Below are positions 1-28,557 of a stretch of 28,557 nt of DNA, in pieces (positions within the stretch are counted from its first letter, which is position 1; each line of letters begins with the position of its first letter). The stretch is from assembly GCA_964373175.1 (NCBI GenBank), contig CAYJTP010000019.1, forward strand, positions 1-28,557, written 5' to 3'. This stretch comes from an uncultured Planctomycetales bacterium. GTDB lineage: Bacteria > Omnitrophota > Gorgyraeia > Aquiviventales > Aquiviventaceae. The notes under the pieces were generated by a model. That model made no database searches. It was not told where the DNA came from and saw nothing but the letters and a program-made list of their open reading frames with translations. The translations under genes were made by a program, and so were the position numbers.

Positions 1-112
1 TCCGCTCCTTGAGGATCCCCAGAAGCTCGGCCTCCAGATCGGCTCTGCTTTTCCTGCTGACCAAGGTTCCCGTCTCCTCCTCGCTTCGCTCGTCGTCGGT
101 CAGGGCGCTCAC
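1..112 (-). CDS. possible 5' end of a minus-strand gene running off the left edge (partial)
   Basis: The minus-strand frame reads ...VSALTDDERSEEETGTLVSRKSRADLEAELLGILKER with protein-like composition and stays open to position 1. Candidate starts are GTG 110-112 or TTG 62-64, the latter preceded by a GAGGAGGAG SD. It is not in the ORF track because its stop lies outside the window. Confidence 0.2.
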   Translation of the reverse strand, partial: MSALTDDERSEEETGTLVSRKSRADLEAELLGILKER

Positions 113-284
113 ATCTCGCGCCCATCGCCAAACTCGGCCTCCTTATTCGTCGGCCGGCGATCCTTTCTGGAAGGGGTGGGGCGTGCGAGCGCGCTGGCCC
201 CGGGTGGCGAGTCCGGAAGCCAAAGCATGCGCCTCTCCCCGATGGCACGCTCACCACCCCTCCATAGGATTGGGGGCACTTTGG

Positions 285-318
285 GGGGGTTTAACAACCC
301 CCAGGAAAAATTTTTTTG
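285..318 (+). terminator. hairpin (GGGGGTT-TAAC-AACCCCC) followed after 8 nt by an A5T7 tract; possible terminator/insulator in front of the gene at 390
   Basis: Seen in sequence: a 7-bp GC-rich stem at 285-291/296-302 with a 4-nt loop, then aggaaaaattttttt. The T-run is not immediately adjacent to the stem, so this is weak. Confidence 0.25.
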
Positions 319-364
319 GAACGACAGGTGTCACTAGCCGTGATACGAGTATCCGGAGGAGGGG

Positions 365-370
365 TATAAT
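365..370 (+). promoter_or_regulatory. -10 hexamer TATAAT for the gene at 390
   Basis: ggggTATAATtggtgtttGAAGGTGtcagATG: a perfect -10 lies ~20 nt upstream of a GAAGGTG SD and ATG 390. I found no convincing -35. Confidence 0.35.
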
Positions 371-389
371 TGGTGTTTGAAGGTGTCAG

Positions 390-824
390 ATGAGCTATGA
401 AGCGGAAATCAACTTGAAGAAGGTCGGTATTCATCCCTGCCGCGAAGATCTGCTGGTGCGTCTTGACGCTGTACCGTGGGAGCAGAGAATTGTACCCGAG
501 GCAGCCCTACCCCTATGCATCGCCCACGTTCCTATTCCGAGACGGTTCTTCTGCATGGGCAGTGGGAGCATGCTTTATTCCCTAGAGGTCGTGTTGGACG
601 GCAGAAGGCTTGAAACCGTTGCAGGACTCGACTCGTTTGAACTCGACCCGCGAGATGAGCCATTTGGGGGACTTGTCAATAAGACGCACTTCTGGGTGGT
701 ACGCAACACTTTGTTCCGCCACGTGCGCGCCCCCTATGTGACGGTGGGTCCGATCAAGAATCCAAGCGACCATTGGCTCACGGACATACCCGAGACGGCA
801 TACAGAGTTCCTTTGCTGGAATAG
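390..824 (+). CDS. hypothetical protein (144 aa), no recognisable domain
   Basis: ORF with SD GAAGGTG 6 nt upstream. By eye it is clearly AT-richer than the flanks. It is convergent with the gene at 867-1172. Confidence 0.55.
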   Translation: MSYEAEINLKKVGIHPCREDLLVRLDAVPWEQRIVPEAALPLCIAHVPIPRRFFCMGSGSMLYSLEVVLDGRRLETVAGLDSFELDPRDEPFGGLVNKTHFWVVRNTLFRHVRAPYVTVGPIKNPSDHWLTDIPETAYRVPLLE

Positions 825-866
825 GGGACCGCTCCCGCCTAGTGGCGCGGGCTGCGGAGGGTAACT

Positions 867-1172
867 CTAATCCAAAATCTTCTTAAGAGCCGCCCTGGCC
901 TTAGTCAGCAGCTTATGCACCGCCTGCTGGGAGATCCCCAGCGCTCCAGCAATCTGGCGCTCGTTGTGCCCCTCGGCGATGAGTTCCACCGCCTGCCGCT
1001 GGCGGGGAGGGAGTTTCTTTAGTGCCGCTTCCAGATCCAGCCGAAGGAGAAGACCCGGGCGGGGGTCGAAGCGCGCGCGGCGCGCGACCTCCTGTTCCGA
1101 TTCACACAACGGCTCGTCGTTGCGTTCGATCTTGGCCATGTCGAAGTACAACACCTCCTTGCGCTTGCGCAT
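867..1172 (-). CDS. small sigma-70 region-4 (LuxR/ECF-type HTH) only protein, 101 aa
   Basis: The C-terminal half LPPRQRQAVELIAEGHNERQIAGALGISQQAVHKLLTKARAALKKIL is a typical sigma region-4 HTH. There are no regions 2 or 3. Confidence 0.7.
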   Translation of the reverse strand: MRKRKEVLYFDMAKIERNDEPLCESEQEVARRARFDPRPGLLLRLDLEAALKKLPPRQRQAVELIAEGHNERQIAGALGISQQAVHKLLTKARAALKKILD

Positions 1173-1280
1173 CGGGGCGCGAGGCCACCTTCCGGGGCCC
1201 GGAATGAAAAAGGCCCGCCCCAGCCGGCGTTATGGTTTGGCCGACTGGCTGCGGGCCTCTGCCCCCTGACCTTCGCGGGC

Positions 1281-1460
1281 CTATGCCCCTTGGTTTAGAT
1301 GACGCTCCAGATCTTCAGTCTTCAGGATGAAGAATTGTTTGCACTGCGAGCAGTAAATCCTTACCTTGCCATTGACCACCTCCCCCAAAAAGTGCCGGCA
1401 GCGGTCCAGGAGCCGGAGTTTCTTCCGCGGCTGCTCTGGAACCGCTTCCGGATCACTCAT
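1281..1460 (-). CDS. small Cys-containing (CxH...CxxC) protein, 59 aa; an alternative long form runs 1281-1580
   Basis: ATG 1458-1460 (MSDPEAVPEQ...) is preceded by GGGGGGAA and sits ~70 nt downstream of an ECF-type promoter. The longer ORF, starting at 1580, would overlap the divergent start at 1571. Confidence 0.45.
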   Translation of the reverse strand: MSDPEAVPEQPRKKLRLLDRCRHFLGEVVNGKVRIYCSQCKQFFILKTEDLERHLNQGA

Positions 1461-1523
1461 CGATTCCCCCCATTTGCGCGATTCCCCGGTGTAGGAACAC
1501 AACGGGTCGGCGGTATTTCTTAC

Positions 1524-1551
1524 TGAGACCCCGATCCCCTCGAAAAGTTCC
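1524..1551 (-). promoter_or_regulatory. ECF-sigma type promoter GGAACTT-N16-TCTCA (minus strand)
   Basis: On the minus strand: GGAACTT ttcgaggggatcgggg TCTCA. It has the same architecture and 16-nt spacer as the three other copies at 3970-3997, 7215-7242 and 8738-8765. Confidence 0.5.
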
Positions 1552-1570
1552 CTACCCTCCCAGGAAAGCT

Positions 1571-2395
1571 GTGGTACCATCTCCCCATAAAACTGCTGCC
1601 TCCCCTTCGATGTCTAAGCCGATGATCCGCTTGCGCCTGTTTGTCCGGCAGAACCGGTTTCTGCTGGGTGCGCTGGGGGTATGGTTCCTGGCGGGGTTCC
1701 TGGTCTATTCCTTTTGGTTCCGACTGGGGACGGTGGACGCTTTGCTCAGCGCTTTGTACCTCCGCTTCCACGAGGCCGACTCAAGCGCGGACTTCGCCTT
1801 CGGCTACAGCATGTGGGGGCAAGCGCTTACCCTTGGGGTGGTTCTGGGGCTTTTGGTTCAGAACGCGCTGGATCGTCAAAATCCGGAGAGGGGATGCAGA
1901 CTGATGGCTCAGATGATGAAGGGGCACACCGTGGTGATCGGCTACTCGCACTTAGGGAAACGCCTTGTCCAACATTTCCTGAAAGAAGGGATCCCCTTTG
2001 TCCTCATCGAGAAGGACCGAGAGAAGATCGATGAGCTGCTGCGGGATCACCAGCCGATTGTTATAGACGACGCCCGGGAGCCGGACGCCCTGGCCGACGC
2101 CAACGTGAAGGGAGCCAAGGCGGTGATCGTCGCCTCCAACAACGTGGAGACGGCCCTTCTGGTGACCAAGCGGGTCAGGGACCTGAACAAGCAGTGCCTA
2201 CTGATCGTGCGGTGCTTTCACGACGAGCTGACGGAAGTGTTGGAGGCACTGGGAGCCAACGGGGTGATCTCCAGCTCGAAGACCGCCTTCGAGGAGATCG
2301 TCAAGACCCTTGGGCTATCGGCTCCAACCGGAACGGCGAACCCGCCTGCTCAGGTAGCCGAGGCTGGCGCCGTTCCCGGGTCCACTCTCCTCTAG
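1571..2395 (+). CDS. membrane protein with two TM helices plus an RCK/TrkA-N NAD-binding domain (K+ channel-like)
   Basis: The N-terminus is hydrophobic (LLGALGVWFLAGFLVYSFWF, LTLGVVLGLLV). VVIGYSHLGKRLVQHFLKEGIPFVLIEKD is a GxGxxG Rossmann motif of the TrkA-N type. GTG start at 1571 with AGGAAAG upstream; ATG 1610 is an alternative. Confidence 0.75.
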   Translation: MVPSPHKTAASPSMSKPMIRLRLFVRQNRFLLGALGVWFLAGFLVYSFWFRLGTVDALLSALYLRFHEADSSADFAFGYSMWGQALTLGVVLGLLVQNALDRQNPERGCRLMAQMMKGHTVVIGYSHLGKRLVQHFLKEGIPFVLIEKDREKIDELLRDHQPIVIDDAREPDALADANVKGAKAVIVASNNVETALLVTKRVRDLNKQCLLIVRCFHDELTEVLEALGANGVISSSKTAFEEIVKTLGLSAPTGTANPPAQVAEAGAVPGSTLL

Positions 2396-2408
2396 GGGGC
2401 TTAGGCGG

Positions 2409-3668
2409 TTATTTGCCGTCCCCCGCTTTCCCTGGCGGCCCCTGCGCGGGTATCCTCGACAGGCGGCCCACCAGCCAGGACTTGAGCTCCTGGTAGAGGG
2501 TCGGGCTCGTCGCCTCCAGCGCGTTGATCATCCCCCCAAGATTGGCGCCCCCTGAAGGGCTGAACAGGTCCATGAGGGAGTTGGTCGGCCCGGCATTGAT
2601 GAACCGGATGTCGGCGTTCTTGAGGGCCTCCGCGGCCGTCACGCCGATCCTCTCGTCCTTCTCGATCTGCCGAACCTGAAGGGCCGCCTCGTTGATCTTC
2701 TTCAGGGCGTCCGCCAGCCGGCTCTTCGCATCCGCCTCGGCGTAACCGACCGCCCGAACCCCCTCGGCCTCCCCTCCCTTGACCCGGATGGTCGACTGCT
2801 TCTCACCCTCGGCCCGCTCAACGGCCGCATCCCGCTCAATCTCCGCCTGCCGGACCTGCTGGATCCGGGTCACCCGCATCGCCTCTTCCTGGGCCAGCTG
2901 GCGCTGCTTGGCGACCTCCAGCTCCTTCAACTGCTCCCGCTTCCCCACCTCCTCATCCCGCTCGAGCTCCCGCACCTTGGCCAGCTGCTCGGCCTCCGCC
3001 TCCTTCAGCCGAGCCTGCTTGCGCTGCTCCGCGTTCTTCTGGCGCGCCTCCGAGTTGATCTGAACCTCCACGATGCTGCTGATGTCCTGGATGACGGTGG
3101 TGGACTTGTCGGGAGGATCGGAGATGTTCACCAGCTCCAGCGCCTGCAGGGACATCCCCCACTTCTGCACCTCGGGGGAGAGGACCTGGTGGATCTTCTT
3201 GGCGATCAGGTCCCGCTCGTTGATGATCTCCCGGATGGTCAGCTTGGTCGTCGTGTCGCGCGTGGTCGCCTGGACGATCTTGACCACCTGGCTCCTGAGC
3301 TCCTCGATGCCCTGGGGAAACCGCTGCGTCGCGCGGATCGCGTCGTCGACCGCCAGATAGGCGACGATGTCGCACTCGAAGCGGACCCGGTCCCGGTCGA
3401 ACGCCAGGAAGTTGGGGACGTCCACCTCGATCATCTGCAGGGAGATCTTCTGCACCTGCAGCCCGACGAACGGGATGAACCGGGGAACCTCGAAGTAGGC
3501 GGCCCGGCCGTCGCCGCTGTGCTCCTTGTGGCCGGAGTAGACGCGAGTCTTGCCCCGCGCCACCACCACATGGGCCATGTTCACCGGAACGACCCGGTAC
3601 CAGAGGATCGCCAGCACAACGGCAAGAAGTGCAATCGATCCGATCACACCCAATGTTATCCATCCCAC
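2409..3668 (-). CDS. floT: flotillin (SPFH/band-7 domain plus long E/A/Q-rich coiled coil), FloT-like
   Basis: N-terminal TM helix, an SPFH core, then an EAEAEQLAKVRELERDEE...-type coiled coil typical of bacterial flotillins. The GTG start at 3666-3668 follows a GGAGGG SD and lies 5 nt after the stop of the upstream 81-aa gene. The ORF track extends it to 3752 in frame. Confidence 0.85.
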   Translation of the reverse strand: MGWITLGVIGSIALLAVVLAILWYRVVPVNMAHVVVARGKTRVYSGHKEHSGDGRAAYFEVPRFIPFVGLQVQKISLQMIEVDVPNFLAFDRDRVRFECDIVAYLAVDDAIRATQRFPQGIEELRSQVVKIVQATTRDTTTKLTIREIINERDLIAKKIHQVLSPEVQKWGMSLQALELVNISDPPDKSTTVIQDISSIVEVQINSEARQKNAEQRKQARLKEAEAEQLAKVRELERDEEVGKREQLKELEVAKQRQLAQEEAMRVTRIQQVRQAEIERDAAVERAEGEKQSTIRVKGGEAEGVRAVGYAEADAKSRLADALKKINEAALQVRQIEKDERIGVTAAEALKNADIRFINAGPTNSLMDLFSPSGGANLGGMINALEATSPTLYQELKSWLVGRLSRIPAQGPPGKAGDGK

Positions 3669-3670
3669 GG

Positions 3671-3916
3671 TTACTGCCCTCCTTTCGCCTGCTTGACCTT
3701 CGCCGCCAGACGGATCCGCCCGTCGTAAATCTTCGGGCCCACATCCTGGCACAGCAGTTTGATCACCTCGTCCCCCATCACGACGTAGATGTCCCTCCCG
3801 TCATTGATTTCCTTGTGCGCCTGCTCCAGCTCCTCGACGGTTGAGAAGACGATCCGGTCGCCCCCTTTGTCGTTGTGGTACAGCTCCTCGATGCGGAACT
3901 TCCTGATCTCACTCAT
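3671..3916 (-). CDS. small soluble protein (81 aa) co-transcribed with flotillin
   Basis: ATG 3914-3916 (MSEIRKF...) has an AGGGGG SD 5 nt upstream. Its stop, TAA 3671-3673, abuts the flotillin start. It sits in the position usually occupied by an NfeD-like partner but is too short and not obviously NfeD. Confidence 0.55.
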   Translation of the reverse strand: MSEIRKFRIEELYHNDKGGDRIVFSTVEELEQAHKEINDGRDIYVVMGDEVIKLLCQDVGPKIYDGRIRLAAKVKQAKGGQ

Positions 3917-3969
3917 CGGCACCCCCTGTCCTTATGAACCTGCGCATGAAAACCCGGCCGATCGCTGAA

Positions 3970-3997
3970 TTAGACCCCGGCCGGCCGGAAAAGTTCC
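3970..3997 (-). promoter_or_regulatory. ECF-sigma type promoter GGAACTT-N16-TCTAA upstream of the 81-aa/flotillin operon
   Basis: On the minus strand: GGAACTT ttccggccggccgggg TCTAA, ~50 nt upstream of ATG 3916. Confidence 0.55.
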
Positions 3998-4124
3998 TGG
4001 ATTCGCAGCTCCCTAGAAACCCAGCAGGCTCCAGAGACGGGCCCGGCGGTAGGCGCTGTCGATCTTCTGGTCCAGACGGTTCACCCATGGCATGAGGGCT
4101 TTATCGGTCATTGACGCCTGGATT

Positions 4125-5030
4125 TCAGTCCGCCCTCTTGGCTGCCGGCGAGCTGAGGGAACGGGTCGCATCCACGGACGGCGTTCCCGGGGCGACCCGG
4201 AAGAGCGGCATGTTCGCCTCGGTGGCCACGTAGACGACGTTCGGATTGTGGCCCAGGGTGTTGATCCAGAGATAGTGCAGATACTGGGCCGTCAAACTCT
4301 GGTTGATGATCTCCTGGGCGTCACGAATCCCATGGGCTTCAACCCGTTTGCGTTCCGCTTCCTGCTCCTCCCGCTGCAACACGAACCGCATCCGCTCCGC
4401 GTCCTGCTCGGCCCGGAGTTTCTGCTCGACGGCGTCACGCACGGTGGGGGGAAGGGTCACCTTTCGCAGAAGGACCTTCTCCACGATGATCCCGCGCGAC
4501 TCCACCAGCTCCTGAAGATGCTGCTCCAGGCGATGGGCCAGGACCTCCCGCTGGGAGGTGTAGAGGGCCTTGGCCTCCTCCTCGGCCGTGACTCCTCGGG
4601 CGACCGACCGGAACTGGGGGGTCAGGATCACGGCTTCGTAGTCCCTGCCCACCGTCTTGTACACCTCCACCGCCCGCTGGGGGTCCAGCCGGTACAGGAG
4701 GGAGATCTCCAGTTGGATCGTCAACCCTTCTTTGGAGGGGACGTCCGCAATCTCTTTGTCCTCCTGGGTTCGAATGGAAATCGGGATCATGGTGGCCAAC
4801 GGGTTGACCACCCGCAGGCCCGGGTGGAGAGGTCGGTCCGCCACCCGGCCGAACAGATCCACGATTCCGACGTGGCCCGCCGGGACGATCCGGAGGGTGG
4901 AAAGGAGCGCCCCGACCAGAAGCCCAAGCAGAGTGGAACTGAGAAGCCGTCCGACGTAGAACCGGTTCTCCCGGACGCTGACCGCGACCCCAATCAGAAC
5001 TCCGATCACAAGACCCGCTACGACGAACAT
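4125..5030 (-). CDS. SPFH/band-7 (prohibitin/HflC-like) membrane protein
   Basis: N-terminal TM helix followed by a band-7 core (GIVDLFGRV..., EISLLYRLDPQRAVEVYKTVG...) and an EQ-rich helix. Confidence 0.85.
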   Translation of the reverse strand: MFVVAGLVIGVLIGVAVSVRENRFYVGRLLSSTLLGLLVGALLSTLRIVPAGHVGIVDLFGRVADRPLHPGLRVVNPLATMIPISIRTQEDKEIADVPSKEGLTIQLEISLLYRLDPQRAVEVYKTVGRDYEAVILTPQFRSVARGVTAEEEAKALYTSQREVLAHRLEQHLQELVESRGIIVEKVLLRKVTLPPTVRDAVEQKLRAEQDAERMRFVLQREEQEAERKRVEAHGIRDAQEIINQSLTAQYLHYLWINTLGHNPNVVYVATEANMPLFRVAPGTPSVDATRSLSSPAAKRAD

Positions 5031-5069
5031 CGCACGCCTCCTCTCAAGTGGATTTCTTCCAGCCGGCCG

Positions 5070-5297
5070 TCATCCCAGCACGGACCCAAGAATGATCGCG
5101 ATGAACAGCAGGAGTATCCCCGCGAAGACCGCGGCGGCCAGGTTCCCCTTCTTGATCTCCTCCATGAAATTGACCTCCGGGAAGACCACCTTGTCCAGAA
5201 ACCGGACCGCCAGGGTCCCCACCACCAGGGCCACCACCGCGTACAGCAGGTTGATCACCAGGGAGCTTAAGTTGGCTCTCAGTAGCTCGGGCGTCAT
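5070..5297 (-). CDS. DUF350-like small membrane protein (YjfL-type), 76 aa
   Basis: MTPELLRANLSSLVINLLYAVVALVVG...AAAVFAGILLLFIAIILG has two TM helices. ATG 5295-5297 overlaps the TGA of the upstream gene (ATGA). The track ORF extends to 5432. Confidence 0.55.
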   Translation of the reverse strand: MTPELLRANLSSLVINLLYAVVALVVGTLAVRFLDKVVFPEVNFMEEIKKGNLAAAVFAGILLLFIAIILGSVLG

Positions 5298-6451
5298 CGT
5301 CGCACCTCCGTTTCGGGTTGAACAGCGCCTTCCTCCACCTTGAACCCCGTCGCCTCGGTAAGCTGGGGGGTCCACCCCACCGCGTAGGCGGTCAGGGGGC
5401 TGACCACGTACTCCTCCGGATAAAGCCGCCACTCGTGCATCAGGTCGTCCGGGTAATAATCCTCCGCCCCCGCCACCGCGTAAAGGTCGTCGGCCCCGAA
5501 AAGATGGAACATCTCATGGATGTACGGGCTGACGCCGGCCGGATCGACAGGACGCTCGGTGTCCCGGTAGCAGATCGCGTACTCCATCGAGTCCGGGTAA
5601 GGAGGGCAGCTCTTCCCCGGCGGGCAGAAATGACGCCGGGCAAAGGAGCGGCCTTTGAAATCGACGTGAAGCAGGATCGCCACGTTCCGCACCCCGTACC
5701 GGTCCCGGAACGACTTCACAAAGGCCCGGCTGTCCGGGAAACCCAAGGCCTGGATCAGCAGCTCCACCCACGCCTGCTCCGCCGCCTCACCCGCCTGGAC
5801 CCGGTCCGGGAGCCCGATCAGCTTTAAGGGGAAGATACGATCCGCCACCAGCGTCTCCTCCGCAAAAAGAATCTGGGCGACGTTCCACTTCCGCCGCCAC
5901 CGGTCCACCCACCTCTCCCCCTCCTTCACCGTCGAACTCACCTCCTGGATCGCCGTGGGCTTCCAGTGCTCCGAGTCCCTCGGCCGGATGAAGCAGTGGA
6001 CCATCAGAACCTTCTCCTTAAGGGCTGCGGCGGAGCCGATGAACCGCCCCAAGGAGTAGGCCGGCTGCTGGCGTTCATGCTTTAAAAGGGAGAGCACCTG
6101 ACCCGCCTGGCGGGCCCCGTACGCGGCCCGTCTATTCCGCGGGTCCTCCTTCAACGCCCGGCGAAAGGTCTCCTCCGCCTGACGGATCTTCCCCTTCCTC
6201 AAGTGACACCAGCCGATCAGGGCAAGGTAACGGGCCTTGATGGAAGGCACCTCCGCCTTCGAAAGGCCCTGTTGGAGGACGGCGAGCGCCTCCGAGAACT
6301 TCTCCTGCCCGGTCAATTCCTCCCCTTGGAGGAGCTCCGGTGGAAGGGGGTGGACGAGACCTGACTGGGAGTGTCCTGCCACAGCCAGAAGGACCGTCGA
6401 GCTGACCAGGAGAAGGAGAATCAGCCAGAGGTTGGGAGATGGACCCCTCAT
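5294..6451 (-). CDS. secreted/lipoprotein-like TPR-repeat protein with a C-terminal HExxH motif (putative metallopeptidase-like)
   Basis: Signal peptide MRGPSPNLWLILLLLVSSTVLLAVAG; TPR-like helices; HEMFHLFGADDLY near the C-terminus. Confidence 0.7.
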   Translation of the reverse strand: MRGPSPNLWLILLLLVSSTVLLAVAGHSQSGLVHPLPPELLQGEELTGQEKFSEALAVLQQGLSKAEVPSIKARYLALIGWCHLRKGKIRQAEETFRRALKEDPRNRRAAYGARQAGQVLSLLKHERQQPAYSLGRFIGSAAALKEKVLMVHCFIRPRDSEHWKPTAIQEVSSTVKEGERWVDRWRRKWNVAQILFAEETLVADRIFPLKLIGLPDRVQAGEAAEQAWVELLIQALGFPDSRAFVKSFRDRYGVRNVAILLHVDFKGRSFARRHFCPPGKSCPPYPDSMEYAICYRDTERPVDPAGVSPYIHEMFHLFGADDLYAVAGAEDYYPDDLMHEWRLYPEEYVVSPLTAYAVGWTPQLTEATGFKVEEGAVQPETEVRR

Positions 6452-7191
6452 GGCTCCAGGGCGTACTCCGCGCTACAGGTGACGGAGAACTTGAGCATGC
6501 CTGGGGCCAGCTCCGGCGGCGCCATGTAGGCCTCCTTCGCCTGGGCCATACTCCGCTCAATGAAGGTAAGCTGCTGCCCGCGCATCTGGATCGGCTGCGG
6601 CCAGGAGGTGCTGTCGGTCAACTTCAGGGCGCGGCCGAGCCGAGCCCCGGCGTTGACGGCCAAATCCTCCGCCTTCTGCCGCGCCAACTGGGCTGCCTTG
6701 ACCCGGGCCGACTGCTCCATCCTGTAATGGTCCTCCACGCTGAAGACGATCTGCTGGACCGTGGTCACCTCCTCGTCCACCGCGTCGTCGAGCAGGGGGC
6801 CCAGCGTCTCAAACGTCCTGATCTTGGCGGCGATCTGGTGCGTCACGGTATAACGGACCGGCTTGCGCTTGTTGTCGTAGATGGGGTTGATGTGGTAGCC
6901 GCGGGTCTGGATGTCTTCCGGCTTTACTCCCCGCTGCTTCAGGGCGGACATGATCTGGTTGGTGGCCTCGGTGTTCTTCTCAAAGGCCCTCTGGAGCCTC
7001 GACTCGGTGGAGGTGACGACCAGCTCCACCGTGGCCAGGTCCGGCTTGGTGATCACCTCCGCGGTGGCGCTCACCGTGATCCTCGGCTGGTCCTTCGGCT
7101 CCGCGATGATGATCCGCTCGGACGCCTCCACCGCCGAAGCGATCCAGATGGAGCCGCACAACACAACGGCAACCCACTTCCCTTTGCTCAT
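6448..7191 (-). CDS. SIMPL/DUF541 family periplasmic protein
   Basis: Signal peptide, then ...KQRGVKPEDIQTRGYHINPIYD... and the C-terminus are characteristic of the SIMPL / 26-kDa periplasmic immunogenic protein family. ATG 7189-7191 has an AAGGAGGG SD 7 nt upstream. The track TTG at 7227 would lie inside the promoter. Confidence 0.8.
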   Translation of the reverse strand: MSKGKWVAVVLCGSIWIASAVEASERIIIAEPKDQPRITVSATAEVITKPDLATVELVVTSTESRLQRAFEKNTEATNQIMSALKQRGVKPEDIQTRGYHINPIYDNKRKPVRYTVTHQIAAKIRTFETLGPLLDDAVDEEVTTVQQIVFSVEDHYRMEQSARVKAAQLARQKAEDLAVNAGARLGRALKLTDSTSWPQPIQMRGQQLTFIERSMAQAKEAYMAPPELAPGMLKFSVTCSAEYALEP

Positions 7192-7214
7192 GGCTTTGCC
7201 CTCCTTTGAGACAG

Positions 7215-7242
7215 TAAGACCCCTCAAGGGAGGAAAAGTTCC
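7215..7242 (-). promoter_or_regulatory. ECF-sigma type promoter GGAACTT-N16-TCTTA, internal to the sigma operon, upstream of the SIMPL gene
   Basis: On the minus strand: GGAACTT ttcctcccttgagggg TCTTA, then ctgtctcAAAGGAGGGcaaagccATG. Confidence 0.55.
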
Positions 7243-7263
7243 GGAAAAATCGGGCGGGGCAAC

Positions 7264-8073
7264 TTAAGGTTGCCGGGAGGAATCACCGGGAACCAGCTCC
7301 AGAATCACCCAGTAAGAGCCGGATGGGGCCTCCCGCAGCTCCTCTACGGACGCTCCTCGAAGGAGGTCCGGAGGAATCGCGGCGAGAGGAACGTCCCGGA
7401 GTTGCCCCAAAGTGGAGAGCCGGCTCCTGAGCTTGGAATATTGGCGCTCCGTCAGGGTCAGGGAGTAGAGGGTGGGAGCCAGGGACTGCGTGTGAACGGG
7501 CCGGATCTTCGCAAGGGCGGACTCCACTCCCTCCCTCCCTTTCTCCAGATCAGCCACGGAGAGCCGCAGGGAGATCGGCCGGCCCGCGGCGGGCCCCTGC
7601 GCAAAGGCGGAGGCCTTCTTCCGCTCCAGAAGAGGGGCGGCGGGAACGGCCTTGGGAGGCCCTTCCGCGAACGTCTGGGAGCGGGAATAGAGGGGTTCCT
7701 GCAGGGCCGGATCCGGTTTTCCCGGCGGCTGGATAATCAACACCACCTGGCAGATCAGAAGCGCCACAGCCGCTGTTGCTAAAGCTCCTACCGGGACCTT
7801 CACATACCAGGGGTCCAAGAGCCACTCTTTCAACCGGGCCCCCCAGCCAGCGGCATCGATCCTCTCCCAGACCTCACTGCGGAAGCCGGGCGGGACGGGA
7901 GGGGAGGCGAGCCCCTTCAGTTGGGCCAGCAGCCCGCGCAGCCGCAGCAGCTCGGAGGAGCAGGCGGGACAGGTGGCCACGTGGGTGGCGACAGTTTCTT
8001 TATCAGGAGGATTCAATTCCCCCTCCAGATAGGGGGAGAGTTTTCCGTGGACGGACCTGCACTCTACCGGCAT
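7264..8073 (-). CDS. membrane anti-sigma factor with N-terminal zf-HC2 (H-x3-C-x2-C) domain
   Basis: HVATCPACS zinc-finger motif; a single TM helix (GALATAAVALLICQVVLII); Pro/Ala-rich extracytoplasmic region. It overlaps the sigma gene by 10 nt. Confidence 0.8.
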   Translation of the reverse strand: MPVECRSVHGKLSPYLEGELNPPDKETVATHVATCPACSSELLRLRGLLAQLKGLASPPVPPGFRSEVWERIDAAGWGARLKEWLLDPWYVKVPVGALATAAVALLICQVVLIIQPPGKPDPALQEPLYSRSQTFAEGPPKAVPAAPLLERKKASAFAQGPAAGRPISLRLSVADLEKGREGVESALAKIRPVHTQSLAPTLYSLTLTERQYSKLRSRLSTLGQLRDVPLAAIPPDLLRGASVEELREAPSGSYWVILELVPGDSSRQP

Positions 8074-8708
8074 GCCCTGACTCCTTCCAGCAATTTCCTG
8101 AGCATCGTTCGGCCCCGGTGGAGCCGGGACTTCACCGTGCCGATCTGCTCCTTGCAGATCCCGGCGATCTGATCGTAGGGCAACCCTTGGATGTCCCGCA
8201 GCACCACCGCCGTCCTGAGGGGAACCGGCAACCGGGCGATCGCCTGTTGAACCTTGGCCTGGAGCTCGGCGCGGCCAGCTTCCTCCCGGGGGTTGGGGGC
8301 GCAGTCCTGGATCCTCTCATGAACCGGATCCTCGCCGTCGTTGGCCGGGACGTCCAGCGAAACCGTCCGCGCCGTCCGGTGGCGGGCGTGCCAGCGGCGC
8401 CGGTGCCGGGCCAGGTTCAGCGTGATCTGGTAGGCCCAGCTCCGGAAGGCCGCCTCTTGGCGAAAGCGGGGCAACCCCCGCCACATCCGCAGGAACGCCT
8501 CTTGAGACACATCGATCGCCTCCTCGTAATTCCCCAGCATCCGGTACGCCACCGAAATGATCTCCTGCTGGTAACGCAGCATCAGCCGGTCGAATGCCGC
8601 CCGGTCCCCCTGCTTCGCCCGATGGACCAGATCCGCATCGGTCTCCTCGGTGGCCAGGGTTTGAGCCGGACCTGCTCCCGTCGGGCAATCCTCAGGAGGC
8701 GCATCCAT
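8064..8708 (-). CDS. ECF (group IV) sigma-70 factor
   Basis: Region 2 (AFDRLMLRYQQEIISVAYRMLGNYEEAIDVSQEAFLRMW) and region 4 (LPVPLRTAVVLRDIQGLPYDQIAGICKEQIGTVKSRLHRGR) are both present. Confidence 0.9.
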   Translation of the reverse strand: MDAPPEDCPTGAGPAQTLATEETDADLVHRAKQGDRAAFDRLMLRYQQEIISVAYRMLGNYEEAIDVSQEAFLRMWRGLPRFRQEAAFRSWAYQITLNLARHRRRWHARHRTARTVSLDVPANDGEDPVHERIQDCAPNPREEAGRAELQAKVQQAIARLPVPLRTAVVLRDIQGLPYDQIAGICKEQIGTVKSRLHRGRTMLRKLLEGVRACR

Positions 8709-8737
8709 CGCTTGGTTGAGAATGTATATCTACGGGG

Positions 8738-8765
8738 TAAGACCCCGCCGGCCCTGGAAAGTTCC
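8738..8765 (-). promoter_or_regulatory. autoregulatory ECF-type promoter GGAACTT-N16-TCTTA upstream of the ECF sigma gene
   Basis: On the minus strand: GGAACTT tccagggccggcgggg TCTTA, ~30 nt upstream of ATG 8708. Confidence 0.55.
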
Positions 8766-8798
8766 AGGGAAAATTCAGCCGGACGGTCCCTGCTTCAG

Positions 8799-9008
8799 CT
8801 ACCCGCATCTGAGAATGGTGTAACCGGGCCCGCTCAGGTGCTCATCGGAACTGGTAATACGGCAGCCGCTCTCCCTCCGGTCCTTCTCCCAGCACTCCGG
8901 GCACTTTCTGTTGCTGATGACGGTAACCCGGGAGTCCTCCGCAGTATTCCCGTCAACGTACCAGATCTCGTTGTCGAACGGCTTGCCGCAGGCGAAGCAG
9001 TTCACCAC
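8799..9008 (-). CDS. small zinc-ribbon protein (CxxC...CxxC), 69 aa
   Basis: CFACG...CPECW motifs; GTG start with a GGAGGG SD upstream. It lies between the DUF2779 gene and the ECF promoter. Confidence 0.4.
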   Translation of the reverse strand: MVNCFACGKPFDNEIWYVDGNTAEDSRVTVISNRKCPECWEKDRRESGCRITSSDEHLSGPGYTILRCG

Positions 9009-9067
9009 CTCAGGTTAACCCTCCAGATACTCATTGGAGCTTGGCACCGCCAGTAACGCCTCTGACC

Positions 9068-10552
9068 TTAAATTGCCCGAAGAACCTTCAGGATATCCAG
9101 CATGGCCCGCGTGTCGAGCTTGCAGTATTCGAGAAGACCGTCGTAGACCCGCCTTCTCTCCTCTTCCGCAACGCCGTCCGAAAAGGTCACCCGGGCATAT
9201 TCCCGGCTGGCCTGCCCGCCGTCCGAGATCGTCATTCCTTCATAAGACCCCCCGATGAGCGCAGGGTAGACGGACTTGATGGAGTACCTGCCGAGCTGTT
9301 TCGGATCGTAATAATCGAACTTCTGGAACGGCAACATCAGATCCAAGAGCCGCCCGTCAAGCTCGTTAAACCAATCGCCGTATTCCGGATAGGCCTCCAC
9401 CGACTCCCGCATCCGGTCCCGCTCGAAGCTCAAATGAAAAGCGAGGATGCTTCCCTTCGGACCCACCAGACGCTTGAGCCGGCTCAGGAACTCCGGCCGG
9501 GGGTCGCCCGGATCTTCGGCCAAAAACGCGTGGTGTGCAAGCTCTTTGTCCGGACCCCGCAAGATGTGCAGTGAGAACTGGAACGGCACCTGCTGGAAAG
9601 GCCGGGTCCCGTCATAAAAGGGGATGGCCGGATTTACCGTCTCGAAGTCTATGAAATGGACCGGGAATTCGATCTGTTCCATAAACGCGCGGATCGCGGC
9701 CCGGTCGGTGTGAGTCTTGTTTTCAACGTGGCACCGGTGGACAATCTGGTGGCTCACCGCCGTCAACTGCTCCGGCGGCACATCTTGAACCCGCACGCAC
9801 CCACCGTTGATAAACCCAAAGGCCTTCTCTTTCCGGATCTTGTTGAGCACAAAAACGCTGTCCTCCGGGATGTGCCGCCAGCACAGCTCTTGCAGCGGAC
9901 AATCGTAAGGCTTGCTGCACTGCGGCCCGATGGCAATCTCCGGGCATTCTTTCCGGCTCAGGACGCCGAGCATCCCGTTGACCCGCTCCTCCACCTGCGC
10001 GGACAATTCCCGGACTGGTTCTGTGACATCCTCCCTGCTCAGCAGGCCTTCGGGGTCGATCGGCCCGCTCTTCACGTACTCGTTGTTGACATGGACCAAG
10101 TAGACCTTCCCGATCTTCAAACCTGCCCCTTCGTAGCAGTATTTTTGGAAGGCGACGTCCTCGTAGTGGACCTCTTTCAACTCGGACGAGCTCTTCACCT
10201 CATAGAGGTCCCAGCGCCCACCCTTTCCGGGGGCCAGCACGTCGGCCCGCGCGTAGGTGCTCTTGTATCTAAAACCGGGCTCAAACAGCGGCTTGTTCAG
10301 CGGAAGAGCCGAGCGGGTCTCCCGGATAATCTTCTCAAAATCATCAGAACCCTGAATCTCAATTCCATTCCGAAAAAGCGTCTGGAACAGCCGGGTGACC
10401 CGGTGCCCCTGGTCGAAGAGAGCTTGGGTCTCAGGATCAGTCGGGGGGAATTGATCCTGGGCGTGGTAATGCATCCAGAGGAGCTTCGGGCATTTCAGCC
10501 CATCAAGGTATTTGCTTTTGGATAGGAACGGGGCTGTCTTTAGCGTGGCCAT
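9068..10552 (-). CDS. DUF2779-family protein: N-terminal Cas4/RecB-like PD-(D/E)xK nuclease, C-terminal domain with a D-x-E (IDFET) motif
   Basis: The N-terminus LSKSKYLDGLKCPKLLWMHY is the signature opening of the DUF2779/Cas4-like family. WDLYEVKSS is an ExK motif. Several Cys residues are present. The C-terminal half contains FIDFETVNPAIPF. Confidence 0.8.
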   Translation of the reverse strand: MATLKTAPFLSKSKYLDGLKCPKLLWMHYHAQDQFPPTDPETQALFDQGHRVTRLFQTLFRNGIEIQGSDDFEKIIRETRSALPLNKPLFEPGFRYKSTYARADVLAPGKGGRWDLYEVKSSSELKEVHYEDVAFQKYCYEGAGLKIGKVYLVHVNNEYVKSGPIDPEGLLSREDVTEPVRELSAQVEERVNGMLGVLSRKECPEIAIGPQCSKPYDCPLQELCWRHIPEDSVFVLNKIRKEKAFGFINGGCVRVQDVPPEQLTAVSHQIVHRCHVENKTHTDRAAIRAFMEQIEFPVHFIDFETVNPAIPFYDGTRPFQQVPFQFSLHILRGPDKELAHHAFLAEDPGDPRPEFLSRLKRLVGPKGSILAFHLSFERDRMRESVEAYPEYGDWFNELDGRLLDLMLPFQKFDYYDPKQLGRYSIKSVYPALIGGSYEGMTISDGGQASREYARVTFSDGVAEEERRRVYDGLLEYCKLDTRAMLDILKVLRAI

Positions 10553-10992
10553 CTTGTGAATTTGACAGCCGACGCCGTCGCTCTACGCACTACCCCGTCG
10601 CTATCTACCAAGAAAAACCACAACCCCAACCAACGAGCGGCTCTCCGCATCTCAGCGCTGAGGATCCGTCTCCTGTAGAAAGGGTGGTCCGGCAACGCGA
10701 CCGTGTAATAAGCGTTCTTCTGCCTCATCCGGAGAATAATTTGTCCGAGTACAGAGAGGAAGTAGTTATCCCTCTGCGCCGTTTCGCTGTAGCCGGTCGG
10801 GTAACCTTTGCACTCCACGAAGATGTAGTGTCGGTATCTGGGATGATATCCCACAACATCCGCCCCGTGGGCCGCGAGGGGGCGTTCGACATGAAGTTTG
10901 TAGCCACGATCGTGAAGGGCTTTCCTGATCGACCTTACAACGTAATGTTCACCAAAACGATTGCTCAATTTCAGCTGTCGCTTTCCCTTCAT
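10540..10992 (-). CDS. Mrr-cat-like restriction-endonuclease fold protein (150 aa)
   Basis: HGADVVGYHPRYRHYIFVECKGY matches the D-x-D...(Q/E)-C-K pattern of the Mrr catalytic domain. ATG 10990-10992 overlaps the TGA of the upstream gene (ATGA). Confidence 0.55.
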   Translation of the reverse strand: MKGKRQLKLSNRFGEHYVVRSIRKALHDRGYKLHVERPLAAHGADVVGYHPRYRHYIFVECKGYPTGYSETAQRDNYFLSVLGQIILRMRQKNAYYTVALPDHPFYRRRILSAEMRRAARWLGLWFFLVDSDGVVRRATASAVKFTRWPR

Positions 10993-11933
10993 ATGGAAGT
11001 CCGCGAAGGCGCTTCTCCCAAGAGCCGGCCTGTTTCCTGATAAGCAGCTTTAACGAGTTCGATGGCCGAAGCCATATCCTGGGGTCGCTTTACATGCGCC
11101 TGAATCTTAAAGACATCGGATTCCCTGACCGCCCTTTGTTTTCCAAGAGAATTACCCTGAGGGACTTTAGGTAGGCGAAGAATTAGGCGCAATCCCTCTC
11201 GCTGACAAGTGACGTAACAAACAGTTGCCCATCTCCTTTTAAGCATGAGCCTCTTTTTGCCGACCTTGTATTCCAAATCAGGCAATTGGTTCTTGAGCGC
11301 CTCCTCCAAACCCTCGTACAACCTCTGTAACGTCTTCGGAAGGCTCGCTGCAAAATCTGCGGCAGTCTCAACCTGAACAGCAGCTTGTACGGCTTTGCCT
11401 TCCCTGCTTTTCAAGAGCGGAGCGATTGAGGCAACGGCGACTGCCGGCTTGATTTGCTCGAAGGAAAGAGTGCTGTTGTCAAAGCGACTGAAGCGCCACA
11501 GCTCTATCGGAATATCCTTGAAATTGATGGCTGCCATCTGATGCGGCGTGAACCGTTGAGCCACAAAAAGGACCTTGGATTCAGCCCAATCGATGTCTTT
11601 CTTTGTCAGGTTCTTGCCGAACTTCTTGTTGTACTCCAGCACAAATTCAGCTTTGTTGTTGAGCATCGTAGCGAGGTAGGCATATCCTTGATCGATCACG
11701 CTTCCTCCCTCGTCTCGTTTGTACTCGATGATAACGAAAGCGTTCGTCTCTTCATCAAAGGCGACTGTATCCAGAGTGAAACTCTGAACCGTAAATTCAT
11801 GTGCCACCAACTGGAGGCCGAAGATCTGGTTCAAGTTGGTTTCCACAACAATCTGGATGTCTGCCTCCAACCGAATCGACTGCTCCGCAATCAACCGGAG
11901 CTTCTTATTCCCATCGAGCGAGTAGAGCGGCAT
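10989..11933 (-). CDS. PD-(D/E)xK nuclease-fold protein (N-terminal HsdR-N/NucS-like domain) with a C-terminal domain of unknown function, 314 aa
   Basis: LDTVAFDEETNAFVIIEYKRDE has a D...D...E-x-K arrangement after a helix. The gene is visibly AT-richer than the surrounding region. Confidence 0.6.
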   Translation of the reverse strand: MPLYSLDGNKKLRLIAEQSIRLEADIQIVVETNLNQIFGLQLVAHEFTVQSFTLDTVAFDEETNAFVIIEYKRDEGGSVIDQGYAYLATMLNNKAEFVLEYNKKFGKNLTKKDIDWAESKVLFVAQRFTPHQMAAINFKDIPIELWRFSRFDNSTLSFEQIKPAVAVASIAPLLKSREGKAVQAAVQVETAADFAASLPKTLQRLYEGLEEALKNQLPDLEYKVGKKRLMLKRRWATVCYVTCQREGLRLILRLPKVPQGNSLGKQRAVRESDVFKIQAHVKRPQDMASAIELVKAAYQETGRLLGEAPSRTSI

Positions 11934-12010
11934 ACTGACTCCTCAAGAAGGGATGCATCCCTCTATGAAACGTGTCCTGCGCTCTTTGCGTGGATTCTGT
12001 AATGCCTTTC

Positions 12011-12427
12011 CTAATAGCTGCTGTCTTCTACCTGCCGGGGCAATTTCACTTCCTTAAACAGGTAGGTTTCCTTGCACTTGGGACACTGCTTGTAGCTACC
12101 GTTCCCATACTCTTGGAGATACACCAACTTTTTGTCTGAGAAGCAGCCCGGACAGAAAAATCGTTCAAACGGTTTAGCGTCCTTCGCCCGATAGACAACG
12201 GCCCCTTCTGATGTTTGATATTCCTCTACCGTTCCCCTGAGTTGTTCCCATTCCCGTGTTTCATCCAGCTCTTTTTTATATTCGAGCATCTGCTCCTGGA
12301 GCTGCAGGTTTCTCTCGCGAAGATCTTGGTTCTGCTGCCTCAGCTCCTCGATATAAGAAAGGACTTGCAGGACCTCTTCTTGATTTACAAACCTATTGAG
12401 GGCAGAAAGAATCTCCTTCGGGTTCAT
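12011..12427 (-). CDS. coiled-coil protein with a C-terminal CxxC...CxxC zinc ribbon (138 aa)
   Basis: LRQQNQDLRERNLQLQEQMLEYKKELDE is a coiled coil; CPGC...CPKC follows. ATG 12425-12427 overlaps the MTase TGA (ATGA). Confidence 0.6.
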   Translation of the reverse strand: MNPKEILSALNRFVNQEEVLQVLSYIEELRQQNQDLRERNLQLQEQMLEYKKELDETREWEQLRGTVEEYQTSEGAVVYRAKDAKPFERFFCPGCFSDKKLVYLQEYGNGSYKQCPKCKETYLFKEVKLPRQVEDSSY

Positions 12428-15400
12428 TTCATCATGATCTCCTGTTTGGTTGTTCCTCGTGCTAGGTGACAAAGCCGTGGGTCGGCGGGCGGAGGATCGA
12501 GAACTGTCTGGTAGGGCTTCCCATCTGAGATGGCTCGTTGCATGGCGTCGTAGCGTTCCAGGATGACCCGCTTGGTGCGGTATTCGCCAAAGCGTTCCTC
12601 GTCCTTTTCTCTGACAATGGGAAAGGTGTCCAAGATGTAATCGGCATCTTCCTGGGAGATGCCATACAGGTGAAAAAAGGCGGCGTCTAACTCACATCGC
12701 AATAGAAACCGGCGCTCATCATCCCAACGAAAGGGCGGACTGCCATAGCCGAGGTCATTGGCAAAGGGTTTGAGGTCCCAAGCAGTAAAGGTGAGCTCAA
12801 GGACACGTTGAGCCACCCATGATCTAACCGATTCAGTCACTGCCCAAGCACATGCCTCGCCATAAATCGCAGGGGGTAAGACTGGAAACTGATTTACAAG
12901 GAAGAAGCTGAGGTTGACTCCGCCAATTTTCTGTCTAACGACATAGTCAAAAATGAATGCACATAAGTTAGCGTACAGTAGTCCAAAGTCCTTCGCATCC
13001 TCTGTACCAAGCACAACGGGCATACTATGCCCAACGCCAGCCCATGGAAACAACCCGGGATTCATTGTCCGTTCATTAGTGGGACTCGTTACGTTGGTGA
13101 AGCCGAGAAGCCATTGGCGATTCCACTTCCCTGCAACAGCTTGGTTGCACTCATGCTCCTTAACCCAGTAAAGTGGCATAACGACACGGTCCGGATTGAC
13201 AAGCTCCGAGCTATCGAGCGTGTCGGGTTGTGCTCTGCGCTGCCGCGCTCGAGCACTGACAACAACATCTGCTGCGCGATGGTTGTAAATCTGAGACATC
13301 TTGGCTTCGTAGAGGGGGAGATATCGGGAGTCGCCCTTGTGAAAAACGTTCCCCTCCAGGCGCCAGTCCTCGGCGATCAACTGGTCACGCGTGCGAAACA
13401 AGTGCGAATCGCTGGTCATATTAAACAAACCCTGGCTGAACGAGACGCCCCATGGATTTTCTTCTGGAGGACCCTCTTTAATCAACACCGGCACGCGGCG
13501 ATAGATGGCCTTGGTGATCTCGGCGTCCCGCTTTGTCCGGAAAATCGGGCAAGTCCTGGTGTTGGGGTTCAGAAGGGCAATTTCTTCGGCGGTCAGAGTA
13601 AAGCGACGGTCTTGTTCACCGAGGTCCTCCACCCTGTGAAGGAAGAAAGCAAACTCGGCGCCATCGGTAGTCGGCCGCCCACGGCCGGTCAGAGTGAGGA
13701 GGCAAAACTTCATTCGGCTGTGCACAGCAGGAAAAAGTTTCTCACGGTTCTCAAAGTCATAGAGACTCACCAGCGACCGTGACCCCACGAGATCCTGAAA
13801 GAAGAACTTGGTCGTGTCATCTGTGGCAATGCCTGTAGGGACGATCGCCCCTACCCTCCCGGAAGAGGAAATGAGCGTGCGCTTGGTTTCGGCGAAAATC
13901 GCATAGGTGTTGATACGACCTCGGCCGCAGAGTGGATAACGCCCAGAGTTGCCTGCGAAATGAGCCATCCCATCCGCATATCTTCGAGCCTCCAAAAACT
14001 CTTTGTAGAGCGCGGGGGCATGCTCTTCTAATTCCTCGATTTTGCGCTTGCGCGCCGCACCAGTTGGAGCATTGGCGATGTCGGGATATCGGGTAGAAAA
14101 CCACTCTTTTTCCTTCAGCTCGGTATGCTCCCACGGCGGATTCCCCAGCACCACGTCGAATCCTCCGCTCCAGCCGGCCCGAGCGTTCTCCGGTTTCCCT
14201 TCAGCCGGAACCCGAAAGACTTCCGGGAAAGCCAGGTGCCAATGAAAGAACCGGTATTGTCCGGCTAGCCGGACGATCTCCTCTTGGACAGCAGGTGGAA
14301 TGGAATCCGGATCCTTCTGAAGTTCCAAGAAAACCGCGTGAGTGATCGGAGGAGGGGCTCCGGCGGCTTTCTTCCACATGAATGCAGCACACCAAGCGTC
14401 GGCCACTAAACGGGCCTTGCGGTACTCAGGGGACTCTGTCAGACGGCAAAACTGCGCTTCCTTGGCCCGAACACCGCCGATGGAGTCTTCCGGCAAGGCT
14501 TCCAAGGTTTCTGATTGGTGAGATAACGTGGTGTAGGCAGCTTTCGGCTCGGCCACCGCCATCGCTGAAAAAAGAGTGGCTTGGCCGCGCCGTTCATCGC
14601 GGTTCTGCCGGCGCAAGCTGCTGCAGGTTTGTTTGTCGTCCCCCTCGATCTGCTGAAACGCCTCATCCGGGATGCCCTGTTTGAGCAAAGCCGGAGTCGC
14701 ACCAATTAAACTGTTCCCGCAAAGGATGTGGTGATCCAAGAACGACAGGGGCTTGCCGGGCTCAATCGCCTCCATCCAGAGCCCGATCTTGCACAGCTCT
14801 ACGGCCATGGGATTCTGATCCACCCCGTGAATGCAGTGGCTTATCACCTCTCGGAGTGCCGGGCGCAGGGCAGCCGGGGACGGCTCCTCATCGCCAGTCC
14901 GGATCTGAGCCAGGCGCCTGGCGATTCGATGAGCTGCCGCCACCAGAAAATGCCCGCTTCCACAGGCAGGATCGCAGACCCTTAAACCGAGGATCGCCCG
15001 CTGGGGATCGGATTGGCGGGCCGCCTCCTCCAGGACCGGCTCCAGGGCTGAATCCAGGAGACAGCGGATGAGACTGGCGGAAGTGTAGTAACTGCCGGTT
15101 GTTTTCCTCTCAAGACCGGACTCGGCGGAAAACCCAAAGGTGCGGGCATCGGTGTTCACATCCGGGTGAAGCTCCAATAGCGATTCATAGACGCTGCCGA
15201 ACTCCTCGGTCCCGAGATTTTTGAAATCCACAGGACGCTGCAGGTGATCCTGCTTAACCAGGGTAAGTGCCCGAACCGCAGTGAGAAGATCCCGGTTGGA
15301 CAGCTCACCGGAGCTGAGGTCCGGTGTCGCCTGCGGGGACCACAGAGAGCTTCCCAGAGCCGGCAGTGCCAGAGGGGGGCACCCCTCATCGCCGCTCAGC

Positions 15401-16464
15401 TTCTCCATCACGATCCGGAGAGACCGATAGAGGTCCGGATGGGCGGTTCCTCGCTGGCTCTCAGCCAGGCGCCGCAGGCGGGTGGCTGAATAATAGCGAA
15501 CGTATCGGTCTCGCTCCAAGACGCCTCTTTGGGGATCTGCAAGAAGTCCCCGCTCCTCAGCGACAAAGAGAAAAATGAGCCGGTACACAAGGCGGAGGAG
15601 CTGGCGGTAATAATCCTCCTTGAACAAGGCGCCGGAACGCAGCCGGTCGCGCAGCAGGGTGTTGGCTGGATGGCCCAGGAAGCCGGTCCCCAAGACACAG
15701 ATGGCGTCCTCCACACCAGACCGTAAGGTTTCCAGGGCGCGGATACCTTGCTCATAGGCGGCCTGAACCCATCGCTCCAGCCAGCATTCCTGTGGCGAAT
15801 CTCCCCCCAGGCGGGACTCATGGCAGAGCAGCCACAAAAGGGCGAAGTCGGCATAGACCTCCTCCGCCATCATTGTCTCCAGATCGAACTCCACACAGGC
15901 CTGCCGAGTAAGACTCGCGTTGTCACGAAGCAACCGCAAACGCAGGCCATTGGAGACGATCCCCCAGAGGTGATCCTCGCTGCGGTTCAAGAGCTCCTGA
16001 ACCAGCCCATGGGGGCTGATACGGGCCGCTCCGGCCACTCCGGGCTGGCGCTGGTCGAGATCAACACCAAATCCGATGAGATGAATGGGGACCTTCTGCC
16101 AAAAATGGGAGATGGGATAGGATTTTCCGGTAACCGTCAATGCTTTACATGCAGCCAGTCTGCCATAGCCCAACTCTTGGAAGAACAGGAGCAGCCAGCG
16201 ATCGCGGGTCAAGCCGGTCCCGAGGTCACCCGGGGACAGCTTTTCGCGCGCCTGCCGGAAAGAGTTCCAGGCGGGAAGGAGACGGGTCCACGCGCGGCTG
16301 ATCGCTTCGGTGACACGCTCGCCAGGGGCTACGAGATGATAAGCGGCGGGATCGAATCCTCCGAGGTTGCCATCCCCAGAGGCGATTCGGACCAAAAGAT
16401 CCGATGGAAAGAGACCTCCCTCAGCACGAACAGTAGCAAAGAAGCTACCTGAACCACCCCTCAT
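12424..16464 (-). CDS. large gamma-class N6-adenine DNA methyltransferase (DrmMI / PglX / Eco57I-like), ~1346 aa
   Basis: Motif I VCDPACGSGHFLV precedes motif IV VVLGNPPWE (NPPW). There is a long C-terminal extension ending ...GEYRTKRVILERYDAM.... ATG 16462-16464 overlaps the SNF2 TGA. The in-frame track ORF extends to 16626. Confidence 0.9.
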   Translation of the reverse strand: MRGGSGSFFATVRAEGGLFPSDLLVRIASGDGNLGGFDPAAYHLVAPGERVTEAISRAWTRLLPAWNSFRQAREKLSPGDLGTGLTRDRWLLLFFQELGYGRLAACKALTVTGKSYPISHFWQKVPIHLIGFGVDLDQRQPGVAGAARISPHGLVQELLNRSEDHLWGIVSNGLRLRLLRDNASLTRQACVEFDLETMMAEEVYADFALLWLLCHESRLGGDSPQECWLERWVQAAYEQGIRALETLRSGVEDAICVLGTGFLGHPANTLLRDRLRSGALFKEDYYRQLLRLVYRLIFLFVAEERGLLADPQRGVLERDRYVRYYSATRLRRLAESQRGTAHPDLYRSLRIVMEKLSGDEGCPPLALPALGSSLWSPQATPDLSSGELSNRDLLTAVRALTLVKQDHLQRPVDFKNLGTEEFGSVYESLLELHPDVNTDARTFGFSAESGLERKTTGSYYTSASLIRCLLDSALEPVLEEAARQSDPQRAILGLRVCDPACGSGHFLVAAAHRIARRLAQIRTGDEEPSPAALRPALREVISHCIHGVDQNPMAVELCKIGLWMEAIEPGKPLSFLDHHILCGNSLIGATPALLKQGIPDEAFQQIEGDDKQTCSSLRRQNRDERRGQATLFSAMAVAEPKAAYTTLSHQSETLEALPEDSIGGVRAKEAQFCRLTESPEYRKARLVADAWCAAFMWKKAAGAPPPITHAVFLELQKDPDSIPPAVQEEIVRLAGQYRFFHWHLAFPEVFRVPAEGKPENARAGWSGGFDVVLGNPPWEHTELKEKEWFSTRYPDIANAPTGAARKRKIEELEEHAPALYKEFLEARRYADGMAHFAGNSGRYPLCGRGRINTYAIFAETKRTLISSSGRVGAIVPTGIATDDTTKFFFQDLVGSRSLVSLYDFENREKLFPAVHSRMKFCLLTLTGRGRPTTDGAEFAFFLHRVEDLGEQDRRFTLTAEEIALLNPNTRTCPIFRTKRDAEITKAIYRRVPVLIKEGPPEENPWGVSFSQGLFNMTSDSHLFRTRDQLIAEDWRLEGNVFHKGDSRYLPLYEAKMSQIYNHRAADVVVSARARQRRAQPDTLDSSELVNPDRVVMPLYWVKEHECNQAVAGKWNRQWLLGFTNVTSPTNERTMNPGLFPWAGVGHSMPVVLGTEDAKDFGLLYANLCAFIFDYVVRQKIGGVNLSFFLVNQFPVLPPAIYGEACAWAVTESVRSWVAQRVLELTFTAWDLKPFANDLGYGSPPFRWDDERRFLLRCELDAAFFHLYGISQEDADYILDTFPIVREKDEERFGEYRTKRVILERYDAMQRAISDGKPYQTVLDPPPADPRLCHLARGTTKQEIMMK

Positions 16465-19316
16465 CCCGTGCTTCCTGGTAGAACACCTGTGACCGAAGTG
16501 GCTGGGAGGTAGACGTATACTCCCAGGATATCGGCCGGCAATTGTGGGATGATCCGGTAAGTCAAATGACGCAGTCCGGCCGCCTGGCGCACACGTTGGT
16601 GGGCTGCCAGAAGCGCCGCCGCCCAATGCTGGGCTCTTTGCTCGATATGTGGCCGCAGAGACCCGATGCCATCCACCACGCGTCGCACAAAATCCGCGGC
16701 TTGGTCCGGGGAGACGTTCGCATCCGGCTCGGCGCCAAGGATAGCTTCCGCGGCCTCGTCCTCCAGCCAGACAGCATTTTCAGGAGCTCCTTCAAAAGCA
16801 AGAAGGCGTGTCTCCTCGGCAAGCTGGGATTGCTCAGTCCCTCCTCGCCGCGTCACGAGATCGTACCGGAAACGGACGAGCAGAAGGGTCGTTCTCTTGG
16901 TAACGGCGCGGGTGCGGATGGAGCCGGACCGTTTGGCAACCCCCTCCGCGACCGGATCGAGCGCGCTTTCCAGAACGTAAGAAGCCAACGCCTCGATCAG
17001 GGGATGCGTTCTGGAAAGATAGTACGTGCCCTCCGCCACCGGAAGTTCAAAACGGACCCGGAAAGTGTCTTCGCAGCTCAGCAGATCCCGCAAGGCGCGC
17101 GGCGTTTCTCTCAGGTCGAAATGAAACTGCCCCCCCCTCTCGGAAATCACCGCTCCAAAAGCGCGAAGGGCCTCTACGGTAAAAGCGGCCACGTCTACGG
17201 CAGATCCCACGGCAGAGCGCGCCTCAGCAAGTTCACGGAAAACCTCCTCCGGCTTGATGGATTCTTGGGCAAAGACCGAGCGGGAGCGCTTCTCCTTGTC
17301 GGCCGCACTTTCCCATTGGGAATAGAGCTGTTCTTTTCTGGGTCTGAAAAACTCCTCAAAACCCGACAAAAGCAACTGCTGCTCCTCTCCTCGCCGCTGG
17401 CGCAGGAGAAGGCCTTCAAGAATTGCCTCCACCACCGCATTGGTATCCCCCGGGATAGGGATGGCGACCCCGGTGGAGTTCCGGATCGACCGATGTTTTC
17501 GAATGAGAACATCCAGCACAATGCCATCAATCTGGTTGTCAATCCCATAATAGGTAAGGACACGAACCGTAGACCGACTTTGACCATAGCGGTCCACTCT
17601 TCCGGCACGCTGTTCGTGCCGCGTGGGACTCCAGGAGAGATCGTAATGAATGACCGCATCGAAATGCTCCTGAAGGTTGATCCCCTCGCTCAAGCAGTCG
17701 GTGCAAACCAAGACGCGATGGGGGGCTTTTGACAGCTTGAGCACCTTGGCCTCGCGATCAGCAGGGGGTAACAAACCTGTAACGTCCTCGACCTCCACGC
17801 CGGCTGGCAGGCGCTTCCGCAGCTCCCGGGCAAGGTAGCCAGCCGTTGGGATGAAACGACAGAAGACGATTGGACGGTAGCCGTCCCGGAGGAAACCCTT
17901 AAGGTGCTCCACAGCCGAGAGCAACTTGATATCCTTTTCTCCCTCCAGATCTTCTGCTTGGCGGGCCATCTCAAGCAGGAGACGACGCCTGGATTGATCG
18001 GGCTCATCCTCTCCTCCCGGGTCGCTGCTCGGAGAAACGTCCACCCCTTCCGTGAGATCATCGGTGTCTGCGTCCAAGACGGTACGGCGTCCCCGGTCGT
18101 CAATCTCCTCCTCTGTCTCGGCCCCCGACAGGTCGGCTCGCACCCGCAGCGTGGCGGCCGCCGCTGCCGGGCTGGAGGCAAGCGACCGAAGAAGCGCCAG
18201 GGCTGCCCACCAGCGGACGCGCTGACGCTGGTGCCCGCCGGTCGAATCGGCTACCGTCTCGCGAGCGTAGCGAAGCACACGATCGAAGACACGGCGATAC
18301 TCATCTGAGAGCCGGTAGGTCTCCTCTTTCTCCTCGCGGTCAGGGAATGGTGTTTCTTCCTTCAGAAAATGGCGGATGTCAGCACGACGACGTTGAACCA
18401 AATGAGCAGCCAAGCGTTTCCGGTCGGCCTGATGTTCCGAACCAGCAAGGTTTTCCGGAAGCTCTGAAAATTCAGGCCGAAGGAGTGAGAGAAGAGATCG
18501 GAAGGCGGCTTCCTTGCCGCTGTGGGGTGTGGCGGTGACAAGGATCAAATGCCGGCTCTCATCAGAGGCGAGTTCTTTCAGGAGCTGATGCCGCTGGTGC
18601 CGGCCGCCCCGCCCCTCGTAGCCGAACGCGCAGGTGTGCGCCTCATCCACAATGAGCAATTCCGGTGCGTTCCGAATGAACTCGCCCCGGCGCCGCTCCA
18701 TCTTAATGAAGTCCATCGAGATGACCACGTGCGGATAGACCTCCAGAAGAGACTGACCGGGCCGACAATTCCGTTCCAAGCGACCTGCCGTGCTGGGGAG
18801 AACAAGCTCCGCCTCGATGTGGAATTTGGCGCTCAATTCCGCCTGCCACTGCTCCGCAAGATGCGGAGGGCAAAGAACCGCCATTCGGCTGATCTCTCCG
18901 CGGTCGAGCAGCTCTCGCGCAATCAAACAGGCCTCTACCGTCTTGCCAATACCAACGTCGTCAGCAATCAGCAGCCGGACTGGATTAAGCTTGAGCGCCA
19001 TCAGCAGGGGAACCAACTGATAGGAGCGCGGCTCTACCGCGATGCGGGCAAAAGAACGGAAGGGGCCGGCTCCAGAGCGGGATGACAGGCGGACCGCATC
19101 CCTCAACAACCGACAGGAACGATAGTCGCCCAATGCGGAGGGGTCCGGCATCTCGAACTGGGCAGATGAGACAGGTTCGAGCGGCAGGTAAATTCCGGTT
19201 TCTTCCGCAGCAGTCCCACCCAGCGGCCGCAGGACGAGCATATCCTGTTCCGAACCAGGCAGAACCACCCACTCCCGGCCCCTCGCTTTAACCAGGGATC
19301 CTACTCGAAAACTCAC
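16461..19316 (-). CDS. SNF2-family helicase (DrmD-like), 951 aa
   Basis: LIADDVGIGKTVEAC (motif I), LLIVDEAHTC (DEAH), QRAGRVDRYGQ (motif VI), plus a ~350-aa C-terminal extension. GTG start with a GGGAGG SD; it overlaps the upstream gene by 29 nt. Confidence 0.9.
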   Translation of the reverse strand: MSFRVGSLVKARGREWVVLPGSEQDMLVLRPLGGTAAEETGIYLPLEPVSSAQFEMPDPSALGDYRSCRLLRDAVRLSSRSGAGPFRSFARIAVEPRSYQLVPLLMALKLNPVRLLIADDVGIGKTVEACLIARELLDRGEISRMAVLCPPHLAEQWQAELSAKFHIEAELVLPSTAGRLERNCRPGQSLLEVYPHVVISMDFIKMERRRGEFIRNAPELLIVDEAHTCAFGYEGRGGRHQRHQLLKELASDESRHLILVTATPHSGKEAAFRSLLSLLRPEFSELPENLAGSEHQADRKRLAAHLVQRRRADIRHFLKEETPFPDREEKEETYRLSDEYRRVFDRVLRYARETVADSTGGHQRQRVRWWAALALLRSLASSPAAAAATLRVRADLSGAETEEEIDDRGRRTVLDADTDDLTEGVDVSPSSDPGGEDEPDQSRRRLLLEMARQAEDLEGEKDIKLLSAVEHLKGFLRDGYRPIVFCRFIPTAGYLARELRKRLPAGVEVEDVTGLLPPADREAKVLKLSKAPHRVLVCTDCLSEGINLQEHFDAVIHYDLSWSPTRHEQRAGRVDRYGQSRSTVRVLTYYGIDNQIDGIVLDVLIRKHRSIRNSTGVAIPIPGDTNAVVEAILEGLLLRQRRGEEQQLLLSGFEEFFRPRKEQLYSQWESAADKEKRSRSVFAQESIKPEEVFRELAEARSAVGSAVDVAAFTVEALRAFGAVISERGGQFHFDLRETPRALRDLLSCEDTFRVRFELPVAEGTYYLSRTHPLIEALASYVLESALDPVAEGVAKRSGSIRTRAVTKRTTLLLVRFRYDLVTRRGGTEQSQLAEETRLLAFEGAPENAVWLEDEAAEAILGAEPDANVSPDQAADFVRRVVDGIGSLRPHIEQRAQHWAAALLAAHQRVRQAAGLRHLTYRIIPQLPADILGVYVYLPATSVTGVLPGSTG

Positions 19317-22300
19317 GCTGCCTCCCGAAGATGTGTGGGTATTTTGAAATCACGCTGTCCCAATCTTCCCCTCCATTGAAGCGAATCACGGTGTAACCCG
19401 CATCTTCCATGCACGCCGTCTGCGCATGATCCCTCTGCTGGCGCTCCGGGTAGGTGTGTGGAGGGCCGTCAATGTAAATGGCAGCCTGAGATTCTTCGTA
19501 GAGGAAATCGGGCCGAGTACGGCAAGTCTCAACCAAGCACTGGGCACGAGAGGGCAAACGAAGATCCCTGGCATCGAGATACCTCAACCATTCCCGTTCC
19601 AGGTCGGAACCGCATTGCTTTATTAAGACAGCAAGATGCTCCGACCGGGAGGTCGGACCGGAGGAAGAGATTCCGGTAGCCCGTGACAGCTGGAGGAGAA
19701 GCTCCCGAATGCTCTGGCGGTCCAGCAGGCGGTGATCCATCTGATTGGTGTAACTCATCAGACAGTCATAGCAGGCCGCCTCGCAGTCCGTCTGCGCCCT
19801 CTCGACGCGGCGCTTGTCTTCACCTGTATCCGGGTCGTAGTGGCAAAGCTCCAGCGCTCGCCTGGCTAAACGAGCCATCGCACCGGGTTCCAAGAGCCGG
19901 CGAAGGACTCCCGCTCCACCCTCCGCCGCTTCATAGAACAGGATCAACCGCCGCTCTTTCCATGAAGGCAGGGCCTCAGCAGCTAATTCCGATTCCTCAA
20001 GCTGGTATTCCACCTGGATGGCGTTTTTCAACGCGGCCTGGAGCGAAGCCAACACGTTGGGTTCCGCTTCCGCGGACAACTGGAAGAGGAGACAATTTCT
20101 CCTGTCTTCCACATAGGGGATCACCCGACGGGTCTGCTGTAAAGTAACGTCCTGGTCATCGTCCTCTACATCTTGCTCGTTCTTCGCCCAGAAGCCGCGC
20201 TCGACGTCCAAGACAAACCCATACCGCTCTTGCTCCGCACGCCGCCGCCACCCCAGATTAATCCTCCAAAGAGTGGCGGTATGCCCGTAAGTCAGATCGG
20301 CCAAGACGTCTCCGTTCAAGACCACCTGCCCCGCAAGACAAGAGGAACGCTGACCATGCTCAGCGAACCGGACACCGGTCTGCAGCTCGAAGCCCTGTCG
20401 AACTCGCTCTTCCTCATCGGAGTTGATCTGGTTCTTACGCCGGGTACTGACATTTTGAAGACGGAAAAGCGACGCAAGCGGCGCCGGCAATTTCCCACCA
20501 CATCGGTCGCAAAGGTCTGGACCGCCTCCGCCAGATATGGGGTGCAGATACCCGCAGTGATCACACTGCTTTGCGGAGGTAGTCACCAGATCATTGCTGT
20601 CATCCCGCACAGGAAGGATCACTCTGTCGATTTTGTAGCGAGAACCCTCATGGTAGATGATCGACTGTGGGCCAAATTCAGAGATTGCCAAAAACCGCGG
20701 CCGGGACAGGAATTCGTTGGTACCCCGCATCTGCCGGCGGCCTGGGATATAAGCCGACAGGGGCAGTCTCGGAAAGCTGTATCCCGGGAGGAACCCTTCG
20801 CTCGCGAAATAGCGGTAGCTGTAAAAATCCGCCTCGATGGCATTCTGTGCCTCCCTCAAGAGATCCAGTTGCGCTTCCGCTTCAGCGCGAAGCCGCTTGG
20901 CCCGGTTTTTGTCGTCTTGGCTCCTCGTGGCGTCCGAGATGATCCTGTGCTGAAGGTCGCGCTGACGAGAGGCTGCTCGGTACAACGTTCGCCACCGTTC
21001 ACAAGCAACGTCGAAATGCCGAACGGCCTGTGCGAGCACCTCGCCAAGCCATCCCTCACTGTACCAATCGGCTGTCGCTAGCTCCGGGAGAATGCTATCC
21101 AGAACACGGCGGGCGCGGACAAGGGCTCTCTCGCGAATATGGGGATCGTTGATCGCATCTCGAATGTGGGACTGAAATGCGAAGCTGGGTTCCTCCCCCG
21201 AAAGATCGAGAACGTCTTTCAGCGAAGTGCCGAGCCCGATGCCCGTTTCGGCAAGCCAGATCGCATGAACATGCGCCCGTATGAGGTCTTCATTGGTGAG
21301 ATCAAGCTGCGGCGGCATCACCTGGCCGGTCACCATCCGGTCGGGCCTGCGGAAGAAATACTGGTCATGGGAACTAAATGTGGAGCAATAAGAAAATACC
21401 AGTGCAGGGCGACCGCTGCGGCCTGCGCGTCCGCTGCGCTGTGCGTAGTTGGCCGGGGTGGGCGGGACGTTCCTGAGGTTCACCACGTTGAGCTCCGCAA
21501 TATCCACACCCAGCTCCATGGTAGGAGAGCAGAAGAGAATGGGCAACCGGCCCTCGCGAAATCTCTCCTCCCGATCCTGCCGGACTTCGTATCTTACCTG
21601 GGCGGTGTGTTCCCGTGCCTCCAGACCGATTCCATCGGCAGCGACGTTGCGATAGAAGTCAACGAAAAACGGATTTGTCCGGCCACCGTCCGCAGGCGGC
21701 CTCGGCACTCGAATCGGGTCGTAAAACGGCTGCTGACCATCCCCTTCCGTCCAGACAAGCGCGCTGGCCAACAGTTGATACCCCGGGACATCGTCACCCT
21801 TTTTCGGGGCAGCGGCCGCTTCAACTAGACCGGCAACCTGGAGCGCCTTTAGGAGGTCTCGGGTAATATGCAGGGAATCCTGAACATTCAATCTCCGGCC
21901 TGCGCCTGTAAATGTAGAGCCCCGTCGAAGGTACTGACCGAATCCGCCTCTGGGCGATAAGCAGAGGTTCCTCTTATATTCCTGCGGCCGGGACGGTCTG
22001 GGGTAAAGAAAGGTTGAGGGCTCCATCGTTTCGTTTTCATCAATCGCCCAAGGCGAGATCAGATGCTGCGAGCTCATCTGCTGGATCCGTTCTTGGACGG
22101 CGGGATCCAGATAGTCCACCTTGATGGCCATCTCGCGTCGCATATAGTCGAGGAGGGTCTTCGCTACCGCCATCCTTGTCTCCGGCTTCGCAGAGGCCAA
22201 AGCTGGATGCAGGTCTTTCCATACATCCTCTGCCTGGCAAAGCTCATCCAAGGAACGGTAACGGATTTCAAGCAGGCCGCACTGCTCAAGGTTCGGCAAG

Positions 22301-24483
22301 GTAACACGCCAACCCCGTTCAAGATCGCGGTAGAGACGGTAGCCCAGGACCCACCGTAGGGCGCGTTTAGTCTCCTCAAGGGCTTGGAAACGAGCTTCCG
22401 AATTGCTGGCATAGAACTCCAATGGCAGATTCAAGGCTTCGAAAACACGCTCGACTAGAAACTCGTGGGAAAGCCCCTCCTGCCCGACTGCCTTTACAGC
22501 CTTGTACAGGGCCGAACGGAGGACTCCAATCTGGAGGAAGTCGTTGAAATGACCGGCTTGCAAAGAGGCATCCTGCCTGTTGTCCGTGAAGCTGAGAAGC
22601 TTGCGCGCATGCCCAGGGAGATCCTCCGCCTTTTTGAGGTAACGAATCGCGGCAAGGCTGAGGATCGTAGTGGCCGTGCTTCGCCCTTCTGTCGCAAGAG
22701 AGGTCAATTTCGCGAAGTCAGAACGCTGGCGGGCTCCGTAGGCAACACCGCAGGCAAGGCAGAAGTGGAAGGGGGCAGGGACATAATGGAGGTCGGTGCC
22801 GCCTTCTCCTTCAACCGCCTCCGTAGAGACTCGCACGGGTTTGGGGATCCACTCCTGGCGATCTTTCCGAACACGAAGAGAACCCCGGAATTCCTCAAGA
22901 CAGTCTTCCGGAAGAGATTCCAGAACCTTCCCTGGATCTGTTGGCCAGGGGTGACTGGAGCTCAAGTAGAGGAAGCCAGGCTCCCCCTCCTCATCGTTAA
23001 ACCGGTCAGAGAGGGCACGCGGGGAAAATGCTCGTAACCCGTTCGTCTCATCCTTTTGGACGCGCACACAATAGTATTCCTGTCCACATTCTCTACAGAA
23101 AACAAGCGGCAGGAGGACGCGTTTCCGATCTCCTGGGACGTAGCGTTGCCCTTGAACGGCGAGGTAGCGTTGATTCTCTGGTTCAATTGAGGCGTAAATC
23201 GTGTCCCCCCGGCTGATAAACTGATGGAGGCGGAAAGCAAAGACCGGGAATCCGGTTTCGGGGTTGAGCTTGCGGTAGCTTGAGAGGAGATGGCTCTCCA
23301 TCGCAAGAACACATTGCTTCTCCGTTAACCCTGTAAGTTCGCTCAATTCCTTGGCGGCACCCTGTTCTCCACCGATTGAACGGGGTTTCGCACGAACGGG
23401 CCGCCCCGTGCCCGGCTCCGAGGCAAGCCCGAACACAGATTCAATCCAGACGGAGAGGGGGTCGTTCAAAAACGAGCGGTAATCTAACGTCTCTCCGGCT
23501 GGTCCTGCTTCTATTCTCTGACGAAGCTGGGCGGAAAATCCGGGGTGTCGGAGGCCCTCGGACGGTGTTGCGCGGCGCACACTTTCTCCGATGATGTGTT
23601 CCGGCTGAACAAGCGAGCCAAACAGTCGCGTAGCAACAGCCGCTACCTCTGCTTGCTGCTCGAAAAGGGTTCCGGAACCAGCGATCGTCGCTGAAGTGCC
23701 AACGTACTGAATTTTCTCTGCACCAAAGGCGTCCTTCGCACGGCGAACCAGCATGGCCACATCAGCCCCCTGACGGCCGCGATAAGTATGGAGCTCATCC
23801 AGTACAAAGAAACGAAGCCCCTTGGCGGCCGCGATAAGGGCGCGTTCATAAGGGCGGGTTAAAAGCAACTCGAGCATGACGTAGTTGGTAAGCAAGATAT
23901 CCGGTGGATTCGCGATGAGACGCTGCCTCTCTTCATCCTGTTCCTGCCCCGTGTAACGAGCAAACGTCACCTGCGCCTTTCCTCCCGGAGAAGAACTGAG
24001 GAAGCGTTCCAGCTCGTGAAGCTGACTGTTGGCCAAGGCATTCATGGGATACACAATAAGCCCTCGGATACCCTTCCCCGAACCCTCGCGCAAGATGTGG
24101 TCTACAATCGGGATGATGTAAGAAAGGCTTTTCCCGGAACCGGTCCCCGTCGTCAACACATAGTTGGTTCCTGCATGAGCGGACTTAATAGCTTCTGCTT
24201 GATGTTTATACAGGCGTAAAGGCTTTTTTGATCCATCCGACCCGATCAAGAGAAATATTTGGCGGCAGGCTGGATGCAAGATTCCACCTTCAACAAGCTC
24301 TTCCACCGATTCCCCCATCTCAAACGCCGGATTAATCTGAATCATGGGATCAGGCCAAAGGAGTCCGCCCTTTAAGGCTTGCCCGACTGTTTCTTCAATG
24401 CGGGGATCCTGGATGTGGATGAAACTCTGGATGTAATCGCCGTAATACGTGATCAGCCTATTCCGCAGATCAAAGACGTTCAT
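19288..24483 (-). CDS. 1731-aa DEXH-box helicase of the DrmA/MrfA(YprA) type with CxxC zinc modules (DUF1998-like) and a C-terminal DUF559/Vsr-like endonuclease domain
   Basis: KHQAEAI...[17 protein letters not shown] (Q motif / Walker A), [11 protein letters not shown] (DExH), TSATI. Motifs V and VI (TMELGVDI...[12 protein letters not shown]) lie ~700 aa further downstream. CRECG...CLACG and CDHCG-x17-CDRCGG are zinc modules. The C-terminus ...[45 protein letters not shown] matches the DUF559/Vsr PD-(D/E)xK pattern. Confidence 0.9.
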
Positions 24484-24746
24484 GTATTCATCCCCACGCG
24501 GACTCGTTTCAAAGGTTTTTTAGAGAACTGGCTGGTTACTGCCTGTAAGGACGGGGTAGTTTCAATTCTCGATGCAATCCAAGCGGCAAATTCCTCTTTA
24601 GGGAACCGCCAGACCCCACCCACCTTGAAGCCGGGGAGTTTCTTCTCGCGGGCCAGGCGGGTAACGGTGAAAGGGTGGAGCTTAAGAACACGAGAAAGCT
24701 CGTTTGGCGTAAGGAATTCCATGTTTGTCTTCATCGGGGGTTGCAT
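24480..24746 (-). CDS. Xis/excisionase-family HTH (HTH_17-like) DNA-binding protein, first gene of the defense operon
   Basis: LTPNELSRVLKLHPFTVTRLAREKKLPGFKVGGVWRFPKEEFAAWI matches the MerR-like excisionase HTH. Its TGA overlaps the helicase ATG (ATGA). In-frame ATGs at 24746, 24734 and 24722 leave the exact start uncertain; the track ORF runs to 24842. Confidence 0.6.
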   Translation of the reverse strand: MQPPMKTNMEFLTPNELSRVLKLHPFTVTRLAREKKLPGFKVGGVWRFPKEEFAAWIASRIETTPSLQAVTSQFSKKPLKRVRVGMNT

Positions 24747-24748
24747 AG

Positions 24749-24893
24749 ATTGTAACAAAGCCGACGGGAGGTTGACAGCGCAAAAACCGGTGTACGCCTC
24801 CTGCCAGGCGTCATACTGTCCAGGTATGGGCAGGTGGGACAAGTAAGAATGGGGTAGAATGAGGACATGGGTATTGGGGAGAGGTGAGCCGAA
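24749..24893. promoter_or_regulatory. divergent promoter region between the defense operon (-) and the Cas4-like gene (+)
   Basis: Minus strand: extended -10 TGTTACAAT (24749-24757) immediately upstream of the HTH ATGs, i.e. a near-leaderless transcript. Plus strand: TTGACA at 24772-24777, TAGAAT at 24855-24860 and a GGAGAGGTGAG SD before GTG 24894. Confidence 0.3.
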
Positions 24894-25820
24894 GTGGGGA
24901 AACTGGTCAACGAGTTCTCATGGTCAAAATCGCAGGACGAGCAGTTTAGGGAGTGCCGGAGGCGGTACCACTACTCCCGCTACGGATCTTGGGAGGGCTG
25001 GCCAAGCGGTGACGGGGATGCCCGGGCAAAGGAGCTGTACCAGCTTAAGCAACTGAAGACCGGGCGGATGTGGCTTGGTGAGGTCGTCCACTGGACGATC
25101 GAGCAGGTCTTGAAAGGAATGCGGTTTGGACACCCTCCGACGGAGGCGGAGGCCATGGAGAAACTCACGGCCCGGATGCGACAGGATTTCCAAGATTCCA
25201 AAGACGGACGCTACCGCCAGGATCCCAAGCGGATCTGTAGGCTCTTTGAGCATGAGTACCAGATGAACATCCGGGATGAGAAGTGGGTCCAACTCCACGA
25301 AACGGCCCAAAGGTGCTTGAGGAATTTCTTCCAGACGAAGATCTACCAGCAGCTCCGGCCGCTCCGGCGGGATCAGTGGCGTGCCATCGAAGAGCTGGAG
25401 GAATTCATCTTCGAGGGGACCAAACTCTTTGTGAAACTGGACCTTGCGGTGGCAACAGGAGATGGGTTGCTCATTGCGGATTGGAAAACCGGCCAGGAAG
25501 AAGATGTGGACTTTGACGTGCAGCTTGGAATCTATTTCCTCTTCGCCGTCACAAAGTGGCGATGTCCACCAGAGAGAATTGAAGCGCTTCAGGTGGAGCT
25601 GGCGTTGCCCAAGGAAATTCTGCACCGTGGGCAGGCGGCCAAGGTGGAGTGGGTGCAGCACTACATCCGGAACAGCGTCACCGCAATGAAGGCCAACTTG
25701 CGGGATCCTGAGAAGAACCTAGCCGTCGAGGAGGATTTCCCGAAAGTGAACCAATACCGGAGCTGCTCATGGTGCAACTTCAAGCGGGTTTGCCAGCCGG
25801 AGGTGCTGGCTGTTTCGTAA
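24894..25820 (+). CDS. Cas4-like PD-(D/E)xK nuclease with a C-terminal Fe-S Cys cluster (PDDEXK_1/DUF83-like), stand-alone
   Basis: The N-terminus EFSWSKSQDEQFRECRRRYHYSRY is the S-x-S...C-x-R-x-YY opening of Cas4/RecB nucleases. LDLAVATGDGLLIADWKTG supplies the D...D-x-K motifs. The C-terminal CSWCNFKRVC is C-x2-C-x5-C. Confidence 0.8.
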   Translation: MGKLVNEFSWSKSQDEQFRECRRRYHYSRYGSWEGWPSGDGDARAKELYQLKQLKTGRMWLGEVVHWTIEQVLKGMRFGHPPTEAEAMEKLTARMRQDFQDSKDGRYRQDPKRICRLFEHEYQMNIRDEKWVQLHETAQRCLRNFFQTKIYQQLRPLRRDQWRAIEELEEFIFEGTKLFVKLDLAVATGDGLLIADWKTGQEEDVDFDVQLGIYFLFAVTKWRCPPERIEALQVELALPKEILHRGQAAKVEWVQHYIRNSVTAMKANLRDPEKNLAVEEDFPKVNQYRSCSWCNFKRVCQPEVLAVS

Positions 25821-25835
25821 GGGACGGGTCGGAGG

Positions 25836-26831
25836 TTGGAGCTTACATGGCTGCTGCATTCATTCTTTCTGGAGAAGACGGTGCGATACGCATTCACGCC
25901 TGTAAGGCAATTTGTTCCACGGCAATCTAAAGCAACCTTCGAGATAACCCCGGAATTCTGCTTCGTCTCTTACGATAGCCCATTCTCCGGATCCAGCCTT
26001 CGCGAGATGGTTGCCACTACACATGAAGAATGGCGAGCCGGAAAACAAACCGTAATCGGTGATCTAGAGATGAATGCGCTCGTCCGCCATGCAAATTACG
26101 TCCTGCTTTATCGAGGGGAAGACGAAAGTGACGAGGAGCAGGTGGCAAAACGAGTTAGGTTCTGTCTAGCAGCAGTCCGCTTGCTTGTACCCACTGATTG
26201 CTATGGCAGAGTCGTTTTTCATTTCAAGGAGGGAGAAAATCGCGTCTGGCCAACTTCTACCCCAGAAGAAGCTTTTGTTCTCCCGAAATACGAGAAGGCA
26301 ACTTTCGACGAGGATCTATTACCGAGAGTTTCGGAAATTTTAGTTCCAATGTCTCAAGCCTTTAAGACACGCCCTAATAGGATCACCACAGCATTACGGG
26401 CATTCAACCAAGCTCAGACGGCTTACTTCGATATTGACAAGATAACCCCCTACGCAGTTTGCATGGAGAGTCTGTTCGGAAGAGAAACAGATGAGATTAC
26501 CTTTCGATTGAAAACAAGACTGGCCTGGTTCCTTGAGCCGAAAGATTCTCTAATGCGGAAGGAGATCTTTAATCTAATCGGGAAGCTCTATCGATTTCGC
26601 TCCCGTTTAGTGCATGGCCGATTAGACAGCCTGCCTTTAACTAAGGAAACGGGAAATGCAAGACTGGAATTGATAGACCAAATCGAAAATGCCATCCGTC
26701 GGATGTTTCAGAAGGTGCTCCTTCACGAAGCAACCCGGAATTTGCTGTCGGTCAATGAATCGAAAAACGACAGTGCCTTAATGGAATTTCTGGACAGGCT
26801 TGTTCTTGATCATGATTCCAAAAGTATTTAA
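25836..26831 (+). CDS. hypothetical protein with an R-x4-H (HEPN-like) motif, low GC; possible Abi-type effector
   Basis: The ORF is clearly AT-richer than its neighbours. ...LIGKLYRFRSRLVHGRLD... contains an Rx4H motif at the end of a predicted helix. The start is uncertain: the track TTG at 25836 directly abuts GGAGG, and GTG 25881 with a GGAGA SD is an alternative. Confidence 0.55.
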   Translation: MELTWLLHSFFLEKTVRYAFTPVRQFVPRQSKATFEITPEFCFVSYDSPFSGSSLREMVATTHEEWRAGKQTVIGDLEMNALVRHANYVLLYRGEDESDEEQVAKRVRFCLAAVRLLVPTDCYGRVVFHFKEGENRVWPTSTPEEAFVLPKYEKATFDEDLLPRVSEILVPMSQAFKTRPNRITTALRAFNQAQTAYFDIDKITPYAVCMESLFGRETDEITFRLKTRLAWFLEPKDSLMRKEIFNLIGKLYRFRSRLVHGRLDSLPLTKETGNARLELIDQIENAIRRMFQKVLLHEATRNLLSVNESKNDSALMEFLDRLVLDHDSKSI

Positions 26832-26858
26832 AGCGAGCGGTAAAGTCGCAATCGCGCC

Positions 26859-27620
26859 TCACGCGTCCTGCCAGGCGTCGCATTGTTGGCGGTAGGGACA
26901 ACTCGGGCAGGTGAAATTCGGGTTGGGATAGAACAGGTCGGACTGGATCCCCTTGGCGACGTGGCCCAGGAGCTTGAGGAAGCGGGCGTGGTCGCGCGGG
27001 GCGCGGACGGCCGGAAGGTGAAGCACCTTGGGCGTTTTGGTGCGAACCATCACGTCGAGCCGGAGGCCGGCTTCCGGCCGGCCCTGGGTAAGCCGGTGCG
27101 CGAGGGAGTAGGCCGTCAACTGGAAATCCTGCCTCACCTGCTCCGGCGTCGGGGCCCGCTTGGTGGTCTTGTGGTCAATGATGAGGCCGCGGGAGTCCAC
27201 CAGGTCCACCCGGCCGACAAAGGTGTAAGGGGCGTTCTCGAAGGCCAACTCGAACTTTTCCTCCACCCTCTGCGGCTGGATGTCGGGAGAGACGGTAGAG
27301 TGGTAATGGCCGACGATCCGAACCCCCTCGTCCTTGATCTGGCCCGGCTTCTCCTCCTGGTCGAAGGCCGTCTCCGGCACCTGCATCTTCCAGGCATCGC
27401 TGAAAGCATCGGTGACCTGGGCGAGCGGCAGGTCTTCCCTGCTCTGCACCTTCTGCGTGAAGTTCACCTCCAGCGCCGAATGGACCGCCGAGCCCAACGC
27501 GAGCTCGCTGCTCTTGGGGGTCGGCAGGCGCTGGACATACCGGTAAAAATACTTGAGCGGACAGAGCAGGTAGGTCTTGACCTGGCTGACCGACAGATGC
27601 TCACGCTGCATCGGAATCAC
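26859..27620 (-). CDS. Cas4-like PD-(D/E)xK nuclease with a 4-Cys Fe-S cluster, stand-alone
   Basis: LSVSQVKTYLLCPLKYFYRYV (N-terminal Cys), GRVDLVDSRGLIIDHKTTK (D...D-x-K), CPSCPYRQQC (C-x2-C-x5-C). AAGGAGGTGA SD 7 nt upstream of ATG 27620. Confidence 0.8.
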   Translation of the reverse strand: MIPMQREHLSVSQVKTYLLCPLKYFYRYVQRLPTPKSSELALGSAVHSALEVNFTQKVQSREDLPLAQVTDAFSDAWKMQVPETAFDQEEKPGQIKDEGVRIVGHYHSTVSPDIQPQRVEEKFELAFENAPYTFVGRVDLVDSRGLIIDHKTTKRAPTPEQVRQDFQLTAYSLAHRLTQGRPEAGLRLDVMVRTKTPKVLHLPAVRAPRDHARFLKLLGHVAKGIQSDLFYPNPNFTCPSCPYRQQCDAWQDA

Positions 27621-27631
27621 CTCCTTTGGTT

Positions 27632-27677
27632 AAAAAACGCGGGCAGGCCCCGGCGCTGCAAGCCGGAACCTGCCCGC
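27632..27677 (-). terminator. Rho-independent terminator (minus strand) after the gene ending at 27690
   Basis: On the minus strand: GCGGGCAGG-(21-nt loop)-CCTGCCCGC followed directly by GTTTTTT (a 9-bp GC stem plus T-run). Confidence 0.5.
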
Positions 27678-27689
27678 TGAAAACCACCC

Positions 27690-28412
27690 TCAACCCCGGC
27701 CCGCCAGCAGCTCGTCGATCTTCGAGCTGGCCTCGCCCATGGTGAGGTCCTCCAGACCCTCCAGCGGCGCGCCGGCCTGGCGGGCCAGCTGCCGGATGAG
27801 CCGGAGCTGCTTGTCCGTGGCCGGGAGCGTGGGGTCCTTCGGCGATGGCCTGCGCCCGTTCCCGCCGCCGTTGCCGGGAGCTGCCGGCGCCGCAACCCTG
27901 CCCTGCACCGGCCTGGGGACCGTCACCGGCTCGGGCTCCCACGGCTCCCCGGCAGGCGGGCTGACCTGCCGCTGGACCGCCTCCCTCGCCAAGCGGAACA
28001 GCTCGTCCACCGTGGCGGGGGCCTTCTCCGATGGAACATCCCCCATCGTCTCGAAGGTGACGGAGTAGCTGTCACCGTTGGCCTTGCAGCCGTAATTCGC
28101 CAGTATCCTCATCCTCTTTCCCTCCTCGTAGAGGCCCGGGCCACCATGGCCGCGGGCCGAAGACCGAACTTGCAACGCACGTGCGCCGCGCTCCGGGCTG
28201 AAACGGAAGCTTCCCCCCCGGACAAGCTTGAACAGCCAAAGCCAGCGGGGCCGAACCGCCAGGACCACGAAGGCCCGGAGAACCTCCCAGGAGCCCTCGG
28301 TTTCCTCGGCGATCCGGACGAGATAGCCCCGGCGCTCCAACTGCCGGGCGCAGAGCAACGCGAGAACCTGAGCGCGGGGGGTGTAGCGCTGGACAACCCA
28401 GAAAGGATTCAT
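27690..28412 (-). CDS. hypothetical protein; C-terminal ~140 aa resemble a HicB/UPF0150-like fold plus a HeH/Rho-N-like helix-hairpin DNA-binding motif
   Basis: The 240-aa ORF has an internal strong SD (GGAGGGAAAGAGG) plus ATG at 28110-28112 (MRILANYGCKANGDSYSVTFE...), so the real gene may be 27690-28112. The C-terminus ATDKQLRLIRQLARQAG...LEDLTMGEASSKIDELL looks HeH/SAP-like. Confidence 0.5.
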   Translation of the reverse strand: MNPFWVVQRYTPRAQVLALLCARQLERRGYLVRIAEETEGSWEVLRAFVVLAVRPRWLWLFKLVRGGSFRFSPERGARALQVRSSARGHGGPGLYEEGKRMRILANYGCKANGDSYSVTFETMGDVPSEKAPATVDELFRLAREAVQRQVSPPAGEPWEPEPVTVPRPVQGRVAAPAAPGNGGGNGRRPSPKDPTLPATDKQLRLIRQLARQAGAPLEGLEDLTMGEASSKIDELLAGRG

Positions 28413-28557
28413 GCCGACACCTCTTCCTGGGCGGGAAGGACCGACGCTCCCGCTGACGCGGGACTTTCCTGGACCGGCTGCTGGCGTAGCGAGAAACTGG
28501 AAGGAACCCGCGCCGCAAACCAGCGGCTACGGGCCATGCCGGGGCGACGACCGACGA

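Follow-up and report, generated by a model that had tools for sequence, protein, structure and literature searches.

The four bipartite sites P1 to P4, located on the minus strand of the window (the whole 28,557-nt stretch of DNA that was analysed), are predicted promoters; the ECF sigma factor whose gene lies between P1 and P2 very probably recognises them, the whole forming a compact self-amplifying regulon. The earlier note had already tied this sigma factor to the neighbouring envelope genes. Five independent lines of sequence evidence now support the proposed tie: the match of the sites to known consensus sequences, the kinship of the sigma factor together with its -35-reading residues, the position of P1, the loci of sigma homologues and a scan of genomes that was blind to their genes. 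All the features described below lie on the minus strand unless stated otherwise.

An exact search for GGAACTT-N16-TCTNA on both strands of the window recovered the four minus-strand sites of identical architecture previously described, and no other (8738-8765, 7215-7242, 3970-3997 and 1524-1551 for P1, P2, P3 and P4, respectively). The mean number of matches expected from dinucleotide-preserving shuffles was 0.01, and at least 4 matches were obtained in 0 of 100 shuffles. The pattern common to the four sites is longer than the one first noted and reads GGAACTTT-N-C-N9-GGGGTCT-N-A. Four of the six copies of GGAACTT in the window, and four of the five copies of GGGGTCTNA, fall in P1-P4. The sites were also scored with a weight matrix trained on 18 sites from other organisms, those of the window being left out. 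With this relatives-only matrix, P1, P2, P3 and P4 obtained 30.5, 31.2, 35.0 and 30.3 bits, respectively, the next best site of the window on either strand reaching 7.5. The maxima over 200 shuffles had a mean of 9.9 and a standard deviation of 3.0, and the highest was 19.4, more than 10 bits below any of the four sites. The conserved parts consist of two blocks at fixed spacing; spacers and flanks are unrelated from one site of the window to another and also from species to species. The DNA of the window is G+C-rich, as are the 16-nt spacers of the sites.

Orientation and location were checked within the 28.6-kb window: 4/4 sites are intergenic, each co-oriented with the next gene, at which it points. 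Measured on the sequence from the last base of TCTNA, the start codon lies 29, 23, 53 and 63 nt away for P1, P2, P3 and P4, respectively, so that the range of 30-70 nt given earlier was roughly right. Good Shine-Dalgarno sequences had been attributed to all the starts. They are indeed present after P2 (AAAGGAGGG), P3 (GGGGG) and P4 (GGGGGG), but the start region of the sigma gene, caaccaagcgATG, is without one. No sigma-70-like promoter was found in the spacers holding P1-P4.

P1, with the sequence GGAACTTTCCAGGGCCGGCGGGGTCTTA, is a predicted autoregulatory promoter: it immediately precedes the ATG of the sigma gene and combines an AAC-containing -35 with a GTC-type -10, as expected for ECF autoregulation. 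The sigma factor (8064-8708, 214 aa) is sigma-E/AlgU-like and made of just sigma-2 and sigma-4 (Pfam Sigma70_r2, 1.7e-16; Sigma70_r4_2, 9e-14). Its score against NCBIfam TIGR02937 sigma70-ECF, 105.5 for a cutoff of 42.9, places it in the ECF superfamily, and its genomic context is that of an ECF, with the cognate anti-sigma gene directly downstream in a 10-nt overlap (8064-8073). The best PDB relatives are AlgU (5e-36), sigma-E (1e-26) and SigW (2.5e-25). No equivalog cutoff of NCBIfam was reached by this protein: RpoE was rejected (TIGR02939 RpoE_Sigma70, 133.3 vs 236.15), as was SigW (NF007223, 129.1 vs 209; TIGR02948, 111.1 vs 243.1).

The residues of E. coli sigma-E contacting the -35 element are R149, Y156, T169, R171, S172, F175 and R176 (PMC1540707), and the window sigma aligns R, Y, T, K, S, H and R with these seven positions. 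In that study, C at -31 and A at -33 are taken to be compatible with K in place of R171 and H in place of F175, and S172 correlates with G at -34 (PMC1540707). Judged from this alignment, the positions with which sigma-E reads GGAACTT are either unchanged or conservatively substituted in the window sigma.

The anti-sigma factor (7264-8073, 269 aa; Pfam zf-HC2, 5.6e-9) carries an N-terminal zinc-binding domain with the complete signature C5-x25-H31-x3-C35-x2-C38, followed by one transmembrane helix at residues 96-114 according to hydropathy and, at the C-terminus, by a domain without family match that spans about 155 aa. Its matches to the NCBIfam anti-sigma models were below cutoff, and its best PDB match, a weak one, is RsiW. 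P2 starts 21 nt past the anti-sigma stop. No clear terminator was found in this short gap, so that read-through from P1 could contribute to the expression of the P2 operon.

Pfam searches agree with the gene labels proposed earlier (ECF sigma, anti-sigma, SIMPL, TPR-HExxH, DUF350, two SPFH and region-4 proteins). The P2 operon is headed by a SIMPL/DUF541 protein with a signal peptide (6448-7191; Pfam SIMPL, 3e-42), which covers model positions 1-205 of 205 with 145.6 bits for a cutoff of 25.2 and shows an N-terminal hydrophobic segment in its hydropathy profile. Its stop overlaps the start of an exported TPR protein (5294-6451), whose HEMFH (HExxH) motif was read directly from the translation; Pfam returned TPR families only, and nothing in the PDB matched outside the TPR region. 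Next come a 75-aa DUF350 membrane protein (5070-5297; Pfam DUF350, 6.3e-9), with two transmembrane segments by hydropathy and an ATGA overlap with the gene upstream, and finally a 301-aa SPFH/Band_7 membrane protein (4125-5030; Pfam Band_7, 3e-29), with weak HflK/HflC similarity in NCBIfam and an N-terminal transmembrane segment by hydropathy. A 32-aa ORF follows (4013-4111), which is what is left of the C-terminal end of a Zn_ribbon_TFIIB protein: it shares 78% identity over 23 aa with the end of a 176-aa protein that is intact in L208, the closest syntenic contig. The ORF is probably not a functional gene.

P3 precedes a gene for an 81-aa soluble protein (3671-3916) without match in Pfam, NCBIfam or PDB. 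Only 6 homologues of it were found, and a Band_7 gene is directly downstream wherever the neighbour could be read. In the window this partner is a 419-aa SPFH protein with an N-terminal transmembrane segment (2409-3668; Pfam Band_7, 1.9e-14). It was rejected as a FloT equivalog (NF058507, 58.6 for a cutoff of 700); because it nevertheless contains the SPFH/Band_7 domain, it is most safely called a flotillin-like SPFH protein, and its homologues are named flotillin in the JGI annotation.

A gene for a TrkA_N-domain membrane protein on the plus strand (1571-2395; Pfam TrkA_N, 7e-23), not a regulon member, is wedged between the flotillin-like gene and P4, which faces the gene for a 59-aa Cys/His-rich protein. 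The latter is a putative zinc ribbon (1281-1460; weak Zn_ribbon match, below cutoff). The P4 unit had been thought to comprise this protein and a 101-aa protein holding sigma region 4 only (867-1172; Pfam Sigma70_r4_2, 7e-13). The 59-aa gene stays in the unit but the region-4 gene probably does not, a strong terminator-like hairpin (1204-1262) standing between them: RNA folding gives a 21-bp stem, with about 21 positions paired, and UUUUU directly after the hairpin, with z = -2.75 for the region 1165-1290. A simple terminator scan missed it owing to its 11-nt loop. With this hairpin upstream, the region-4 gene is probably a separate transcription unit, with putative regulon membership at most.

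The motif recurs in related loci. Around sigma homologues of 38-68% identity it occupies two places, just before the sigma gene and just after the anti-sigma gene, with about 35 matches that are all on the sigma strand and have unrelated spacers. The P1 position is occupied upstream of the sigma homologues of L002/L133, L006/L126, L129/L130, L131/L132, L134 and L151, and the promoter after the anti-sigma gene is kept across the wider family. We also scanned a genome collection by motif alone, blind to genes; the source genome is absent among the matches listed. Among these, 27/119 are located about 50-170 nt upstream of a sigma homologue 38-42% identical to that of the window. P2 is kept before SIMPL in L208, where the SIMPL orthologue is 64% identical, and in L006/L126, and P3 is kept before the 81-aa/flotillin pair in L208. 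In both alignments only the -35, the -10 and the Shine-Dalgarno sequence are conserved. P3 was not found upstream of the more distant 81-aa/flotillin pairs in L206, L209, L211 and L213, which suggests that its link with this pair is recent and lineage-specific. L208 also contains an orthologue of the 59-aa gene (63% identical), which closes the P3 operon there, 24 nt past flotillin and without promoter of its own. In the window, TrkA_N separates flotillin from the 59-aa gene, in front of which lies a separate predicted promoter, P4; no TrkA_N gene is found at the corresponding position in L208.

Three other explanations of the sites were considered. The sites could be genuine ECF promoters read mainly by a paralogous sigma-E-like factor encoded elsewhere, the adjacent sigma being a target or a co-user. 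An overlap in paralogue specificity is plausible, since GGAACTT/GGTC-type motifs are common to several ECF lineages (E. coli sigma-E, AlgU and acidobacterial homologues of about 40% identity). We nevertheless regard this as unlikely: the motif accompanies the orthologues of this very sigma at the autoregulatory and post-anti-sigma positions, the adjacent sigma has the expected -35-reading residues, and P3 is present only where the flotillin operon adjoins this sigma locus, in the window and L208, among the loci compared (L206, L209, L211 and L213 being the others).

Four near-identical 28-mers in 7 kb, with G+C-rich spacers, could in principle be transcription-factor operators or a small dispersed, REP-like repeat element instead of promoters. 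This is highly improbable given a conservation that is strictly bipartite at fixed spacing, copies that all face the start codon of the next gene from as far away as a promoter would, and two blocks matching the -35 element of a structurally characterised sigma and its -10 partner. As for chance matches, nothing beyond the G+C-rich composition speaks for them. The motif shuffles and the weight matrix shuffles refute them and the motif recurs at orthologous positions, leaving their probability next to nil.

The adjacent sigma being the preferred reader of P1-P4, the circuit would operate as follows. At rest, going by what is known of the family, the membrane-spanning zinc-finger anti-sigma would hold the sigma factor. 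The anti-sigma would be inactivated by a signal that presumably arises at the envelope or membrane; envelope stress, as suggested earlier, is a candidate inducer. The freed sigma would direct RNA polymerase to GGAACTT (-35)-N16-(GGGG)TCTnA (-10), P1 raising sigma and anti-sigma, P2 driving SIMPL, the TPR/HExxH protein, DUF350 and SPFH, P3 the 81-aa protein and the flotillin-like SPFH protein, and P4 the 59-aa putative zinc-ribbon protein. Of the eight products downstream, six carry a signal peptide or transmembrane segments, so the output may be a remodelling of membrane or periplasm scaffold proteins.

The cargo behind the promoter that follows the anti-sigma gene varies: most relatives have a secreted protein of 640-715 aa of no recognised family, and the closest clade has SIMPL-led operons. 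Tentatively, the sigma/anti-sigma pair and its post-anti-sigma promoter might constitute a portable cassette whose cargo is exchanged between lineages, that of the window having recruited the flotillin-like operon and two undescribed small partners, with P4 re-created after a foreign gene split the operon; we hold this scenario to be possible rather than probable. If true, the circuit would be dedicated to SPFH/flotillin membrane scaffolds and would show cleanly, in a natural case, how a regulon grows when promoters are gained.

Among known systems, the sites are close to the E. coli sigma-E consensus (-35 GGAACTTTT, -10 (T/C)GGTCAAAA; PMC1312014) and to that of AlgU (GAACTT-N16-17-TCtgA; PMC3819740), which bears out the sigmaE-type architecture recognised in the earlier note. 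With these ECF02 members the window shares the -35 GGAACTT(TT), the 16-nt spacer, a -10 with GGTC then A-rich or TnA, and, as predicted from sequence, an autoregulated sigma gene co-transcribed with a membrane anti-sigma. The four GGAACTT-N16-TCTnA sites thus agree with the published ECF02 promoters, GGAACTT-N16-TCAAA and GAACTT-N16-17-TCtgA, with the difference that the -10 of the window is TCTnA after GGGG rather than TCAAA. The genomic context of ECF02 comprises an RseA-type anti-sigma, RseB and RseC (PMC7826278), whereas no RseA_N, RseB or RseC domain was found by Pfam in the window, where the sigma gene is followed by a zf-HC2 protein, not RseA/MucA, and then by SIMPL. The predicted targets also differ, being SPFH/flotillin, SIMPL and DUF350 proteins and none an OMP-folding factor. 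The E. coli sigma-E regulon is dominated by outer-membrane-protein folding factors.

The anti-sigma resembles RsiW of B. subtilis by its N-terminal zinc finger, single transmembrane helix and extracytoplasmic domain. Unlike the promoters of the window, those of sigma-W follow the consensus TGAAAC-N16-CGTA. The 81-aa and 59-aa small partners are, moreover, unrelated to NfeD (no Pfam match). The sigma-W core regulon includes both flotillin operons, yuaF-floT-yuaI and yqeZ-floA-yqfB (PMC3498285), and thus provides a precedent for an ECF controlling SPFH scaffold proteins. The main text of the Casas-Pastor 2021 ECF classification does not mention an SPFH, flotillin or DUF4139 context. In Acidobacteriota (Vicinamibacterales and others), the genes of uncharacterised sigma-E-like ECFs are immediately preceded by an identical extended motif, the autopromoter GGAACTTT-N11-GGGGTCTAA; these sigma factors are 38-42% identical to that of the window, belong to other phyla, are merely distant homologues and were compared by sigma and autopromoter. 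Taken at the level of sequence, it is well supported that the sigma factor of the window is an additional sigma-E-like ECF with a regulatory circuit of conventional type, distinct from an ECF02/RpoE equivalog.

An exact search of the 28,557-base window for GGAACTT-N16-TCTNA returned four matches, all on the minus strand, at 8738-8765, 7215-7242, 3970-3997 and 1524-1551 (P1 to P4, respectively). Dinucleotide-preserving shuffles gave a chance expectation of 0.01 matches on average and none of 100 shuffles reached four. The four copies stand at the coordinates and on the strand claimed by an earlier note, which had read them as ECF promoters of a local envelope-stress regulon. The longer pattern GGAACTTT-N-C-N9-GGGGTCT-N-A is common to all four, the window form of the motif being GGAACTTT(T/C)C ... 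GGGGTCT(T/A/C)A with a 16-nt spacer, and they hold 4 of the 6 GGAACTT and 4 of the 5 GGGGTCTNA occurrences of the window. To avoid circularity, a weight matrix was built from 18 sites of other organisms only, excluding the window sites. Over 200 shuffled windows, its maximum score averaged 9.9 and never exceeded 19.4. P1 to P4 scored between 30.3 and 35.0 bits and the next best position on either strand 7.5 bits, a gap from which we deduced that the window contains four such sites and no others. A plus-strand GGAAC-N19-TCTTA upstream of the TrkA_N gene (1494-1522) was discarded: the spacing deviates by one, the TT and the GGGG are missing, it is not among the best matrix scores and it probably occurs by chance. 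No sigma-70-like promoter was detected in the P1-P4 spacers, and an Rfam search of the window found no RNA family.

The locus was then read along the minus strand, in order of decreasing coordinate. A DUF2779 nuclease-like gene (9068-10552) is followed by a 69-aa ORF (8799-9008) with two CxxC pairs, without family match and with homologues confined to the same genome, whose stop lies 34 nt upstream of P1. Next come the ECF sigma gene (8064-8708; Sigma70_r2 and r4_2) and, overlapping it, the gene of a zf-HC2 anti-sigma (7264-8073) with a C5-x25-H31-x3-C35-x2-C38 pattern, one TM helix and an outer domain of about 155 aa for which no family match was found. P2 starts 21 nt past the anti-sigma stop and precedes the genes of a SIMPL protein (6448-7191, signal peptide), a TPR protein (5294-6451), a DUF350 protein (5070-5297, two TM segments) and an SPFH/Band_7 protein (4125-5030). 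These genes are tightly packed, with two overlapping junctions and one gap of 39 nt with a Shine-Dalgarno (SD) sequence inside, as expected for one operon. After a 32-aa ORF (4013-4111), P3 precedes the genes of an 81-aa protein (3671-3916) and a flotillin-like SPFH protein (2409-3668). A convergent TrkA_N membrane protein gene on the plus strand (1571-2395) separates the latter from P4, which precedes the gene of a 59-aa Cys/His-rich protein (1281-1460). The distances from TCTNA to the start codon are 29, 23, 53 and 63 nt for P1, P2, P3 and P4, respectively. SD sequences had been described for all four units; they are clear after P2, P3 and P4, but the sigma ATG behind P1 has none. Six of the eight predicted targets are exported or membrane proteins.

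The fourth unit had been proposed to comprise the 59-aa gene and a 101-aa region-4-only protein (867-1172, minus strand). The 59-aa gene does follow P4, whereas the region-4-only protein is unlikely to belong to the unit because a strong terminator-like structure separates the two genes, the RNA between them forming a long G+C-rich hairpin followed by UUUUU (about 1204-1262, minus strand). We also considered whether this protein could be a decoy that targets the same -35 box. Its recognition helix, read from its translation (QAVHKLLTKAR), lacks the contact residues of the sigma (GTVKSRLHRGR) and the terminator stands before its gene, and this role was rejected.

Two further observations concern the neighbouring genes. 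The exported TPR protein carries a signal peptide, a single TPR region and, in its C-terminal part, an HEMFH (HExxH) motif. Outside the TPR, neither Pfam nor the PDB gave a match, and the protein may be an undescribed metallopeptidase. The 9068-27620 region looks like a defence island, with the DUF2779/Cas4-like nuclease, a PDC-S18 protein, two PD-(D/E)XK nucleases, a 1400-aa DrmMI/type IIG methyltransferase-like protein, a DpdE-like SNF2 helicase (PADLOC E = 6e-271) and a 1731-aa DruE-like helicase with MZB (DUF1998) and DUF559 domains; the G+C content of the window drops to about 0.50 at 11-13 kb.

The motif was compared with characterized ECF promoters. The E. coli sigma-E promoter has the -35 element GGAACTTTT and the -10 element (T/C)GGTCAAAA, the spacing being counted between GGAACTT and TCAAA (PMC1312014), and the AlgU consensus is GAACTT-N16-17-TCtgA (PMC3819740). 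The window motif is a close variant of both. Among proteins of solved structure, the best relatives of the sigma are P. aeruginosa AlgU (E = 5e-36), E. coli sigma-E (1e-26) and B. subtilis SigW (2.5e-25). The crystal structure of sigma-E region 4 bound to GGAACTT shows the two G bases being read by R176 and S172, and the G that faces the C by R171; F175 touches the AA tract and R149 the T-rich tail. K at 171 and H at 175 are known from further group IV sigmas that face these bases, and there is a correlation between S172 and G at -34 (PMC1540707). At these contact positions, together with Y156 and T169, the HMMER alignment places R, Y, T, K, S, H and R in the window sigma, which therefore has the residues expected for reading GGAACTT.

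Sigma homologues in other genomes were examined next. The closest relatives share 55-75% identity and lie on short metagenome contigs, none exceeding 75% in public data; the comparative set was made of these contigs and of 80 metagenome loci encoding sigma homologues. The relaxed pattern GGAAC[TC]T-N12-16-[GT]TC[TA]NA gave about 35 matches in these loci, every one on the sigma strand. They occupy two positions, one just ahead of the sigma gene and the other 1.5-2 kb downstream, right behind the anti-sigma gene. If the copies stemmed from a repeated element, related spacers would be expected; the spacers are wholly different between loci, which speaks against this origin. The -10 element drifts with distance, from GGGGTCTnA at 58-68% identity to GGTGTCTCA at 42-48% and CGGTCTCA further out. 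Differing spacers combined with a drifting -10 element are the signature of selection acting on two boxes at a fixed distance. In L006/L126, the closest relative, the second promoter is followed by the gene of a SIMPL homologue; in most other loci, the gene there encodes a secreted protein of 640-715 aa without Pfam match (L130 9679-11619, L133 2666-4681, L140 3252-5366, L149 9639-11786 and L153 9693-11618). A DUF4139 match is recorded for the gene at the equivalent position on the P0005 contig. At the locus of a 49%-identical sigma homologue (L004 2904-4025, L005 1703-2824), no motif precedes the sigma gene and the sole motif follows the anti-sigma gene; the sigma gene there is directly preceded by that of an M48 (HtpX-like) peptidase.

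A scan blind to gene content, performed on one genome per species with the pattern GGAACTTT-N11-GGGGTCTNA, returned at least 119 single matches in many phyla, the source genome not being among the matches listed. Among the 119 listed, 27, mostly from Acidobacteriota, sit about 50-170 nt ahead of, and in the same orientation as, a gene whose product is 38-42% identical to the window sigma; by a rough estimate, a random position would be so placed far less than 1% of the time. From this proportion, the extended motif is the putative autoregulatory promoter of a sigma-E-like ECF lineage that is widespread. The link drawn by the earlier note between the four sites and the adjacent sigma is thus supported by the motif match, the recognition residues and the comparative loci, and P1 to P4 are very probably ECF promoters used by this sigma.

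The flotillin operon was analyzed through the 81-aa protein, which has no Pfam or PDB match and belongs to a very small family (six homologues in 5.8 billion proteins searched). Wherever the neighbour could be read (L206, L208, L209, L211 and L213), the next gene downstream of the homologue encodes a flotillin-like SPFH protein, and we regard the 81-aa protein as a candidate partner of flotillin. One of these homologues is on L208, an 8-kb contig that is the window's closest relative in synteny; the identities are 91% for the flotillin-like protein, 85% for the 81-aa protein, 64% for SIMPL, 63% for the 59-aa protein and 35% for the anti-sigma. L208 carries the motif between the anti-sigma gene and SIMPL (GGAACATTTCCCCCCGATCGGGGTCTCA) and before the 81-aa gene (GGAACTTTTCCGAATCGCGGGGGTCTAA). 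When the P2 and P3 regions are aligned, the identity falls mainly within the two boxes, -35 and -10, and in the SD region. P2 also has in common a few T-rich bases immediately before the -35 box, and P3 a portion of the leader that adjoins the SD, with a 22-nt indel elsewhere in this leader. In L208 the 59-aa gene follows flotillin by 24 nt, without a promoter of its own and without TrkA_N at the junction, whereas in the window, where TrkA_N intervenes, it has P4. That this gene falls under P3 in L208 but has a private promoter in the interrupted operon would be difficult to account for if the motif had no function.

In loci further removed, the 81-aa/flotillin pairs (L206, L209, L211/L212 and L213; flotillin 57-85% identical) are not preceded by the motif and do not adjoin a sigma locus, L211 having a sigma-70-like TTGCAG-N17-TAGAAT in its place. 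The flotillin operon was therefore recruited to the regulon recently. The nearest named flotillin homologues come from MAGs labelled Planctomycetota (66%) and Nitrospirae (57%). The cargo of the P2 operon also differs, with TPR/HExxH, DUF350 and SPFH in the window and TPM, LemA and unknown genes in L208. The 32-aa ORF preceding P3 is the C-terminal remnant of a 176-aa Zn_ribbon_TFIIB protein, intact in L208 (5613-6143), and marks a rearrangement that put the SPFH operon beside P3.

By analogy with other ECF systems, the single-pass zinc-finger anti-sigma would sequester the sigma until a signal inactivates the anti-sigma. This signal would act either on the outer domain, perhaps by the kind of regulated proteolysis seen for RsiW or RseA, or on the zinc/cysteine site. 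The freed sigma would then amplify itself from P1 and switch on the three target units. Such a circuit is the standard autoregulated ECF pattern and is therefore unsurprising to a specialist; its local regulon is unusually clean, and the lineage has been poorly sampled. The motif and eight predicted target genes can be confidently assigned to a sigma without experiment in an uncultivated lineage, and the comparison with L208 indicates that regulon membership changes over short evolutionary distances, a promoter gain being visible between close relatives. Most notable is the cargo, centred on SPFH/flotillin proteins with undescribed small partners; the 81-aa, 59-aa and TPR/HExxH proteins are flagged as likely scaffold partners.

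With respect to known systems, the sigma scores above the cutoff of the superfamily ECF model and is thus an ECF sigma, but it falls below the equivalog cutoffs of both RpoE (133 for a cutoff of 236) and SigW (129 for 209). ECF02 is defined by its RseA/RseB/RseC context (PMC7826278), which is missing at the window sigma locus, and the main text of that ECF classification does not mention an SPFH, flotillin or DUF4139 context. The window sigma resembles E. coli sigma-E at the promoter level without belonging to the same family. A PDB sequence search with the anti-sigma gave just a weak match to RsiW. In its type of anti-sigma and in its cargo, the system is similar to that of B. subtilis sigma-W, although the sigma is not of the same family. 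The core sigma-W regulon contains both flotillin operons (PMC3498285), and the flotillin/SPFH output of the window circuit is similar; the link between ECF stress signalling and SPFH/flotillin scaffolds, so far that of Bacillus sigma-W, would thereby extend to a sigma-E-type factor of an unrelated organism.

Follow-up and report, generated by a model that had tools for sequence, protein, structure and literature searches.

The present locus raises the question of which family of anti-phage systems is represented by five contiguous genes that join a very large helicase-nuclease to an SNF2 helicase and an adenine DNA methyltransferase (MTase). The first-pass annotation regarded them as a non-canonical class 1 DISARM operon, that is, either an undescribed DISARM subtype or a hybrid of DISARM and the DruE-bearing Druantia systems. 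Judged by its sequence, the locus is most probably (at about 85%) an ARMADA Type I defence operon, composed of armC-like, armA-like and armB-like genes together with two extra small genes. ARMADA is a predicted anti-phage family related to DISARM and Druantia, which was named in 2025 and called the "missing link" between these two systems (Bell et al., bioRxiv 2025, doi 10.1101/2025.09.15.676423). The locus is therefore an intact and compact new example of an already named family, and its architecture is no longer undescribed. The hybrid description came close, since in the helicase DrmA-like and DrmB-like parts are fused as in DruE, but this architecture already bears the name ARMADA. The undescribed DISARM subtype has to be given up, both for this reason and because the DISARM-defining DrmB and DrmC features fail.

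The window, i.e., the whole stretch of 28,557 nucleotides that was analysed, derives from an uncultured organism. All five ORFs on its minus strand were confirmed by reading the ORFs of the window, and the same genes were obtained with an independent gene caller, with identical proteins of 84, 1731, 951, 1346 and 138 aa on three metagenome contigs. In the direction of transcription these are an HTH_17/excisionase-family gene (24480-24734), the gene of an ArmC-like YprA-family DExH helicase-nuclease (19288-24483), the gene of an ArmA-like SNF2 helicase of the BrxHII/RapA type (16461-19316), the gene of an ArmB-like, PglX-like gamma-class N6-adenine DNA MTase (12424-16464) and a gene for a coiled-coil protein with a Zn-ribbon (12011-12427). 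All five were initially thought to be coupled by ATGA overlaps. Direct reading of the sequence located such overlaps at three of the four junctions, namely HTH/helicase (24483-24480), SNF2/MTase (16464-16461) and MTase/Zn-ribbon (12427-12424), but the helicase and SNF2 genes share a 29-nt overlap of another kind, formed by the GTG start of the latter at 19316 and the stop of the former at 19288. The GTG start is supported by the conservation of SNF2 residues 1-25. The MTase is the 1346-aa product from the ATG at 16464 and not the 1400-aa ORF with a TTG start, and for the HTH gene the ATG at 24734 (84 aa) is more likely the start than the alternative ATG at 24746.

The GC content is 0.57-0.60 in the core genes, 0.51 in the HTH gene and 0.477 in the Zn-ribbon gene. 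The window has no tRNA genes, and the scanned window proteins include no integrase; GC content is hence the sole basis for the boundaries of an island. A weak sigma-70-like promoter match (CTGTCA-18-TACAAT with an upstream TG, minus strand, 24749-24778) is located just ahead of the HTH start; in the promoter and terminator scans of the region, sites were no more numerous than in shuffled sequence.

The operon of helicase, SNF2 and adenine MTase genes flanked by HTH and Zn-ribbon genes is real, as both Pfam domains and motifs confirmed. In detail, the helicase contains the domains DEAD (residues 93-268), Helicase_C (953-1024), MZB/DUF1998 (1481-1575) and DUF559 (1658-1704), arranged as RecA1, a large insert, RecA2, a helical region, an OB-CON-DUF1998 portion and a C-terminal Vsr/DUF559 nuclease. 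The insert, of ~680 aa, separates the DEAD domain (ending at 268) from Helicase_C (starting at 953) and carries conserved CxxC pairs at 463 and 575; in ARMADA Type I, BrxA-like, Zn beta-barrel and MarR-like parts have been described between RecA1 and RecA2 (Bell et al. 2025). The Walker A motif TGTGSGKS (residues 112-119; minus strand, 24127-24150) and the DELH box (minus strand, 23788-23799) are at least 95% conserved across 41 aligned helicases. The MrfA Zn-binding (DUF1998) module (minus strand, 19759-20043) is fused to the helicase with no separate DrmB-like gene, and the C-terminal Vsr/DUF559-type PD-(D/E)xK nuclease domain (minus strand, 19291-19566) is the predicted effector.

Two earlier observations are thereby upheld, i.e., the Vsr/DUF559 endonuclease at the end of the helicase in place of a PLD nuclease, and the lack of a separate DUF1998 gene and of a PLD gene, neither of which occurs among the 18 window proteins scanned. 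The locus is indeed not a canonical DISARM, having no separate DrmB and no PLD DrmC. DISARM class 1 (drmD, drmMI, drmA, drmB and drmC) has in common with the window a YprA-type helicase accompanied by DUF1998, a large adenine MTase and an SNF2 helicase, and a likely action on unmethylated foreign DNA is a further shared trait. In DISARM, however, DUF1998 is consistently a separate protein (DrmB) and the nuclease is the PLD protein DrmC. Moreover, EVE-like, trigger-loop and jelly-roll parts occur at the N-terminus of DrmA, to which the window helicase is only a weak match. The latter, formerly assigned to a DrmA/MrfA/DruE clade, falls on the DruE side and not on that of DrmA (PADLOC, 1e-100 with DruE3 vs 5e-17 with DrmA). 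In accordance with this, the published YprA tree groups the ARMADA helicases with Druantia and not with DISARM or Dpd (Bell et al. 2025). A new DISARM class 1 subtype, built from drmA, drmD and drmMI with its nuclease exchanged, is highly improbable given the fused DUF1998, the missing PLD DrmC, the position of the helicase and a DrmD score that stays below the cutoff (see below).

The affinity to DruE could instead suggest a Druantia-type system around a DruE helicase, to which the SNF2 and MTase genes are mere neighbours. DruE of Druantia (Types I-III) and the window helicase share one major YprA branch. The window helicase has its best PADLOC matches in DruE models, and by sequence its best matches in PDB are with 9tu7, a DEAD/DEAH box helicase of 2108 aa and thus about the size of DruE, and with YprA/MrfA (6znp). 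But the helicase scores higher against ArmC of E. coli Sakai (137+126 bits, with 25-31% identity) than against DruE (111+94 bits), and its C-terminal nuclease is of the Vsr type, with SNF2 and MTase partners, in contrast to the PLD type of Druantia III. No match to DruH was found in the window, and the other Druantia partner genes (DruA-D, DruM/F/G) are absent too. PADLOC v2.0.0, a release of 2023, is older than the name ARMADA; a model of ArmC is thus presumably lacking in it, which would leave DruE as the nearest label on offer. A Druantia-type system is hardly credible on these grounds.

The second protein of the operon comprises the Pfam domains SNF2-rel_dom and Helicase_C and the conserved motifs GIGKT (residue 122), DEAH (224) and QRAGR (569). 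It is 29% identical to ArmA of E. coli Sakai, and matches RapA of NCBIfam with 115 bits and BrxHII of PADLOC with 6e-45. Its equation with DrmD, and that of the MTase with DrmMI, stands as homology (310 bits and 2e-67, respectively) and not as equivalence, the NCBIfam DrmD model (NF038317) having a cutoff of 610 bits and the DrmMI match being partial. Another PADLOC label of the SNF2 protein was "DpdE" (PDLC02853, 6e-271). A Dpd system of 7-deazaguanine DNA modification was rejected, however, as this is the single PADLOC label of the kind: NCBIfam gave 197 bits for DpdE (cutoff 500) and 80 bits for DpdJ (cutoff 800), and the window contains no further Dpd gene. Hma/MADS, with only weak partial matches, was likewise rejected.

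The MTase carries the Pfam domains Eco57I and N6_Mtase, and the motif order proposed at first sight proved correct, with motif I DPACGSGHFL at residue 498 (minus strand, 14944-14973) ahead of NPPW at 775 (minus strand, 14131-14142), both conserved. Identity to ArmB of E. coli Sakai is 23% over 943 aa; the match to PADLOC DrmMI (2e-67) is confined to residues 502-835, a PADLOC Type IIG model gave 3e-49, and searching PDB with the MTase sequence brought no match. The C-terminal half (minus strand, 12427-14067), which is presumed to be the target-recognition domain, is variable: the mean column identity to the window MTase is 0.41 there vs 0.55 in the N-terminus and catalytic core. Such variability would fit a diversifying specificity domain.

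At the other end of the protein, a restriction-endonuclease-like alpha/beta subdomain is predicted at about residues 100-200 (minus strand, 15865-16167), where the PglX of BREX, on the contrary, lacks a nuclease-like domain. In this N-terminal domain, D181 is conserved and E192 and D194 are invariant. This fold bears on whether the MTase could be sufficient by itself, as a Type IIG/IIL restriction-modification enzyme that has its own nuclease at the N-terminus, the helicases being unrelated or merely cooperating. That reading, which had been named in advance as one that could overturn a defence operon, did not follow outright: an endonuclease-like fold is predicted, but a canonical D...ExK motif was not recognized in the MTase N-terminus, and the first 190 residues of the protein show no alignment with ArmB of E. 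coli. In addition, the MTase gene is locked to the helicase pair (50/51 loci) and was never seen apart from it, and the helicases are essential for defence in ARMADA Type II. An autonomous Type IIG/IIL enzyme is accordingly very unlikely.

The identification as ARMADA Type I is drawn from the combination of genes, from their order and from the homology of the helicase to listed members. By definition, Type I begins with a YprA homologue with a C-terminal, predicted active Vsr nuclease, after which a helicase resembling BrxHII and an MTase resembling PglX are encoded (Bell et al. 2025). In the window, direct reading gives the order YprA, SNF2, MTase: a YprA helicase related to the listed Type I helicases, with a fused OB-CON-DUF1998 and, at the C-terminus, a Vsr-type nuclease of predicted activity, is adjacent to a BrxHII/RapA-like SNF2 helicase, and this to a PglX-like N6-adenine MTase. 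A tblastn search with E. coli ArmD (RelE-GajB/UvrD) found no match in the window, so no ArmD gene accompanies them. Five relatives of the helicase, with 47-60% identity over ~99% of the length, lie on records with an "ARMADA Type I helicase" entry in Table S1 of Bell et al., and membership in the Type I clade was judged by pairwise homology to the helicases of these listed records. Four of them belong to related loci of our comparison (L010, L039, L060 and L072; 56-60% identity over ~99% of the length), and the fifth is DR_B0135 of Deinococcus radiodurans (46.6%).

The comparison set of 80 related loci determines which genes form the conserved unit. The SNF2 helicase is present in every related locus, the YprA helicase is upstream of it in 54 of 55 loci and the MTase downstream in 50 of 51. 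The complete triad, in the same order, was found in 37 of the 38 evaluable loci from many phyla, an arrangement far beyond chance, and the catalytic motifs of all three core proteins are conserved. Some related loci possess an ArmD-like or P-loop fourth gene. The conserved unit thus consists of three genes only, i.e., helicase, SNF2 and MTase, and the five-gene system first proposed does not hold, as only nine related loci have HTH genes and not one of them all has the Zn-ribbon protein.

The two small genes are of different nature. The excisionase-like character first ascribed to the HTH protein is borne out by TIGR01764 (38.4 bits, above the cutoff of 28.8); Pfam HTH_17 matches with 2e-13, and NCBIfam MADS1 with 44.8 bits, below its cutoff of 80. 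In the nine loci mentioned, homologues of this gene adjoin that of the helicase, and about a fifth of Type I loci have an HTH gene in this place. C-proteins, BrxR and MAD1 are controllers of operon transcription, and the HTH protein is probably a MAD1-like optional accessory which regulates the operon. The Zn-ribbon protein has CPGC at residue 92 and CPKC at 115, following a coiled-coil-like N-terminal half. A word-index search returned only itself and one fragment, and an exhaustive phmmer search returned 198 small relatives with a common layout. Most of their contigs are too short for the context to be read; the readable contexts are of prophages or mobile elements and not of ARMADA. Its role as a conserved ARMADA subunit was therefore rejected. 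The gene, absent from all 80 related loci, is a lineage-specific add-on, translationally coupled to the MTase.

Among characterized and predicted systems, the closest layout is that of ARMADA Type I on the MP1 replicon of D. radiodurans R1, where DR_B0135 and its neighbours are the same three genes in the same order. The present operon differs in the HTH_17 and Zn-ribbon genes, translationally coupled at its two ends, and in its intact MTase, which in D. radiodurans is split into two ORFs beside an IS630 element. ARMADA Type II of E. coli O157:H7 (OI-172, armABCD) has homologous ArmA, ArmB and ArmC proteins with a Vsr-type nuclease on the YprA helicase, but its order is armA-armB-armC-armD, as opposed to the armC-like, armA-like, armB-like order of the window. 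Its ArmC has extra EEP and second Vsr domains, which the window helicase lacks, and Type II requires a fourth protein, ArmD (RelE-GajB/UvrD), which is missing here. As to BREX systems that carry PglX and BrxHII, e.g., Type 3, no PglZ, BrxC, BrxA, BrxB or BrxL was found in the window.

Type II is the only experimentally validated ARMADA; its defence is non-abortive and requires all genes and the NPPW motif (Bell et al. 2025). In E. coli EDL933, where ARMADA II was predicted by DefenseFinder, an armB deletion mutant was obtainable and had lost defence (mBio 2026 paper), and the MTase is therefore read as a part of the restriction machinery. The word "methylation" is absent from the main text of the preprint which defined ARMADA (Bell et al. 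2025). A three-gene Type I without ArmD may work differently from Type II.

What we infer of the mechanism comes partly from likeness to BREX and to the Type II of E. coli. The variable C-terminal domain of the MTase would read a short DNA motif, and host DNA would be marked with N6-methyladenine. The same MTase would also be needed for restriction, as in these two systems. Unmethylated invading DNA would be engaged by the MTase, the SNF2 translocase and the YprA helicase, and ATP-driven translocation and unwinding would feed it to the Vsr/DUF559 nuclease of the helicase, so that the invader would be nicked or degraded and the cell not killed. The upstream HTH protein would probably control transcription of the operon in the manner of the C-proteins, BrxR and MAD1. 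A five-gene sub-variant of Type I can also be envisaged, with the HTH protein as dedicated regulator, the Zn-ribbon protein as MTase partner and the N-terminal domain of the MTase as a second, motif-directed nuclease. This is unlikely; if true, ARMADA I would act in the manner of Type IIG/ISP-style enzymes, with two translocases as its motors.

For annotation, the locus is a warning that the output of PADLOC v2.0.0 can be misleading when taken over automatically, since the labels it gives to these genes are DruE, DpdE and DrmMI. For the study of ARMADA, the 80 loci offer as leads the HTH gene, the ArmD-like or P-loop fourth gene, the fold of the MTase N-terminus and its variable C-terminus. 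ARMADA Type I is widespread in bacteria and archaea, and the locus adds to it one example from an uncultured bacterium.

Five co-directional genes occupy the minus strand from 12011 to about 24746. The first-pass annotation had described them as contiguous, and this is borne out both by the ORFs of the window and by an independent gene caller, which gives the same set (84, 1731, 951, 1346, and 138 aa) on three metagenome contigs with identical proteins. The coupling through ATGA overlaps that had been proposed for all five genes holds, by direct reading, at three junctions (HTH/helicase, SNF2/MTase, and MTase/Zn-ribbon) but not between helicase and SNF2, which overlap by 29 nt with the SNF2 start at GTG 19316. 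The first 25 SNF2 residues are conserved, which supports this start. The methyltransferase (MTase) is the 1346-aa product from ATG 16464 rather than a 1400-aa TTG ORF, and the HTH gene probably starts at 24734.

The domain content previously read for the HTH protein, the two helicases, and the MTase agrees with the domain matches. The small upstream protein matches HTH_17; the 1731-aa protein has DEAD, Helicase_C, MrfA Zn-binding/DUF1998, and DUF559 domains; the 951-aa protein combines an SNF2-related domain with Helicase_C; and the 1346-aa methyltransferase matches Eco57I and N6_Mtase. In the last, motif I DPACGSGHFL (residue 498) is located N-terminal of NPPW (residue 775), as had been stated. 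The 138-aa downstream protein has a coiled-coil-like half followed by CPGC...CPKC. Across homologs, the large helicase keeps its Walker motif, the CxxC pairs, and the Vsr residues D1659, D1672, G1673, and H1676; SNF2 keeps GIGKT, DEAH, and QRAGR; and the MTase keeps motif I and NPPW.

When one genome per species was searched with the SNF2 protein, 80 loci (52–70% identical) were recovered from many phyla, including Chloroflexota, Thermodesulfobacteriota, Acidobacteriota, Actinomycetota, Planctomycetota, Spirochaetota, and Verrucomicrobiota. Neighbors were counted in evaluable loci only, by tblastn of all window proteins against the related loci. The large helicase is upstream of SNF2 in 54 of 55 loci, the MTase is downstream in 50 of 51, and the two flank SNF2 together in 37 of 38; the genes of such loci invariably run helicase–SNF2–MTase on a single strand. 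What is conserved is thus this triad rather than the five-gene system suggested at first: HTH_17 relatives adjoin the helicase in just nine related loci, and the Zn-ribbon protein was found in none of the 80. The G+C content of these two small genes is 0.51 and 0.48, versus 0.57–0.60 for the core genes.

The labels assigned to the core proteins by PADLOC v2.0.0 (release of 2023) are mutually inconsistent, that is, DruE, DpdE, and DrmMI. In detail, the helicase matches DruE at 1e-100 and DrmA at just 5e-17; SNF2 (16461–19316) is covered end to end by “DpdE” (PDLC02853, 6e-271), with DrmD next (2e-80); and the MTase shows a partial match to DrmMI (2e-67), followed by Type IIG. All NCBIfam equivalogs remain under their cutoffs, namely DrmD (310 vs. 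610 bits), the curated DpdE (197 vs. 500, far below), and DpdJ (80 vs. 800). DISARM class 1 does not fit, as two of its defining features, a separate DrmB and the PLD protein DrmC, were not found among the proteins scanned. Druantia, to which the DruE match would lead, does not fit in its partner genes and nuclease type, and the support for a Dpd system consists of one PADLOC label. As for a stand-alone Type IIG enzyme, the second match of the MTase, this reading is made unlikely by the invariant linkage of the MTase to the two helicases.

The architecture of the operon is that of ARMADA as published (Bell et al., bioRxiv 2025, doi 10.1101/2025.09.15.676423). According to these authors, ARMADA YprA-family helicases branch with Druantia and carry a C-terminal Vsr-type nuclease predicted to be active, and ARMADA operons have in common with DISARM class 1 a BrxHII/RapA-like helicase as well as a PglX-like methyltransferase. 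One of the defining ARMADA features is the presence of BrxA-like, Zn beta-barrel, and MarR-like folds in an insert between the RecA domains (Bell et al.); in the window helicase, an insert of ~680 aa with conserved cysteine pairs is seen at this place. The earlier proposal of an undescribed DISARM subtype or a DISARM/Druantia hybrid was a sound call, in which the ARMADA architecture was seen from raw sequence, but the architecture is not undescribed, having been published in 2025.

For the records of four compared loci (L010, L039, L060, and L072), Table S1 of Bell et al. gives helicases as “ARMADA Type I helicase,” and the window helicase is 56–60% identical to the helicases in these loci over about 99% of its length. 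Among plasmids, tblastn matched the window helicase to that of the D. radiodurans R1 megaplasmid MP1 (46.6% identity, 99% of the query covered), where the triad is also present; DR_B0135 of the MP1 GenBank record is likewise Type I in Table S1. The E. coli proteins used for comparison derive from the OI-172 island of Sakai. The window helicase scores higher against ArmC (137+126 bits) than against DruE (111+94 bits), SNF2 shows 29% identity to ArmA, and the MTase 23% to ArmB over 943 residues. ArmD (Type II-specific), DruH, and a PLD protein were not found in the window. On sequence grounds, the locus is an additional member of ARMADA Type I with two nonconserved add-on genes. The model PDLC02853 appears to represent ArmA-type helicases, and thus PADLOC v2.0.0 would mislabel ARMADA loci. 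ARMADA II has been predicted by DefenseFinder in EDL933 (mBio 2026).

The predicted model of MTase residues 1–470 (pLDDT 82.5) contains a restriction-endonuclease-like alpha/beta part at about residues 100–200 and a helical part, and resembles the N-terminal domains of HsdM subunits. Since PglX differs in having only a helical bundle at its N-terminus, without a nuclease domain, the layout of the window MTase is Type IIG-like. The canonical D...(D/E)xK motif was sought in the MTase N-terminus and none was identified; D181 is almost invariant, and E192 and D194 are fully so. In the profile comparison with E. coli ArmB, the window MTase aligns just from residue 188 onward. The modeled domain may be catalytically active as a second nuclease or may have degenerated into a sensor or scaffold. 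In the Type I triad of the laboratory strain D. radiodurans R1 (L091, NC_000958.1 157173–169643), the annotation divides the MTase between two ORFs, DR_RS17025 and DR_RS17030, after which comes an IS630 element; this MTase may be disrupted. Many MTase homologs on long contigs are 450–820 aa, which suggests that split MTases are common.

Additional genes are found in some of the related loci. An ArmD-like UvrD helicase, 32–34% identical to E. coli ArmD, is upstream of SNF2 in L024 (6264–8240), L072 (7829–9808), and L044 (2–1879), and in the first two it is placed between the helicase and SNF2 genes. As L072 combines this gene with a Type I helicase of Table S1 on its record, the absence of ArmD is not an absolute distinction between Types I and II. 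Five ARMADA I loci (L009 17403–19442, L080 13238–15283, L077 17901–19871, L075 19234–21207, and L059 18055–20058) encode a protein of ~660–680 aa that contains a P-loop-like motif (GHGVGKT) and has no match in Pfam; its gene is within about 500 nt 3′ of the MTase, and directly after it in four. The copies share 24–32% identity, and this protein may be an alternative fourth ARMADA I component. Between SNF2 and MTase, some ARMADA I loci harbor further defense-like genes: L028 carries a Lamassu-like pair of a Cap4-type nuclease and an AAA_23 ATPase (12986–16760), and L032 a 1527-aa STAND-like NTPase (12875–19822).

The HTH protein of the window, an excisionase/MerR-type HTH_17 with a weak MAD1 match (44.8 bits vs. 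a cutoff of 80), would most simply be a transcriptional regulator. A weak promoter-like site is located just upstream of its gene. The Zn-ribbon protein (12011–12427) belongs to an unannotated family of about 200 small proteins, also represented in L088, L089, and L090, with the layout coiled coil, EW, GGAxVY, CPxC...CPxC. The readable contexts of its relatives are prophages or mobile elements. One relative has an N6_N4 MTase and phage tail genes as neighbors, and another is placed among toxin–antitoxin and LexA-like genes. One member is named “ZapB” in one source, probably because of its coiled coil.

The region 9068–27620 (roughly 18.5 kb) consists entirely of defense-like genes, with a G+C content under that of the flanks (1–9067 and 27621–28557; 0.63–0.69). 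The flanks contain housekeeping-type genes (ECF sigma factor with zf-HC2 anti-sigma, SIMPL, SPFH, and TPR proteins). No tRNA genes were found in the window, and the scanned window proteins include no integrase; a strong terminator-like hairpin is present at 27677–27639. Directly downstream of the operon, a second tight minus-strand string (9068–11933; overlaps of 4 and 13 nt) encodes a PADLOC PDC-S18-like protein with DUF5655 (10989–11933, 1.4e-81), an unannotated 150-aa protein (10540–10992), and a 494-aa DUF2779/Cas4-like protein (9068–10552). In L016, a DUF2779 homolog (39% identity) is upstream of the ARMADA helicase. A divergent plus-strand pair (24894–26831) encodes a 308-aa PD-(D/E)xK protein, matching PADLOC “Aga_Cas4-like_Nuc” at 1e-19, and a 331-aa protein without family match but with RSRLVH, a HEPN-type Rx4H motif; the pair may form a separate two-gene defense module. 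It is flanked by a 26-nt imperfect direct repeat (22/26 identical; 24794–24819 and 26861–26886). The right copy codes for the C-terminus CDAWQDA of a Cas4-like gene (26859–27620), and the left copy, upstream of the HTH gene in its untranslated leader, reads YDAWQEA. The repeat may be a remnant of cassette insertion or may have arisen by chance.

E. coli ARMADA Type II protects directly and not by abortive infection; it requires all four genes, intact Walker motifs in ArmA and ArmC, and an intact NPPW motif in ArmB. An armB deletion mutant of EDL933 was obtainable and had lost defense (mBio 2026), and the MTase is therefore read as part of the restriction machinery and not as a protective modifier alone, similarly to PglX in BREX. 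The word “methylation” is absent from the main text of the ARMADA preprint (Bell et al.). By analogy with E. coli Type II, the MTase would read a DNA motif via its C-terminal half and methylate host adenines; this half is the most variable (mean column identity 0.41 vs. 0.55). Unmethylated DNA would then license the SNF2 and YprA motors, and the Vsr/DUF559 domain of the helicase would cut the DNA.

Follow-up and report, generated by a model that had tools for sequence, protein, structure and literature searches.

A YprA/MrfA-family helicase-nuclease gene heading a probable ARMADA Type I operon in an uncultured bacterium

The window analysed here, the whole stretch of 28,557 nucleotides, carries on its reverse strand three overlapping genes, the first of which (19288..24483, reverse strand) is a single open reading frame encoding a giant protein of 1731 amino acids (aa). 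An identical 1731-aa protein was called on two independent metagenome assemblies, and the best 120 homologues listed are all collinear with it at 59–68% identity, nearly all of them being full length (1677–1853 aa). Because the homologues are collinear and the same protein is called in two assemblies, a frameshift, an artefact or a separately translated insert could be excluded, and the view of an earlier note on this DNA that helicase and nuclease domains are joined in one polypeptide was borne out. The ATPase, zinc-binding and nuclease residues described below do not vary across the 36 to 59 homologues compared. Relatives of the helicase were found in at least 597 species-level genomes, and, with more distant YprA-family helicases counted in, the protein clusters matching at E ≤ 1e-10 number at least 8000.

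The second gene (16461..19316, reverse strand) overlaps the last 29 nt of the giant gene, stop included, and encodes a 951-aa SNF2-family helicase (Pfam SNF2-rel_dom and Helicase_C) that is BrxHII/RapA/DrmD-like and ArmA-like, with “DpdE” (PDLC02853, 6e-271) as a PADLOC match; of 64 related loci, 63 have it downstream of the helicase gene in the same orientation. The third gene (12424..16464, reverse strand) encodes a PglX/DrmMI-like N6-adenine methyltransferase of 1346 aa (Pfam Eco57I and N6_Mtase) with the motifs NPPW and DPACGSG; its ATG at 16464 is backed by gene calls and by the junction sequence, in which its ATGA overlaps the SNF2 stop. Of the related loci, 51 extend far enough downstream to show the gene order, and 49 of these, from many bacterial phyla, keep YprA-SNF2-methyltransferase; the order also occurs on the contig of an archaeal metagenome-assembled genome. 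The operon sits in a lower-GC stretch beside defence-type genes, namely PDC-S18 and PD-(D/E)XK nucleases; the flanking PD-(D/E)XK genes are nearly absent from 85 related loci, apart from a single weak tblastn match for the 308-aa gene and another for the DUF2779 gene. Two small genes adjoin the operon: an excisionase-family HTH gene overlaps the start of the giant gene and was considered as a conserved regulator, which we rejected as it is present in just 2 of the 85 related loci, and a gene of 138 aa that is not conserved in related loci overlaps the methylase stop.

The giant protein begins with a region of helices and short strands (aa 1–92; 24208..24483, reverse strand as for all features below; AF2 model pLDDT ~77–94) in the same position as the NTR of YprA helicases conceived by Bell et al. 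2025 (PMC12458937). It is followed by the RecA1 lobe (aa 93–300; 23584..24207; Pfam DEAD 93–268), in which motif I (GTGSGKS, 113–119), motif II (DELH, 229–232) and motif III (TSAT, 263–266) all fall within the first ~300 aa, as previously claimed for Walker A, DExH and SAT. Motifs V (TMELGVDI, 988–995) and VI (QRSGRAGR, 1015–1022), which had been placed ~700 aa further on, follow about 720 aa past motif III in the second piece of RecA2 (aa ~953–1062; 21298..21627), a segment with a Pfam Helicase_C match at 953–1024 and invariant residues, and aligning to DruE 1077–1197. The first piece of RecA2 (aa ~599–640; 22564..22689) contains motif IV (629–639), of whose 11 residues 10 are invariant, the longest invariant run of the family; its SFTDNRQD served as a search pattern for relatives, and the region aligns weakly to LLTFTDSRQ of DruE (PDB 9tu7). 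Since motif IV lies inside the supposed insert, where it had been overlooked, RecA1 is intact and the interruption affects RecA2 alone.

The two-lobe SF2 core is normal, and the three family-specific domains inserted in the protein include a Cys4 zinc module. Directly after RecA1 comes a five-helix domain (aa ~305–410; 23254..23571; AF2 helices 314–330, 335–340, 342–352, 376–384 and 388–402), for which Pfam gave no match and fold searches returned helicase-core matches alone; it is named “BrxA-like” by Bell et al. (PMC12458937) and “FHD” in DruE cryo-EM work. Next is a beta-rich zinc module (aa ~415–598; 22690..23241; mostly beta strands in the AF2 model, 417–569), whose Cys4 set C463/C466/C575/C578, invariant in 36/36 homologues, includes the CRECG (463) and CLACG (575) correctly noted before in the intervening region; in a profile comparison these cysteines are collinear with the CxxC pairs of a 1970-aa helicase (PDB 9wae). 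The third insertion is a large, mostly helical domain within RecA2 (aa ~641–952; 21628..22563), where Pfam gave nothing significant and on whose fold the literature disagrees (“MarR-like” in PMC12458937, “Cap” in DruE work). When isolated insert segments were searched against Pfam, the best match, DNA_III_psi (7e-4), fell below its cut-off and was treated as chance. The proposal that the insertion might act as a trigger-loop-like element had to be abandoned: the model shows in its place three folded domains predicted with good confidence (pLDDT mostly 80–96, also across the large RecA2 insertion).

Beyond RecA2, a helical region with a long hairpin (aa ~1063–1215; 20839..21297; AF2 helices 1153–1183 and 1189–1210, pLDDT ~75–87) is the counterpart of the coiled-coil “finger” of ARMADA YprA homologues (PMC12458937). 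It leads into a linker, an OB fold and a CON sheet (aa ~1216–1470; 20074..20838), which include a near-invariant stretch of 17 residues (1219–1235). Inserted in the OB region is a further Cys4 module (C1307/C1310/C1325/C1328; 20488..20586), the single invariant one between residue 1216 and the CON sheet; this is the CDHCG (1307) and CDRCGG (1325) ribbon described earlier, with a spacer of 13 residues in place of the 17 then given. All eight cysteines of the two modules are invariant in 36 diverse homologues. While the count of two Cys4 modules was right, a third zinc site had been overlooked in the MZB/DUF1998 zinc-binding domain (aa ~1475–1600; 19684..20061; Pfam MZB 1481–1575, E 1e-10), which aligns to DruE 1614–1729; there H1548, C1567, C1571 and C1574 are invariant and C1547 is found in 32 of 36 homologues. 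Together, OB, CON and MZB form a “canopy” that resembles that of MrfA and DrmB.

The C-terminus is a Vsr/DUF559-fold nuclease domain (aa ~1610–1720; 19324..19656), as the earlier note had supposed from IYIDGPPH (1669–1676) and GYTVIRF (1696–1702). Pfam DUF559 matches at 1658–1704 with 22.8 bits (cut-off 20.6) when the whole protein is searched and with 27.2 bits on the isolated C-terminus, and 18 of 18 homologous C-termini match as well. The alpha-alpha-beta-beta-alpha-beta core is present, with the PD-motif Asp and a downstream acidic/His pair, and the check on catalytic residues found E1629, D1659, D1672, H1676 and D1685 to be invariant across diverse homologues, indicating selection on catalysis. 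With this acidic/His constellation intact, the domain is predicted to be an active nuclease. BLASTP found no alignment between the C-terminus and E. coli Vsr; a profile comparison aligns the two at the RPDF Asp, the Glu of the first helix pair and the RD motif. The domain is related to Vsr endonuclease and DUF559 (PDB 1cw0, 3hrl) and to the I-Bth0305I catalytic domain (3r3p), but here, as in DUF559, the CFWH..C region that forms the structural zinc site in Vsr is deleted, and whereas Vsr is a stand-alone mismatch nickase, this domain belongs to a helicase as its C-terminal module.

This combination of genes and domains matches ARMADA Type I, which is described by Bell et al. 2025 with WP_108720193.1 as representative (PMC12458937). 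The gene order is the same (a YprA homologue, then a BrxHII-like helicase, then a PglX-like methylase), and so are the beta-rich CxxC module, the pre-canopy helical hairpin, the single OB zinc module, DUF1998 and the Vsr domain; a helical domain after RecA1 and a large domain inserted in RecA2 stand at corresponding positions. Compared by gene order and domain plan, the core shows no difference, the HTH gene and the 138-aa gene being local extras. We therefore put a probability of roughly 0.85 on the reading that the product of the giant gene is the ArmC-like helicase-nuclease, of the YprA/MrfA family, in a three-gene ARMADA Type I anti-phage system. Bell et al. (PMC12458937) already describe the inserted zinc module, the RecA2-inserted domain and the C-terminal Vsr nuclease, and by gene order and domain plan there is nothing unusual about the gene within this known anti-phage family.

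ARMADA Type II, represented by ArmABCD of E. coli, is the experimentally validated type, and in the two ARMADA studies consulted here the experiments concern Type II rather than Type I. It has the same three protein families, its YprA helicase likewise bearing these insertions and a nuclease of Vsr type, and shares the Walker and NPPW motifs with the locus studied here. Its order, in contrast, is ArmA-ArmB-ArmC-ArmD, with a GajB-like/RelE fourth gene, while here the YprA gene comes first and a UvrD/GajB-like ORF was not found among the window ORFs scanned; Type II also has two OB zinc modules and an extra EEP and second Vsr domain at the C-terminus, which are absent here. Type II defence is reported to be non-abortive and to require all genes, the Walker motifs of ArmA and ArmC and the NPPW of the methylase, and losing armC alone has the same effect as losing the entire system.

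The earlier note had assigned the locus to DISARM with the nuclease DrmC replaced, and a class 1 variant with a DrmA-DrmB fusion, and with a Vsr nuclease standing in for DrmC, deserves consideration, since class 1 (DrmD, DrmMI, DrmA, DrmB, DrmC) likewise combines an SNF2 helicase and a large adenine methylase with a YprA-family helicase and DUF1998; moreover, the SNF2 protein matches DrmD (PADLOC 2e-80; NCBIfam DISARM_DrmD 310 bits) and the methylase DrmMI (PADLOC 2e-67). The 310 bits are, however, far under the curated DrmD cut-off of 610, and in PADLOC the giant helicase matches DrmA at 5e-17 against 1e-100 for DruE. Separate drmA and drmB genes are absent, both parts being held in one ORF here and in all listed homologues, and a PLD domain was not found in any window ORF scanned, whereas DISARM encodes its helicase-associated nuclease separately, as a PLD protein. 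DrmA carries both an EVE-like domain and a trigger loop, and DISARM is without the five-helix, zinc and Cap insertions; the giant protein is without an N-terminal EVE-like domain or a disordered trigger loop, its RecA1 starting from ~93 and residues 1–92 being confidently folded. As the literature also sets this architecture apart as ARMADA, a DISARM variant appears highly improbable; what survives of the earlier assignment is the fused nuclease in place of a separate PLD gene, which agrees with the literature.

The helicase itself stands nearest to Druantia DruE, which fits the position of ARMADA beside Druantia: by sequence its nearest solved relative is DruE of type III-A (PDB 9tu7, 1.4e-64), the other being the 1970-aa helicase 9wae, both compared here by sequence profile only. 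DruE has the same MrfA-like core and the identical insertion pattern of five-helix domain, large zinc module and RecA2-splitting Cap, and the best PADLOC matches are DruE3 (1e-100) and DruE1 (7e-93). PADLOC 2023, however, is older than ARMADA and holds no model for it, so DruE is simply the nearest model available. DruE is also longer (~2100 aa) and bears two C-terminal PLD domains in place of Vsr; its partner is DruH, whereas the conserved partners here are an SNF2 helicase and an adenine methylase, and DruA-D, DruF/G/M and DruH were not found among the window ORFs scanned. According to PMC12458937, Druantia type III ends in a PLD pair and types I and II carry a degraded Vsr, neither of which agrees with a Vsr C-terminus whose residues are intact, and that the gene is the DruE of a Druantia-type system is scarcely credible. 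Structurally, the best match of both halves (RecA core, OB-CON and MZB) is MrfA/YprA of Bacillus subtilis (PDB 6znp), a 750-aa protein that has neither insertions nor a fused nuclease and acts in repair with a separate exonuclease, MrfB. Vsr is a repair nuclease, and one could envisage a housekeeping MrfA/YprA- or Lhr-type helicase with its Vsr domain serving mismatch or crosslink repair beside unrelated neighbours. We consider this the least credible reading of all: the linkage to the SNF2 helicase and the large methylase is tight, translationally coupled and kept across phyla, the patchy occurrence at ~60% identity over distant phyla, including an archaeon, fits horizontal transfer, and the genes lie in the lower-GC stretch with PDC-S18 and PD-(D/E)XK genes. 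Such insertion domains are, besides, confined to the defence branch of the YprA family according to PMC12458937.

If the locus is an ARMADA Type I system, its most likely mode of action is that a 3'-5' single-stranded DNA (ssDNA) translocase would bring a Vsr-type nuclease to DNA unmarked by the methylase. The methylase would mark host DNA; the helicase would load on unmarked phage DNA where it is single-stranded or forked and travel along it with the 3'-5' polarity that has been measured for MrfA and for DruE, a 3'-5' DNA helicase that binds ssDNA and is ssDNA-dependent; the tethered Vsr-type domain would nick or cut the DNA threaded along; and the SNF2 ATPase may assist target finding or remodelling. 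Discrimination of self from non-self by methylation is suggested by analogy with DISARM and BREX, and defence would be direct, not abortive, as in ARMADA Type II.

The earlier note saw the likely effector in this fusion of helicase and nuclease. The fused nuclease need not be the effector, because one DruE study reported the PLD domains to be dispensable for defence and saw no nuclease activity in vitro. An ARMADA Type I system working by helicase action alone (unwinding or displacement), or with a nuclease encoded elsewhere, would also accord with the degraded Vsr of Druantia I and II (PMC12458937) and with the PD-(D/E)XK genes that flank the operon in the window. We regard this as unlikely, given the invariant E1629, D1659, D1672, H1676 and D1685, the near absence of those flanking genes from the 85 related loci, and the description of DruE as a helicase-nuclease effector in the abstract of another study (PMC13192584). 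The Type I Vsr domain is itself marked “active?” by Bell et al. (PMC12458937), and no Vsr-domain mutant is reported in the ARMADA literature consulted here. A more specific version of the preferred reading, which we offer tentatively and hold to be possible rather than probable, is that in this minimal three-gene form the Vsr-type domain is the sole nuclease, a strand-specific nickase on a 3'-5' translocase that is switched on only on DNA without the adenine methylation of the operon. If so, ARMADA Type I would be a restriction enzyme that is driven by a helicase and makes use of a nuclease fold from mismatch repair; we found no report of methylation-gated nickase biochemistry for any ARMADA.

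The domain architecture and the operon type at this locus are already known and no new DISARM variant is present, so a DISARM label would be wrong, and the remaining scientific questions concern the ARMADA Type I family, not the locus itself. A compact three-gene Type I operon such as this would offer a convenient test case for phage protection, Vsr cleavage and the reading of methylation, and the assignment gives a correct label to a very common, little-annotated gene cassette. In public annotation, relatives of the helicase are named just “DEAD/DEAH box helicase”.

The giant gene, a single ORF of 1731 codons at 19288..24483 (-) of the window, is an ordinary and very common member of an already known system, ARMADA Type I, described in 2025; relatives of its helicase occur in at least 597 species genomes. 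The earlier note had taken it for one polypeptide, and this held: the identical protein was found on two independent metagenome contigs with unchanged neighbours, and the 120 best-scoring clusters, out of a database set exceeding 8000, are collinear with it at 59–68% identity and nearly all full length (1677–1853 aa). Chloroflexota, Planctomycetota, Acidobacteriota, Actinomycetota, Myxococcota, an archaeal MAG, and others are represented among these clusters. Both a frameshift and independent translation of the insert are thereby excluded. Every motif previously quoted was found where expected, namely motif I (residues 113–119), DELH (229–232), TSAT (263–266), CRECG and CLACG (463 and 575), motif V (988–995), motif VI (1015–1022), CDHCG and CDRCGG (1307 and 1325), and the DUF559-like motifs (1657–1702), although the spacer of the CDHCG-CDRCGG ribbon is 13 residues, not 17. 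The family's most conserved stretch, residues 629–639, is helicase motif IV by position and form; it had been overlooked, lying within the supposed insert.

Structure prediction of residues 1–1100 was confident (pLDDT 87.5, pTM 0.83) and bore out only part of the proposal that the RecA lobes are split. RecA1 is predicted to be whole and contiguous (about 93–300), but RecA2 is interrupted, with its first helix and strand, including motif IV, at 599–640 and its remainder, including motifs V and VI, at 953–1062. The model places two insertions in the helicase: one between the lobes, made of a five-helix domain (305–410) and a beta-rich domain with C463, C466, C575, and C578 (415–598), and a large, mostly helical domain (641–952) that breaks RecA2. 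These inserted segments are modelled as folded domains, none of them a disordered loop, which speaks against a long trigger-loop-like insertion. Residues 1050–1731 were predicted with moderate confidence (pLDDT 76.6) as a helical region with a long hairpin (1153–1210), an OB fold after 1216 broken by the Cys4 module at 1307–1328, a long antiparallel CON sheet (about 1365–1470), an MZB domain (about 1475–1600), and an alpha-alpha-beta-beta-alpha-beta domain (1613–1702). Residues 1212–1282 are nearly invariant in sequence yet modelled poorly, likely because their packing partners were cut away from the modelled segment. Both Cys4 clusters recognized before are present, but Pfam adds an overlooked MZB/DUF1998 zinc domain (1481–1575; H1548, C1567, C1571, and C1574 invariant, C1547 in 32 of 36 homologues), so the metal sites number three rather than two.

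All 18 C-terminal segments tested matched Pfam DUF559 (best E-value 8e-9), and the profile of these segments matched PDB 3hrl. Compared by hhalign with E. coli Vsr, the profile gave an E-value of 1.7e-4 and paired E1629 with Vsr E25, D1659 with D51, D1672 and H1676 with the histidine-rich segment H64–H72, and D1685 with D97; D1659 sits in RPDF, identical in Vsr. The domain has lost Vsr's structural zinc site, as has DUF559. A loss of the catalytic Asp/His had been named as a finding that would overturn the earlier reading, and no such loss was seen, since all five aligned residues are invariant in 36 homologues. Judged from sequence, the Vsr-type catalytic constellation is intact.

ARMADA was defined by Bell et al. 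2025 (PMC12458937). By that definition, ARMADA operons have in common with DISARM class 1 a BrxHII/RapA-like helicase and a PglX-like methylase, whereas their YprA-family helicase is nearest to Druantia DruE; Type I has the order YprA homologue, BrxHII-like gene, methylase. The Type I helicase is described there as having a helical “BrxA-like” domain behind RecA1, a beta-barrel zinc module bearing CxxC motifs together with a “MarR-like” domain inserted in RecA2, a coiled-coil extension, a single OB-fold zinc module, DUF1998, and, at the C-terminus, a Vsr nuclease whose activity is predicted. Each described feature appears to have a counterpart in the window, with the inserted domains confirmed by existence and not by likeness of fold. 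PADLOC scored DruE models best on the giant protein (1e-100; DrmA 5e-17), and the closest solved relatives by sequence, DruE 9tu7 (profile E-value 1.4e-64) and helicase 9wae, are collinear with it across the zinc module, motif IV, RecA2, and MZB. The DruE cryo-EM preprint names the same extra parts five-helix domain, large zinc module, and Cap domain, and disputes the MarR assignment of the inserted domain.

Three other systems were considered and rejected. The DISARM label of the earlier note, whose structural reading was otherwise largely right apart from the trigger-loop idea, found no support: helicase and DUF1998 are fused, no PLD gene occurs among the window ORFs scanned, and the N-terminus lacks an EVE-like domain or trigger loop. 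For Druantia, the partners DruA-D, DruF/G/M, and DruH were absent from the window ORFs scanned. ARMADA Type II would bring a different gene order and EEP and second Vsr domains, none of which is found here, and a GajB-like fourth gene, which is absent among the window ORFs scanned.

The gene order agrees with ARMADA Type I. The giant gene opens a compact operon, in which the SNF2 helicase gene (951 aa, 16461..19316 (-)), preceded by a GGGAGG ribosome-binding site, overlaps its stop by 29 nt, and the N6-adenine methylase gene (1346 aa, 12424..16464 (-), motifs DPACGSG and NPPW) follows at an ATGA junction. The comparison covered 85 related loci, of which 80 came from species-representative genomes and five surrounded homologues in the database. 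The SNF2 gene comes next on the same strand in 63 of the 64 with at least 3.5 kb downstream, and the order helicase, SNF2, methylase recurs in 49 of the 51 with at least 9 kb. PADLOC assigned the SNF2 protein to “DpdE” PDLC02853 (6e-271) and DrmD (2e-80) and the methylase to DrmMI (2e-67), and both proteins lie far under the curated NCBIfam cut-offs for DrmD and BREX PglX. PDLC02853 covers the SNF2 helicase at full length, and NCBIfam DpdE gives it only 197 bits (cut-off 500); the true target of the PADLOC model may be ARMADA-type SNF2 proteins, and such loci could be mislabelled Dpd.

The ATPase core of the giant protein is intact, its three metal sites are conserved, and it has an MrfA/DrmB-like canopy; its gene has conserved coupling to the SNF2 ATPase and adenine methylase genes. 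According to the literature, ARMADA Type II protects directly, with no abortive infection, and requires every gene, the Walker motifs of ArmA (SNF2 helicase) and ArmC (YprA-like helicase), and the methylase NPPW motif, with armC deletion giving the phenotype of whole-system deletion. DruE binds ssDNA and unwinds DNA 3' to 5', and its fused PLD domains were dispensable for defence in one study. In the mechanism inferred here, the methylase would mark self DNA, the helicase would engage forks or single-stranded regions of unmarked DNA, and the tethered Vsr domain would cut the engaged DNA. In the ARMADA literature consulted, no report of a Vsr-domain mutant or of an experimental test of Type I was found.

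Around the operon, an excisionase-family HTH gene (24480..24734 (-); HTH_17, MAD1-like but below the MAD1 cut-off) shares an ATGA overlap with the start of the giant gene; just 2 of the 85 related loci have it upstream, so it is a local addition rather than part of the core. At the other end, a 138-aa ORF (12011..12427 (-)) overlaps the methylase stop by ATGA. No Pfam family reached its cut-off on this ORF, and none of the 85 loci has a homologue; it may be an accessory peculiar to this locus, or else a false gene call. The operon lies in a lower-GC stretch (0.49–0.61 vs 0.62–0.66 at 2–9 kb of the window). Other defence-type genes in this stretch encode a DUF2779 Cas4-like protein (9068..10552 (-)), a PDC-S18/DUF5655 protein (10989..11933 (-)), and two PD-(D/E)XK proteins (24894..25820 (+) and 26859..27620 (-)); the window yielded no tRNA gene, and the window ORFs scanned included no integrase.

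In eight of 64 related loci (L007, L015, L022, L028, L043, L045, L076, and L082), about 2.43 kb separates the YprA-like gene from the SNF2 gene. In L015, the sole one examined, this space encodes a 693-aa GajB-like UvrD helicase (15520-17601; PADLOC GajB 4e-37), which would be an ArmD-like gene, that is, like the fourth gene of Type II, in a Type-I-ordered operon and placed differently from Type II. The YprA homologues of L015 (1839 aa) and L043 (1842 aa) are longer, with about 110 extra residues after the Vsr domain. In an actinobacterial relative (L004:13652-18235, L005:8459-13042), the ARMADA methylase has 1527 aa and a Peptidase_S24 (LexA-like) match. Small UPF0175 and bAvd/23S_rRNA_IVP four-helix-bundle protein genes separate SNF2 from methylase in L001 (18170-18816), and several other related loci carry inserts of 0.5–6 kb at this junction.
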